Below are positions 1-41,550 of a DNA stretch of 41,550 nt, piece after piece. Below the pieces are notes generated by a model. That model made no database searches. It saw only the letters and a program-made list of their open reading frames with translations, and was not told the DNA's origin. Numbering within the stretch: the stretch's first letter is position 1; the number at the start of each line of letters is the position of its first letter. The DNA comes from a virus, in IMG/VR virus record IMGVR_UViG_3300045988_077180; one strand, written 5' to 3'. Made by a program: the position numbers and the translations under genes.

Positions 1-426
1 AAAGAAATGTTAAAACAAAAAGCTGATTTTGAAAAAGAAGTGTTGAACAAGTATTATATCTTGGAGAAAGATGGATCTTGTTGGTTGACTAGCTCATATG
101 GTCGAGGGACTGTTATTCAAAGTGTAAAACGTGGGTTAGTGTTTAAGACTGAAGATGCTGCTATTAAGTATGATAAAAAACGTCGTTTAATAAAAGATAT
201 GGAAGATTGGGCTGCAATATATAATGATGGGTGGCGTCCTAATTGGTGCAATGTTCATCAAGATAAGTATTGTGTTGAGTTAACAACATCTACTGGACAC
301 TTTTATATTGCTAGGAGAAATGCTATTAATCATATAGGGTTGTTACCTTGTTTTAAAACACATCAAATAGCAGTAGAGTTTATAGCTAAGTTTGGTATGT
401 CGATTAAAATGAATTTATTAGATTAA
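1..426 (+). CDS. Hypothetical early protein (3' part; true start 41481 across the circular junction); paralog of 438..938
   Basis: The frame is open from nt 1. The C-terminal block GW..NW...DKY....NHIGLLPCFKT..IA.EFI..FG aligns with the next ORF. Confidence 0.7.
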   Translation, partial: KEMLKQKADFEKEVLNKYYILEKDGSCWLTSSYGRGTVIQSVKRGLVFKTEDAAIKYDKKRRLIKDMEDWAAIYNDGWRPNWCNVHQDKYCVELTTSTGHFYIARRNAINHIGLLPCFKTHQIAVEFIAKFGMSIKMNLLD

Positions 427-437
427 AGGAGAATAGC

Positions 438-938
438 ATGAATAAAGAAGAATTAATAAAAGAATTTGACGAAAGACAAAAAGCATTAAGAGATGAATTT
501 ATTGCTAAGTTAGAAGATGATAAGAAAAAGTTTAAACTGACTTATCCAGAAAATGATGAAATTGTATATTATATCGATAGTGATGATGGTGAAATATGTG
601 ACACACCTTATTTCTCTAATAATAAACATGATATAAAACTATTTGAACACGGTCTATATTTCAATACAGAACAAGAAGCTGAACAACATTTAAAAGAACG
701 TAAGCTATTGTTTAAACTACATCAATGGGCTAAAGAAAAAAACGGAGGTTGGGAGCTAGATTGGAGTAATTATGATAACAAGTACGTTGTGTATTACAAT
801 GATAAAACAGGTTTTCTAGGAATAAATACATATAATTGGAGTAATCACATCTCACTCTTACCAACTTTCAAAACAAGAAAAATAGCCCAAGAGTGTATTG
901 ACATATTCGGAGATGAAATTAAAGAGGTGTTGTGCTAA
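438..938 (+). CDS. Hypothetical early protein, tandem paralog of the preceding gene
   Basis: AGGAG RBS and ATG. Shares GGWELDW..NKY....NHISLLPTFKTRKIAQECIDIFG with ORF 1..426. Confidence 0.75.
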   Translation: MNKEELIKEFDERQKALRDEFIAKLEDDKKKFKLTYPENDEIVYYIDSDDGEICDTPYFSNNKHDIKLFEHGLYFNTEQEAEQHLKERKLLFKLHQWAKEKNGGWELDWSNYDNKYVVYYNDKTGFLGINTYNWSNHISLLPTFKTRKIAQECIDIFGDEIKEVLC

Positions 939-942
939 TGGA
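923..942 (+). repeat. 20-nt exact direct repeat (copy 1) AGAGGTGTTGTGCTAATGGA at a gene junction
   Basis: Identical 20-mer at 41466-41485. Each copy carries a GAGGTG RBS plus the ATG of the next gene. Confidence 0.9.
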
Positions 943-1087
943 GAAATACTTAGAAAAAATAGAAAGAACATTAGAGAAAATAGGAAAAGGAATGACTGAA
1001 AAATATTTTAGAACAACAATGCTTGTGTTGTTAATAATATTAATAATTACATTTATTTGGTTTATGGATGCTTTAAATAATTTATAG
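938..1087 (+). CDS. Small membrane protein (49 aa), hypothetical
   Basis: The ATG overlaps the upstream TAA (TAATG) and follows a GAGGTG RBS. One hydrophobic helix: MLVLLIILIITFIWF. Confidence 0.5.
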   Translation: MEKYLEKIERTLEKIGKGMTEKYFRTTMLVLLIILIITFIWFMDALNNL

Positions 1088-1098
1088 AGGAGATAACC

Positions 1099-1266
1099 AT
1101 GATAGAAATACAAGGTAAAGAAAATAAAGATCATATAGAATTAGATATGTTAGAACTTGCAGTAGCGTTAAGCTTACTATATCAAAAATCATATGCAAGA
1201 GATGTACCAGATTTTATAGAAGATTTACAGAAAGAAAAAATAATAGTTAAGGTTAAGGAGAAATAA
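1099..1266 (+). CDS. Small hypothetical protein (55 aa)
   Basis: GAGGAG RBS 6 nt upstream of the ATG. Tightly packed with its neighbours. Confidence 0.5.
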   Translation: MIEIQGKENKDHIELDMLELAVALSLLYQKSYARDVPDFIEDLQKEKIIVKVKEK

Positions 1267-1437
1267 ATGAATTTTCTTAAAAAAATTAAGAGATTGATAT
1301 TCGGAGAAAGTTTAACTATAAATCAAGAAGAATTAAAAAGGTTAGCTAAATATATTTCAGAACATTCAAGTATAGAAACAATAAGTGTTAAAAATTTAAA
1401 AGTAGAAAGTTTAGAGAACAGAAAGGATAAGGAATAA
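1267..1437 (+). CDS. Small hypothetical protein (56 aa)
   Basis: AAGGAG RBS. The ATG directly follows the upstream TAA. Confidence 0.5.
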   Translation: MNFLKKIKRLIFGESLTINQEELKRLAKYISEHSSIETISVKNLKVESLENRKDKE

Positions 1438-1443
1438 AAGGCA

Positions 1444-1560
1444 ATGATTAAAATATTAGCATTAACAATCGTAGGAGTAATGTGTGTGATAGCATTAAGT
1501 TTTCTAATATTTATAATCAGGTATTATAGGGGTGATTTTAGTGATAAGAAATCTAGTTAA
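1444..1560 (+). CDS. Small membrane protein (38 aa), hypothetical
   Basis: ATG at 1444. Single TM helix: ILALTIVGVMCVIALSFLIFII. Confidence 0.4.
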   Translation: MIKILALTIVGVMCVIALSFLIFIIRYYRGDFSDKKSS

Positions 1561-2248
1561 GTTTTATCCATCAGTGATGGAAGAGTTAGAAAAAGATATA
1601 TCATTATCAGGAGATGATTATGATACTTACAAATATATTTACAACATGATGTTGAAAGATAAATACATAATGACACTTGATGATTTAAGTGAGTTAAATA
1701 AACTAGGAGACTTTGACTTAGACAAACATATATATTGTTACTTACATACAATGAGTGAGAATGTTGAGTTAGTTAAGTTTGACATGGGATACTTAGACTA
1801 CTTAGAAGAACTTATATCTGAGACAAGGACTAAAGGTAGCAATAAGTTTAATGTATTACAGGTAAGAAGACTTATAGGTAAGCGTCAAGGTAATCATATT
1901 AAGAAGATATATTTTAGAAGAATAGAATATCTTCTTGGTATGCAGCTAGATAGATTCATTGATTCAGTTGTTGTAGTTGGAACTAGAATTAATGTGAGAG
2001 CAAGAGAAGAACGTAATGAAGAAATAGTTTATGCAATAGCACGAAGATTAAGTGTTAAGTATGGTTACGGTTATGCTATTAACTTTGAAAACAAGACTAT
2101 TACAATAAATAAAGAAGTCAAGTTACACTGGATTAAATCAAACATGTATCACAGGAAAGAGTGGTTGTTTGAACTTAATGGAGACATAAATACAATGTGT
2201 AAAGTAATTGATAAAATTTGTTGTCGTGAACTATTTAAAAGCGTTTAG
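1532..2248 (+). CDS. Hypothetical protein (about 235 aa); start uncertain (GTG 1532/1541 or ATG 1577)
   Basis: Long ORF in the coding strand context with an AGGGG RBS before GTG 1541. No motif recognised. Confidence 0.6.
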   Translation: MILVIRNLVKFYPSVMEELEKDISLSGDDYDTYKYIYNMMLKDKYIMTLDDLSELNKLGDFDLDKHIYCYLHTMSENVELVKFDMGYLDYLEELISETRTKGSNKFNVLQVRRLIGKRQGNHIKKIYFRRIEYLLGMQLDRFIDSVVVVGTRINVRAREERNEEIVYAIARRLSVKYGYGYAINFENKTITINKEVKLHWIKSNMYHRKEWLFELNGDINTMCKVIDKICCRELFKSV

Positions 2249-2373
2249 AATATTTATATAATAATAATAAAGCTAGGTCGATCATAATATATGTGAAAGC
2301 TTCTCCAAAATAATATTTACAAGCAGTCGTTGGTTTTTCCTAGCTTTCCCAACATACTTTTAAATTAGGTGGA

Positions 2374-2772
2374 ATGATGAATAAGAAATTTAATTATACA
2401 AGGAATGATGTTGACTATTATTTAGAAGCATATCCTAAGATAAAGAAACAACTTAATATTTATTTGAAAGATAAATTATCTGGAGATGATGAAATAAAAA
2501 CTAATAATAGTAATTTCAATAATAGTAATGAGAATAATATAATAAATAAATTATCTGACTATGACTTTGAGAAAGATGATTATGCTATTAAGTGTGTAGA
2601 TAGATTAGAACATAGCTTAGTAGATGTACGTGATAAGAAGATTCTTAAGTTTCGTTACACTTACAAGTTAACAGTTGAAGAAGTAGCAACTGAAGTTTGT
2701 TATCATACTAGAACTGTAGAAAGAAGATTACAAAGTCTAAAGGATAAATTGTTTTATATTTTAAACTCATAA
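2374..2772 (+). CDS. Putative late-gene transcriptional regulator, sigma-70 region-4-like HTH (ArpU/RinA-like position)
   Basis: C-terminal KILKFRYTYKLTVEEVATEVCYHTRTVERRLQSLKDKL resembles a sigma region 4 HTH. It is the last gene before the HNH/terminase block. Has an Asn-rich insert. Confidence 0.5.
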   Translation: MMNKKFNYTRNDVDYYLEAYPKIKKQLNIYLKDKLSGDDEIKTNNSNFNNSNENNIINKLSDYDFEKDDYAIKCVDRLEHSLVDVRDKKILKFRYTYKLTVEEVATEVCYHTRTVERRLQSLKDKLFYILNS

Positions 2773-2778
2773 TAAAAG

Positions 2779-2812
2779 TTGTCGGGTTTGTCGGGTTTGT
2801 CTATGATATAAT
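2779..2812 (+). promoter_or_regulatory. Putative late promoter: 2.6 copies of TTGTCGGGT over the -35 position plus an extended -10 TGATATAAT
   Basis: TTGTCGGGT TTGTCGGGT TTGTC at 2779-2801; TG at 2804-2805; TATAAT at 2807-2812. There is no -35 consensus, which suggests activator dependence. Confidence 0.5.
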
Positions 2813-2835
2813 AGTAGTATGAGATTAATATAATT

Positions 2836-2871
2836 GAGAGATATTAAAATAAATAATATCTCTCTTTTTTT
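2836..2871 (+). terminator. Rho-independent terminator directly downstream of the putative late promoter
   Basis: GAGAGATATT, a 9-nt loop, AATATCTCTC, then a run of 7 T. Confidence 0.7.
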
Positions 2872-2877
2872 GTTGAG

Positions 2878-3210
2878 GTGGATATGAAGGAATGTAAACA
2901 TCATAAATGTAGAACGCTAATCAGTAAGGGAACTTACTGTGATAAACATAAACAATCACAAAACAAATATTACAATGACCAACGTAAGCATGATGAGGTC
3001 ATGAAGTTCTATCGAAGTAAAGAGTGGAAGGAAGCTAGACAGCAGGCATTGAAGCGTGACTGTTTCACATGTAGCATGTGTGGTGGTCTAGCTAACCTGG
3101 TACATCACAAGATAGAAGTACGAACAGATTGGAACAAGCGACTTGAGATGAGCAACCTCGAGTGTGTGTGTAGAGAGTGCCACAACAAGATTGAGCATTA
3201 CAAGAAGTAG
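2878..3210 (+). CDS. HNH endonuclease associated with the terminase (packaging HNH); start GTG 2878 or ATG 2884
   Basis: CSMCGG...HHKIEV...CRECHNKIEH motifs. Lies immediately upstream of the cos-like island and TerS. Confidence 0.85.
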   Translation: MDMKECKHHKCRTLISKGTYCDKHKQSQNKYYNDQRKHDEVMKFYRSKEWKEARQQALKRDCFTCSMCGGLANLVHHKIEVRTDWNKRLEMSNLECVCRECHNKIEHYKK

Positions 3211-3296
3211 GGGGTGGTTATTTCCTGGGGTATACCCCCCGTGAAAAATCTCGGACGACCAATCTCCCCAGGAGCGGGCGGGAGTCATTCGTACGC
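3211..3296. other. GC-rich island, candidate cos / terminase recognition site
   Basis: Sharp GC spike in an AT-rich genome between HNH and TerS. Contains the palindrome GGGGTATACCCC (3227-3238), inverted CCTGGGG (3224-3230) / CCCCAGG (3266-3272), and GGAGCGGGCGGGAG. Confidence 0.5.
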
Positions 3297-3341
3297 AAAA
3301 TGCATTTAATTATTTTTTTCAAATAAAGTAAATTTAGAAAG

Positions 3342-3908
3342 GTGGTGATGATTTTGGCAAGGAAAGCAGAACCAATGTCTCTCAAGGTTTTGAGTGGAAA
3401 AAGACAAGGTGTTTCAAAGCAAAAATTAGAGGCTAGAAAACAGGTAGAATCCGAGTTAAAATTACCAAAAGATAAACTAAAGCCACCTAAGTGGTTAGGT
3501 GACTTAGCAAAGAAAGAATTTAGGTTTATAGTTGCACAAGCGGACTCAATAGACTTACTAAATAATCTAGACTTACACGTGTTAGCTATTTATTGTGACA
3601 CTTACGAAAAATACGTAGACTGTAGTCAGATTATACAACGTGACGGATTAATGACAGACCAAGGTTATAACAAAGAAACAGAACGTGAGCTTAGACGACA
3701 CGGTAAACTAGTTGAAGCAGAACGAACTAAAGATTATGGACTTGGACAACATCCATTACTGATTAGACAAAAAGATTTATTTAACACACTCAAATCTCTA
3801 CAATCTGAACTAGGATTGACACCAGTAGCAAGGGCGAAAATTGCTATGGATAAAGCTTATTCAGAAGCTCCTGTAGATCCTGTAAAAGAAAGGTTTGCTA
3901 ACCTATAA
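3342..3908 (+). CDS. terS: Terminase small subunit, P27-like family (start uncertain: 3342-3375)
   Basis: LKVLSGKR..., PKWL...AKKEF, LAIYCDTYEKY and ELGLTPVARAKI are typical of P27-type TerS. Stop overlaps the TerL start. Confidence 0.8.
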   Translation: MVMILARKAEPMSLKVLSGKRQGVSKQKLEARKQVESELKLPKDKLKPPKWLGDLAKKEFRFIVAQADSIDLLNNLDLHVLAIYCDTYEKYVDCSQIIQRDGLMTDQGYNKETERELRRHGKLVEAERTKDYGLGQHPLLIRQKDLFNTLKSLQSELGLTPVARAKIAMDKAYSEAPVDPVKERFANL

Positions 3909-5593
3909 TGTTAAAGGATGCAATGAAGGAGTGGGCGAGACAAGCAGTTGATGGAGAACGAATAGCATGTGAAAAAGAGAAATGGGCGTGTTTAAGATTT
4001 ATAAAAGATTTAGAAAGAGAGGGAACTGAAGAGTTTCCTTTTATTTTTGATGATGATAAAGCTATGAATTTTTTAGAATGGATGTCATTATTTAAACACA
4101 CTAAAGGTAAACTAGCTGGACAAAATATAGATCCTGCTCCGATTCAGATATTTAACTGGTCTAACATTTATGGGTGGATTCATAAAGATACTGGTGTAAG
4201 AAGATTTAGAAAGTTTTACTATCAGGTAGGACGTAAGAACGCTAAATCACAAGATGTAGCTTGTTGTTTATCTTATGAAATATCAGCTTTTGGAGAATCA
4301 TCATCAGAAGCATATATAGGAGCAACAAAGCGAGACCAAGCAAACATTGTGTTTAAAGAAATAAAAGCACAAATACAAGGTAGTCAAATCAGAAATAGAT
4401 TTAAAATTACACGTAGCTTAATTGAACATGAGAAAAGCAACAGTTATATTATGGCTCTTTCTCGTGATTCTGGAAAGACAGCAGACGGATTTAACCCACA
4501 GGTCGGAGCAATGGACGAGTATCACGCACACCCTACAGATGAAATACTAGACGTAATAGAATCTGGACAAGGTGCGAGAAGTCAACCCTTGATAGTCATT
4601 ATTACAACAGCAGGATTCAATTTAAACAATCCGTGTTACTCAACTGAATATGATTATGTTAGTAAATTATTAGATCCTAATAATCCAGTTGAAAATAATG
4701 GTTATTACGCTATGGTTTGTGAGTTAGATAAAGGAGACGATATAAAAGATGAGTCGAATTGGGTGAAAGCTAATCCAATACTAGCTAGTTATTCGGAGGG
4801 TGTGAAATTCTTACGTGAAAGATTAAAAGAAGCTCTTGATAAGCCAGAAACAATGTCTAAATTCTTAACAAAGAATATGAATATCTGGGTAAATGCTCCA
4901 GAAAATAAATATATGGACATGGGAAAATGGAAGCTTTGCGAAGTATCAGATGATGAACTAGAAGGTAAACCGTGTTTTGTTGGAGTTGACTTATCAAAAA
5001 GGCTAGACTTAACAGCGGTTACTTCTATATTCGTATTAGGTGATGATAAATACGCAATACGTAGTAAAGGTTTTATGCCAGAAGATATGTTGTTTCAACG
5101 TATGAATACAGACCGTGTTAACTACTCTCAATGGATAGAGGAAGGTTGGATTGTTAAGACACCAGGAGAAGTAATCGATTATGATTTTGTAATTGATTAT
5201 ATTGAGGAATTAAGAAACAAATATAGCGTTCAAGAAGTGTGTTATGACCCATACAACGCTACTCAATGGTCTCAAACAATGGAAAAACTAGGTTATTTAA
5301 TGGTTGAAGTCAGACAAGGTGTATTAACTTTAAATGAGCCAACAAAACATTTTAGAGAATGTGTTTACGAAGGCAAAATACATCATGACGGGAACAAAGC
5401 TCTCACATGGTGTATGGGTAACGCAGTAACAAAATCAGATGCTCAAGATAACATTATGTTGGATAAGAAAAAATCTAGCGATAGGATAGATATGGCAGCG
5501 GCTGGTATTTTCGCTTTTACACGTGCAATGTACAGCGACAATATAAGCTATGATTTAAATGAAATGATAGATAAAGGAGAATTTAGTTTCTAG
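3908..5593 (+). CDS. terL: Terminase large subunit (Terminase_1-type)
   Basis: 561 aa. Walker A-like GRKNAKS and Walker B-like MDEYHAH. ATG overlaps the TerS TAA. Position and size fit. Confidence 0.9.
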   Translation: MLKDAMKEWARQAVDGERIACEKEKWACLRFIKDLEREGTEEFPFIFDDDKAMNFLEWMSLFKHTKGKLAGQNIDPAPIQIFNWSNIYGWIHKDTGVRRFRKFYYQVGRKNAKSQDVACCLSYEISAFGESSSEAYIGATKRDQANIVFKEIKAQIQGSQIRNRFKITRSLIEHEKSNSYIMALSRDSGKTADGFNPQVGAMDEYHAHPTDEILDVIESGQGARSQPLIVIITTAGFNLNNPCYSTEYDYVSKLLDPNNPVENNGYYAMVCELDKGDDIKDESNWVKANPILASYSEGVKFLRERLKEALDKPETMSKFLTKNMNIWVNAPENKYMDMGKWKLCEVSDDELEGKPCFVGVDLSKRLDLTAVTSIFVLGDDKYAIRSKGFMPEDMLFQRMNTDRVNYSQWIEEGWIVKTPGEVIDYDFVIDYIEELRNKYSVQEVCYDPYNATQWSQTMEKLGYLMVEVRQGVLTLNEPTKHFRECVYEGKIHHDGNKALTWCMGNAVTKSDAQDNIMLDKKKSSDRIDMAAAGIFAFTRAMYSDNISYDLNEMIDKGEFSF

Positions 5594-5748
5594 TGAAAAC
5601 ATTATTACAAATATTAATAGGATTATTATTCTTAGCAAGCCTTGTGTCTTTTGTGTACGCAGGCTTTTTATTTTGTAAAACAATAGGTTTCATAGTGTTA
5701 GGAGCAGTCTTAATGTTGTGTAGCTATGTTTTAGAAAGACAACTTTAG
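5593..5748 (+). CDS. Small two-helix membrane protein (51 aa), hypothetical
   Basis: GTG overlaps the TerL TAG. The product is almost entirely hydrophobic (LLQILIGLLFLASLVSFVYAGFLF...). Confidence 0.35.
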   Translation: MKTLLQILIGLLFLASLVSFVYAGFLFCKTIGFIVLGAVLMLCSYVLERQL

Positions 5749-5773
5749 CTTTGAAAGGAGGTGAGAAAAGAGG

Positions 5774-7024
5774 ATGATATTTAGAAATAAAACACCGACA
5801 GGTGGAAATGAGTTAAGTGATTTAAGAAATCCAGCAGACTGGTTTTTAAACATATTTAATAGCAGCAGAAATACTATTAATGAAGAAAGTGCTATTAATA
5901 CATCAGAGGTGTACAGCTCTGTAAAAGTACTATCTGATGACTTAGCAAAATACCCGTTGAACTTATTACAAGACGTAAACGGAACAGTGGAAAAAGCGAA
6001 ACATCATACAGCATATCCGTTGCTTAAGGATCAACCAAATAGAAACATGACTTCTTTTGAGTGGAAACACTTAGTAATGACACAATTAAATTTGTGGGGA
6101 AATAGTTATCACTATCTAGAAATAGATAAGCGAGGACAAGTAAAAGAAATCGTACCGTTAGATCCTAGAGAAACAAAAGTATTATACAACGCAGAAACTA
6201 ACACTGTAACGTATCACACAATGTATAAAGGGAAACCAATGGTATTAAATAGCGAAGAGTTGCTACATTTTAAAAACTTGTCAATTAATGGATTAATTGG
6301 GCGTTCTCCAGTTCAAGTACTAAGGGAAAGTATTCAAGGTAACCAAAAAGGACGTGAAATGGCTTCTAATTTATTCAAAAGGGAAGGTATTCCACTTGCA
6401 ATACTTAAGTCAACACGTACACCCTTAACAACTGAAAATAAAGAAACAGTAGCGGAATCATGGAAAAAGCACCTTGAAAATAATAACGTTGCTATATTAA
6501 ATCCGGATATAGATTATCAAAGTGTGGGAATACCTCAATCTGATGCACAGTTTATTGAAACAATGAAATACAATAAGGCAGAAATTGCTAGTATTTTTAA
6601 AGTTCCTCCATATAAATATGGAGATTACAGCGGATTAACTCACTCTAACGCTCTAACACAATCAATGGACTATGTGAAAAACGTTATGTTACCTTATGTA
6701 ACCAATATTGAATCTGAGTTAAATTCTAAGATACTAACAGAACTAGATAAAAAGCGTGGATATTATTTCAAATTCAATATGGAAGCAGAATTAAGAGCAG
6801 ACCAAAAATCACGAGCAGAATTTTACGAGAAAATGCAACATGTCGGAGTTTACACAATCAACGACATATTACGTTCAGAGGATATGTCAACGATAGATAA
6901 CGAGTATGGAGAAATGCGATTCATGTCATTAAACTATGCTCCAGTAGACACAATTAAAGAATATCAATTATGGAAAGCAGGTGCGAAAGGTAATGCAAAA
7001 GTGGAAGATGAAAGCCTTGAATGA
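5774..7024 (+). CDS. Portal protein, HK97 family-like
   Basis: 416 aa, lying between TerL and the ClpP-like protease. GGAGGTG RBS. Confidence 0.85.
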   Translation: MIFRNKTPTGGNELSDLRNPADWFLNIFNSSRNTINEESAINTSEVYSSVKVLSDDLAKYPLNLLQDVNGTVEKAKHHTAYPLLKDQPNRNMTSFEWKHLVMTQLNLWGNSYHYLEIDKRGQVKEIVPLDPRETKVLYNAETNTVTYHTMYKGKPMVLNSEELLHFKNLSINGLIGRSPVQVLRESIQGNQKGREMASNLFKREGIPLAILKSTRTPLTTENKETVAESWKKHLENNNVAILNPDIDYQSVGIPQSDAQFIETMKYNKAEIASIFKVPPYKYGDYSGLTHSNALTQSMDYVKNVMLPYVTNIESELNSKILTELDKKRGYYFKFNMEAELRADQKSRAEFYEKMQHVGVYTINDILRSEDMSTIDNEYGEMRFMSLNYAPVDTIKEYQLWKAGAKGNAKVEDESLE

Positions 7025-7670
7025 TGGAAAGGCAGAAATTTTCATCTATTCTGACATTGGATATGACTGGTGGGAAGATAAATCGACAGCACAATTATTC
7101 GCAGAAGAATTAAAAAATTTAGGTGATGTAAGTTCAATAGACCTACATATTAATTCAAATGGCGGAGATGTGTTTGACGGTCAAGCAATTCACACATTAA
7201 TCAAGAATCATAAGGGATTTGTGACAGCATATATTGATGGTTTAGCTGCATCTATTGCAACAGTAATAGCAATGGGGGCTGATAAAGTAATAATGCCAAA
7301 AAATGCAATGATGATGATACATAATGCATGGACAGGATTATATGGTAATGCAAACGACTTAAGAAAAATGGCTGATGATTTAGATCATATCAATGACACA
7401 ATAGTAAATACTTATCTTGCAAAAGTTAAAGATAAGACAGATGAAGCTACAATTAGAGATTTAATGAATAAAGAAAGCTGGTTAAATGCAGAAGAATGTT
7501 TAAATTTAGGTCTTTGTGATGAAGTTTCAGAGCCAGTTAAAATGGCAGCGTGCTTAACTAAAGAACAAGCACACAAATTTAAAAATGCTCCAAAAGAATT
7601 AATTAAAGAAAACTATGAATATCAAACGGAGCGAGCAAAACAATATTTAGAATTTTTGGAGGTAATCTAG
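7008..7670 (+). CDS. Prohead maturation protease, ClpP-like (S14)
   Basis: HINSNGGDV, DGLAASIATVIAMG (Ser) and MMIHNAW (His) motifs. Probable start ATG 7008 inside the portal 3' end. Confidence 0.85.
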   Translation: MKALNDGKAEIFIYSDIGYDWWEDKSTAQLFAEELKNLGDVSSIDLHINSNGGDVFDGQAIHTLIKNHKGFVTAYIDGLAASIATVIAMGADKVIMPKNAMMMIHNAWTGLYGNANDLRKMADDLDHINDTIVNTYLAKVKDKTDEATIRDLMNKESWLNAEECLNLGLCDEVSEPVKMAACLTKEQAHKFKNAPKELIKENYEYQTERAKQYLEFLEVI

Positions 7671-8798
7671 ATGAATATGAATAAAAGATTAAGAGAATTA
7701 ATGCAATTAAAAGCAGAAAAAGTAACTATGGCAGAAAATGCTATTAACAATAAAGAAACTGAGTTAGCAAACTCATTAATGGAAGAAATCAAAGGATATA
7801 CAGAAGAAATTAACCAAATTCAAAACCTAATCTCATACAAAAATGATGATAAAGTTGTGGATTTAGGAGAAGAGAAAAAAGAAGAAACAGGACTAGTAGC
7901 TGTTAAAAACTATATCAAATCAGGTATCGTTAATGCAGCTGGACCACTTAAAGAATCAGAAGGAGAAAACGGTGGTTACTTAGTACCAGAAGATGTAAGA
8001 ACTGCAATTAATGAGTATAGACGTTCATTTGTATCTTTAAAAGATTACGTTGATGTTCGTTCAGTAGTAGTTCCATCAGGAAGTGAAGTATATGAAAAAA
8101 CAAGTCAATTAACTGGACTTACTAACATTACTGAATTAGGAGAAATCCAAGAAATGAACGCAGAAGTATTCGAAAGAATCACTTACAAAGTTAAAGATTT
8201 CGGAGGAATCTTACCTGTGTCACGTTTCTTATTACAAGACTCTCCAGAGAACTTACTTGCTTACTTAGGTAAATGGTTCATGAAGAAACAAGTAGTAACA
8301 GAAAACAAAGAAATTATTACTGTGTTAAAAACTTTAACTAAAAAAGCAATTACTAAAGTTGATGAAATCAAAGAAGCTTTCAACGTAACATTAGATCCTA
8401 TCTTTTTAGATAATACAAAAGTATTAACTAACCAATCAGGATTTAACGTTTTAGATAGCTTAAAAGACAAAAACGGAAACTACTTATTACAACCAGTAGT
8501 GACAGATCCAACAAAACGTACTTTATTTGGTAAAGAAGTAATTGTATTACCTGATACACACTTACCAAATGAAGCAGCTAACAAATTCCCACTATATGTA
8601 GGAGATTTAAAAGAAGCTGTGCGTGTATATGAATTAAATGAATTAGAAATCAAATCAACTGATGTTGGTGGTAAATCATTCACACGTAACTCTTATGACA
8701 CTCGTTTAATCACTCGCTTTGATGTTAAAGCAGTAGATAAAGAAGCTGTTGTAAAATTAGAGTTTGGAAAAGACTTAACACTAGTAGCTGGAGCGTAA
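7671..8798 (+). CDS. Major capsid protein, HK97 family-like
   Basis: 375 aa. N-terminal coiled-coil delta region followed by a GGYLVPE motif. Follows the protease. Confidence 0.85.
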   Translation: MNMNKRLRELMQLKAEKVTMAENAINNKETELANSLMEEIKGYTEEINQIQNLISYKNDDKVVDLGEEKKEETGLVAVKNYIKSGIVNAAGPLKESEGENGGYLVPEDVRTAINEYRRSFVSLKDYVDVRSVVVPSGSEVYEKTSQLTGLTNITELGEIQEMNAEVFERITYKVKDFGGILPVSRFLLQDSPENLLAYLGKWFMKKQVVTENKEIITVLKTLTKKAITKVDEIKEAFNVTLDPIFLDNTKVLTNQSGFNVLDSLKDKNGNYLLQPVVTDPTKRTLFGKEVIVLPDTHLPNEAANKFPLYVGDLKEAVRVYELNELEIKSTDVGGKSFTRNSYDTRLITRFDVKAVDKEAVVKLEFGKDLTLVAGA

Positions 8799-8802
8799 GA
8801 CT

Positions 8803-9099
8803 ATGATTGATGTTTCGGAAGCGTTGTTAAAACAATTTAAGGATAAACTGCATATCTTACATGATGATGAAGACGATAATCTAAAAAGGTTGTTGTCTTT
8901 TTCTTATTCGGTGTTGTGTGAAAAATGTGGATTCTTTGACATTGAGAACAACGAGCAAGGTAAATCATTAGTGTTTGAGCGTGCAAGATATGAATACAAC
9001 GACAAATTAGAATATTTTGACATTAATTTTTTAGGAGAAATATCAAGTTTATTAATTAGATTAGAAAAAGAAAGGAGAACTGAAACAAGTGAAGATTAG
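8803..9099 (+). CDS. Head-tail connector (gp6-like DNA packaging protein)
   Basis: 98 aa. LKQFKDKLHILHDDEDDNLKRLL pattern and position after the capsid gene. Confidence 0.6.
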   Translation: MIDVSEALLKQFKDKLHILHDDEDDNLKRLLSFSYSVLCEKCGFFDIENNEQGKSLVFERARYEYNDKLEYFDINFLGEISSLLIRLEKERRTETSED

Positions 9100-9289
9100 A
9101 ATTTTAAGAGAGTTCGCAGACATTCACACATCTCAACTATATTCAGTAGGTGATGTGTTGGAAGTTTCAGAAAAGCGTTACGAAGAAATGCTTGAAAATC
9201 TATCTGAATATGGTGAAGACTTCTTAGAAAAAATTGAAGAAGCTACTACAGAAAAAGAGGTAGCAGAAGATGAGACAGTACAGGATTAA
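9089..9289 (+). CDS. Small acidic hypothetical head/neck protein
   Basis: GTG start with an AAAGGAG RBS. Lies inside the structural operon. Confidence 0.5.
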   Translation: MKIRILREFADIHTSQLYSVGDVLEVSEKRYEEMLENLSEYGEDFLEKIEEATTEKEVAEDETVQD

Positions 9290-9620
9290 CCAATCATATA
9301 ATGATGGAATAGTAAAGTTTGTGGAATACGTCCACAAGAAAGATAAATTTAATACTAAGTTAGCAGAACATGAAGAAAAAGAGATTAGAAAGTTTTGGTT
9401 TCGTTATCTAGGTGTATCTGCTAACGAAAAGTATCAATCTTTACAGGTGGATACAGAAGTAACAACGAGAATAGCAATCAGATTATTTACTAATATTAAT
9501 GACTATTTGTTAAGTAAACTATTTGTGATAATTAATAACAAGAAATATACGATTGCTAGAATCTATCATAACCACGTTAAGAATGAAACTGAAATATCTT
9601 TAACGGAGGTGGTTAGATAA
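9270..9620 (+). CDS. Head closure / head-tail adaptor protein (putative)
   Basis: 116 aa. Synteny with SPP1 gp16-type head closure genes. Confidence 0.55.
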   Translation: MRQYRINQSYNDGIVKFVEYVHKKDKFNTKLAEHEEKEIRKFWFRYLGVSANEKYQSLQVDTEVTTRIAIRLFTNINDYLLSKLFVIINNKKYTIARIYHNHVKNETEISLTEVVR

Positions 9621-9964
9621 TGACAACAAAAGAACTGATTTTTAATACTATAACTGGATTAGAGTTAGACATACCATTATCTTATGGATTTAGTGACGGA
9701 GAAGAATTTCCGAAACTAGTATATTTTCATGTGGGAACGATTGAGAAACGATCATCAAATAAAAAATTCAAAAAACATCACACTTATCAACTTAATTTAT
9801 TCGATATAAAACCACATGATTTAGACAATTCAGAGGTATTAACGAAACTTCAAACTGCAATAGATGATACCACTCTAAACACTGGAGCATGGCATGAAAT
9901 AATAGATGTAGATGAAGATACTAAAGAAACTCAATTCATGTATTACATGGAGATTTACTCATAA
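9620..9964 (+). CDS. Neck/tail-completion protein (putative)
   Basis: 114 aa. ATGA-type coupling to its neighbours. Called on synteny only. Confidence 0.45.
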   Translation: MTTKELIFNTITGLELDIPLSYGFSDGEEFPKLVYFHVGTIEKRSSNKKFKKHHTYQLNLFDIKPHDLDNSEVLTKLQTAIDDTTLNTGAWHEIIDVDEDTKETQFMYYMEIYS

Positions 9965-10386
9965 TGGAAGTATTTGGATTTGATAACGCAATAGCAAAGT
10001 TTAATAAAATCGCAAGTAATACAAGTAAAGTTAATGCAGTTATAGTAAAAGAGGCAGAAGAAATAAAAGAAGATGCAAAAAGTATAGCAATTGGAAAAGG
10101 ATTAAAAAAAACAGGTGCAGGGGTAGACGGGATAGTAACCAAACATAGCAACTTTGAAAGTTCTATTGGTTGGGCTGGAAGACCTAATTTACATTTGTAT
10201 TTCCATGAAATTGGTTGGCACGCCGGATTTTCTAAACATACCAGTAGAAATAGAACTGGTAAACGAGAGCGTAGGTATAGGAAAGGGCGTGTATATAAAC
10301 CACCTAATCCACATGTGAGACCTGCAGCAATGAAACACAAAGATCCTTTCGCTAGAAAAGTAAAAGAAGCACTATTAGATACTTAG
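9964..10386 (+). CDS. HK97 gp10-like tail-completion protein
   Basis: 140 aa. C-terminal PNPHVRPA motif typical of the gp10 family. Synteny supports it. Confidence 0.6.
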   Translation: MEVFGFDNAIAKFNKIASNTSKVNAVIVKEAEEIKEDAKSIAIGKGLKKTGAGVDGIVTKHSNFESSIGWAGRPNLHLYFHEIGWHAGFSKHTSRNRTGKRERRYRKGRVYKPPNPHVRPAAMKHKDPFARKVKEALLDT

Positions 10387-10398
10387 GAGGAATAATAA

Positions 10399-11058
10399 AT
10401 GACAGTAACAAAAGAAGCAGTGAGCAAAGCGTTATTAACTGGTGTAGGAGCTGGGTATTTACAAAAAGTAAAAACAGAAGCTACAAGTTCACAAGGTTTA
10501 ACGTATGACGATAAAACATATGAAGTATTCGCTATTGATAAAGTAGCGTTCAAAGGACAAATTAAGGAGAAAACAGTATATCTTTCAAACATCAAAGCGA
10601 GAGATATTGTAAAATTCTCTAGTGTTGAAATGACAGTAGATATCGGATTTTTCCCTGATGGTTTCTTAGAAGAAATGTCAGGTATGACTAAATTAGCAAA
10701 CGGTGCTTACGTACAAGGAGACTCTCCACGTTACAAACAATTCCGTTGGGCGTTTCCAGTTACAGACGAAGACGGTAAAGAAATTATTTACAACTTCCCT
10801 GTGTGTCAAATCGAAAACCCAGACTTCAACGCTGAAACTGAAACTGATGAGAAAAAAGAAAACATCACACAGGTTACAATCAAAGCTTATCCAGTTGTTG
10901 GTAGTAAAAACAAATCAGTATTCAGTAAAATCGATTTACGTGAGACTGATAAATATGATCGTGAAAAATTATTATTACAAGGTTTCTATGATGCAGAAAC
11001 GCTTAAACAATGTCTTAAATCAGGAACAACTGATGACACAGTAGTAGTAGCAGGATAA
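10399..11058 (+). CDS. Major tail protein
   Basis: 219 aa. AGGAGG RBS. Precedes the G/GT chaperone genes and is followed by a strong terminator. Confidence 0.75.
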   Translation: MTVTKEAVSKALLTGVGAGYLQKVKTEATSSQGLTYDDKTYEVFAIDKVAFKGQIKEKTVYLSNIKARDIVKFSSVEMTVDIGFFPDGFLEEMSGMTKLANGAYVQGDSPRYKQFRWAFPVTDEDGKEIIYNFPVCQIENPDFNAETETDEKKENITQVTIKAYPVVGSKNKSVFSKIDLRETDKYDREKLLLQGFYDAETLKQCLKSGTTDDTVVVAG

Positions 11059-11063
11059 TTTAT

Positions 11064-11097
11064 AAGAGCTAGCAATTTGTTAGCTCTTTATTTTTTT
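11064..11097 (+). terminator. Rho-independent terminator after the major tail gene
   Basis: AAGAGCTA, a 9-nt loop, TAGCTCTT, then TATTTTTTT. Confidence 0.7.
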
Positions 11098-11109
11098 GGA
11101 GGATAATTG

Positions 11110-11556
11110 ATGAGTATATTTACAAAGACAGTAAAAACATTTAAAACAGATATTTTAGGAAGAGAAATTGAATTAAAATCAAATTTAGCAGTATGGTTAT
11201 ATCTAGAAGCTGATTTTGGAATCAAGCAGGGAGAGTGGAATGAAGTCTACTTAAAAGAAAAAAATGTAGCAACAGCTAAATTTTTAGTGTCAATTCTTAA
11301 GGCAAATGGTTATAAAACAACAATAGAAGAAGTACTAGAGAACGTAAATGATACTGAACTAGAATTATTCATCTTGAAATACCAAGAAGCTATGTATGGA
11401 GACCAAACAGCAACATTACTAGAAATGTTAGGGATTACAGATGATAGTGAAATGGGAAAGAATATTTTAAACGAAAAGGTAGAAGACCTAGTGAATATCT
11501 CAGACCATCAACCGAAACAGAAGAAAAACAAGAAAAACAAAAAAAGCAAGAAATAG
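11110..11556 (+). CDS. Tail assembly chaperone (gpG-like)
   Basis: Lies between the major tail and tape measure genes. Lys-rich end encoded by an A-rich slippery tract. Confidence 0.75.
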   Translation: MSIFTKTVKTFKTDILGREIELKSNLAVWLYLEADFGIKQGEWNEVYLKEKNVATAKFLVSILKANGYKTTIEEVLENVNDTELELFILKYQEAMYGDQTATLLEMLGITDDSEMGKNILNEKVEDLVNISDHQPKQKKNKKNKKSKK

Positions 11557-11747
11557 ATTGGGATGACTTGTTTTATCGCTGTAGAACATGGTTTGGAATA
11601 TCTAAAAAGGAGTTCATGTTTGACTATAGTTTAGAATACATTGTGTATATGATAAACAAATATATTGAAGATAACTATAGTCAAGGTGAACAACAACCAA
11701 AAGAAGATGAAGAAGTAAAAGAAATGAACTTTAGTAAAATGTTTTAG
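11110..11747 (+). CDS. Tail assembly chaperone -1 frameshift product (gpGT-like), shift near 11539-11545
   Basis: A7G tract at 11539-11546. The -1 frame is open from 11544 to the TAG at 11745-11747 (KQEIDWDDLFYRCRTWFGISKKEF...). Confidence 0.65.
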
Positions 11748-11758
11748 GAGGTAAAAAT

Positions 11759-14700
11759 TTGTCAGGATATATGGATAAAGTCGGTGTCATACTGACAGCC
11801 GAAGGAGTGGGCAGTTTTACCTCTGCTCTTAAGCAAGGTGAAAATGCCTTAAGACAATTACAAGCAGAAGCTAGAAGAAATATAGCATCTCTTGGTAGTG
11901 GTGGGAAAGCTTATGATGTTTACAAAGCTAAAATGAATGGTTTATCTTCACAGATGAAACAATCTGCTAGTAATGTAAATTTATTAAAATCAAAATATGA
12001 TGCACTTAAGCAATCAACAAGCCAATTACCAAAAGAGATTGATAAGCTTACTGGCTCATTAAAACAAAAACAATCAACATTAAAAACTACAGGAACGCTG
12101 CTAGAAAGTCAAAAGGAACACTTGAAACACCTACAAAAAACGTATGGTAAGACAAGTGAAGCAGCGTTGAAATATAAAGATACAGTAGCAAACACTTCTA
12201 AAGCGTATAAGAATACAGAAAAAGAAGTGAAGGCTCTAGAAACACAAATTAAGTCATTAAATGGTACGTTTAGTAGTCAACAAAGAGAACTACAAAGCTT
12301 ACCAACAAAAATAGCAAATGCAGAAACTGGTTATTTCAAACTAAGAGATGCAATGCAACAAACACATACAGCATTTAGAAATAATGGTGGAAAGTTAGCG
12401 GATGTAGCTCAACGTTTCAATGATGTAGGTGGAAGAGTTCAAGCATTCGGTCAAAAGATGAGTGGATTTGGTGACGGGCTATCAAAAATGACAGCTGGTT
12501 TATCTACAGGAATGTATTTAGCTGGTAAAGCAGCGATAGATTTTGAGAGTAGTTTTGCCGGTGTAGTCAAAACTGTTAATGGAAGTCCGGAACAGTTAAA
12601 TAGAATTAGACAAGGTTTCTTAGATTTATCAACACAAATCCCAGTAAGTGCTAATGAGTTAGCTAAGATTGGTGAAGTAGCTGGACAGTTAGGTATTAAA
12701 ACCGAAAACATTCTAGATTTCACAAAAACAATAGCAGACTTAGGAGCAACTACTAACTTATCCGCAGAAGAAGGAGCAACAAGTTTAGCTCAATTCATGG
12801 CAGTTATGGGAACTAGTCAAGGTAACATTAGAAATCTAGGTAGTTCAATAGTTGAGTTAGGTAATAACTTTGCTACAAATGAGAGATCTATTGTAGAAAT
12901 GGCACAACGATTATCCGGAATGGGTAAACAAACTAATATGGCAGAAGCAGACGTATTAGGTCTGGCAGCTGCATTAAGTACTGTTGGTATTGAAGCAGAA
13001 GCCGGAGGTAGTGCAATGACTCAAGTTATGAACAAAATGCAAAATGCAGTAGCTTCTGGTGGAGATGGATTACAAAAATTCGCAAGTGCTGCTGGAGTAA
13101 GTGCTAATGAATTTGCCAACGCATTTAGAACTAGACCTGTAGAAGCATTACAAATGTTATTAAAAGGATTAGATGAAGTAAAAGAAAATGGTGGAAATGT
13201 CAATGAGGTATTAGCTGGATTAGGTATCACTGGTATTCGTGAAGCAGATGCAATCAAACGTTTAGCTGGAGCATTAAATGGTGATAGTGGATTAGGAAAA
13301 GCGTTAGATATTGCAAATAAAGGTTGGAAAGAAAACAACGCTTTAACTAAAGAAGCTAGTATTAGATATCAAACTAGTGCTAGTAAACTTAAAATGGCTA
13401 AGAATGAAATACAGAAAATGGCTATTGAAATGGGTTCACAATTATTACCTAAGTTGGCACAAGCTTTAACAGCCTCAAAACCATTAGTAAACTCACTAGG
13501 AAATATGATGTTATGGTTTAGCAAATTACCAACAGCAGTACAACTAGCGACTCTAGGTTTTGGACCTTTCATGTCTGTGTTAGGTAGAATGACAACCGGT
13601 ATTGGTAGTGGTGTGAAAGCTATCGGAAGCTTTGTTAAATGGGTTGGTAAGATGTCAACAGCTAAGTCGGTTGGAGACATGATTAAATTATCAACATCTA
13701 TAGCAGGAGTCGGAACACAAGCAGCTAAAGCAGGAAGTATGGCAACATTACTAACTAACCCTTATGTAGCAGGAGCTGCATTAATAGGAGCTGCATTTGT
13801 CGGTGTAGGTACTGCGATATATAGAGAGATGACTAAACATAGTCGAAATCACGAGGCAGCGATTGAACTTACAAACGGTAAGTATAAAGAATGGTACGAC
13901 GCCGTGATTAAAGGCGCTGAACAATCTGGGAACTCTATTAATCACATGGGAGACGCTGTTAAACGTAATTCAGAAGCTGTTAAAAGTGAGATTAAGAAAG
14001 TTCAAGCTGCAAACACCGAGATTATGGAAAACATAAACAAGAACTTTAAAGACGGTAAATGGTACAAACTGGAGTTTGACGGGCGTTTCAGAAAACAACT
14101 AAAAGAAGCATTAAGTTTATCAGACGAGGACGTTAACCAAATTTCAAGCAGTGTGCAAGTAGCAGCTAACATATTAGGGAACTCGTTAGCAAGTTTAAAT
14201 AGTAAGTATTTAGAAGGTAGCAGAATCACGGCTGATTACGCTCTTGCACAGATTAAGAGTGTAAGTGATGTGACTGCTGCAACTGTTCAAAGTTTAGAAC
14301 AACGTAAAGCGGCTGAGATGTCGGCGTTGGAGCAAAAGAAAGCTAACAACTTAATTAATGAAGAATTATATAGTCAGGAAAAAGAAAACATAAGCAAACA
14401 TTATGACTCTATTATTAACGAAACAAAACAAGCACAAGACACAATTAACGATATTTTGTCAAGTGCCTCTAGAGAAAACAGGGTGCTTACTAAATCAGAA
14501 TTAGACCAACTAGAAGAAGCTTACAAAAAAGTAGGTAAAACAGCTACAGAAGCAGCGACTGAAAGTAAGGAAGCTCAGAAGATATTACAAGAAGCGTTTG
14601 ACGATACAACAGCGACAGCAAAATTGGCAGCGTATAAACAAATGGGTATTATCGACCAAGCAAAAGAGACTTACATTAAAGGTCTTGGAAGCGCCGAGAA

Positions 14701-15901
14701 GAAAGTCCAAGAAATGAATAAAGCTCTTGACGAATGGGCTGCTAAAGAAGGTGGGTTCAAGACAATCGGTATTGAATATGAAGGGGGCGACATTGCTTTC
14801 AACTTCAAAAACGATTATGAACGTGCATTAGCTTTACCAGACATTAAAAAAGCTATTATGATTTCTGAGAGTCAAGGTCGCACTATTAAGATGACTATAG
14901 ATGACTTGAATTTCTTAAATAGTATAGGAATACACCCTAAGAATGTTGAAATTGTAGATAATGCAAGTCAGCCGTTGGATAACGTTAACGGAAAAATAGG
15001 TCAATTCAAAGACATGGATATAGCACCTAAATCAATAATGGTGCAAGATGATGCGACACCTAATATCACAAAAGCATTCAACAACTTGTTAGACTTTGCA
15101 TCACTAAATGTTCCGGATAAAAATATTAATGCAACTGACAACGCTAGTGCAGTAATTGACCAAGCTAAATTTAGCTTAGATGGATATAACGCTACAGAAA
15201 CACCAGTGAAATCAATAATGGCACAAGGTAATGCAACACCGTTTATCGACCAAGCTAAAAGTAGTGCTGATAGTTACAATGCAACAGACACGCCAACAAA
15301 ATCAATAATGGCACAAGGGAACGCAACGCCGTTTATAAATCAAGCTAAGAGTAGTGCTGATAGTTACAACGCAACACCGACACCACCTAAAGTATTATCA
15401 GCAGTTGACTCTGCGAGTGGTATTATATGGAATGTAATCGGTCTGTTGAACAGTATCCCTCGTGAAGTTGTGAGTGTTGTCCGTGTAATGAGTAGTGTGT
15501 CTGGTATTCCAAGTTTTCCAGGATTCTTTGCTACAGGTGGTAATATAGGAATGTTTGCAAGAGGTGGTAACATTGGACAGACAGAAAGCTTACAACCTAA
15601 TTATACTGGTATAGTTGGTGAAGCTGGACCGGAATTATTCAGAGTAACTAAGAACGGAGTCAACATCACACCGTTATCAACTAGTGAAAAAATAAAAGGT
15701 ATAAGTGGAGCATTAGCTGAACACGGAGCTAAAAGTAATGGTAATGAAATTAACGTTACAATTAATGTTACTGGAAACAGTATCAACGATAAAGAAGATA
15801 TCAATGTGTTAGTTGACACAATAGAACAAAAATTAGTAAAAAGCATGAAGGAAATACAAACAATGAGTTTTGGAGGTGGTAGAAATGCCGTTACACTTTA
15901 A
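11759..15901 (+). CDS. Tape measure protein (TP901-type core)
   Basis: 1380 aa. TTG start 7 nt after AGGAGG. Coiled coils, FAGVVKTVNGS...ELAKIGEVAGQLGI core, TM segments and C-terminal repeats. Confidence 0.9.
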   Translation: MSGYMDKVGVILTAEGVGSFTSALKQGENALRQLQAEARRNIASLGSGGKAYDVYKAKMNGLSSQMKQSASNVNLLKSKYDALKQSTSQLPKEIDKLTGSLKQKQSTLKTTGTLLESQKEHLKHLQKTYGKTSEAALKYKDTVANTSKAYKNTEKEVKALETQIKSLNGTFSSQQRELQSLPTKIANAETGYFKLRDAMQQTHTAFRNNGGKLADVAQRFNDVGGRVQAFGQKMSGFGDGLSKMTAGLSTGMYLAGKAAIDFESSFAGVVKTVNGSPEQLNRIRQGFLDLSTQIPVSANELAKIGEVAGQLGIKTENILDFTKTIADLGATTNLSAEEGATSLAQFMAVMGTSQGNIRNLGSSIVELGNNFATNERSIVEMAQRLSGMGKQTNMAEADVLGLAAALSTVGIEAEAGGSAMTQVMNKMQNAVASGGDGLQKFASAAGVSANEFANAFRTRPVEALQMLLKGLDEVKENGGNVNEVLAGLGITGIREADAIKRLAGALNGDSGLGKALDIANKGWKENNALTKEASIRYQTSASKLKMAKNEIQKMAIEMGSQLLPKLAQALTASKPLVNSLGNMMLWFSKLPTAVQLATLGFGPFMSVLGRMTTGIGSGVKAIGSFVKWVGKMSTAKSVGDMIKLSTSIAGVGTQAAKAGSMATLLTNPYVAGAALIGAAFVGVGTAIYREMTKHSRNHEAAIELTNGKYKEWYDAVIKGAEQSGNSINHMGDAVKRNSEAVKSEIKKVQAANTEIMENINKNFKDGKWYKLEFDGRFRKQLKEALSLSDEDVNQISSSVQVAANILGNSLASLNSKYLEGSRITADYALAQIKSVSDVTAATVQSLEQRKAAEMSALEQKKANNLINEELYSQEKENISKHYDSIINETKQAQDTINDILSSASRENRVLTKSELDQLEEAYKKVGKTATEAATESKEAQKILQEAFDDTTATAKLAAYKQMGIIDQAKETYIKGLGSAEKKVQEMNKALDEWAAKEGGFKTIGIEYEGGDIAFNFKNDYERALALPDIKKAIMISESQGRTIKMTIDDLNFLNSIGIHPKNVEIVDNASQPLDNVNGKIGQFKDMDIAPKSIMVQDDATPNITKAFNNLLDFASLNVPDKNINATDNASAVIDQAKFSLDGYNATETPVKSIMAQGNATPFIDQAKSSADSYNATDTPTKSIMAQGNATPFINQAKSSADSYNATPTPPKVLSAVDSASGIIWNVIGLLNSIPREVVSVVRVMSSVSGIPSFPGFFATGGNIGMFARGGNIGQTESLQPNYTGIVGEAGPELFRVTKNGVNITPLSTSEKIKGISGALAEHGAKSNGNEINVTINVTGNSINDKEDINVLVDTIEQKLVKSMKEIQTMSFGGGRNAVTL
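15209..15388 (+). repeat. Two near-identical 90-nt (30-aa) tandem repeats inside the tape measure gene
   Basis: KSIMAQGNATPFI(D/N)QAKSSADSYNAT.TP. occurs twice. Degenerate copies extend back to about 15027. Confidence 0.85.
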
Positions 15902-16607
15902 TAAATTAACGTTTAAAGGGAAGTCTACTGCCGACTTTCCTTTTGATATTTACGTAACTGAAAATGATGGAATTAATAAAGCGAAAAGGAAAGATAAGAT
16001 TTTCACATCAGATGATATGTCAGGTGGTGTAGTAAGGACATCTAACGCTTATGAATTAGTTGAGAAACCATATAAATTGCTTATACATGGTGTTAGCTTA
16101 TCAGAAACAGATGGTGTTTTAGCGTGGTTAGAAGGTAGCGGAAAACTAGTAGCTTCTAATAATCCATATAGATATTATGAAGTATTAACAGTTTCTGCAA
16201 TACGTTCTAAATTAGGAGAAGTAGATGAATACGAAATAGACGTAACGTTTACTTGTAATCCTTTTTCATACAGCATAGATAAAGACTTAAAGACATATAC
16301 TAGTAACGGAGTGTTAAACAATACTTCACATGTTGAAATGTATCCTAAAGTAACTGTATATGGCAATACAACAGAAGCTACAACCTTAACAATAGGAACT
16401 CAAGTAATCAGATTAAAAGATATTAAAGAGAAAGTAGTAATTGAATGTAAACAAGGACATCAAAATGTATTTGATAAAAACGGAGATCTCTTAAATGGTG
16501 TTATGCTAGGACCGTTTTTTGAAGTTAAACCAGGAGAGAATGGAATATCTATCGGACAAGGAATTACTAAGGTAGATATTGAGTGTAGATGGGGGGCGTT
16601 TGCATAA
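15885..16607 (+). CDS. Distal tail protein (Dit)
   Basis: ATG follows a GGAGGTGG RBS and overlaps the TMP end. Position directly after the TMP. 240 aa. Confidence 0.7.
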   Translation: MPLHFNKLTFKGKSTADFPFDIYVTENDGINKAKRKDKIFTSDDMSGGVVRTSNAYELVEKPYKLLIHGVSLSETDGVLAWLEGSGKLVASNNPYRYYEVLTVSAIRSKLGEVDEYEIDVTFTCNPFSYSIDKDLKTYTSNGVLNNTSHVEMYPKVTVYGNTTEATTLTIGTQVIRLKDIKEKVVIECKQGHQNVFDKNGDLLNGVMLGPFFEVKPGENGISIGQGITKVDIECRWGAFA

Positions 16608-18796
16608 TGTTATATTTATATGATCCCTTTGAAAAAGACTTTACATACAACGGAATTGTGTTAAATAATGCATACGACTCTGATATACACTGGGTATTAA
16701 ATTCAACTTATAAACTAACTTTCAAATATCCTACTGTAGACAATGATATGTACAGTATGATTGAAAAAGGAATGATAGTTAAAGCTAATGAAGATAATCG
16801 TACAAATCTTTTTAGAATTAGAGATATAGAAGTAAATGAAAATGATAAAAGTATAACAGTAACAGCGTACCAAAAGACTTTTGACTATAGTAATCGATTA
16901 GTAAGTAAATTTGCTAGGTTAGATTCAAATTGTCAAACAGTGTTAGATGAATGGTACGCTAATTTTTTATCAAAAGAAAAAGACTTCACGTATTGGTCTG
17001 ACATAACACAGACTAATTCATTTGCTACATTCAAGAATGAGAATGACACACAAAGCAAAACAGCATTTGATTTATTAGGACAAATCGCAGACACATTCAA
17101 GGGAGATATAGATTTACACGACTCTCAAATAAATGTGTTGAAGAAGTTGGGAACAGATACTCAAGAAGTACTTACTACAGCTAAGAATATATCTTCTTTC
17201 GTCAACTCATCTAACATAGATGATATAGTAACAAGATTGTACGTTACATCTACTTTCAAGGTTGGAGATAAAGAAGATAAAAAGGAATTAAGAGAGCAAC
17301 ACAAGAAAGAGTTAGCTGCATTAAGAGAAACTCAAAAGCGAGCTTCTAAAGAATATAATGCAAAGAAAAAATCAGAGCAAATGCAAGAGGAGATTAACAG
17401 TCGTTATGCTCGTGAATTATCTAAGCAAACTAAGAAAACTAAACGCAGTGGACACACTGTTAAATCTTACTCACAGATTGCTAATGAGGTTGCTAATAAA
17501 TACAGAGATAGAGATGTTAAAGCTGCACAACGTAAATTAGAAAGCCAAGCACAAGCAGATAGAAGAAAAGCAGAGATAGATAAACTCAAGGCTCAACAAA
17601 AAGAAGAAATGGCAGCACTTGATGAAGAAATAACAATTAGCTTAGTTGTGGAAAGTCCATTGATTAATGACTATCCATTTATCAATGAAATGGCAGTATC
17701 AAACAATGAACTACAAACCGCAGAAGAGCTTGAAGAGTGGGCTATGGAACATTTCACAAAAGAAAATATAGACAAGCCAAAGAACTCAATTAAAGTATCT
17801 TATGAACAGTTATCTGAAAAGATTAGTCGAGGAGATACAGTTATTCTTAAATATCTTAAATATGATGTTGATGAAAGAATACGTATTGTGGAAACACATT
17901 ATGATCCTATGTTAGAACGTTGGAAAAGCTTTGTGTTAGGTAGTAAAGAAGGCAAGTTAGGTAGTGAAATATCTAGCAGTTCGCAAACAGCAGAACTTAG
18001 AGCTAATGCATACACAGATGCAATATCATATGATTTTGCGAAAAAAGTAAAAGAACAAGTAGAAAATGTCAATAAAGTTTTCGAGAAAAAAGAAGAGTTA
18101 TTCAAGAAACAAATAGAAGATGGTATTGAAGTTTCTAAAGCTAAAGCAGAAGTAGTTAAAAACGAAATACGAGAAGAAATAAATAACAGTATTACAGAGC
18201 TTAATCATAAGATAGATAACATGAGTAGCTCAAGTATTGAAGATTTAAGAAGGCAAGTAGAAGAAAATAAAACTATTTCAGAAGCAACTATAAAAATGAT
18301 GGGAACAGAAGACAGTGTAATCTACAGTAAAAATAGATTAGAAGGTTCTCCAGAGAGATATATTCCACCAGGTACAGAATATATTGAGGTAACTCATAAT
18401 GGAGATGGTTTTGAACTAGGGCAGCAATATACGATTAGTTGGGAAGCTGTTTGTGTAAAACGTGATTTTTATGATGTAACTGTGAGATTGAGTCGAGTAT
18501 TACCACACGCAGCTAACGTTATGTTGATTGATAAGTATGGAGCATTCCCAACAGGAGAACATGAATTTAATGTAGGAGAACAAGAAGCTAAATATTTAAG
18601 AATATATGACTCTGAATATTATATCAAAGTAGCTAGTAAATGGTTTAAAGAATTAAATACACCTACATTAATAAGAAATGCTGCAACAATATTAGTACCT
18701 ATTGTTTATCTTGAATATGCAGATGGAAACGAAAATGACATTGAAGGAAGTTGGAGTGAAAATCCGACATATATTTTTGATGGAGGAGGAAAATAA
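16607..18796 (+). CDS. Tail-associated protein (Tal / minor structural protein) with a central K/E-rich coiled coil
   Basis: ATG overlaps the Dit TAA. The N-terminus MLYLYDPFEKDFTYNGIVL is typical of a prophage tail N-terminal region. Confidence 0.7.
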   Translation: MLYLYDPFEKDFTYNGIVLNNAYDSDIHWVLNSTYKLTFKYPTVDNDMYSMIEKGMIVKANEDNRTNLFRIRDIEVNENDKSITVTAYQKTFDYSNRLVSKFARLDSNCQTVLDEWYANFLSKEKDFTYWSDITQTNSFATFKNENDTQSKTAFDLLGQIADTFKGDIDLHDSQINVLKKLGTDTQEVLTTAKNISSFVNSSNIDDIVTRLYVTSTFKVGDKEDKKELREQHKKELAALRETQKRASKEYNAKKKSEQMQEEINSRYARELSKQTKKTKRSGHTVKSYSQIANEVANKYRDRDVKAAQRKLESQAQADRRKAEIDKLKAQQKEEMAALDEEITISLVVESPLINDYPFINEMAVSNNELQTAEELEEWAMEHFTKENIDKPKNSIKVSYEQLSEKISRGDTVILKYLKYDVDERIRIVETHYDPMLERWKSFVLGSKEGKLGSEISSSSQTAELRANAYTDAISYDFAKKVKEQVENVNKVFEKKEELFKKQIEDGIEVSKAKAEVVKNEIREEINNSITELNHKIDNMSSSSIEDLRRQVEENKTISEATIKMMGTEDSVIYSKNRLEGSPERYIPPGTEYIEVTHNGDGFELGQQYTISWEAVCVKRDFYDVTVRLSRVLPHAANVMLIDKYGAFPTGEHEFNVGEQEAKYLRIYDSEYYIKVASKWFKELNTPTLIRNAATILVPIVYLEYADGNENDIEGSWSENPTYIFDGGGK

Positions 18797-18800
18797 ATAA

Positions 18801-19721
18801 ATGGCAGAAAAAATACCTATTAGGGTACAACATAAAAGAATGACTGCTAGTGAATGGGAAGCTAGTGATTTAATCTTGCTAGATGGAGAAATTGGTGTGG
18901 AGACTGACACAGGTAAAGCCAAAATAGGTAATGGTCGTGATAGATTCTCTGATTTAAAATACCTAGCTGGAATTAAAGGAGACCAGGGAATACAAGGTAT
19001 TCAAGGACCTCCAGGAAGAGACGGTGTTGTAACGTTTCAAGCATTATCGCAATCTGAAAAAGAGTCTATAAAAGGAGATAAGGGAAAAGATGCTGTAGTT
19101 GGTAATTATAATTTAATAGTTAACTCGCTGTTTCCTAATACAAATATCCGAACATCTGGTAGTCCAAATTTATCGATAGTAGTTAATGATTATAACGGAC
19201 ATAATAGTTTAGATGTTAGGAAAAGTGGAGCGACAAGTAATACATGGGCTGGTGTTCAAATAGACACAACTCAAACCAGTTTTAAAGAAGGAGATAAACT
19301 AGTATTGAGAATGCCAATATATATTTACTCCGATTCATATCTAGACGGATTATATTTAGCTATTAAAAAACATAGTATCAATAAAACATTAAAAGGAATT
19401 AATTTAAGTGATTTACCAAAAGATAAATGGATAGTATATGAAGAAACATTCACAATTACTGAAAATATTGATTTTGGTAATGAAATAAACTGGTTTTATC
19501 TTTATGTTCTCAAAAACGGACATTTTAAAATTTCAGAACCTTATATAAGCTTTGGAGATGAAGTACCTTCTAGATGGCAACCAAATATTGAGGATTTAAA
19601 AGGTAACACAATATTAAATCAACAGAACGGGCAATCTCTTAAATATTGGTGTGGAACTGAACAACAATATAACGCACTAGCAGTAAAAGATAACAACACT
19701 ATTTACGACATTGTGAAGTAG
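18801..19721 (+). CDS. Tail fibre protein with a hyaluronidase/Mtd-type N-terminal domain and a short collagen-like repeat
   Basis: RVQHKRMTASEWEASDLILLDGEIGVETDTGKAKIGNG followed by GIKGDQGIQGIQGPPGRDG (6 G-X-Y triplets). Confidence 0.65.
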   Translation: MAEKIPIRVQHKRMTASEWEASDLILLDGEIGVETDTGKAKIGNGRDRFSDLKYLAGIKGDQGIQGIQGPPGRDGVVTFQALSQSEKESIKGDKGKDAVVGNYNLIVNSLFPNTNIRTSGSPNLSIVVNDYNGHNSLDVRKSGATSNTWAGVQIDTTQTSFKEGDKLVLRMPIYIYSDSYLDGLYLAIKKHSINKTLKGINLSDLPKDKWIVYEETFTITENIDFGNEINWFYLYVLKNGHFKISEPYISFGDEVPSRWQPNIEDLKGNTILNQQNGQSLKYWCGTEQQYNALAVKDNNTIYDIVK

Positions 19722-19729
19722 GTGGACTT

Positions 19730-20074
19730 ATGGAACGAGTAAAATTATTAGTCGGAAATAAAGAAGTCGAAAAACGATATGTAGGTAATAAGTTAGTATG
19801 GCAAAAAGACTTACTAAAATATCTAGAAGGCTGCTATGTGGAAATTAAACAAGATAAATTAATATTAGTTGCTAATGACAATAGGTTCACTAATACAACA
19901 GCAATAAGACGTGTAACATTTAATAATGAAGAATTAGAAGGACTTACAAGCATTACATTTGAGAACTATAAATATAACATCACACTTAGTAATCAAGCTG
20001 CTTTTATTAATAAGATGAAATGGGAAGATTTAACAAACAAAACTAATGTTACTGTTAAGTTTTTTGAAAGGTAG
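19730..20074 (+). CDS. Hypothetical tail-associated protein
   Basis: 114 aa ORF packed between two fibre genes. Confidence 0.5.
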   Translation: MERVKLLVGNKEVEKRYVGNKLVWQKDLLKYLEGCYVEIKQDKLILVANDNRFTNTTAIRRVTFNNEELEGLTSITFENYKYNITLSNQAAFINKMKWEDLTNKTNVTVKFFER

Positions 20075-20082
20075 GTGGTTAA

Positions 20083-22062
20083 ATGGATATAGAAATTAAT
20101 GATGTCAAAACTCAAGCAAATTTTAGGAATAATAAATACCAATTCACATTTACCCCACTTAAAAAAGATGCAGCTATTAAGCTTTATCACATGGGCTGTG
20201 TCGGAGAAACACAGATTAATCATTTACAAATCGAGAAGGGAAATGATGCAACATCATTTGAAACACCGATTAAACAACCTAACGCCCTTACTGGAGTACT
20301 CAAAGAAATTAGAGATCTTGATATTCAAATGAGAGATTTTAACAGTGAGTTCTGGGGTAAAGTAAAGCTTAACAATAAAGGAATGTTAACAGAGTTTCGA
20401 GATAAAGAACTAAAAACTCTTCTGACAAGTACAGCAGAAGGATTAAGCACACAGGTTAAAAAAGATATCAATAAAGCAGTAGCAAGCCTTGATGTAAGGA
20501 TTAATAAAGTAGGTGCTAGTGTTGAGGAGTCGTTAAAAAAATCAGACATAACATTGACACCAGAAGGGATATCATTAGGAACTAAAACAACTATTGATGG
20601 AAATACCATATCAAGTATGTTGGTTGCGAAACCAGAAGGAATTAAAGCAATTACAAATAAAATGATGATTGGTCCAGCGTATGACAACTTGGTTTATTTT
20701 GACAAAAGAAGAAGCTTTGAATTTAACGAAGAGTATATTGATATAACAGATTTAATTGATAATGATGTGTTGCTGAAGAGTGATAGATTCCAGTTGTCAT
20801 TTGACGCCAACTATGACGGAGAATTACCATTTATATTTGAATTAATAATGTCAGTATCATCAACTGATTTTCATGGTAAAATATACGCCTTTCCGTTAAT
20901 TTCAAGAGGTGCGTTGGCTAGAGACCGTGGTAAAGTTGACATAACGCTTGACATAGATAGATTATTCGAAGATTTTGAAGGAATTAAAAGTTATCAATTT
21001 CGATTAAGACAAGCTAGTAAAACTAACAATATCAATATGACGATAAATAATCTTAAATTATTTAAGAAAAAAGATGCAACATTAATTGTAGACGGTTCTA
21101 TTAAAGGTAGACAGATTGCCGGAGAAACAATCACAGGTGGACATATTAAAGCTGCAACTATAGAGTCTGTGAATATTAACACAGAGGCAATTAAAGCAGA
21201 ACATTTAAAAGTAGACCAAGCAATGATTAATAAACTATTAGTTAATGATATGTTAGTTACTAATCTATTTGCTAAAGATGGTTTTATTAGAAATCTTAAA
21301 TCAGTTAAGATAAGTGCTAGTCAATTAGAGGCAGATTTTCTAAGATCTTACAAAGGATATATAGGTGGTTTCCAGATAGGTATACACGATAAAGACAAAG
21401 GTAGCTCATGGTTAACAGGAGAAAATCAATTCTATGTTGGTATGTCAAATGGTAAAGGAACGTGGGGACAAACAGCCCTATGGGTTAACTGGGGAAACCG
21501 CTGGGATAAAGTAGGTCCAGACGCCTGGTTTGTAAAAGAAACTGGAGAGATGTATTGTTACAACAAAGCTAGATTTTGGAATACACCAATAGTATTTGGA
21601 GATTTACAAGTAACGGGAGAAATCAAATACCTTAACCCAAACAGCTCAGGACACTGGATATATAGTCCACAATATAAAAAGATAGAACAAAGAAATGGAT
21701 TCGCTTATATATATTATAGCTCGTATGGATATGATTGGTGGGAACTTAACAAAGAGATTTCTGACAGAAGATATAAAAGAAATATCCGGGAGAGTAAAGT
21801 AAATGCACTAGATGTAATTGGCAAACTTAAAACTTACAGTTTCACTAAAGAATATGACGGACAAGTTAAAGATATTGAATGTGGTATCATGGCTCAAGAT
21901 GTAGAGCAACACGCAAATCCTGCATTCAAACAATTACCAGATGATATTAAATCATATAGTGCATTTGAAATGATACCTTATTTAATTAAAGGTATCCAAG
22001 AATTAACAGCACAAAATAAATTATTACAAGAGAAAGTGGAGGCAATAACACATGGACGATAA
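20083..22062 (+). CDS. Tail fibre/spike with a C-terminal intramolecular chaperone (peptidase S74-like) domain
   Basis: C-terminal SDRRYKRNIRESKVNALDVIGKLKTYSF...GIMAQDVEQ...IPYLIKGIQEL matches the S74 autoproteolytic chaperone pattern. Confidence 0.75.
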   Translation: MDIEINDVKTQANFRNNKYQFTFTPLKKDAAIKLYHMGCVGETQINHLQIEKGNDATSFETPIKQPNALTGVLKEIRDLDIQMRDFNSEFWGKVKLNNKGMLTEFRDKELKTLLTSTAEGLSTQVKKDINKAVASLDVRINKVGASVEESLKKSDITLTPEGISLGTKTTIDGNTISSMLVAKPEGIKAITNKMMIGPAYDNLVYFDKRRSFEFNEEYIDITDLIDNDVLLKSDRFQLSFDANYDGELPFIFELIMSVSSTDFHGKIYAFPLISRGALARDRGKVDITLDIDRLFEDFEGIKSYQFRLRQASKTNNINMTINNLKLFKKKDATLIVDGSIKGRQIAGETITGGHIKAATIESVNINTEAIKAEHLKVDQAMINKLLVNDMLVTNLFAKDGFIRNLKSVKISASQLEADFLRSYKGYIGGFQIGIHDKDKGSSWLTGENQFYVGMSNGKGTWGQTALWVNWGNRWDKVGPDAWFVKETGEMYCYNKARFWNTPIVFGDLQVTGEIKYLNPNSSGHWIYSPQYKKIEQRNGFAYIYYSSYGYDWWELNKEISDRRYKRNIRESKVNALDVIGKLKTYSFTKEYDGQVKDIECGIMAQDVEQHANPAFKQLPDDIKSYSAFEMIPYLIKGIQELTAQNKLLQEKVEAITHGR

Positions 22063-22237
22063 ATTACAACCAATTCATTTAATAGCACAAGAATTAGCAG
22101 AAACAAAAATTGAATTAGCTACCTACAAAGTAGCTTATGAAAATTTAAGTACTGCACACAAGAAAATCGAAGACTTAATTAATAATAACGAAGAGCTTAA
22201 GGAGTTAGTAGAAAAATTAAGTAATAAAGGAGAGTAG
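22052..22237 (+). CDS. Small coiled-coil hypothetical protein
   Basis: 61 aa. Overlaps the upstream gene end. Confidence 0.5.
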   Translation: MDDKLQPIHLIAQELAETKIELATYKVAYENLSTAHKKIEDLINNNEELKELVEKLSNKGE

Positions 22238-22238
22238 T

Positions 22239-23009
22239 ATGGCATTAGAAATTACAAATAGAAATGCAGTACCTACTGTTGGCGGGTATAGTTCAGTAAA
22301 CATTACATTTACACTTAGAAATGGAACTGTATATTTAAACGGAGGTGTAGATTTACCTGGTAAATTTGCAACTGCTAGTGATAGTGAGATCCTTGAAGAA
22401 GTAAGAAAACAACTAGCACAACAAATGTTTACAGGAGAAAGTACACCGGCGTTAGTAACTGAATATGCAAATCTTAAAGAAGAAGTAAGTGTATTGGCAA
22501 ATCATAAAGAAGAGCCAACTGACAGAGTTAAAGCATTACGTAAGTTAGTAGCGAAAGTTAACAAAGGTAATGACAAGTTAATAATGACATTACTATTAAA
22601 TGTGTTAGATGCAAAAGTTATTAATGATAACAAAGATACTATAATCAATGCATTTGATAACTATGAAATAGGTGTTGAATACTCAACTGGAGACAAGATT
22701 AAATACGAAGGTAAGTTATACGAAGTATTAGAAGACCACACATCAGTTGAAGTATGGAAGCCAAATGCAGAAGGCACTAAATATAAAGAGATAGTGTTAA
22801 CAAGGAAAGAAACAAATGTAAAAGATGATATAGAAGATGAAAAGAACAGATATGTAACAAAAGGACAGCTTGATGAAGCTATGGGAAATGTTATTAACAC
22901 AATCTTATCAATGTTTGAAGAAGAGGAGAAAGAAAATGAACATACTGAAGAACATAATGGAAACTTACCACACAACGAAGGGAGTACTGAAAGTCATGAG
23001 ACCGAGTAG
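22239..23009 (+). CDS. Hypothetical structural protein with a CBM5/12-like aromatic motif
   Basis: YSTGDKIKYEGKLYEVLEDHTSVEVWKPN resembles the chitin/carbohydrate-binding 5/12 signature. Confidence 0.5.
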   Translation: MALEITNRNAVPTVGGYSSVNITFTLRNGTVYLNGGVDLPGKFATASDSEILEEVRKQLAQQMFTGESTPALVTEYANLKEEVSVLANHKEEPTDRVKALRKLVAKVNKGNDKLIMTLLLNVLDAKVINDNKDTIINAFDNYEIGVEYSTGDKIKYEGKLYEVLEDHTSVEVWKPNAEGTKYKEIVLTRKETNVKDDIEDEKNRYVTKGQLDEAMGNVINTILSMFEEEEKENEHTEEHNGNLPHNEGSTESHETE

Positions 23010-23178
23010 ACTAAGATTTAAAAAAGATGATTATTTAGTTCAATTATTCGTAAGACAGATTATTACAAAAACTAAAACTATTGAGGATATTCCTCACATT
23101 GGTAACTTAAGGGTAGTAGTTCAAGGAGAAGTTGACAGAATAGAAAAAGAATACGAAGAAAGACACAGAGAAAACTAA
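22936..23178 (+). CDS. Small hypothetical protein (80 aa)
   Basis: ATG 7 nt after a GAGGAG RBS. Overlaps the end of the previous gene in another frame. Confidence 0.5.
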   Translation: MNILKNIMETYHTTKGVLKVMRPSRLRFKKDDYLVQLFVRQIITKTKTIEDIPHIGNLRVVVQGEVDRIEKEYEERHREN

Positions 23179-23201
23179 AATCTCTGTTAAGAGGATTTAG
23201 A

Positions 23202-23549
23202 ATGAGTGACGGATTAATATTAGGATTAAGCACTGGAGTTGCAACACCACTGTTAACATTGATTATTACAAAGTACAACGAAAAAAGCGAAAAAAATCTT
23301 AAAGAAATAAACGACACACTTAAGGAAATTAAAGAACTTGCACAAAAAACAGCAGTCGGAACAAAGACTATTAGTAGACATAGACTAATTAAAGATATGA
23401 ATAAAATCATAGCAAGAGGTTACATCACTTCTAAAGAACTTGAGGACATAACTATACTCTATAAATCTTATGAAGAGCTAGGAGGTAACAGTTACGTTTC
23501 TGACCTGTTCATAACCTGTAGAAAACTTCCTATAAAGGAGGAAAAATAA
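23202..23549 (+). CDS. Hypothetical protein with an N-terminal TM helix
   Basis: GLILGLSTGVATPLLTLIIT helix followed by a charged soluble part. Precedes the large RBP-like gene. Confidence 0.5.
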   Translation: MSDGLILGLSTGVATPLLTLIITKYNEKSEKNLKEINDTLKEIKELAQKTAVGTKTISRHRLIKDMNKIIARGYITSKELEDITILYKSYEELGGNSYVSDLFITCRKLPIKEEK

Positions 23550-25763
23550 TTGATAGATAAAAAAATACAGTTACAATTTAACAGCACAGTAAATAAAAGA
23601 GTTAAAGTTCGCAGCAATTGCGAGCTTTACTCACATGACAAAAATAACAATGAGTTTGAGTTAACAATAAACAATTACACACTTACAAACGAAGAAATAA
23701 CAGTACTATTCAAGTTTGTTAAGAGTGTTAAATATTGGGAAACTCACGGAAGAATTGAAGACAACAAGATTAAGTTTAAGTTTGATACTAGCTTAATCAC
23801 AGACAACGAAAGAGTAAACTGTTACATCATATTGAAAAACGAAGAGAAAGAAAGTGATGTGTACAGTTTTTCTTTTGATGTGAAGATGTCAGAGTACGAT
23901 TTAAAAGACAACTTACCAGTTAAAGAGCGATATTTTGCTAACGGTGTAGTAGTTGATAAGTTAGACGTGCTAACAAAAGAAGTGTTAGCAGAAGAGTTAG
24001 AAAAGGCTAAAAGTACGTTTGCTTTAAAATCAGACCTATCAGAGTTTGTAAGAACTAGTGATATTTCAGACGTAGTAAGAACTTCAACGCTTAACGATTA
24101 TCAATTAAAAAGCGAAATGCCAAATATTACAGAGATAGTTAATAACACAGTTGACAGCAAAGGCTTTTTAACAACACATCAAAGTTTAGTTGACTATGCG
24201 AAAAAGTCTGAACTACCTATCGACTATGTTTCTAATAGTAAGTTAGAAGAACTTAAAACGCAGTTAACTATAGATACTAGCAACTTTGCGACAAAACAAG
24301 AATTACAAGCTATTAGTGGTAGTCAACAAATAGTTGACACTAGCAATCTAGTAACAAAAGATGAATTAAATAGCAAGAATTATTTAACAGAACATCAATC
24401 GCTAGAAAATTATGTAACAAAAAATGAGTTAGATAACAAACACTATTTAACTACACATCAAGACATTAGCAACCTTGCGACTAAACAAGAGTTACAGGAA
24501 GTTAGCAACCGTCAAGTAACAGTTGACACTTCAAATTTAGCCACTAAAGAAGAACTTAGGAAAGCTTTTTTAGATGATGAAGAACATGAGAAATATGCTA
24601 AAAAATCAGAATTACCACAACCGTATAACGACGCTGATATTAAGAGTAGGTTAACAACTCTTGAAAATAGACCTGCTGGGAATGTTGATACGAGTGATTT
24701 TGTGACGAATAGAGTTTATAATGCTGATAAAGAAATGCTTAATAGAACGATAAGTAGGAAACTAGATAGAGATGAAACACCTTTTACATTAGCTGTTTAT
24801 GGCACTTCACCTTATGATTTTTTTCAAAAAACAAATCAAGGTACCCAAGAAAAAGCGTTCGGTAAAATCTACTTCAATAGGGATGAGCGTATAATAATTA
24901 GTGGTTTTGGTAAATACACTAACTTAGACACAGCGTTGTATACGTTGGCAAGTTCAATACCCGACAATTACACACCTGATTTTGAGTTTGGAGAAGGCGA
25001 TAACGTTAAACTTATCACTAACAAGAATATTAGTAATTACTTACCAAGTAACACAGGTAACACTAATAATACAGGTAATACAGGTAACACCGAGAAAATA
25101 ACTGCACTAGATAATCGATTAAAAGTACTAGAGGCTAACACTGGAAACACTGGAAACACAACTGAACTAGACAACCGATTAAAAGTTCTTGAAGCTAAAA
25201 ATTGGGAAATTCACGGACGAGGAATGCCAAACGGAGTTGTAACTGCACCTGTTGGAACTACGTATGTTGACGAAGCAGTAACAAACGGTGCTTTGAAGTG
25301 GATAAAGAAAAGTGGGACAGGCAACGTTGGTTGGGATGTTTTAATTGGTGATACCGGTTGGAAAGTACTTCCTTCTGTATCTAAACTAGGAAACTCATTC
25401 GTTAAAGTCAGACGTGTTAATAATGTAGTGTCTTATCAGTTCGGAGGACTTTCTTGGGGTTGGTTCGGAGTAGTCAGAAGAGGTGGTGCAGGATATCAAG
25501 TTCAACCGTCAGACCGTGAAAGAAACTGTTTCATTTTAGGTTTACAAGGTATTCCTCAAGGCTACCGTTCAGAATCATCTTTAATCGGTGGAATATACAA
25601 CGATAAAGGCGTACCTTATGGAACGTGGTATTTAGGTGGTGCAGGAGATAGCAACATGTTACGCTTCCAGTTTACTGACCCCGTGCCAACAGATAGAGAT
25701 ATTGGCGATATAAGAGTAAGTTCAATCTCGTATTTAACGAGTGACCCATGGCCGACTAACTAG
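23550..25763 (+). CDS. Large repeat-rich receptor-binding-like protein (737 aa)
   Basis: TTG start 8 nt after AAGGAGG. Repeated DTSNLATK(Q/E)EL units and NTG repeats. C-terminal GRGMPNGVVTAPVGTTYVDE...WIKKSGTGNVGW is a fibre-tip-like motif. Confidence 0.65.
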   Translation: MIDKKIQLQFNSTVNKRVKVRSNCELYSHDKNNNEFELTINNYTLTNEEITVLFKFVKSVKYWETHGRIEDNKIKFKFDTSLITDNERVNCYIILKNEEKESDVYSFSFDVKMSEYDLKDNLPVKERYFANGVVVDKLDVLTKEVLAEELEKAKSTFALKSDLSEFVRTSDISDVVRTSTLNDYQLKSEMPNITEIVNNTVDSKGFLTTHQSLVDYAKKSELPIDYVSNSKLEELKTQLTIDTSNFATKQELQAISGSQQIVDTSNLVTKDELNSKNYLTEHQSLENYVTKNELDNKHYLTTHQDISNLATKQELQEVSNRQVTVDTSNLATKEELRKAFLDDEEHEKYAKKSELPQPYNDADIKSRLTTLENRPAGNVDTSDFVTNRVYNADKEMLNRTISRKLDRDETPFTLAVYGTSPYDFFQKTNQGTQEKAFGKIYFNRDERIIISGFGKYTNLDTALYTLASSIPDNYTPDFEFGEGDNVKLITNKNISNYLPSNTGNTNNTGNTGNTEKITALDNRLKVLEANTGNTGNTTELDNRLKVLEAKNWEIHGRGMPNGVVTAPVGTTYVDEAVTNGALKWIKKSGTGNVGWDVLIGDTGWKVLPSVSKLGNSFVKVRRVNNVVSYQFGGLSWGWFGVVRRGGAGYQVQPSDRERNCFILGLQGIPQGYRSESSLIGGIYNDKGVPYGTWYLGGAGDSNMLRFQFTDPVPTDRDIGDIRVSSISYLTSDPWPTN
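25050..25196 (+). repeat. In-frame 9-nt (Asn-Thr-Gly) microsatellite-like runs alternating with a duplicated LDNRLKVLEA unit
   Basis: NTGNTNNTGNTGNT-EKITALDNRLKVLEA-NTGNTGNT-TELDNRLKVLEA, read directly from the sequence. Confidence 0.85.
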
Positions 25764-25782
25764 GAAAGGAGGTGAAATTATT

Positions 25783-26040
25783 ATGATAAATTGGAAAGTT
25801 AGATTTAAGAACAAACGCTTTGTTTTAGCGTTTATAGCAGCGTTATTACTACTTATTAAACAAGTTGCAATGTTGCTAGGATATAACTTAAATACTGAAT
25901 TGTTCAACACAAACATAAACGCGATTGTTGACACAGTATTTTTAATATTAGGTCTACTAGGAATAGTTAACGACCCTACAACAAAAGGTTTTTCAGATAG
26001 TGAACAAGCCTTAACATATGACAAGCCAAAACAAGACTAG
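25783..26040 (+). CDS. Holin, phi LC3 family-like
   Basis: MINWKVRFKNKRFVLAFIAALLLL...IVNDPTTKGFSDSEQALTY. AAAGGAGGTG RBS 8 nt upstream. Confidence 0.8.
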   Translation: MINWKVRFKNKRFVLAFIAALLLLIKQVAMLLGYNLNTELFNTNINAIVDTVFLILGLLGIVNDPTTKGFSDSEQALTYDKPKQD

Positions 26041-26059
26041 TTAATAGTCTTTTTATTTT
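26033..26059 (+). terminator. Terminator-like hairpin spanning the holin stop codon
   Basis: AAGACTA, loop GTTAA, TAGTCTT, then TTTATTTTA. Short 7-bp stem. Confidence 0.3.
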
Positions 26060-26083
26060 ACTTAATTTTAGGAGGAACAAACA

Positions 26084-26899
26084 ATGGCAGATATTTACAG
26101 TTCATACTTTCAACAAGGAATTTATTTCGCACCGCCAAAAAACTCAATAAAAGGAGTAGTAATTCACAACGATGCGTCAAGTTGGGGTGCAAAAGCGTGG
26201 GAGTCACAATTAACAGCAAAAGTGAACAACGGAACACTAGACACAGGCTTTGCAGCTTATTATGTAGATGAAAATGATACGCTTGTATTCCAACCAGTAA
26301 ACTATCAAGAGTGGCATACAGCGACTTATGAAGGAAACGCAAATTACATTGGTCTAGAATCTTGTAAATCAATGAGTGCATCTGATGAAGAGTTTATAGC
26401 TATTGAAGACGCAACACTTATGATAGCAGGCGAATTACTAGAATCTTATGGCTTGCCAGTAAATGAATATACTGTAAGATTACATCACGAGTTTAGTCCT
26501 ACAGCTTGCCCACACCGTTCAATGGAGTTACATGGTAATGGTGGTGCATATTATGGAGCAGGTACTCAAAATTGTAAAGCTTACTTTATTGATAGAATTA
26601 AAAAATTAAGAAGTGGTGAAATAGAAATTGGAGATACTACAAACGTTGCGGCTGTAGTTGAAAAATCTATACTAGATGAAGATGTAGAACTTCCAAAAAG
26701 CGATACACCATACTATGAAGCTACAGTATCTATTGACTACTACCTTGAAAGCCAACCATCACTAGATAGTGAAGATAAAGAGTTTGTAGCAGCTGGGACA
26801 AGAGTTCGAGTTTATGAGAAAAAAGACGGTTGGAGTAGAGTTAACTACAAAGATTCAGACCAATGGATTGAAGATAAATACTTAACAGAAGTAGAATAA
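26084..26899 (+). CDS. Endolysin: N-acetylmuramoyl-L-alanine amidase (Amidase_2/PGRP-like) with an SH3b-like C-terminal domain
   Basis: VVIHNDASS and LHHEFSPTACPHRS provide Zn-ligand motifs. C-terminal GTRVRVYEKKDGWSRVNY...WIEDKYL is SH3b-like. Confidence 0.8.
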   Translation: MADIYSSYFQQGIYFAPPKNSIKGVVIHNDASSWGAKAWESQLTAKVNNGTLDTGFAAYYVDENDTLVFQPVNYQEWHTATYEGNANYIGLESCKSMSASDEEFIAIEDATLMIAGELLESYGLPVNEYTVRLHHEFSPTACPHRSMELHGNGGAYYGAGTQNCKAYFIDRIKKLRSGEIEIGDTTNVAAVVEKSILDEDVELPKSDTPYYEATVSIDYYLESQPSLDSEDKEFVAAGTRVRVYEKKDGWSRVNYKDSDQWIEDKYLTEVE

Positions 26900-26941
26900 T
26901 GTGATACAATAAAAATAGAATTTTTTCATATTTATTCCCTA

Positions 26942-26972
26942 AAGCCTGCCTTAATTGGTGGGCTTATTTTTT
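26942..26972 (+). terminator. Rho-independent terminator ending the late/lysis operon
   Basis: AAGCCTGCC, loop TTAATT, GGTGGGCTT (two G-U pairs), then ATTTTTT. Confidence 0.65.
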
Positions 26973-26985
26973 ATGTTTGAAACCG

Positions 26986-27014
26986 TTGTATATCTAACGA
27001 AAATATGATATAAT
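26986..27014 (+). promoter_or_regulatory. Sigma-A type promoter TTGTAT-17-TATAAT with a TG extension
   Basis: TTGTAT at 26986-26991; TG at 27006-27007; TATAAT at 27009-27014. Confidence 0.6.
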
Positions 27015-27020
27015 AGTATT

Positions 27021-27111
27021 GTCTAGAACTAGATATTTTAAATAACAAATACCAACGATTCCACACCTATTTAAAGGCAGATACGTTCTGACGTGGAATT
27101 TCTTTTTTTTA
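27021..27111 (+). ncRNA. Candidate small RNA 1 (about 90 nt, promoter to terminator, no ORF)
   Basis: No ATG-initiated ORF. 5' hairpin TCTAG-AA-CTAGA. 3' stem ATTCCAC/GTGGAAT followed by TTCTTTTTTTT. Confidence 0.4.
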
Positions 27112-27150
27112 TTTCCTTGTTTTGAAGTCTTTAAATCTAATTAGAAAACA

Positions 27151-27159
27151 TGATATAAT
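27151..27159 (+). promoter_or_regulatory. Extended -10 promoter element TGATATAAT
   Basis: TG at 27151-27152; TATAAT at 27154-27159. The -35 is weak (TTAAAT). Confidence 0.45.
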
Positions 27160-27165
27160 ATATGT

Positions 27166-27243
27166 GTTAAGCTTAACAAACTTTTCATAATTAACTCCCT
27201 TATTTGTTATTACCTACCAATTAATTTTGGTAGGTCTTTTTTT
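27166..27243 (+). ncRNA. Candidate small RNA 2 (about 78 nt, promoter to terminator)
   Basis: Ends in a perfect 9-bp stem ACCTACCAA / TTGGTAGGT with loop TTAATT and a T7 run. Contains no meaningful ORF. Confidence 0.4.
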
Positions 27244-27300
27244 ATGTCTACTGTAATAGAAATTTTTTAAAATTTCCGTTAATAATTTTTAATTTATCTA

Positions 27301-27329
27301 TTGACATACACGCTCGAGCGTGATAAAAT
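27301..27329 (+). promoter_or_regulatory. Near-consensus promoter TTGACA-17-TAAAAT (TG-extended) with a 14-bp palindromic operator CACGCTCGAGCGTG in the spacer
   Basis: TTGACA at 27301-27306; palindrome at 27309-27322; TGATAAAAT at 27321-27329. The first cassette gene starts at 27364. Confidence 0.7.
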
Positions 27330-27363
27330 ATAATTGTAAAGATAAGAAGAGAGGTAAATAAAA

Positions 27364-27780
27364 ATGAGATTCGGAAGAAGAAAATACAACGCTTATAGAA
27401 AACGTAACTTTACAGCTACAGATAACCAACGTAGAGAATACGCTAAAAAAATGAATGAACTTTCAGAAGAGTTCTCAAAACTAGAAGGATGGAATTTATC
27501 AAGCATGAAAGATAGTGCTTATAAAGATTTTGGGAATTACTCAGTGAGATTATCTAATCACTCTGCAGATAATAATTACCACAACTTAGACGGAGGATAT
27601 TTACTAATAAATATTAAAGCTAGTAAATTAGATTTCGTAGATATAATCAACAACAAACTAGATGAGATCCTAGAAAAAATAAACACACTAGACTTAGAAA
27701 AATACAGATTCATCAACGTAACAAAAAGCAATATCAACTGTTACTACAAAGGATATAAAACAAAAAAGGATGTAATTTAA
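27364..27780 (+). CDS. Hypothetical protein, first gene of the SNF2/IbrA/IbrB cassette (basic N-terminus)
   Basis: 138 aa with a GAGG RBS. Only 1 nt separates it from the next ORF. No motif recognised. Confidence 0.65.
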   Translation: MRFGRRKYNAYRKRNFTATDNQRREYAKKMNELSEEFSKLEGWNLSSMKDSAYKDFGNYSVRLSNHSADNNYHNLDGGYLLINIKASKLDFVDIINNKLDEILEKINTLDLEKYRFINVTKSNINCYYKGYKTKKDVI

Positions 27781-27781
27781 A

Positions 27782-28147
27782 ATGTGGAAGACAATTCAAT
27801 TTAACAAACAAAACATAGAATACGACACAGGGGCGGCAGTTTTAATCAAACTGCCAAACCGTTCTAATTACAAGGGATATAAATTTTGGCATCCAGCCAA
27901 ATTAGTGAGAGAAATGAGAAAGGGGAACGGGTATTTTCTAACATTAAGCTATACAGATGATTTTGTGTTTAAAGTTTTTAAAACTGATAAGAGAGGTAGA
28001 AAGTTAGATAGCATTGAGTTTACTGGAGATGGTTTAGCTGGAGAGTTTAGACAACTTACTGAATCTGATGACACTAGCTTTTTAGAAATAACAGAACCTG
28101 TTAAGGTTGAAAGAAAAGTAGAAGTAATCAAGGAGTTAGAGAGATGA
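27782..28147 (+). CDS. Hypothetical protein, second gene of the cassette
   Basis: 121 aa. Its stop overlaps the SNF2 start (ATGA). No motif recognised. Confidence 0.65.
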   Translation: MWKTIQFNKQNIEYDTGAAVLIKLPNRSNYKGYKFWHPAKLVREMRKGNGYFLTLSYTDDFVFKVFKTDKRGRKLDSIEFTGDGLAGEFRQLTESDDTSFLEITEPVKVERKVEVIKELER

Positions 28148-29388
28148 TGTTAACCGAAACTCAACAATGGGCGTTTGATAAATTCAAAAGATTAAAAGTT
28201 GGTGCTTTATTTATGAAGCAAGGAACAGGAAAAACAAGAGTAGCGATAGAATTAATAAAAACTACTGATAGTGACTTAGTATTGTTTTTTACACCTTGCT
28301 CAACTAAAGATAATCTACAACAAGAGCTTATTAAATGGCAATTTAACAGGCAGTATATCATAACTGGATATGAAACCTTATCAAGCAGTGATAAAACGTA
28401 TATAGAGCTTTTAAATGCTATTGAAGGTAGGAAAGTATTTATTGTCGCAGATGAGAGTATATTTATTAAAAATGATGATACAAAACGCTATAAAAGATTA
28501 ATGAGTATCGCAAAAGAAAGCGAGTATAGATTAATATTAAATGGTACACCATTAACAAAAAACGAATGGGATATTTACAATCAGATGAATTTCTTGAGCT
28601 ATAAAATAATCAACATGAGTAAGCAAGAATTTCTAAATGTATTTTTTAAGAAGATATCATATAAGAAAGCTGGACAACGTCCTAGAGAATTTTACAAGCT
28701 GTCAGATGTCAACATAGAGTTTCTACATCACTTAATAGCACCATATATATATGAATGTGATTTTAACTTTGATAGAGAAGAGACAACACAATATGTAAGA
28801 ATAATCGCTAGTAATGATAATAAAGAAGATTATAACGTAAAAAAACAAACCTTACTTAACTCACTAGGAAAGGGAGAAAGTATAATTCAACAATTTCAAA
28901 ATCTAGCGTTGTCTTGTTTTAATGATGAAAAACGACATAAAGAAATAGCAGATTGTATTAAAAATCAAGGTCAAATAATAGTCTTTTGTACCTTTATAGA
29001 AGAAGCAGAAAGCATAGCTAATGAATTGAACTGTTATTTAATTACAGGAGCTACACCATTAAAAGAGCGTGTTGTTATCCTAGATAAGTTTAAAAATGAT
29101 AATAAGGCATTAGTGATGACATTAGGAACTGGAGCTTATGGGCTTAATCTACAATTTTGTAATAAGGTAGCTTTTGCGAGTATCACTTTTGATTATTCAA
29201 AAACAGAACAAGCCATAAGTAGGATTAAAAGAATAGGACAAGAGAATGATATTGAATATATATATTTTACATCAGACTTAGGAATATTTAATATGATCTT
29301 AGAAAATAATGAAAAGAAAAGAGATCTTAAAGAATTGTTGATAGATAAGATAGAACAAGGAGGAAACTATTTTGAAGAAGTATTGTGA
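28144..29388 (+). CDS. SNF2-family (DEAD-like) helicase/translocase core
   Basis: KQGTGKT (motif I), IVADESIF (motif II), LILNGTPLTKN (motif III) and SRIKRIGQ (motif VI). 414 aa. Confidence 0.85.
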   Translation: MMLTETQQWAFDKFKRLKVGALFMKQGTGKTRVAIELIKTTDSDLVLFFTPCSTKDNLQQELIKWQFNRQYIITGYETLSSSDKTYIELLNAIEGRKVFIVADESIFIKNDDTKRYKRLMSIAKESEYRLILNGTPLTKNEWDIYNQMNFLSYKIINMSKQEFLNVFFKKISYKKAGQRPREFYKLSDVNIEFLHHLIAPYIYECDFNFDREETTQYVRIIASNDNKEDYNVKKQTLLNSLGKGESIIQQFQNLALSCFNDEKRHKEIADCIKNQGQIIVFCTFIEEAESIANELNCYLITGATPLKERVVILDKFKNDNKALVMTLGTGAYGLNLQFCNKVAFASITFDYSKTEQAISRIKRIGQENDIEYIYFTSDLGIFNMILENNEKKRDLKELLIDKIEQGGNYFEEVL

Positions 29389-30670
29389 TTTAAATGTATA
29401 TAAAGCAGCACAAGAAAGAGTTAAATATATATTTGATGAGTTTGAAAATATATACGTTTCTTTCTCTGGTGGAAAAGATAGTGGAGTTTGTATGCATTTA
29501 ATGTGTGAAGAAGCACAACGAAGAAATAGAAAAATAGGTGTGCTATTTATCGATATAGAAGCACATTACCAAATGACTATTGACTACGCAAAAAGTATGA
29601 TAGATAAATATAAAGATGTAATTATACCTTACTGGGTGTGTTTACCTATGGAAACTGACAACAGCTTATCTTATGATGAGATGACGTGGAGCTGGTGGGA
29701 AACTGAAAAGAAAGATATATGGGTAAGAGAGATGCCAACAATGGATTATGTTATAAATGTAGACAATAACACTATTGATTATTACAAATATAAAATGACG
29801 TTTGAAGACTTTGTAGCAAAGTTTGGAAATTGGTATGGAAAGGGAGAAAAAACAGCTTGTATAATTGGTATCAGAACACAAGAGAGTTTAAATAGATGGC
29901 GTGCTTTAACTAATCAAAATAAAACTAGGTATAAAGACACAATGTACTCTACCAAAGTAGATAAGAATGTGTTTAATTTTTATCCTATATATGACTGGAC
30001 AACAGAAGATATATGGGTATATTATGGCAAAACTGGAAATGAATATAACAAATTTTACGACTTAATGTATAAAGCAGGTGTATCTATTCATAGCATGCGA
30101 ATAGATGAACCTTTTGGAGATACAGCAAAAGCAGGGTTAAATATGTTCAAAATTATAGAGCCAAAAACTTGGGTTAAAATTGTAGGTAGAGTTGCGGGTG
30201 CTAATTTTGGCAACATATACGCTAATTCATCTATTAATACAGCTAATTACAAATTGCCAAAAGGTCACACGTGGGAAAGTTTCACTTACTTTTTACTAGA
30301 TACTTTGCCAGAAACAGCAAGTAATCACTATAAAGAAAAGTTTGATAAGTTTATAAAATGGTGGACAGAAAAAGGCTCAGGAATGAGAAAAGAAGATATA
30401 GATATATTAAATATTAATTATAAAGACGCAGTATTTCAAACAGGAGAAATTAGTAATAGAGGTAATAAAGATAAAGAAATAGTTAGATTTAATCATGTAG
30501 TAGACACAATACCAGAACTAGACAGTAAGCAAGATGTTTTAACGTGGAAAAGAATGGCAATGTGTATTATTAAAAATGATTACTTCTGTAAAAGTTTATC
30601 TTTTGGAATAAGCAAGGAACAGCTTAAAAGAAGAAAGGAGACAATGAAGAAATATGAAACAATTTTGTAG
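29372..30670 (+). CDS. ibrA: IbrA-like PP-loop protein (PAPS-reductase fold plus a DUF3440-like C-terminal region)
   Basis: TTG start 7 nt after AAGGAGG. N-terminal VSFSGGKDSGV PP-loop. Length (432 aa) and overall pattern match IbrA-type proteins. Confidence 0.8.
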   Translation: MKKYCDLNVYKAAQERVKYIFDEFENIYVSFSGGKDSGVCMHLMCEEAQRRNRKIGVLFIDIEAHYQMTIDYAKSMIDKYKDVIIPYWVCLPMETDNSLSYDEMTWSWWETEKKDIWVREMPTMDYVINVDNNTIDYYKYKMTFEDFVAKFGNWYGKGEKTACIIGIRTQESLNRWRALTNQNKTRYKDTMYSTKVDKNVFNFYPIYDWTTEDIWVYYGKTGNEYNKFYDLMYKAGVSIHSMRIDEPFGDTAKAGLNMFKIIEPKTWVKIVGRVAGANFGNIYANSSINTANYKLPKGHTWESFTYFLLDTLPETASNHYKEKFDKFIKWWTEKGSGMRKEDIDILNINYKDAVFQTGEISNRGNKDKEIVRFNHVVDTIPELDSKQDVLTWKRMAMCIIKNDYFCKSLSFGISKEQLKRRKETMKKYETIL

Positions 30671-31175
30671 TCCAGTATATAATATTAAGGAAATACCTAT
30701 TGAAAAAATACAAGCTAACAGCTACAATCCAAACCATGTTGCACCACCAGAAATGAAGTTATTATATAAGTCTATATTAGAAGATGGTTACACAATGCCT
30801 ATTGTTTGTTACTATTTAGAAGATGAAGATAGATATGAGATAGTAGACGGATTTCATAGATATACTGTTATGAAAAAACATAAAGATATATTTGAAAGAG
30901 AAAATGGCTGCTTACCTGTATCTGTTATTGATAAACCTATTAGCGATAGAATGGCATCAACAATCAGACACAATAGAGCTAGAGGTAGTCATGATGTAGA
31001 ACTTATGACAAATATCGTTTCCGAGTTAGTAGAGAGTGGTTGTTCTGACACATGGATAATGAGACATATTGGAATGGATGCAGATGAACTGTTAAGGTTA
31101 AAACAATTAAGTGGACTAGCTTCATTATTTAAAGATAAATCTTTTTCAAAATCATGGGTTGTTGATTCTGATTAA
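30654..31175 (+). CDS. ibrB: IbrB-like ParB/Srx nuclease-like domain protein
   Basis: IQANSYNPNHV, YEIVDGFHRY and IRHNRARGSH motifs. Has a 17-nt overlap with the ibrA-like gene. Confidence 0.8.
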   Translation: MKQFCSPVYNIKEIPIEKIQANSYNPNHVAPPEMKLLYKSILEDGYTMPIVCYYLEDEDRYEIVDGFHRYTVMKKHKDIFERENGCLPVSVIDKPISDRMASTIRHNRARGSHDVELMTNIVSELVESGCSDTWIMRHIGMDADELLRLKQLSGLASLFKDKSFSKSWVVDSD

Positions 31176-31187
31176 TTCTGATATAAT
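31159..31187 (+). promoter_or_regulatory. Promoter TTGTTG-17-TATAAT with a TG extension
   Basis: TTGTTG at 31159-31164; TGATATAAT at 31179-31187. Lies directly after the ibrB-like stop. Confidence 0.5.
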
Positions 31188-31213
31188 TATAAAAAATATT
31201 TAGGAGCGATAAC

Positions 31214-31393
31214 ATGGGTAAATTATCAGAAGCAAAATTAAGAGGTAATAAAAAGTGGGATGACAACAATAGAGAAAGAAAGAGATATATTAACAAGAGA
31301 TCTACAGCTAGAAATTTCATAAAAACTATGGAACGTGAGGATATTCCTGAGTTCGAAGAATTATTAAAAGAAAGAAAAGCTAGAAATGATTAG
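31214..31393 (+). CDS. Small highly basic protein (59 aa), hypothetical DNA/RNA-binding
   Basis: AGGAG RBS 7 nt upstream. KLRGNKKWDDNNRERKRYINKRSTARNFIK. Has its own promoter and terminator. Confidence 0.55.
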   Translation: MGKLSEAKLRGNKKWDDNNRERKRYINKRSTARNFIKTMEREDIPEFEELLKERKARND

Positions 31394-31398
31394 TCATT

Positions 31399-31431
31399 GG
31401 AGGTAGAAATAAAACTACCTCTTTTTTATTT
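31399..31431 (+). terminator. Rho-independent terminator
   Basis: GAGGTAG, an 8-nt loop, CTACCTC, then TTTTTTATTTT. Confidence 0.7.
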
Positions 31432-31441
31432 TGTAAATTTA

Positions 31442-31450
31442 TGTTAAAAT
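31442..31450 (+). promoter_or_regulatory. Extended -10 element TGTTAAAAT
   Basis: TG at 31442-31443; TAAAAT at 31445-31450. Lies upstream of the ORF at 31469. Confidence 0.35.
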
Positions 31451-31468
31451 AAGCCAGAGGTGGAAGAG

Positions 31469-31822
31469 ATGAAAAGATATTATTTAAACAGTTTTAACAA
31501 TTTAAGAATGGAAAATTTTCTATTAAGAAATAACGATATACAAAAAGATAATCAAGGGATCTACACAGAAGATGTTGAAGATTTTAAAGATTTTCAAGAA
31601 CAATTTGATAGCTTAGAATATTTTAAGACTATTCAAAAATTCATAGATGTTTTTGACTTAGAGTATATGATTTCTAAAGACAACTTTACTTACTATGTAA
31701 GAGTAATAGAAGATGATGCAAACAATGTATTTTCTTTAATATATGAAAGTCAAGATGGCACAGAAGATGTGAATATATCTGATGTAGTAGAAATAAGAAG
31801 AGGAGATATTCTCTGTGATTAA
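31469..31822 (+). CDS. Strongly acidic hypothetical protein (117 aa), last gene before attP
   Basis: GAGGTGGA RBS. About 26 Asp/Glu against about 12 Lys/Arg by my count. Confidence 0.6.
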   Translation: MKRYYLNSFNNLRMENFLLRNNDIQKDNQGIYTEDVEDFKDFQEQFDSLEYFKTIQKFIDVFDLEYMISKDNFTYYVRVIEDDANNVFSLIYESQDGTEDVNISDVVEIRRGDILCD

Positions 31823-32092
31823 TTTTAAAATTTAAGTGAGCAAAAAATGGACTTAAGTTAAATTTATATGATGTTATATGAGAATATAAATAACAAAAAA
31901 TACTATTAAATCAATCATTTGGCATTACATAACATTATATAAAATACTAGTAATATAATGAAAGGGTTTATGGAATAACCTCTATAAATATTGATGTAAT
32001 AGTCTTTCTATTTAAATAAATATACTTAGTGAGCAGTTAGTGAGCAATAATATTTTTTACATTGAAATTCATAGAAATATATACAAAAAATT
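31823..32092. other. Probable attP region with arm-type direct repeats (T)AGTGAGCA
   Basis: AT-rich non-coding DNA next to the int 3' end. AGTGAGCAA at 31835-31843. Tandem TTAGTGAGCA at 32026-32035 and 32037-32046. Confidence 0.45.
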
Positions 32093-32119
32093 AAGGCAGT
32101 TTAAATAACTGCCTTTTTT
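32093..32119. terminator. Bidirectional terminator between the moron island and integrase
   Basis: AAGGCAGTT, loop TAAAT, AACTGCCTT, flanked by A-runs and T-runs on both strands. Confidence 0.7.
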
Positions 32120-33188
32120 AAAATTCTATATCTCTAAATACATCTAATTCTTTTTGTTTTGCCTTTTTAGTTTTGTGAATATACACAGCTCTTGTAATCT
32201 CTGTTCCTTTGTGTCCTAGACGAGCGGATATTAATTCTAGTGGGATTTCTGCATCCATACATAAACTAGCGTGTGTATGACGTGTCTTATGAAATGTGAA
32301 TTTAACAGAGTGAATATTATCACGAGTCCATTTGCTAACTGCACTGTAAGAGTTATAATCTCCGTTAGCTTTAGGGAAGAGTATTCCGTTATTAGTATAT
32401 TTGCTACTCATAGCAGCTTTGATTTTATTCATCTCAACTCTATTCTTAAGGATTTCTTGGCATTTTTTATTTAATGATATTACACGCTTAGAGTCATAAG
32501 TTTTTGGAGAAGATATATTTTTATAGTGGTCTATATTCTTATCAACATTAAGTGTTCCATTATCTAATATATCATCTTCTGTAAGTGCTAGTGTTTCTCC
32601 AATCCTTAGTCCGGAATTAATCATAAAGTTTATCATATCATGATAATACTGATTGTTCTCAACTTCTTTTAATATCACTTCTATTTCTTCTTTTTCGAAG
32701 TATTTTCCATCATAGTTAACTTTATGTTCCTTTAAATCAAGTTTATCTAACCACATTATATTTTCTATGTAGTCCAGTTTATACATCATTCTAAGAACTC
32801 GTTTAAAGAACTTTAAATAAATATTATAGCTATTATTTGTAGTAGCTATTTTTTTGACTAGAGTATCTAAATAAAGAGAGTTAACATTTAATAACGGCGT
32901 ATCGAAATTAGTTCTCTTTGTCTTACTAATTCTACTTTCATAGAGTTTATATGTACTAACTTTCACTTCATCTTTAACTCTCTCTAAATACATTTCTAAA
33001 GCTGTAAAAAATGTAATTCGGAGATCTACAAATGTTTCTTCTTTAAGTTTCTTTTTTCTTAATATTTCAGTAGCTAATCGTTGGTTTTTATTTTCTAGCG
33101 TAATGCTAATTGATTTCATTTTACCCCTAACATCTTTAACTCGGGTACGATACATATATTTTCCGTTAGGTTTCTTAACTACCCACAT
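32118..33188 (-). CDS. int: Tyrosine integrase
   Basis: GLRIGETLAL (Arg), FHKTRHTHASL (H-x-x-R) and LGHKGTEITRAVYIH (His...Tyr). Likely start is MWVVKKPNGKY at 33188. Confidence 0.9.
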   Translation of the reverse strand: MWVVKKPNGKYMYRTRVKDVRGKMKSISITLENKNQRLATEILRKKKLKEETFVDLRITFFTALEMYLERVKDEVKVSTYKLYESRISKTKRTNFDTPLLNVNSLYLDTLVKKIATTNNSYNIYLKFFKRVLRMMYKLDYIENIMWLDKLDLKEHKVNYDGKYFEKEEIEVILKEVENNQYYHDMINFMINSGLRIGETLALTEDDILDNGTLNVDKNIDHYKNISSPKTYDSKRVISLNKKCQEILKNRVEMNKIKAAMSSKYTNNGILFPKANGDYNSYSAVSKWTRDNIHSVKFTFHKTRHTHASLCMDAEIPLELISARLGHKGTEITRAVYIHKTKKAKQKELDVFRDIEF

Positions 33189-33332
33189 ACTAACACATCC
33201 TTTCTTTATTAATAGTAAGATGTGTGATATAATTAAATTAATGAGCGAGGTTCGCTCCACATCTTAAGTAATTTTGAGAGTAATATTGTTATGTGACGAT
33301 ATAATAATACTCAAAATGGACTTACAGTTGAC

Positions 33333-33368
33333 AAACTCACAACTCTTGGCGGGGGCGTGAGTTTTTTT
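33333..33368 (+). terminator. Orphan + strand terminator-like hairpin between two - strand genes
   Basis: AAACTCAC, a 16-nt G-rich loop, GTGAGTTT, then TTTT. Confidence 0.35.
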
Positions 33369-33396
33369 AATTTGATTTAATTTAACAACATGAAAT

Positions 33397-33418
33397 TCAC
33401 GCGAAAATCACGCGAAAA
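33397..33418. repeat. Tandem 11-bp repeat TCACGCGAAAA x2
   Basis: Read directly. Lies in the 310-bp gap between the lipoprotein gene and int. Confidence 0.8.
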
Positions 33419-33498
33419 AATATACATGAAAAGCTTTTATAACAAGCTTAAGTTGATTTTTAAATATAACATCAACATGAAAATAACACGCTTTTTAT

Positions 33499-33963
33499 TT
33501 ACTCAAAATAGTTAGGACGGGTTACATTTTTATTGACTTCTAATGCTTTGTTCGTTTTGTCGTGAATATAAAGCCCGCTTTCTGGGTTGTAGTTGAAATA
33601 AGCTGCTTTTAAGATTGTACCGTTTAATTTCATATTATAAATTAACAAATCGCCATTATCAACCATAATATTAAAACCGTTATCTAAATAAACTACTAAC
33701 ACTTTGAATTTACCTCTCTCCCTTTGTTTAGCGACAAAATCATGGAATTGTCGTTGAGTTATGTAATTAAAATCGACAACAGTCATTTCCATTTTATAAA
33801 CCCCGTCAGTTTCGACTGCTATTTTTCCAGGATCTAATATGCGAGAAATTCTCTCAGCTTGTTTTTGTTCAGTCGTCATCTCTTTTGGTGCTTCAGCTTT
33901 TGTTGAACTGCACCCTGTTAATACTAATGATGTTGTTAATAATACTTTTAATAATTTTTTCAT
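33499..33963 (-). CDS. Prophage lipoprotein (candidate superinfection-exclusion factor)
   Basis: Signal peptide with a lipobox: MKKLLKVLLTTSLVLTGCSS. AGGAGG RBS. Lies between the repressor and integrase. Confidence 0.75.
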   Translation of the reverse strand: MKKLLKVLLTTSLVLTGCSSTKAEAPKEMTTEQKQAERISRILDPGKIAVETDGVYKMEMTVVDFNYITQRQFHDFVAKQRERGKFKVLVVYLDNGFNIMVDNGDLLIYNMKLNGTILKAAYFNYNPESGLYIHDKTNKALEVNKNVTRPNYFE

Positions 33964-33982
33964 AATTGTTTCCTCCTATTAA

Positions 33983-34360
33983 TTAGAATTTACGTCTTAA
34001 TTCAATAACTTTTCCTACTATAGTAACCGGTAACCTTTCTATCTGTTCGTTTGTGTAAAATGTAGGGGTGTAATTGCTATTATTAGGTATTAACATTATT
34101 CCATTTTCAGAACGCTCATATCTTTTACATGTTGCATCATCTCCATTAACCATAGCAATAACTGTATCTCCATTATCTGCTGAAGATTGTTTCCTAACAA
34201 TTACAACATCTCCATTTTCTAGAGTGGGATACATTGAGTCTCCTTTAATTTTTAATCCAAAGAACTCTCCTTGATTTTCCCAAGATTGAGGTAATTCTTC
34301 ATAATCTAATATATCCTCAACAGCTGCTATTGGTATTCCAGCTGGAACAGTTCCTAGCAC
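33983..34360 (-). CDS. Peptidase S24 (LexA/CI C-terminal) domain ORF
   Basis: VPAGIP cleavage-site-like motif, GDSMYPTL (Ser) and TCKRY (Lys). The frame is continuous with the upstream HTH ORF except for one TAG. Confidence 0.7.
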   Translation of the reverse strand: MLGTVPAGIPIAAVEDILDYEELPQSWENQGEFFGLKIKGDSMYPTLENGDVVIVRKQSSADNGDTVIAMVNGDDATCKRYERSENGIMLIPNNSNYTPTFYTNEQIERLPVTIVGKVIELRRKF

Positions 34361-34399
34361 AGGTATCTTTATTCCTTTAGAATTATGAGGTTCATCTTC

Positions 34400-34591
34400 C
34401 TACCCCATAAGATAACTTTCTGAAACTTTTAATACTCTTGATAATTCCGTTATTTTAGACAATGGTAAATCTACTAAACCTTTCTCATATTTACTAATAG
34501 AACTTTCATGAACCCCAATCCTTTTCGCTAATTCTCTTTTTGTTAATTTTAAGAGTTCCCTAGATTCTCTTATTCTATCAGATGTTTTCAC
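34400..34591 (-). CDS. XRE-family HTH domain ORF (CI-like repressor N-terminal domain)
   Basis: LKLTKRELAKRIGVHESSISKYEKG. GTG start 6 nt after GGAGTG. Divergent from the cro-like gene. Confidence 0.8.
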   Translation of the reverse strand: MKTSDRIRESRELLKLTKRELAKRIGVHESSISKYEKGLVDLPLSKITELSRVLKVSESYLMG

Positions 34592-34628
34592 TGTTTACAC
34601 TCCAATCATTATTTATTTTTGTACAATC

Positions 34629-34749
34629 ATTATACCATCTATTTGAATTAAAATAAAGTATTTTTTAACGAAAATAAAAAAAACTTGAATTTAAGTATTG
34701 ACAATATGAATAATAAATGATAGTATATGAGTATGAATTAAATTCAAGT
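34629..34749. promoter_or_regulatory. Genetic switch: divergent promoters with CTTGAATT-type operators
   Basis: Rightward TTGACA (34698-34703)-17-TAGTAT (34721-34726). Leftward TGGTATAAT (complement of 34629-34637). Operators at 34643-34655, 34684-34697 and 34734-34749. Confidence 0.6.
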
Positions 34750-34772
34750 TAAATTTAACGAAGGAGGAAAAC

Positions 34773-34976
34773 ATGAAATTAGATATACTCAAAAATAAAA
34801 TTTTTGAAAACAGAAAAACATATAAAGACTGTGCAGAAATGCTCAATATTAGCGTTACAGCCTTTTCTAATAAGATGAACGGTCATACAGAGTTCAAAGT
34901 AACAGAAGTGATAAATTTGGCAGAATACTTATCATTATCATCAGAAGATTGTCAAACTATTTTTTTTAACAAATAA
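34773..34976 (+). CDS. Cro-like XRE HTH regulator
   Basis: 67 aa. KTYKDCAEMLNISVTAFSNKMNG. AAGGAGG RBS. Divergent from the repressor. Confidence 0.75.
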   Translation: MKLDILKNKIFENRKTYKDCAEMLNISVTAFSNKMNGHTEFKVTEVINLAEYLSLSSEDCQTIFFNK

Positions 34977-34991
34977 CTTGAATTAAATTCA
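34976..34991. promoter_or_regulatory. Fourth operator copy ACTTGAATTAAATTCA just after the cro-like gene
   Basis: Matches the reverse complement of 34734-34749 at 15 of 16 positions. Confidence 0.5.
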
Positions 34992-35017
34992 CATTCATTT
35001 TTAATAGGAGGTAGCGA

Positions 35018-35272
35018 ATGTTAGAAACAATTTGGTTAAATCCAGAACGAGCTTCTAAAATCTTCCCTAACATTGGGACTACAAAATTTAATAAGTATAA
35101 AGATGAATTTATAAAACTATGGGAACAAGATTATTACCCTAGAGAAACTTATTTAAAAGAATGTAATGGGATAGAAATTAAAGCTTTTGTTCACTATCTA
35201 GCTTGGAGAGATTATTTCCAGGATAGCAATTTAATTAACAAAGTAGAATTATTTAAAGGAGTATGGCAATGA
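35018..35272 (+). CDS. Hypothetical protein, possibly a Tn916-Xis-like excisionase
   Basis: LNPERASKIFPNIGTTKFNKY loosely resembles the Xis_Tn916 HTH. The call is weak. Confidence 0.3.
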   Translation: MLETIWLNPERASKIFPNIGTTKFNKYKDEFIKLWEQDYYPRETYLKECNGIEIKAFVHYLAWRDYFQDSNLINKVELFKGVWQ

Positions 35273-35448
35273 AACTAAAAATTAAAAAAGATAAATTACA
35301 CATTATATATTGGACAATCGCTGTAGTAAGTGTATGTTTCCTTACTTTAACAAATATCGATTGGAGACAGATTGCAGGATTTTCTACTGGATTTGGTTTT
35401 CTAATTCAAGGGATCTTTGATAAAGATTTCAGTAAAAAATATTTTTAG
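35263..35448 (+). CDS. Small membrane protein, hypothetical
   Basis: 61 aa with two hydrophobic segments. Confidence 0.45.
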   Translation: MAMKLKIKKDKLHIIYWTIAVVSVCFLTLTNIDWRQIAGFSTGFGFLIQGIFDKDFSKKYF

Positions 35449-35457
35449 GAGGAATGT

Positions 35458-35937
35458 ATGAATAAGTTTAAAAAATTATTCTATAGAAGAGGATTTGAAT
35501 TAATAGATGATATGAATGGCGAGTTACCTATAAAATCTACAATTCATAGTGCGGGAGTTGATTTCATAGCTAGTCAAGAAATTGTGATCCCTGCATTTAG
35601 ATTTAAAGGTGAAGCAACTTTAGTACCTACTGGATTAAAAGCATTTATGCCAAAAAATGAATGTCTATTAATATTTGCTAGAAGTAGCTTACCAGTTAAC
35701 CGTGGTCTAATAATGAGTAACGGTGTAGGAGTTGTAGATTCAGATTATTATAACAACTCTAAAAACGAAGGACATATATTATTAGAGTTTAACAATTTAA
35801 CAAACAAACATTTAACAATTAAAAAAGGTGAAAGAATTGGACAAGGTATTTTCTATAAAGTTCCTAAAGTAAGTTATGGAGTTAGATTAAAAGGAGATAA
35901 GCGTGGTGGAGGATTTGGAAGTACAAATAAAGAATAG
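35458..35937 (+). CDS. dut: dUTP diphosphatase (trimeric dUTPase)
   Basis: SAGVDF, ARSS, VGVVDSDYY, GERIGQ and RGGGFGSTN motifs. Confidence 0.9.
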   Translation: MNKFKKLFYRRGFELIDDMNGELPIKSTIHSAGVDFIASQEIVIPAFRFKGEATLVPTGLKAFMPKNECLLIFARSSLPVNRGLIMSNGVGVVDSDYYNNSKNEGHILLEFNNLTNKHLTIKKGERIGQGIFYKVPKVSYGVRLKGDKRGGGFGSTNKE

Positions 35938-36121
35938 TTTTAGTGAAAAACAAATGGAAATGCTAAAGCATCTAAATGATTACGGTGTTAAGGTAGAACC
36001 TTATGTAAAAGAAAAGTTTCCAACAGGATTTGAAAGTTATGAATTATTTGAAGTACTAGCAGAATATTTCGCTCACACAGCTAAACTATTAAAACAAAAG
36101 TATTTAGAAGAGGAGTGTTAG
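35903..36121 (+). CDS. Hypothetical protein
   Basis: GTG start 6 nt after AAGGAG. 72 aa. Confidence 0.5.
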   Translation: MVEDLEVQIKNSFSEKQMEMLKHLNDYGVKVEPYVKEKFPTGFESYELFEVLAEYFAHTAKLLKQKYLEEEC

Positions 36122-36124
36122 CTA

Positions 36125-36565
36125 ATGAATATTCCTAATTTCAGAGCATACGTTGATAAAAAAATGTATAAAGTTATTGGTTGGTATGGTGATTATATCA
36201 CATTAGGAAGAAAGTATGAAAGTAGATATATTCAATCAATCAATGTAAAGAAAAATGATGTGATTATCATGTATGGAAGTGATTTAAAAGACAAAAAAGG
36301 AAATGAAATATTTAGCGGAGATATCGTTAAAAATACTGATAAAGATATTGGAATAGTGAGATATAAAGACGGATCTTTTGAAGTTGATTTCAAGCAATAT
36401 ATCCCAGCCCAATTAGGATTGATAAATGATGATTTAGAAATAATTGGAGATATTCATAGAAATAAAAAATTACTAGATAAGATTATTAATAACAATAAAA
36501 AAGTTATTTGTTTAAATAGCGTAGAAAAAAGGATTAATAAAAAAAGGAAAAGAACGTCTAAATAG
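36125..36565 (+). CDS. YopX-like protein
   Basis: DKKGNEIFSGDIV...GIVRYKDGSFEV...LEIIGDIHRN pattern. Confidence 0.6.
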   Translation: MNIPNFRAYVDKKMYKVIGWYGDYITLGRKYESRYIQSINVKKNDVIIMYGSDLKDKKGNEIFSGDIVKNTDKDIGIVRYKDGSFEVDFKQYIPAQLGLINDDLEIIGDIHRNKKLLDKIINNNKKVICLNSVEKRINKKRKRTSK

Positions 36566-36630
36566 ACGTTCAGCGATTACCTATAATATATCATAATTAA
36601 TCCAAAAATGCAAGATTTCAAAAGAAGAAG

Positions 36631-37737
36631 GTGATGTTTGTGTTATTGTTTGACGAACAGCCAATAGTATTTGATAGAACGTTAGCAAGAGAAATTGGAG
36701 ATAGACCAGCTACAGTATTGCAGCGTGTTCATTATTGGATAGAAATAAATCGGAAAAATAGAGATGAAAAGGCGTATAAGGACGGACATTATTGGACTTA
36801 TAAATCTATTAGAAGATGGTATGAAGAAGATTTTGATTACTTATCATTTTCTACAGTTAGAAGAACCTTTGAAGATCTAATAGCAAAAGAGTATTTAATA
36901 ACCGGAGATTATAACAAGTTCGGTGCAGACAGAACAAAATGGTATAGAGTTAATAAAGAAAAAGTGAAAGAACTTTATGTAAAATTGGAAAAAGAGAAGA
37001 ATAAAAAGCAGTTGCCAAATACAACAAATGCAAATGCTCAAAATGAACCAATGCAAAAGCTCAAAATGAACAATTCTGAAATGCTCAAAATGAGCCAACC
37101 TATACATAAGAATAATATAAGAATAATTAATAATGATTATATATCATCTCATTCTAATAATATTATATATAGCGAAAAAAATGAGCTAATGGATGAGAGA
37201 GTGAATGATGAAAATAATAAAACTAATAGTCTTAAAAAGAAATACAACACACAGTATTTTAAAGACAGCTTTGGGTATTCCCGAGTCAGCATGAATAAAC
37301 AAAAGGAATTAGACAAGTGGATTAAATACGCTGTTGATATTTGTTTAATGCCTCCTGATACTAGACTTCACATAGGTAAACAGAGTGTAAAAGCTAGTGA
37401 AGTAGTAGAGAGATTAACAGAGTTAAGGCATGAACATATTAATTATATTTTTTCTAGATTAAGTCAAGTTAAGTATCCTACAAACCATCAGAATTACATG
37501 TTAGCAGTCCTGTTTAATGCTAAAGAACAATACGAGAGTAGTATTTCAACATTTACAGGAGGCAAAACAAATAATATCCCTGGTAAATACGTTGTACCTG
37601 TTCCAGATTACTTAAAAGATAGGATATCAGGTAAGAGTAAAACAAAGGATGAAAGAGTAGTTACTGATGAAGATGAAGAAGCATACAAGGAAATGATGAG
37701 TGAATTAATAAAAGGAAAAGAACGCAATGATGTTTAG
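36631..37737 (+). CDS. Replication initiator / replisome organiser-like protein
   Basis: N-terminal winged-helix-like region (ATVLQRVHYWIEIN...YWTYKSIRRWYEE...FSTVRRTFEDLIAKEYL). Iterons lie inside the linker-coding part. Confidence 0.55.
   Translation: MMFVLLFDEQPIVFDRTLAREIGDRPATVLQRVHYWIEINRKNRDEKAYKDGHYWTYKSIRRWYEEDFDYLSFSTVRRTFEDLIAKEYLITGDYNKFGADRTKWYRVNKEKVKELYVKLEKEKNKKQLPNTTNANAQNEPMQKLKMNNSEMLKMSQPIHKNNIRIINNDYISSHSNNIIYSEKNELMDERVNDENNKTNSLKKKYNTQYFKDSFGYSRVSMNKQKELDKWIKYAVDICLMPPDTRLHIGKQSVKASEVVERLTELRHEHINYIFSRLSQVKYPTNHQNYMLAVLFNAKEQYESSISTFTGGKTNNIPGKYVVPVPDYLKDRISGKSKTKDERVVTDEDEEAYKEMMSELIKGKERNDV
37033..37093 (+). repeat. Three direct iterons (A)A(T/A)GCTCAAAATGA spaced 23-24 bp apart: candidate origin of replication
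   Basis: GCTCAAAATGA at 37036-37046, 37059-37069 and 37083-37093. Confidence 0.6.
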
Positions 37738-37765
37738 TGATAATTTCTAACAGGAGGTTATCAAT

Positions 37766-38320
37766 TTGGAGTTTGTAGAACCACTTAGGACACAAGAAGA
37801 ACTAGATGCAATGAATTATTATTTTAAAAGCAGGAGCGAGCGTGATTACTTACTTTACTACATGGGAATAAATGTAGCTTTTAGAATTAGTGATTTATTA
37901 GGATTAAAGGTTGGTGATGTAAGAAACAGGGATAAGATAAGAAGGCGTGAAATGAAGACTGGAAAGTTAAGAGAGATGGTTGTATTACCTAAATTAAAGC
38001 GTGTATTAGATGAGTATTGTATGGATAAAGAAGATGAAGAATACTTGTTTAAATCAACACGATATAAGAACTCTAACAGACCAATTACAAGAACACAAGC
38101 ATACAGGATACTTAAGACTGGTGCTAAAGAGTGTGGGATAAAGAATATAGGTACACATAGTTTCAGAAAGACATTTGGTTATCATTTTTACAAAGAAAGT
38201 AAGGATGTAGTAACACTCATGAAGTTATTCAATCATCATGATCCTAGTATTACATTAAGATATATAGGGATAGAACGTGATGAGATGAGTAAAGCTGTTA
38301 AAAAATGGGGTGGATTATAG
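37766..38320 (+). CDS. Second, minimal tyrosine recombinase (catalytic domain only, 184 aa)
   Basis: TTG start 8 nt after AGGAGG. AFRISDLLGLKVGDV (Arg), GTHSFRKTFGYHFY (H-x-x-R) and HHDPSITLRYIG (His...Tyr). Confidence 0.75.
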   Translation: MEFVEPLRTQEELDAMNYYFKSRSERDYLLYYMGINVAFRISDLLGLKVGDVRNRDKIRRREMKTGKLREMVVLPKLKRVLDEYCMDKEDEEYLFKSTRYKNSNRPITRTQAYRILKTGAKECGIKNIGTHSFRKTFGYHFYKESKDVVTLMKLFNHHDPSITLRYIGIERDEMSKAVKKWGGL

Positions 38321-38523
38321 ACCTCATTTTAAAAATAAAATCTATTATGTAACCAATAAGGGAAACATTACATAGGTAAAAATACAATATATTTAAAATA
38401 CTGATAACAGTAAGGTTTGAAGATATTAACTAGATGTAACACTTTATAAGATATGATACATATTTATTATATAAATTAATCACTCACTCATTCATTCAAA
38501 ATATAAATTAAGGAGAAGAATTA

Positions 38524-38940
38524 ATGATTAATAACGTAGTTTTAGTAGGAAGACTAACAAGAGATTTAGAATTAAGATACACTACATCAAATAAAGCAGC
38601 TGTTAATTTTACATTAGCGGTCAATAGAAATTTTAAAAATGAAAGAGGAGAGTTTCCAGCAGATTTTATAGGTTGTACAGCTTATGGAAAACAAGCGGAG
38701 AATATGGCACGCTTTCTAAATAAAGGAAGCTTGATTGGTGTAGAGGGTAGAATTTCTACAAGGAATTATCAAGGAAAAGACGGGAAGACTGTATATATTA
38801 CAGAAGTGATCGCAGACAAAGTTAACTTCTTAGAGAGTAAAAAACAAGGTAATAACAATCAACAAGCATATTCAGAAGTAAGCAATGTTACTGATTTCTA
38901 TGATTTCAACAGCGAGTACAATCCATTTATAGAGCAATAA
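38524..38940 (+). CDS. ssb: Single-stranded DNA-binding protein
   Basis: [20 protein letters not shown]...VNFTLAVNR...[17 protein letters not shown]-fold pattern with an acidic C-terminal tail. Confidence 0.9.
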
Positions 38941-38974
38941 CTAATATGTTTTCTTGGAAAGGATAGAATAAAAA

Positions 38975-39394
38975 ATGGAAAAGAAGAAAATCATTAGAAA
39001 TAATTTCAGTTTAACAAAGCCTGGTCAGAAGAAATTGACAAAACGGGAAGCAATAGATCTAACTATAAACGAAATAGAAGAGAGCTACACTAAAAGATTA
39101 AATACAGAAGTTAATATAAAAGTAGCAGATTTCATTGGTGACTTTTGTTTAGCGTTAGCATGGAGCTTAAGAAATAATCATAATTACGGAGCAAAAAGAA
39201 TTGAACGTACTATTAGAGAATTATTTGAAGTAGTAAGTGATGCGAAAATGAAAGAAGCAGGACAGATACTATTTGATATGAGTGAGATTAAAGAACAGCT
39301 TTTAGTTGAAACTGGATTAGACATAGAACCTGTAATAGTAGAAGAAGTTAACAAACATTTAACAAGGGTAAAGGAGTTTAAGGAAAATGAATAA
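38975..39394 (+). CDS. Hypothetical protein
   Basis: 139-aa ORF in the operon context. Confidence 0.55.
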   Translation: MEKKKIIRNNFSLTKPGQKKLTKREAIDLTINEIEESYTKRLNTEVNIKVADFIGDFCLALAWSLRNNHNYGAKRIERTIRELFEVVSDAKMKEAGQILFDMSEIKEQLLVETGLDIEPVIVEEVNKHLTRVKEFKENE

Positions 39395-39803
39395 AGTCGT
39401 AACTATTAAAGAAATGATTGAAACTATTAAAGAAAAAATGAACTGGAGCGAAGCTATTTTAGCAATCGAGTTAGGAGTAGATTCACAGAATTTATTAGCA
39501 TGGAAAAGAGGAAGAACGCCACGATCTAAAAACTATAAGAAATTAAAAGAGATATATGAAAGTTTATGTAAAGAAGATAACGAAGATAAATTATTAATGC
39601 AATTTAAACAAGCAGAAAATAATATATTAGAAGCACTTTCTGATGTAAATGATAATTTAAAAGAAGCACAAGAAACTCTTAGTGTAGCACGTAGAGATTT
39701 TGCTTTTGCAAATTCTAATATTAAAGCATGGAAAAATAAAAAGAAACAATTAGAAAATAAACTAAAAGAAATAAGAGAAGAATGGGAGAAAAACAATGTA
39801 TAA
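39387..39803 (+). CDS. Hypothetical protein, possible HTH plus coiled coil
   Basis: WSEAILAIELGVDSQNLLAWKRGRTP is an HTH-like segment. The call is weak. Confidence 0.5.
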   Translation: MNKVVTIKEMIETIKEKMNWSEAILAIELGVDSQNLLAWKRGRTPRSKNYKKLKEIYESLCKEDNEDKLLMQFKQAENNILEALSDVNDNLKEAQETLSVARRDFAFANSNIKAWKNKKKQLENKLKEIREEWEKNNV

Positions 39804-40011
39804 AAAGTCAATGTTTAAAAATGCTAAAAGAGTAGATGTGATAGAAACCACAGAAGATAAAATAGAAAGCTACATAGAAGCATATAAAAGAGGAAAAATA
39901 ATTGATCTACCTCCACTAGAAGAGAACGAAGAAATAAAAGAAATCAGTATTATAGGTGGAACAGCTATTATTTACGTTGATGACGTAGGAGGAGAATATG
40001 GCAAGAAATAA
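39796..40011 (+). CDS. Hypothetical protein
   Basis: 71-aa ORF with overlapping start and stop coupling. Confidence 0.5.
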   Translation: MYKKSMFKNAKRVDVIETTEDKIESYIEAYKRGKIIDLPPLEENEEIKEISIIGGTAIIYVDDVGGEYGKK

Positions 40012-40234
40012 ATTAATAGATCTAAACAATCATTTATTTGAAGCATTAGAAAGAATTAATGATGAAAACTTAAAAGGAGAAAGTTTACAAGAAGAAATAG
40101 CTAGAGCTAAGACTATTACAACTATAGGGAATACTATTATAACTAATGCAGATTTAGCATTAGAGGCAGAAAAATATAAAAATGAATTTGGTCGAGGAGC
40201 TTCCTTACCATTGATGATTGAAAATGCGAAATAG
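39998..40234 (+). CDS. Hypothetical protein
   Basis: 78-aa ORF with a GGAGGAG RBS. Confidence 0.5.
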   Translation: MARNKLIDLNNHLFEALERINDENLKGESLQEEIARAKTITTIGNTIITNADLALEAEKYKNEFGRGASLPLMIENAK

Positions 40235-40667
40235 TGGAAGTTTTAAAAAAGGACATATTCCCTGGAATAAAGGTGTAACTGGATATATGGGAGCTAACAG
40301 AACAAGCTTTAAAAAAGGACATACACCAGCACGTTATAGAGAATTGTATTCCGAAAGAACAAGTGTAGATGGAATAGTTGAAATAAAAGTAGAAAGAAAT
40401 AAATGGATATCTAAACATAGATATGTTTGGGAAAAGTATCACAATAGAAAAGTTCCGAAAGGTAAGGTGGTAATATTTCTAGATGGCAATAAAACTAATT
40501 TTGAGATAGATAATTTAAAACTAATATCTAGAGGAGCATTATTAATCTTAAATAGAAAATATAAACACATATTAAAAGATAAAGAATTAATGAGATCGTG
40601 TGTTGATTTAAGTGAGTTAATTTATGCGATAGGTAAAAGAAAGAAAACAGAAGAAAATGAAAACTAA
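40218..40667 (+). CDS. Free-standing HNH endonuclease (HNH_3-like, homing-type)
   Basis: Duplicated KKGH.PWNKG / KKGHTP motif, then HRYVWEKYH...FLDGNKTNFEIDNLKLISR. Confidence 0.75.
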   Translation: MKMRNSGSFKKGHIPWNKGVTGYMGANRTSFKKGHTPARYRELYSERTSVDGIVEIKVERNKWISKHRYVWEKYHNRKVPKGKVVIFLDGNKTNFEIDNLKLISRGALLILNRKYKHILKDKELMRSCVDLSELIYAIGKRKKTEENEN

Positions 40668-40827
40668 TATTGACGAGCTAATGAAAGAAAAAGGAATAAC
40701 TAACAAAGAGTTAGCAGCGTTAACAGGGTTACATGTTAAAACAATACGTGAAGCACGTAAGGGTTTGACGGTAACAAGAAGTAGTACGTTGAGAAAGATA
40801 ATTAAGGTGTTGAAGGATGAAAAATAA
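40657..40827 (+). CDS. Small XRE-like HTH protein (56 aa)
   Basis: MKEKGITNKELAALTGLHVKTIREARKG. Not in the ORF track because it is under 60 aa. Confidence 0.5.
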   Translation: MKTNIDELMKEKGITNKELAALTGLHVKTIREARKGLTVTRSSTLRKIIKVLKDEK

Positions 40828-41077
40828 TTTAAAAAATATTTATTATAGAGTTGTACAGAAATATAAAATAGACGATAAAGCTGGAGACATTACAGCAGGG
40901 ACACCGTTTATTGAATTAACTTCTGATTATGACGATACAAAACTATATTTGAATGCATATAAAATTATAGAAGTTGTAGCTATTGGTAATACCACACACG
41001 TATATACCACGTGTAACACGATTGTCAAAGAAAAACCTGCAGAAATTTTAGAATTAATTAAAAATAAATACATATAA
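40817..41077 (+). CDS. Hypothetical protein
   Basis: 86-aa ORF. Its ATG overlaps the end of the previous ORF. Confidence 0.5.
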   Translation: MKNNLKNIYYRVVQKYKIDDKAGDITAGTPFIELTSDYDDTKLYLNAYKIIEVVAIGNTTHVYTTCNTIVKEKPAEILELIKNKYI

Positions 41078-41093
41078 ACAAAGGAGATTAACA

Positions 41094-41276
41094 ATGATTA
41101 AAAGAGTAGTAAAAATAGAAACAACAAAAGAAATGATAGCGAACGACATTAACGAATTTATTAGCAACAGCGATATCGACCAACCGATATTGGAAGATAA
41201 TGAACGTGTAATAGGTTATACAGTGATTGAAGACGTTGAAACATGGTATGTTTTGGTGGATATAGGAGAGAAGTAA
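41094..41276 (+). CDS. Hypothetical protein
   Basis: 60 aa with an AAGGAG RBS. Confidence 0.5.
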   Translation: MIKRVVKIETTKEMIANDINEFISNSDIDQPILEDNERVIGYTVIEDVETWYVLVDIGEK

Positions 41277-41467
41277 TGGGTAATAATACAACTCAAGAAG
41301 CAGTTCAGGATTTGAAAAATAAGATAAAAACAGAAATTATTGAGCCTACAGTTATAATTTGTAATAAATATATTGGTTTGAAGATGAAAATATTTTTATC
41401 GATTGCTGCAACGATATATGTATTTGGGTTGCTTATATATAGTTTATATCAAGTATTTAATATGTAG
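41276..41467 (+). CDS. Small protein with a C-terminal TM helix
   Basis: ATG at 41276 overlaps the upstream TAA. IFLSIAATIYVFGLLIYSLY. Confidence 0.5.
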   Translation: MGNNTTQEAVQDLKNKIKTEIIEPTVIICNKYIGLKMKIFLSIAATIYVFGLLIYSLYQVFNM

Positions 41468-41485
41468 AGGTGTTGTGCTAATGGA
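41466..41485 (+). repeat. 20-nt exact direct repeat (copy 2) AGAGGTGTTGTGCTAATGGA
   Basis: Identical to 923-942. Together the two copies bracket the paralogous gene pair on the circular map. Confidence 0.9.
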
Positions 41486-41550
41486 AGAACAAGTAAAAGA
41501 AATGTTAAAACAAAAAGCTGATTTTGAAAAAGAAGTGTTGAACAAGTATT
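41481..41550 (+). CDS. 5' part of the hypothetical protein that continues at position 1 (same gene as 1..426)
   Basis: ATG at 41481 lies after a GAGGTG RBS. MEEQVKEMLKQKADF... is in frame with the ORF open at the window start. Confidence 0.7.
   Translation, partial: MEEQVKEMLKQKADFEKEVLNKY
41496..41550. repeat. 55-nt exact duplication of positions 1-55 (circular closure or assembly overlap)
   Basis: aaagaaatgttaaaacaaaaagctgattttgaaaaagaagtgttgaacaagtatt is read at both ends of the window. Confidence 0.95.

Follow-up and report, generated by a model that had tools for sequence, protein, structure and literature searches.

We describe an operon of a temperate phage in which the gene for an AcrIIA5-family anti-CRISPR is followed by what appears, from gene order and sequence comparison, to be a conserved, horizontally mobile cassette of four genes (ORF2-SNF2-IbrA-IbrB). 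In our judgement the chances are evenly balanced that the operon is autoregulated and serves anti-defence, with a cassette that acts on DNA and most likely modifies it. Since a known Cas9 inhibitor is co-transcribed here with a very widespread and uncharacterised trio (SNF2-IbrA-IbrB), the trio is a candidate for a new counter-defence function.

The operon and its genomic setting

The window, i.e. the whole stretch of 41,550 nt that was analysed, is the complete circular genome of a temperate Gemella phage (siphovirus). The relevant features are as follows.

25741-26040, holin, upstream of the operon
26084-26899, amidase lysin, matching Amidase_2 and SH3
26942-26965, + strand, terminator hairpin from the scan (9-bp stem, then T-run), after the lysin gene; upstream boundary of the region
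27212-27235, + strand, second terminator hairpin (terminator scan and sequence reading), directly 5' of the operon promoter
27301-27329, + strand, sigma-70-type promoter TTGACA-17-TAAAAT with TG-extended -10 (11/12 match)
27309-27322, no strand, predicted operator in the -35/-10 spacer, perfect 14-nt palindrome CACGC-TCGA-GCGTG
27364-27780, + strand, ORF1, AcrIIA5-family anti-CRISPR, predicted Cas9 inhibitor, 138 aa (PDB 6LKF)
27782-28147, + strand, ORF2, putative small accessory protein of the SNF2-IbrA-IbrB cassette, 121 aa (conserved neighbourhood)
28144-29388, + strand, minimal SNF2-family ATPase, 414 aa, motifs I, II, III and VI intact
29372-30670, + strand, IbrA-like PP-loop enzyme, PAPS_reduct and DUF3440 (Pfam), 432 aa
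30654-31175, + strand, IbrB-like ParB/Srx-fold protein, 173 aa (Pfam ParB_N)
31214-31393, + strand, ORF6, basic 59-aa protein, candidate Aca-like autorepressor (phrog_2277)
31399-31430, + strand, intrinsic terminator ending the six-gene unit (8-bp stem 31399-31422, then T-run)
31470-31822, + strand, ORF7, unknown protein of about 117-120 aa, between the operon terminator and attP/int
32118-33260, minus strand, integrase

The earlier note had described a five-gene operon with a 1-nt gap, an ATGA overlap and two 17-nt overlaps. These five ORFs (138, 121, 414, 432 and 173 aa) and all of their junctions are present, but the unit has six genes, because ORF6 follows before the terminator. The proposed location after the lysis genes and before attP/int is borne out by the coordinates of the holin, lysin, terminator and integrase, and the early replication module (SSB, dUTPase, YopX, HNH) is found elsewhere, at 35458-40667. 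In an integrated form (contig L087), the operon region is found at the prophage end, beside host genes. ORF7, for which no family was found in Pfam or PHROGs, is retained alongside the operon in close relatives (contigs L087-L090, L112, L125, L133 and L150); it adjoins the operon and is at most a possible member of the unit.

Both the TTGACA-17-TAAAAT promoter and the palindromic operator that had been claimed are present in the sequence. The promoter is the best-scoring site within 25500-36000 (10.5 kb), promoter-like sites as a class not being enriched (62 found against 59 expected), and homologous promoters occupy the same position in phages of Gemella, S. equinus and S. thermophilus. The palindrome CACGCTCGAGCGTG (27309-27322) has no second copy in the window, and the chance expectation with up to three mismatches allowed is 0.19 sites. 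Half-sites of the operator family (consensus ACACGC-N4-GCGTGT) are kept in contigs L007/L008 and L087-L090, in phage Pika (L004 2282) and in CHPC1148 (L091 1948), and they stand in a promoter context in about 35 viral contigs. The closest relatives keep the promoter and the palindrome and are 79-80% identical in nucleotides from ORF2 to ORF6; their first slot holds two different small ORFs in place of acrIIA5. Judging from gene content, the slot behind the promoter is swappable among phages.

The encoded proteins

ORF1 had been regarded as a protein of no recognisable kind, but it is a full-length AcrIIA5 (PDB 6LKF, E=9e-57). It is 65-69% identical to the AcrIIA5 of D4276, Sfi21 and phiKSM96, matches phrog_14794 at 8.8e-66, and has H66, N70 and H73, residues mutated in PMC6910239. 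Inhibition by the AcrIIA5 family has been shown experimentally, and homologues with identities as low as 48% still inhibit diverse Cas9s (PMC6910239); from the identity of 65-69% we infer that the present copy inhibits Cas9 as well.

The SNF2, IbrA and IbrB assignments were confirmed by Pfam, and the motifs quoted for them (KQGTGKT, IVADESIF, LILNGTPLTKN, SRIKRIGQ, SFSGGKDS, NSYNPNHV, VDGFHRY and IRHNRARG) were all found in the translations. The window copies have intact SNF2 motifs I, II, III and VI, as well as an intact PP-loop and ParB box. The SNF2 protein matches SNF2-rel_dom (1.2e-10), Helicase_C (3.2e-14), the SNF2/Rad54 core of PDB 1Z63 (E=9e-13) and phrog_62 (6e-73). IbrA, which starts with TTG 7 nt 3' of AAGGAGG, matches DUF3440 (2.9e-53), PAPS_reduct (5.3e-18) and phrog_2302 (4e-106), and is 75% identical to the CHPC1230 copy and 88-89% to copies in Gemella prophages. 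Among 81 sequences, SGGKDS is kept in at least 90% and four cysteines (C90, C163, C398 and C406) in 84-100%, and the alignment also has conserved Arg/Glu/Ser residues. IbrA was rejected as a CysH/APS reductase, since these models give 24-44 bits where the cutoffs are 154-254 and no CysH catalytic Cys motif is seen by eye, and also as a DndC, which it matches over residues 160-260 only (31-37 bits against the TIGR03183 cutoff of 290). IbrB, which is better conserved than the other proteins of the set, matches ParB_N (1.4e-7) and phrog_2159 (8e-84), and no HTH domain was found by Pfam C-terminal to ParB_N. Its family comprises at least 8000 clusters at 90% identity, and NCBI names one member 'IbrB-like domain-containing protein'.

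ORF2 stays uncharacterised, as the earlier note had it: its AF2 model (pLDDT 79, all-beta with one helix) has no match in the PDB, and the only matches are to unnamed viral proteins. The family has 574 clusters in a 50%-identity library. Homologues lie directly 5' of SNF2 in D4276, CHPC1148 and S. equinus phages as well as in Gemella, Melioribacteraceae, Spirochaetales and Pseudomonadota loci, and Lactobacillus phage CR28 has a remote homologue in the equivalent slot (hhalign 93.7%).

Distribution of the cassette

In a survey of neighbourhoods the gene order was found to recur in other genomes. Of 80 genome loci, 78 have IbrB next to IbrA and about 62 have SNF2 adjacent, and the adjacency and order SNF2→IbrA→IbrB are kept across many phyla, with no other recurring gene family around the trio in the loci surveyed. 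CHPC877 and CHPC1062 have the order AcrIIA5-ORF2-SNF2-IbrA-IbrB by tblastn positions. The cassette occurs in phages and also in bacterial chromosomes amid housekeeping genes, and in many non-Firmicutes phage genes are absent nearby. Many related phages, e.g. Sfi21, TP-778L and CHPC642, are without it.

A candidate autorepressor

Neither a Pfam or NCBIfam family nor an HTH was found for ORF6, and its AF2 model (a long helix and a short one, pLDDT 70) has no recognisable DNA-binding fold. ORF6 is nevertheless probably an Aca-like autorepressor and the best candidate user of the operator, because the operator travels with ORF6 homologues and because ORF6-like genes close an AcrIIA6 operon. Homologues with at least 56% identity were found only with ACACGC-N4-GCGTGT promoters, and ORF6 and the operator also pair in operons that do not carry the cassette (contigs L124, L135 and L136). 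Diverged homologues, each with another spacer palindrome, occur in CHPC642, where the gene closes the AcrIIA6 operon, and in Listeria phage LP-101. There is no co-variation of the operator with IbrB: in D4276, whose IbrB is 83% identical to that of the window, ORF6 is missing, its slot is taken by a small HTH-like gene, and the palindrome is a different one.

What the operon may do

In the reading that we prefer, the strong promoter would drive six genes, with the spacer palindrome as the operator. The first product, AcrIIA5, would block Cas9. IbrB would be the binding protein, for DNA or a nucleotide, SNF2 would be a motor that translocates on duplex DNA or opens it, and IbrA would carry out an ATP-dependent adenylation of a DNA or nucleotide substrate. 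The outcome could be a covalent DNA change or some other DNA-level activity, and a change made by the cassette would let the phage DNA escape host nucleases. After an initial burst, ORF6 would bind the palindrome and silence the promoter, as Aca proteins do in other acr operons. We base the DNA-modifying or counter-defence role on the domain chemistry, on the obligate partnership of PP-loop, DNA-binding and translocating proteins, and on co-transcription with the anti-CRISPR. Sharing an acr operon says little about function, because such slots also hold unrelated cargo. In the literature searched we found no published mechanism for SNF2-IbrA-IbrB, and no experiment or paper tying the trio to DNA modification or counter-defence. 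Several observations run against the preferred reading: a purely anti-defence role does not predict chromosomal cassettes amid housekeeping genes, mycobacteriophage Gaia has its IbrA-IbrB pair within the replication region, and many alphaproteobacterial copies of SNF2 have a Walker A and a motif VI that seem degenerate. The ORF6 model without a recognisable DNA-binding fold, and the lack of a nucleophile-donor gene among the window ORFs scanned, count against it too.

Alternatively, the cassette may provide defence or superinfection exclusion for the lysogen, with SNF2 tracking incoming DNA, IbrB acting as a ParB-type nuclease or NTPase effector and IbrA marking or sensing DNA. The prophage-end position beside host genes (L087) fits this, as do the name lysogenic-conversion module for the corresponding region of S. 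thermophilus phages (PMC3952083) and the cassettes in bacterial chromosomes outside prophages. In PADLOC the SNF2 part matches SNF2 components of DISARM, Zorya, BREX and Dpd; however, these are generic helicase-domain matches to small parts of much longer models, ORF1, ORF2 and IbrB are without any match, and the ORFs scanned include neither a methylase nor a restriction nuclease that could serve as self/non-self partner. The earlier note had offered self-protection, lysogen defence and counter-defence, and had spoken of a repressible lysogen-type promoter in a moron slot. The latter is too narrow, because the block also follows the lysin in D4276 and in the Moineauvirus CHPC1148 (no integrase annotated in the stretch read), and because the repeats of the window's lysogeny-switch region do not include the palindrome. 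D4276 is virulent and carries the block after its lysin, so the block is not a lysogen-only moron; such a phage has no lysogen to protect. Because of this presence in virulent phages and the co-transcribed anti-CRISPR, counter-defence is favoured, and we consider lysogen defence unlikely.

A second alternative is a gene-expression switch, which accords with the name first given to IbrA and IbrB, co-activators of prophage gene expression. Nucleoid proteins or RNA polymerase on phage DNA would then be what IbrA, IbrB and SNF2 remodel, and the three would confer no chemical protection. Such a model can be likened to ParB-like anti-silencers and RapA-like SNF2 proteins. Sandt et al. in 2002 are said to have found that IbrAB enhance prophage eib expression in E. 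coli; to our knowledge, altered gene expression is the only IbrAB phenotype, which favours the switch, and we know of no biochemical activity for either protein. ParB-fold transcription regulators do exist, e.g. DndB (PMC10853773). Weak NCBIfam matches to a pilus-expression-regulating Snf2 helicase and RapA point the same way but are far under the cutoffs (50 against 1100 bits). The near-invariant PP-loop SGGKDS, Arg/Glu/Ser and four Cys of IbrA favour catalysis over plain DNA binding, and with an IbrB that has no HTH after ParB_N in Pfam and does not co-vary with the operator, we find the switch improbable.

It is also doubtful that the cassette belongs to ordinary phage DNA metabolism, as a replication, recombination or repair helicase with nucleotide enzymes, or that IbrA is a sulfur-assimilation AMG, the anti-CRISPR being a merely positional neighbour: PHROGs does class SNF2 and the ParB protein as DNA/RNA/nucleotide metabolism and labels IbrA 'phosphoadenosine phosphosulfate reductase, AMG', the Gaia pair is flanked by primase/polymerase and a RepA-like helicase (near an exonuclease/helicase gene), and the early genes scanned in the window include no recognisable dedicated replicative helicase, but the cassette lies under the acr promoter and outside the early module, its absence from many related phages means that it is not core replication machinery, and sulfate assimilation accords neither with the low CysH/APS-reductase scores and missing Cys motif nor with the strict pairing, seen in 78 of 80 loci, of IbrA and a ParB-fold partner.

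Comparison with known systems

The window shares with Dnd, Ssp and BREX type 4 a PP-loop ATP pyrophosphatase of PAPS-reductase fold (DndC, SspD, BrxP), with Dnd and Dpd a ParB-fold partner (DndB, DpdB), and with Dpd and BREX an SNF2-type helicase (DpdE, BrxHI). The analogies drawn earlier with Dnd, Ssp, BREX-4 and Dpd do not extend to membership, and CysH was rejected likewise: the PADLOC and NCBIfam matches are partial and sub-threshold, and among about 30 window ORFs scanned there was no cysteine desulfurase, DndD/DndE, PglZ/BrxC/BrxL or TGT, nor any other nucleophile-donor gene such as an amidotransferase. The window differs further in DUF3440, which is specific to IbrA, and in a phage-borne, Acr-linked locus. 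E. coli IbrA/IbrB have the same succession of a PAPS_reduct+DUF3440 protein and a ParB_N protein; the pair annotated as such in E. coli phage PhiR5_2 is 37% identical over IbrA and has no SNF2, ORF2 or Acr alongside.

Aca-controlled acr operons, e.g. those regulated by AcrIIA1 in Listeria, resemble the window in a palindromic operator in or near the -35/-10 spacer of a strong promoter, in variable acr cargo at the start and a small conserved gene at the end, and in an operator that co-varies with this end gene; Listeria phage LP-101 has such a layout beside an AcrIIA1-like HTH gene. In contrast, ORF6 has no detected HTH or family, its binding is only predicted, and the 3.4 kb of enzyme genes carried here is unusual for acr operons.

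A close parallel in gene order is the acr locus of S. thermophilus phage D4276 (MF161328, D4276_028-032), the source of AcrIIA5, where the order is identical, with identities of 48% for the ORF2 homologue, 65% for SNF2, 41% for the IbrA-like and 83% for the IbrB-like protein. There too the lysis genes immediately precede the locus, and its promoter is of consensus type and has a palindrome. Unlike the window, D4276 has an extra conserved gene (D4276_027) between promoter and acr, the palindrome TGTTGAC-ATAC-GTCAACA, an IbrA from another sub-lineage, and a small HTH-like gene in place of ORF6 in the last slot, and it has been described as virulent (PMC6060171), whereas the window phage is temperate.

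Structure of the operon

The locus is an acr operon that is led by a member of a validated anti-CRISPR family and has an exchangeable first position behind the promoter (slot 1), a conserved four-gene enzymatic cargo (ORF2, SNF2, IbrA and IbrB) and a small closing gene that co-varies with the operator. The window is the complete, circularly permuted genome of a temperate siphovirus of about 41.5 kb; nt 1-55 are repeated at 41496-41550, which makes it a circular assembly. Genes for terminase, portal, holin, amidase lysin, integrase, S24-type repressor, dUTPase, YopX, SSB and HNH were found in it. We assign the phage to a Gemella host because the ORF2 and ORF6 homologues with 88-98% identity come from G. 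sanguinis, G. haemolysans and uncultured Gemella. In an integrated copy (L087), the operon occupies the end of the prophage, and the neighbouring host genes have rhodanese, SpoU-methylase and CorA domains.

Two other features of the genome were recorded. On the minus strand at 33983-34600, a CI-like repressor is split by an in-frame stop at about 34400-34402 into an HTH-looking part (..LTKRELAKRIGVHESSISKYEKG.., by eye) and a Peptidase_S24 part at 33983-34360 (Pfam 3.7e-30); a pseudogene, a repressor made in two pieces or an error in the sequence may each explain this. A second, short Phage_integrase-family ORF (184 aa) lies at 37766-38320 in the early region, the main integrase being at 32118-33260.

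Features of the operon and its flanks
26942-26965, plus strand, terminator 5' of the promoter (terminator scan)
27212-27235, plus strand, terminator 5' of the promoter (terminator scan)
27301-27329, plus strand, promoter with the operator palindrome at 27309-27322
27364-27780, plus strand, ORF1, AcrIIA5 homologue
27782-28147, plus strand, ORF2
28144-29388, plus strand, SNF2
29372-30670, plus strand, IbrA
30654-31175, plus strand, IbrB
31214-31393, plus strand, ORF6
31399-31422, plus strand, terminator 3' of ORF6 (terminator scan)

The first five ORFs were found exactly as the earlier note had described them: neighbouring frames are separated by 1 nt in one case, overlap through ATGA in another and overlap by 17 nt in the other two, and all the motifs quoted from their translations are present. 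The count of five genes did not hold, as a sixth ORF with its own AGGAG ribosome-binding site (ORF6) precedes the terminator. The IbrA start codon is TTG, seven bases 3' of AAGGAGG. The proposed promoter, TTGACA-17-TAAAAT, was recovered as an 11/12 match with a TG-extended -10 box and was the top site within 25500-36000, a region without enrichment of promoter-like sites as a class. Its spacer contains the perfect palindrome CACGCTCGAGCGTG, which occurs once in the whole window. Two terminators stand 5' of the promoter and a third follows ORF6, and therefore the transcription unit most likely extends over 27330-31430 and comprises six genes.

An Rfam search at permissive E-values over 26800-32300 gave no match near a gathering score. 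In the lysin-operon intergenic region, 27040-27112 contains a hairpin that resembles a terminator and has a conserved stem-loop inside it, and the 14-nt motif CAGATACGTTCTGA at 27078-27091 is found at the same place in phages D4276, CHPC1230 and CHPC1148. RNAalifold indicated compensatory changes in 8 of 14 pairs. Because an extended -10 box (26999-27022) stands before it, the region, which has no Rfam match, is a possible small RNA. The extended -10 box (GAAAAyATGATATAATA) appears again within 27144-27240, with the terminator at 27212-27235 about 50 nt later, and may give rise to a second short transcript; the sole Rfam match there, VrrA, was sub-threshold (30.6 bits vs a gathering score of 50).

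The first gene and its replacements

ORF1, wrongly taken for an unknown protein in the earlier note, aligns with AcrIIA5 from end to end (PDB 6LKF_A, E=9e-57, residues 1-138 against 1-140; characterised AcrIIA5 has about 140 aa). It is 65-69% identical to the annotated AcrIIA5 of D4276, a virulent Streptococcus thermophilus phage, and of Sfi21, TP-778L and phiKSM96. It keeps H66, N70 and H73 (alignment to AcrIIA5, ...RLSNHSADNNYH...), which have been probed by mutagenesis in AcrIIA5, and AcrIIA5 homologues as distant as 48% identity are active against a broad range of Cas9 proteins (PMC6910239). Homology thus places ORF1 in the AcrIIA5 anti-CRISPR family. AcrIIA5 also occurs without the SNF2-IbrA-IbrB cassette, in Sfi21, TP-778L, O1205 and phiKSM96.

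The closest relatives were prophages in Gemella haemolysans and 'Streptococcus sp. UMB1385', with 79-80% nucleotide identity from ORF2 to ORF6. Both have kept the promoter and the exact palindrome, and where the window has AcrIIA5 they have two ORFs (108 and 173 aa) unrelated to it. Such an exchange is the cassette-swapping typical of acr loci. Unknown ORFs stand behind the same operator-promoter in several related phages.

Slot-1 ORFs behind the same operator-promoter (coordinates of each locus)
L008 (prophage of 'Streptococcus sp. UMB1385'), 4568-4894, ORF of 108 aa
L008, 4901-5422, ORF of 173 aa
L004 (Streptococcus equinus phage Pika), 2337-2849, ORF of 170 aa
L124 (operon without the cassette), 14086-14817, ORF of 243 aa
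L135 (operon without the cassette), 9936-10352, ORF of 138 aa

None of these five ORFs had a Pfam match, and a PDB sequence search with the two from L008 gave no match. They are candidate new anti-CRISPR or anti-defence proteins.

In both of these closest relatives, the prophage end with the acr operon lies directly against a cas9 that lacks its 5' part (L007, Gemella haemolysans DNF01167, 9020-12900; L008, 9020-11531). The truncated frame starts at the RuvC-III motif (..YAKDAYLNVVVGN) and runs through the PI domain (Pfam Cas9_PI, 1.4e-47), and cas1, cas2, csn2 and a CRISPR array follow in this order. Read from the acr-operon-end junction, the prophage appears to have integrated inside the cas9 of a type II-A locus. 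The closest precedent that we found concerns prophages that integrate into CRISPR repeats (bioRxiv 10.1101/2020.10.09.333658). The int and attP of the window differ from those of these two prophages.

The cassette and its distribution

The enzyme assignments proposed in the earlier note were upheld by profile searches. SNF2 matched PF00176 (SNF2-rel_dom, 1.2e-10) and PF00271 (Helicase_C, 3.2e-14), both above cutoff; its motifs I, II, III and VI are present (GTGKT, DES, NGTP and QAISRIKRIGQ) and its best PDB match was 1Z63, the Sulfolobus SNF2/Rad54 core. The IbrA-like protein matched PF01507 (PAPS_reduct, 5.3e-18) and then PF11922 (DUF3440, 2.9e-53) over the full profile length. The IbrB-like gene, which overlaps IbrA by 17 nt, matched PF02195 (ParB_N, ParB/Srx; 1.4e-7, above cutoff), and one homologue is named 'IbrB-like domain-containing protein' by NCBI. 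Activation of prophage eib genes by IbrA/IbrB is the phenotype defined in E. coli. At least 90% of 81 aligned sequences have kept the PP-loop SGGKDS of IbrA. A comparison of six phage sequences had indicated that IbrA lacks conserved cysteines; this is withdrawn, as C90, C163, C398 and C406 are 84-100% conserved in the 81-sequence alignment. Because these four cysteines are well conserved, a metal or Fe-S site in IbrA is possible.

The exact five-gene order recurs in the virulent phage D4276 (PMC6060171), in which AcrIIA5 was discovered, and also, by tblastn positions, in CHPC877 and CHPC1062, in agreement with the grouping proposed in the earlier note. An IbrA profile scan of species-representative genomes gave at least 559 loci, and the best 80 were examined for neighbours. 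IbrB lies immediately 3' of IbrA in 78 of these and SNF2 immediately 5' in about 62; the loci belong to Bacillota, Alphaproteobacteria, Bacteroidota, Verrucomicrobiota, Spirochaetota and a Heimdallarchaeum. All-against-all clustering of the ORFs around the 80 loci revealed no conserved partner besides SNF2 and IbrB. IbrB is the most conserved of the three (63-73% identity vs 43-47% for IbrA and 22-33% for SNF2 in the same loci) and forms at least 8000 clusters at 90% identity.

In several non-Firmicutes loci (L037, L043, L020, L080 and L083), SNF2-IbrA-IbrB or IbrA-IbrB alone lies between housekeeping genes (LpxK/KdtA, ClpB/PurL, HlyD/OmpA, ClpB/BioD-like/MCP and SusD/FGE-sulfatase), with no phage genes among the few flanking ORFs scanned. 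Because of these copies, we conclude that the cassette is mobile and not restricted to phages. In mycobacteriophage Gaia, the IbrA-IbrB pair is located in the replication module. Among Flavobacterium columnare phages, 90 records had both SNF2 and IbrA matches. In one of them, FCV-1 (L095, 4001-6865), SNF2 is, to judge by ORF sizes, followed by a 185-aa ORF and then a 378-aa ORF, so that an IbrB-like gene would precede an IbrA-like gene, unlike the Firmicutes order.

The SNF2 motifs in the window are canonical; in many copies from Alphaproteobacteria, motifs I and VI look degenerate. In the cellular SNF2 genes 5' of IbrA (L027-L076, mostly gut Alphaproteobacteria MAGs), the Walker A GxGKT and the motif VI arginines are often unconserved, and 35 of 61 sequences have Ile or Val at position 31, in a low-identity alignment of a phylogenetically skewed sample. 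This suggests that the motors may be inactive or atypical in many cellular copies of the cassette.

The family of ORF2 is without annotation and comprises 574 clusters at 50% identity. The AF2 model of ORF2 (pLDDT 79) has an all-beta domain and a helix; its fold had no counterpart in the PDB (best E=0.2, TM 0.17), and a fold search of BFVD gave only unnamed viral proteins and one DUF3627 protein. A Rosetta-stone search for fusions yielded ten longer family members, none with a Pfam domain. ORF2 tracks with the helicase and not with the Acr, because it lies directly 5' of SNF2 in S. equinus phages and CHPC1148, both without AcrIIA5, and in 5 of the 80 genome loci (Bacillota, Ignavibacteriota, Spirochaetota and Pseudomonadota), and because Lactobacillus phage CR28 has a remote homologue in the same slot.

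The operator and the closing gene

The operator ACACGC-N4-GCGTGT was found in the promoter spacer of three lineages, Gemella phages, S. equinus phage Pika and S. thermophilus phage CHPC1148 (L091), and these are exactly the lineages whose operon ends with an ORF6 homologue (at least 63% identity). A pattern scan of viral contigs gave about 35 further operators in promoter context, and the ORF6 homologue was present wherever the contig reached far enough. Both also occur in operons without any SNF2-IbrA-IbrB (L124, L135 and L136). D4276, with an IbrB 83% identical and an ORF2 48% identical, is without ORF6 and has a different palindrome (TGTTGAC-ATAC-GTCAACA); in the place of ORF6 it has a small gene whose match to a Cro/C1 HTH is borderline. 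Diverged ORF6-like genes stand behind other spacer palindromes in CHPC642, whose operon begins with AcrIIA6 (E=3.5e-112 to 6EYY), and in the lysin-integrase region of Listeria phage LP-101, next to an HTH gene of the Cro/C1 type.

Because the operator and ORF6 co-vary, the comparison points to ORF6 as a putative operator-binding autorepressor, functionally an Aca. Its position in the acr operon and its association with AcrIIA5 and AcrIIA6 operons would fit this role. No HTH or RHH was detected in ORF6 by a Pfam search or in its AF2 model, which is of low information (two helices only, pLDDT 70) and too weak to call a DNA-binding fold. IbrB and ORF2 were rejected as operator-binders, since D4276 keeps close homologues of both and its operator differs. 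The palindrome was also rejected as a CI/Cro operator, since it is found only once and the repeats of the switch region are different ones (TGAATTAAATTCA type). ORF6-like genes are a candidate non-HTH Aca family, a by-product of this work together with the several candidate Acrs of slot 1, and might, as a new marker, help to locate anti-defence operons in phages of Firmicutes.

Proposed function of the cassette

Few of the unexplained 'auxiliary' genes annotated in phages and prophages are as common as IbrA/IbrB-type pairs, which are usually dismissed as sulfur metabolism or partition proteins. In the library searched, a full-text literature search found no functional study of phage IbrA, IbrB or SNF2. 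The present locus is a new Gemella example of an operon type that was sequenced in D4276 in 2017, and its gene families already have names. We found the pair in a fixed cassette with an SNF2 ATPase, riding inside acr operons of Streptococcus and Gemella phages, with a co-varying operator and small protein as putative control. Together, these three results give a concrete hypothesis that is testable in culturable systems, namely S. thermophilus phages D4276 (PMC6060171) and CHPC1148 (GenBank-listed).

We infer that the cargo acts on DNA, because a ParB-fold protein, an SNF2 translocase and an adenylating PP-loop enzyme are obligatorily linked in it. Because it is co-transcribed with an Acr and is carried by virulent phages, it may well serve counter-defence. 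Our tentative proposal, which is possible but well short of probable, is that ORF2-SNF2-IbrA-IbrB is a new counter-defence machine that installs an undescribed DNA modification or otherwise disarms DNA-targeting immunity, and that acr operons express it under the control of ORF6 (phrog_2277), a new family of Aca-like repressors without an HTH. In this machine, the ParB-fold loader and the SNF2 motor would bring the ATP-pyrophosphatase to duplex DNA. If this is true, a function would be assigned to a very large orphan family, because IbrB-like proteins form thousands of clusters in bacteria, archaea and phages.

The cellular copies embedded among housekeeping genes and the location in Gaia would also agree with other roles. 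Even so, with an Acr in the same transcript and the cargo in virulent phages, it seems unlikely to us that the cassette is a defence system of the lysogen. We are equally doubtful that it is a switch of gene expression, as in the original Ibr phenotype, and give as little credence to a part in ordinary DNA metabolism.

Comparison with known systems

A CysH-type PAPS/APS reductase (a sulfur-assimilation AMG) was rejected, as IbrA scored 43.9 vs 154 for NF002537, 38.5 vs 254 for TIGR02057 and 24 vs 235 for TIGR02055. IbrA matched CysH in the PDB along 70 residues, with E=0.003, and by eye it lacks the C-terminal Cys motif that is catalytic in CysH. BREX type 4, DISARM, Dpd and Zorya were rejected as well: the helicase lobes alone match, over about 60-320 residues of models 750-1300 long, and the NCBIfam equivalogs gave 25-55 bits vs cutoffs of 500-1500. 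No PglZ, BrxC, BrxL, DrmA/B, DpdA TGT or ZorA/B partner was present among the about 30 window ORFs scanned, which are part of the window's ORFs.

The earlier note had likened the enzymes to Dnd, Ssp and BREX modules. Membership in a system of this type was not borne out, as PADLOC gave no system-level match and the matches to NCBIfam equivalogs were sub-threshold only. Among the same scanned ORFs, the Dnd/Ssp partners (cysteine desulfurase, DndD/DndE and SspA-C) were absent. Phosphorothioation of the Dnd/Ssp kind was rejected with TIGR03183 at 35 bits vs a cutoff of 290, and the likeness of IbrA to the DndC models of PADLOC and NCBIfam is confined to about 100 residues (160-260), at 31-37 bits.
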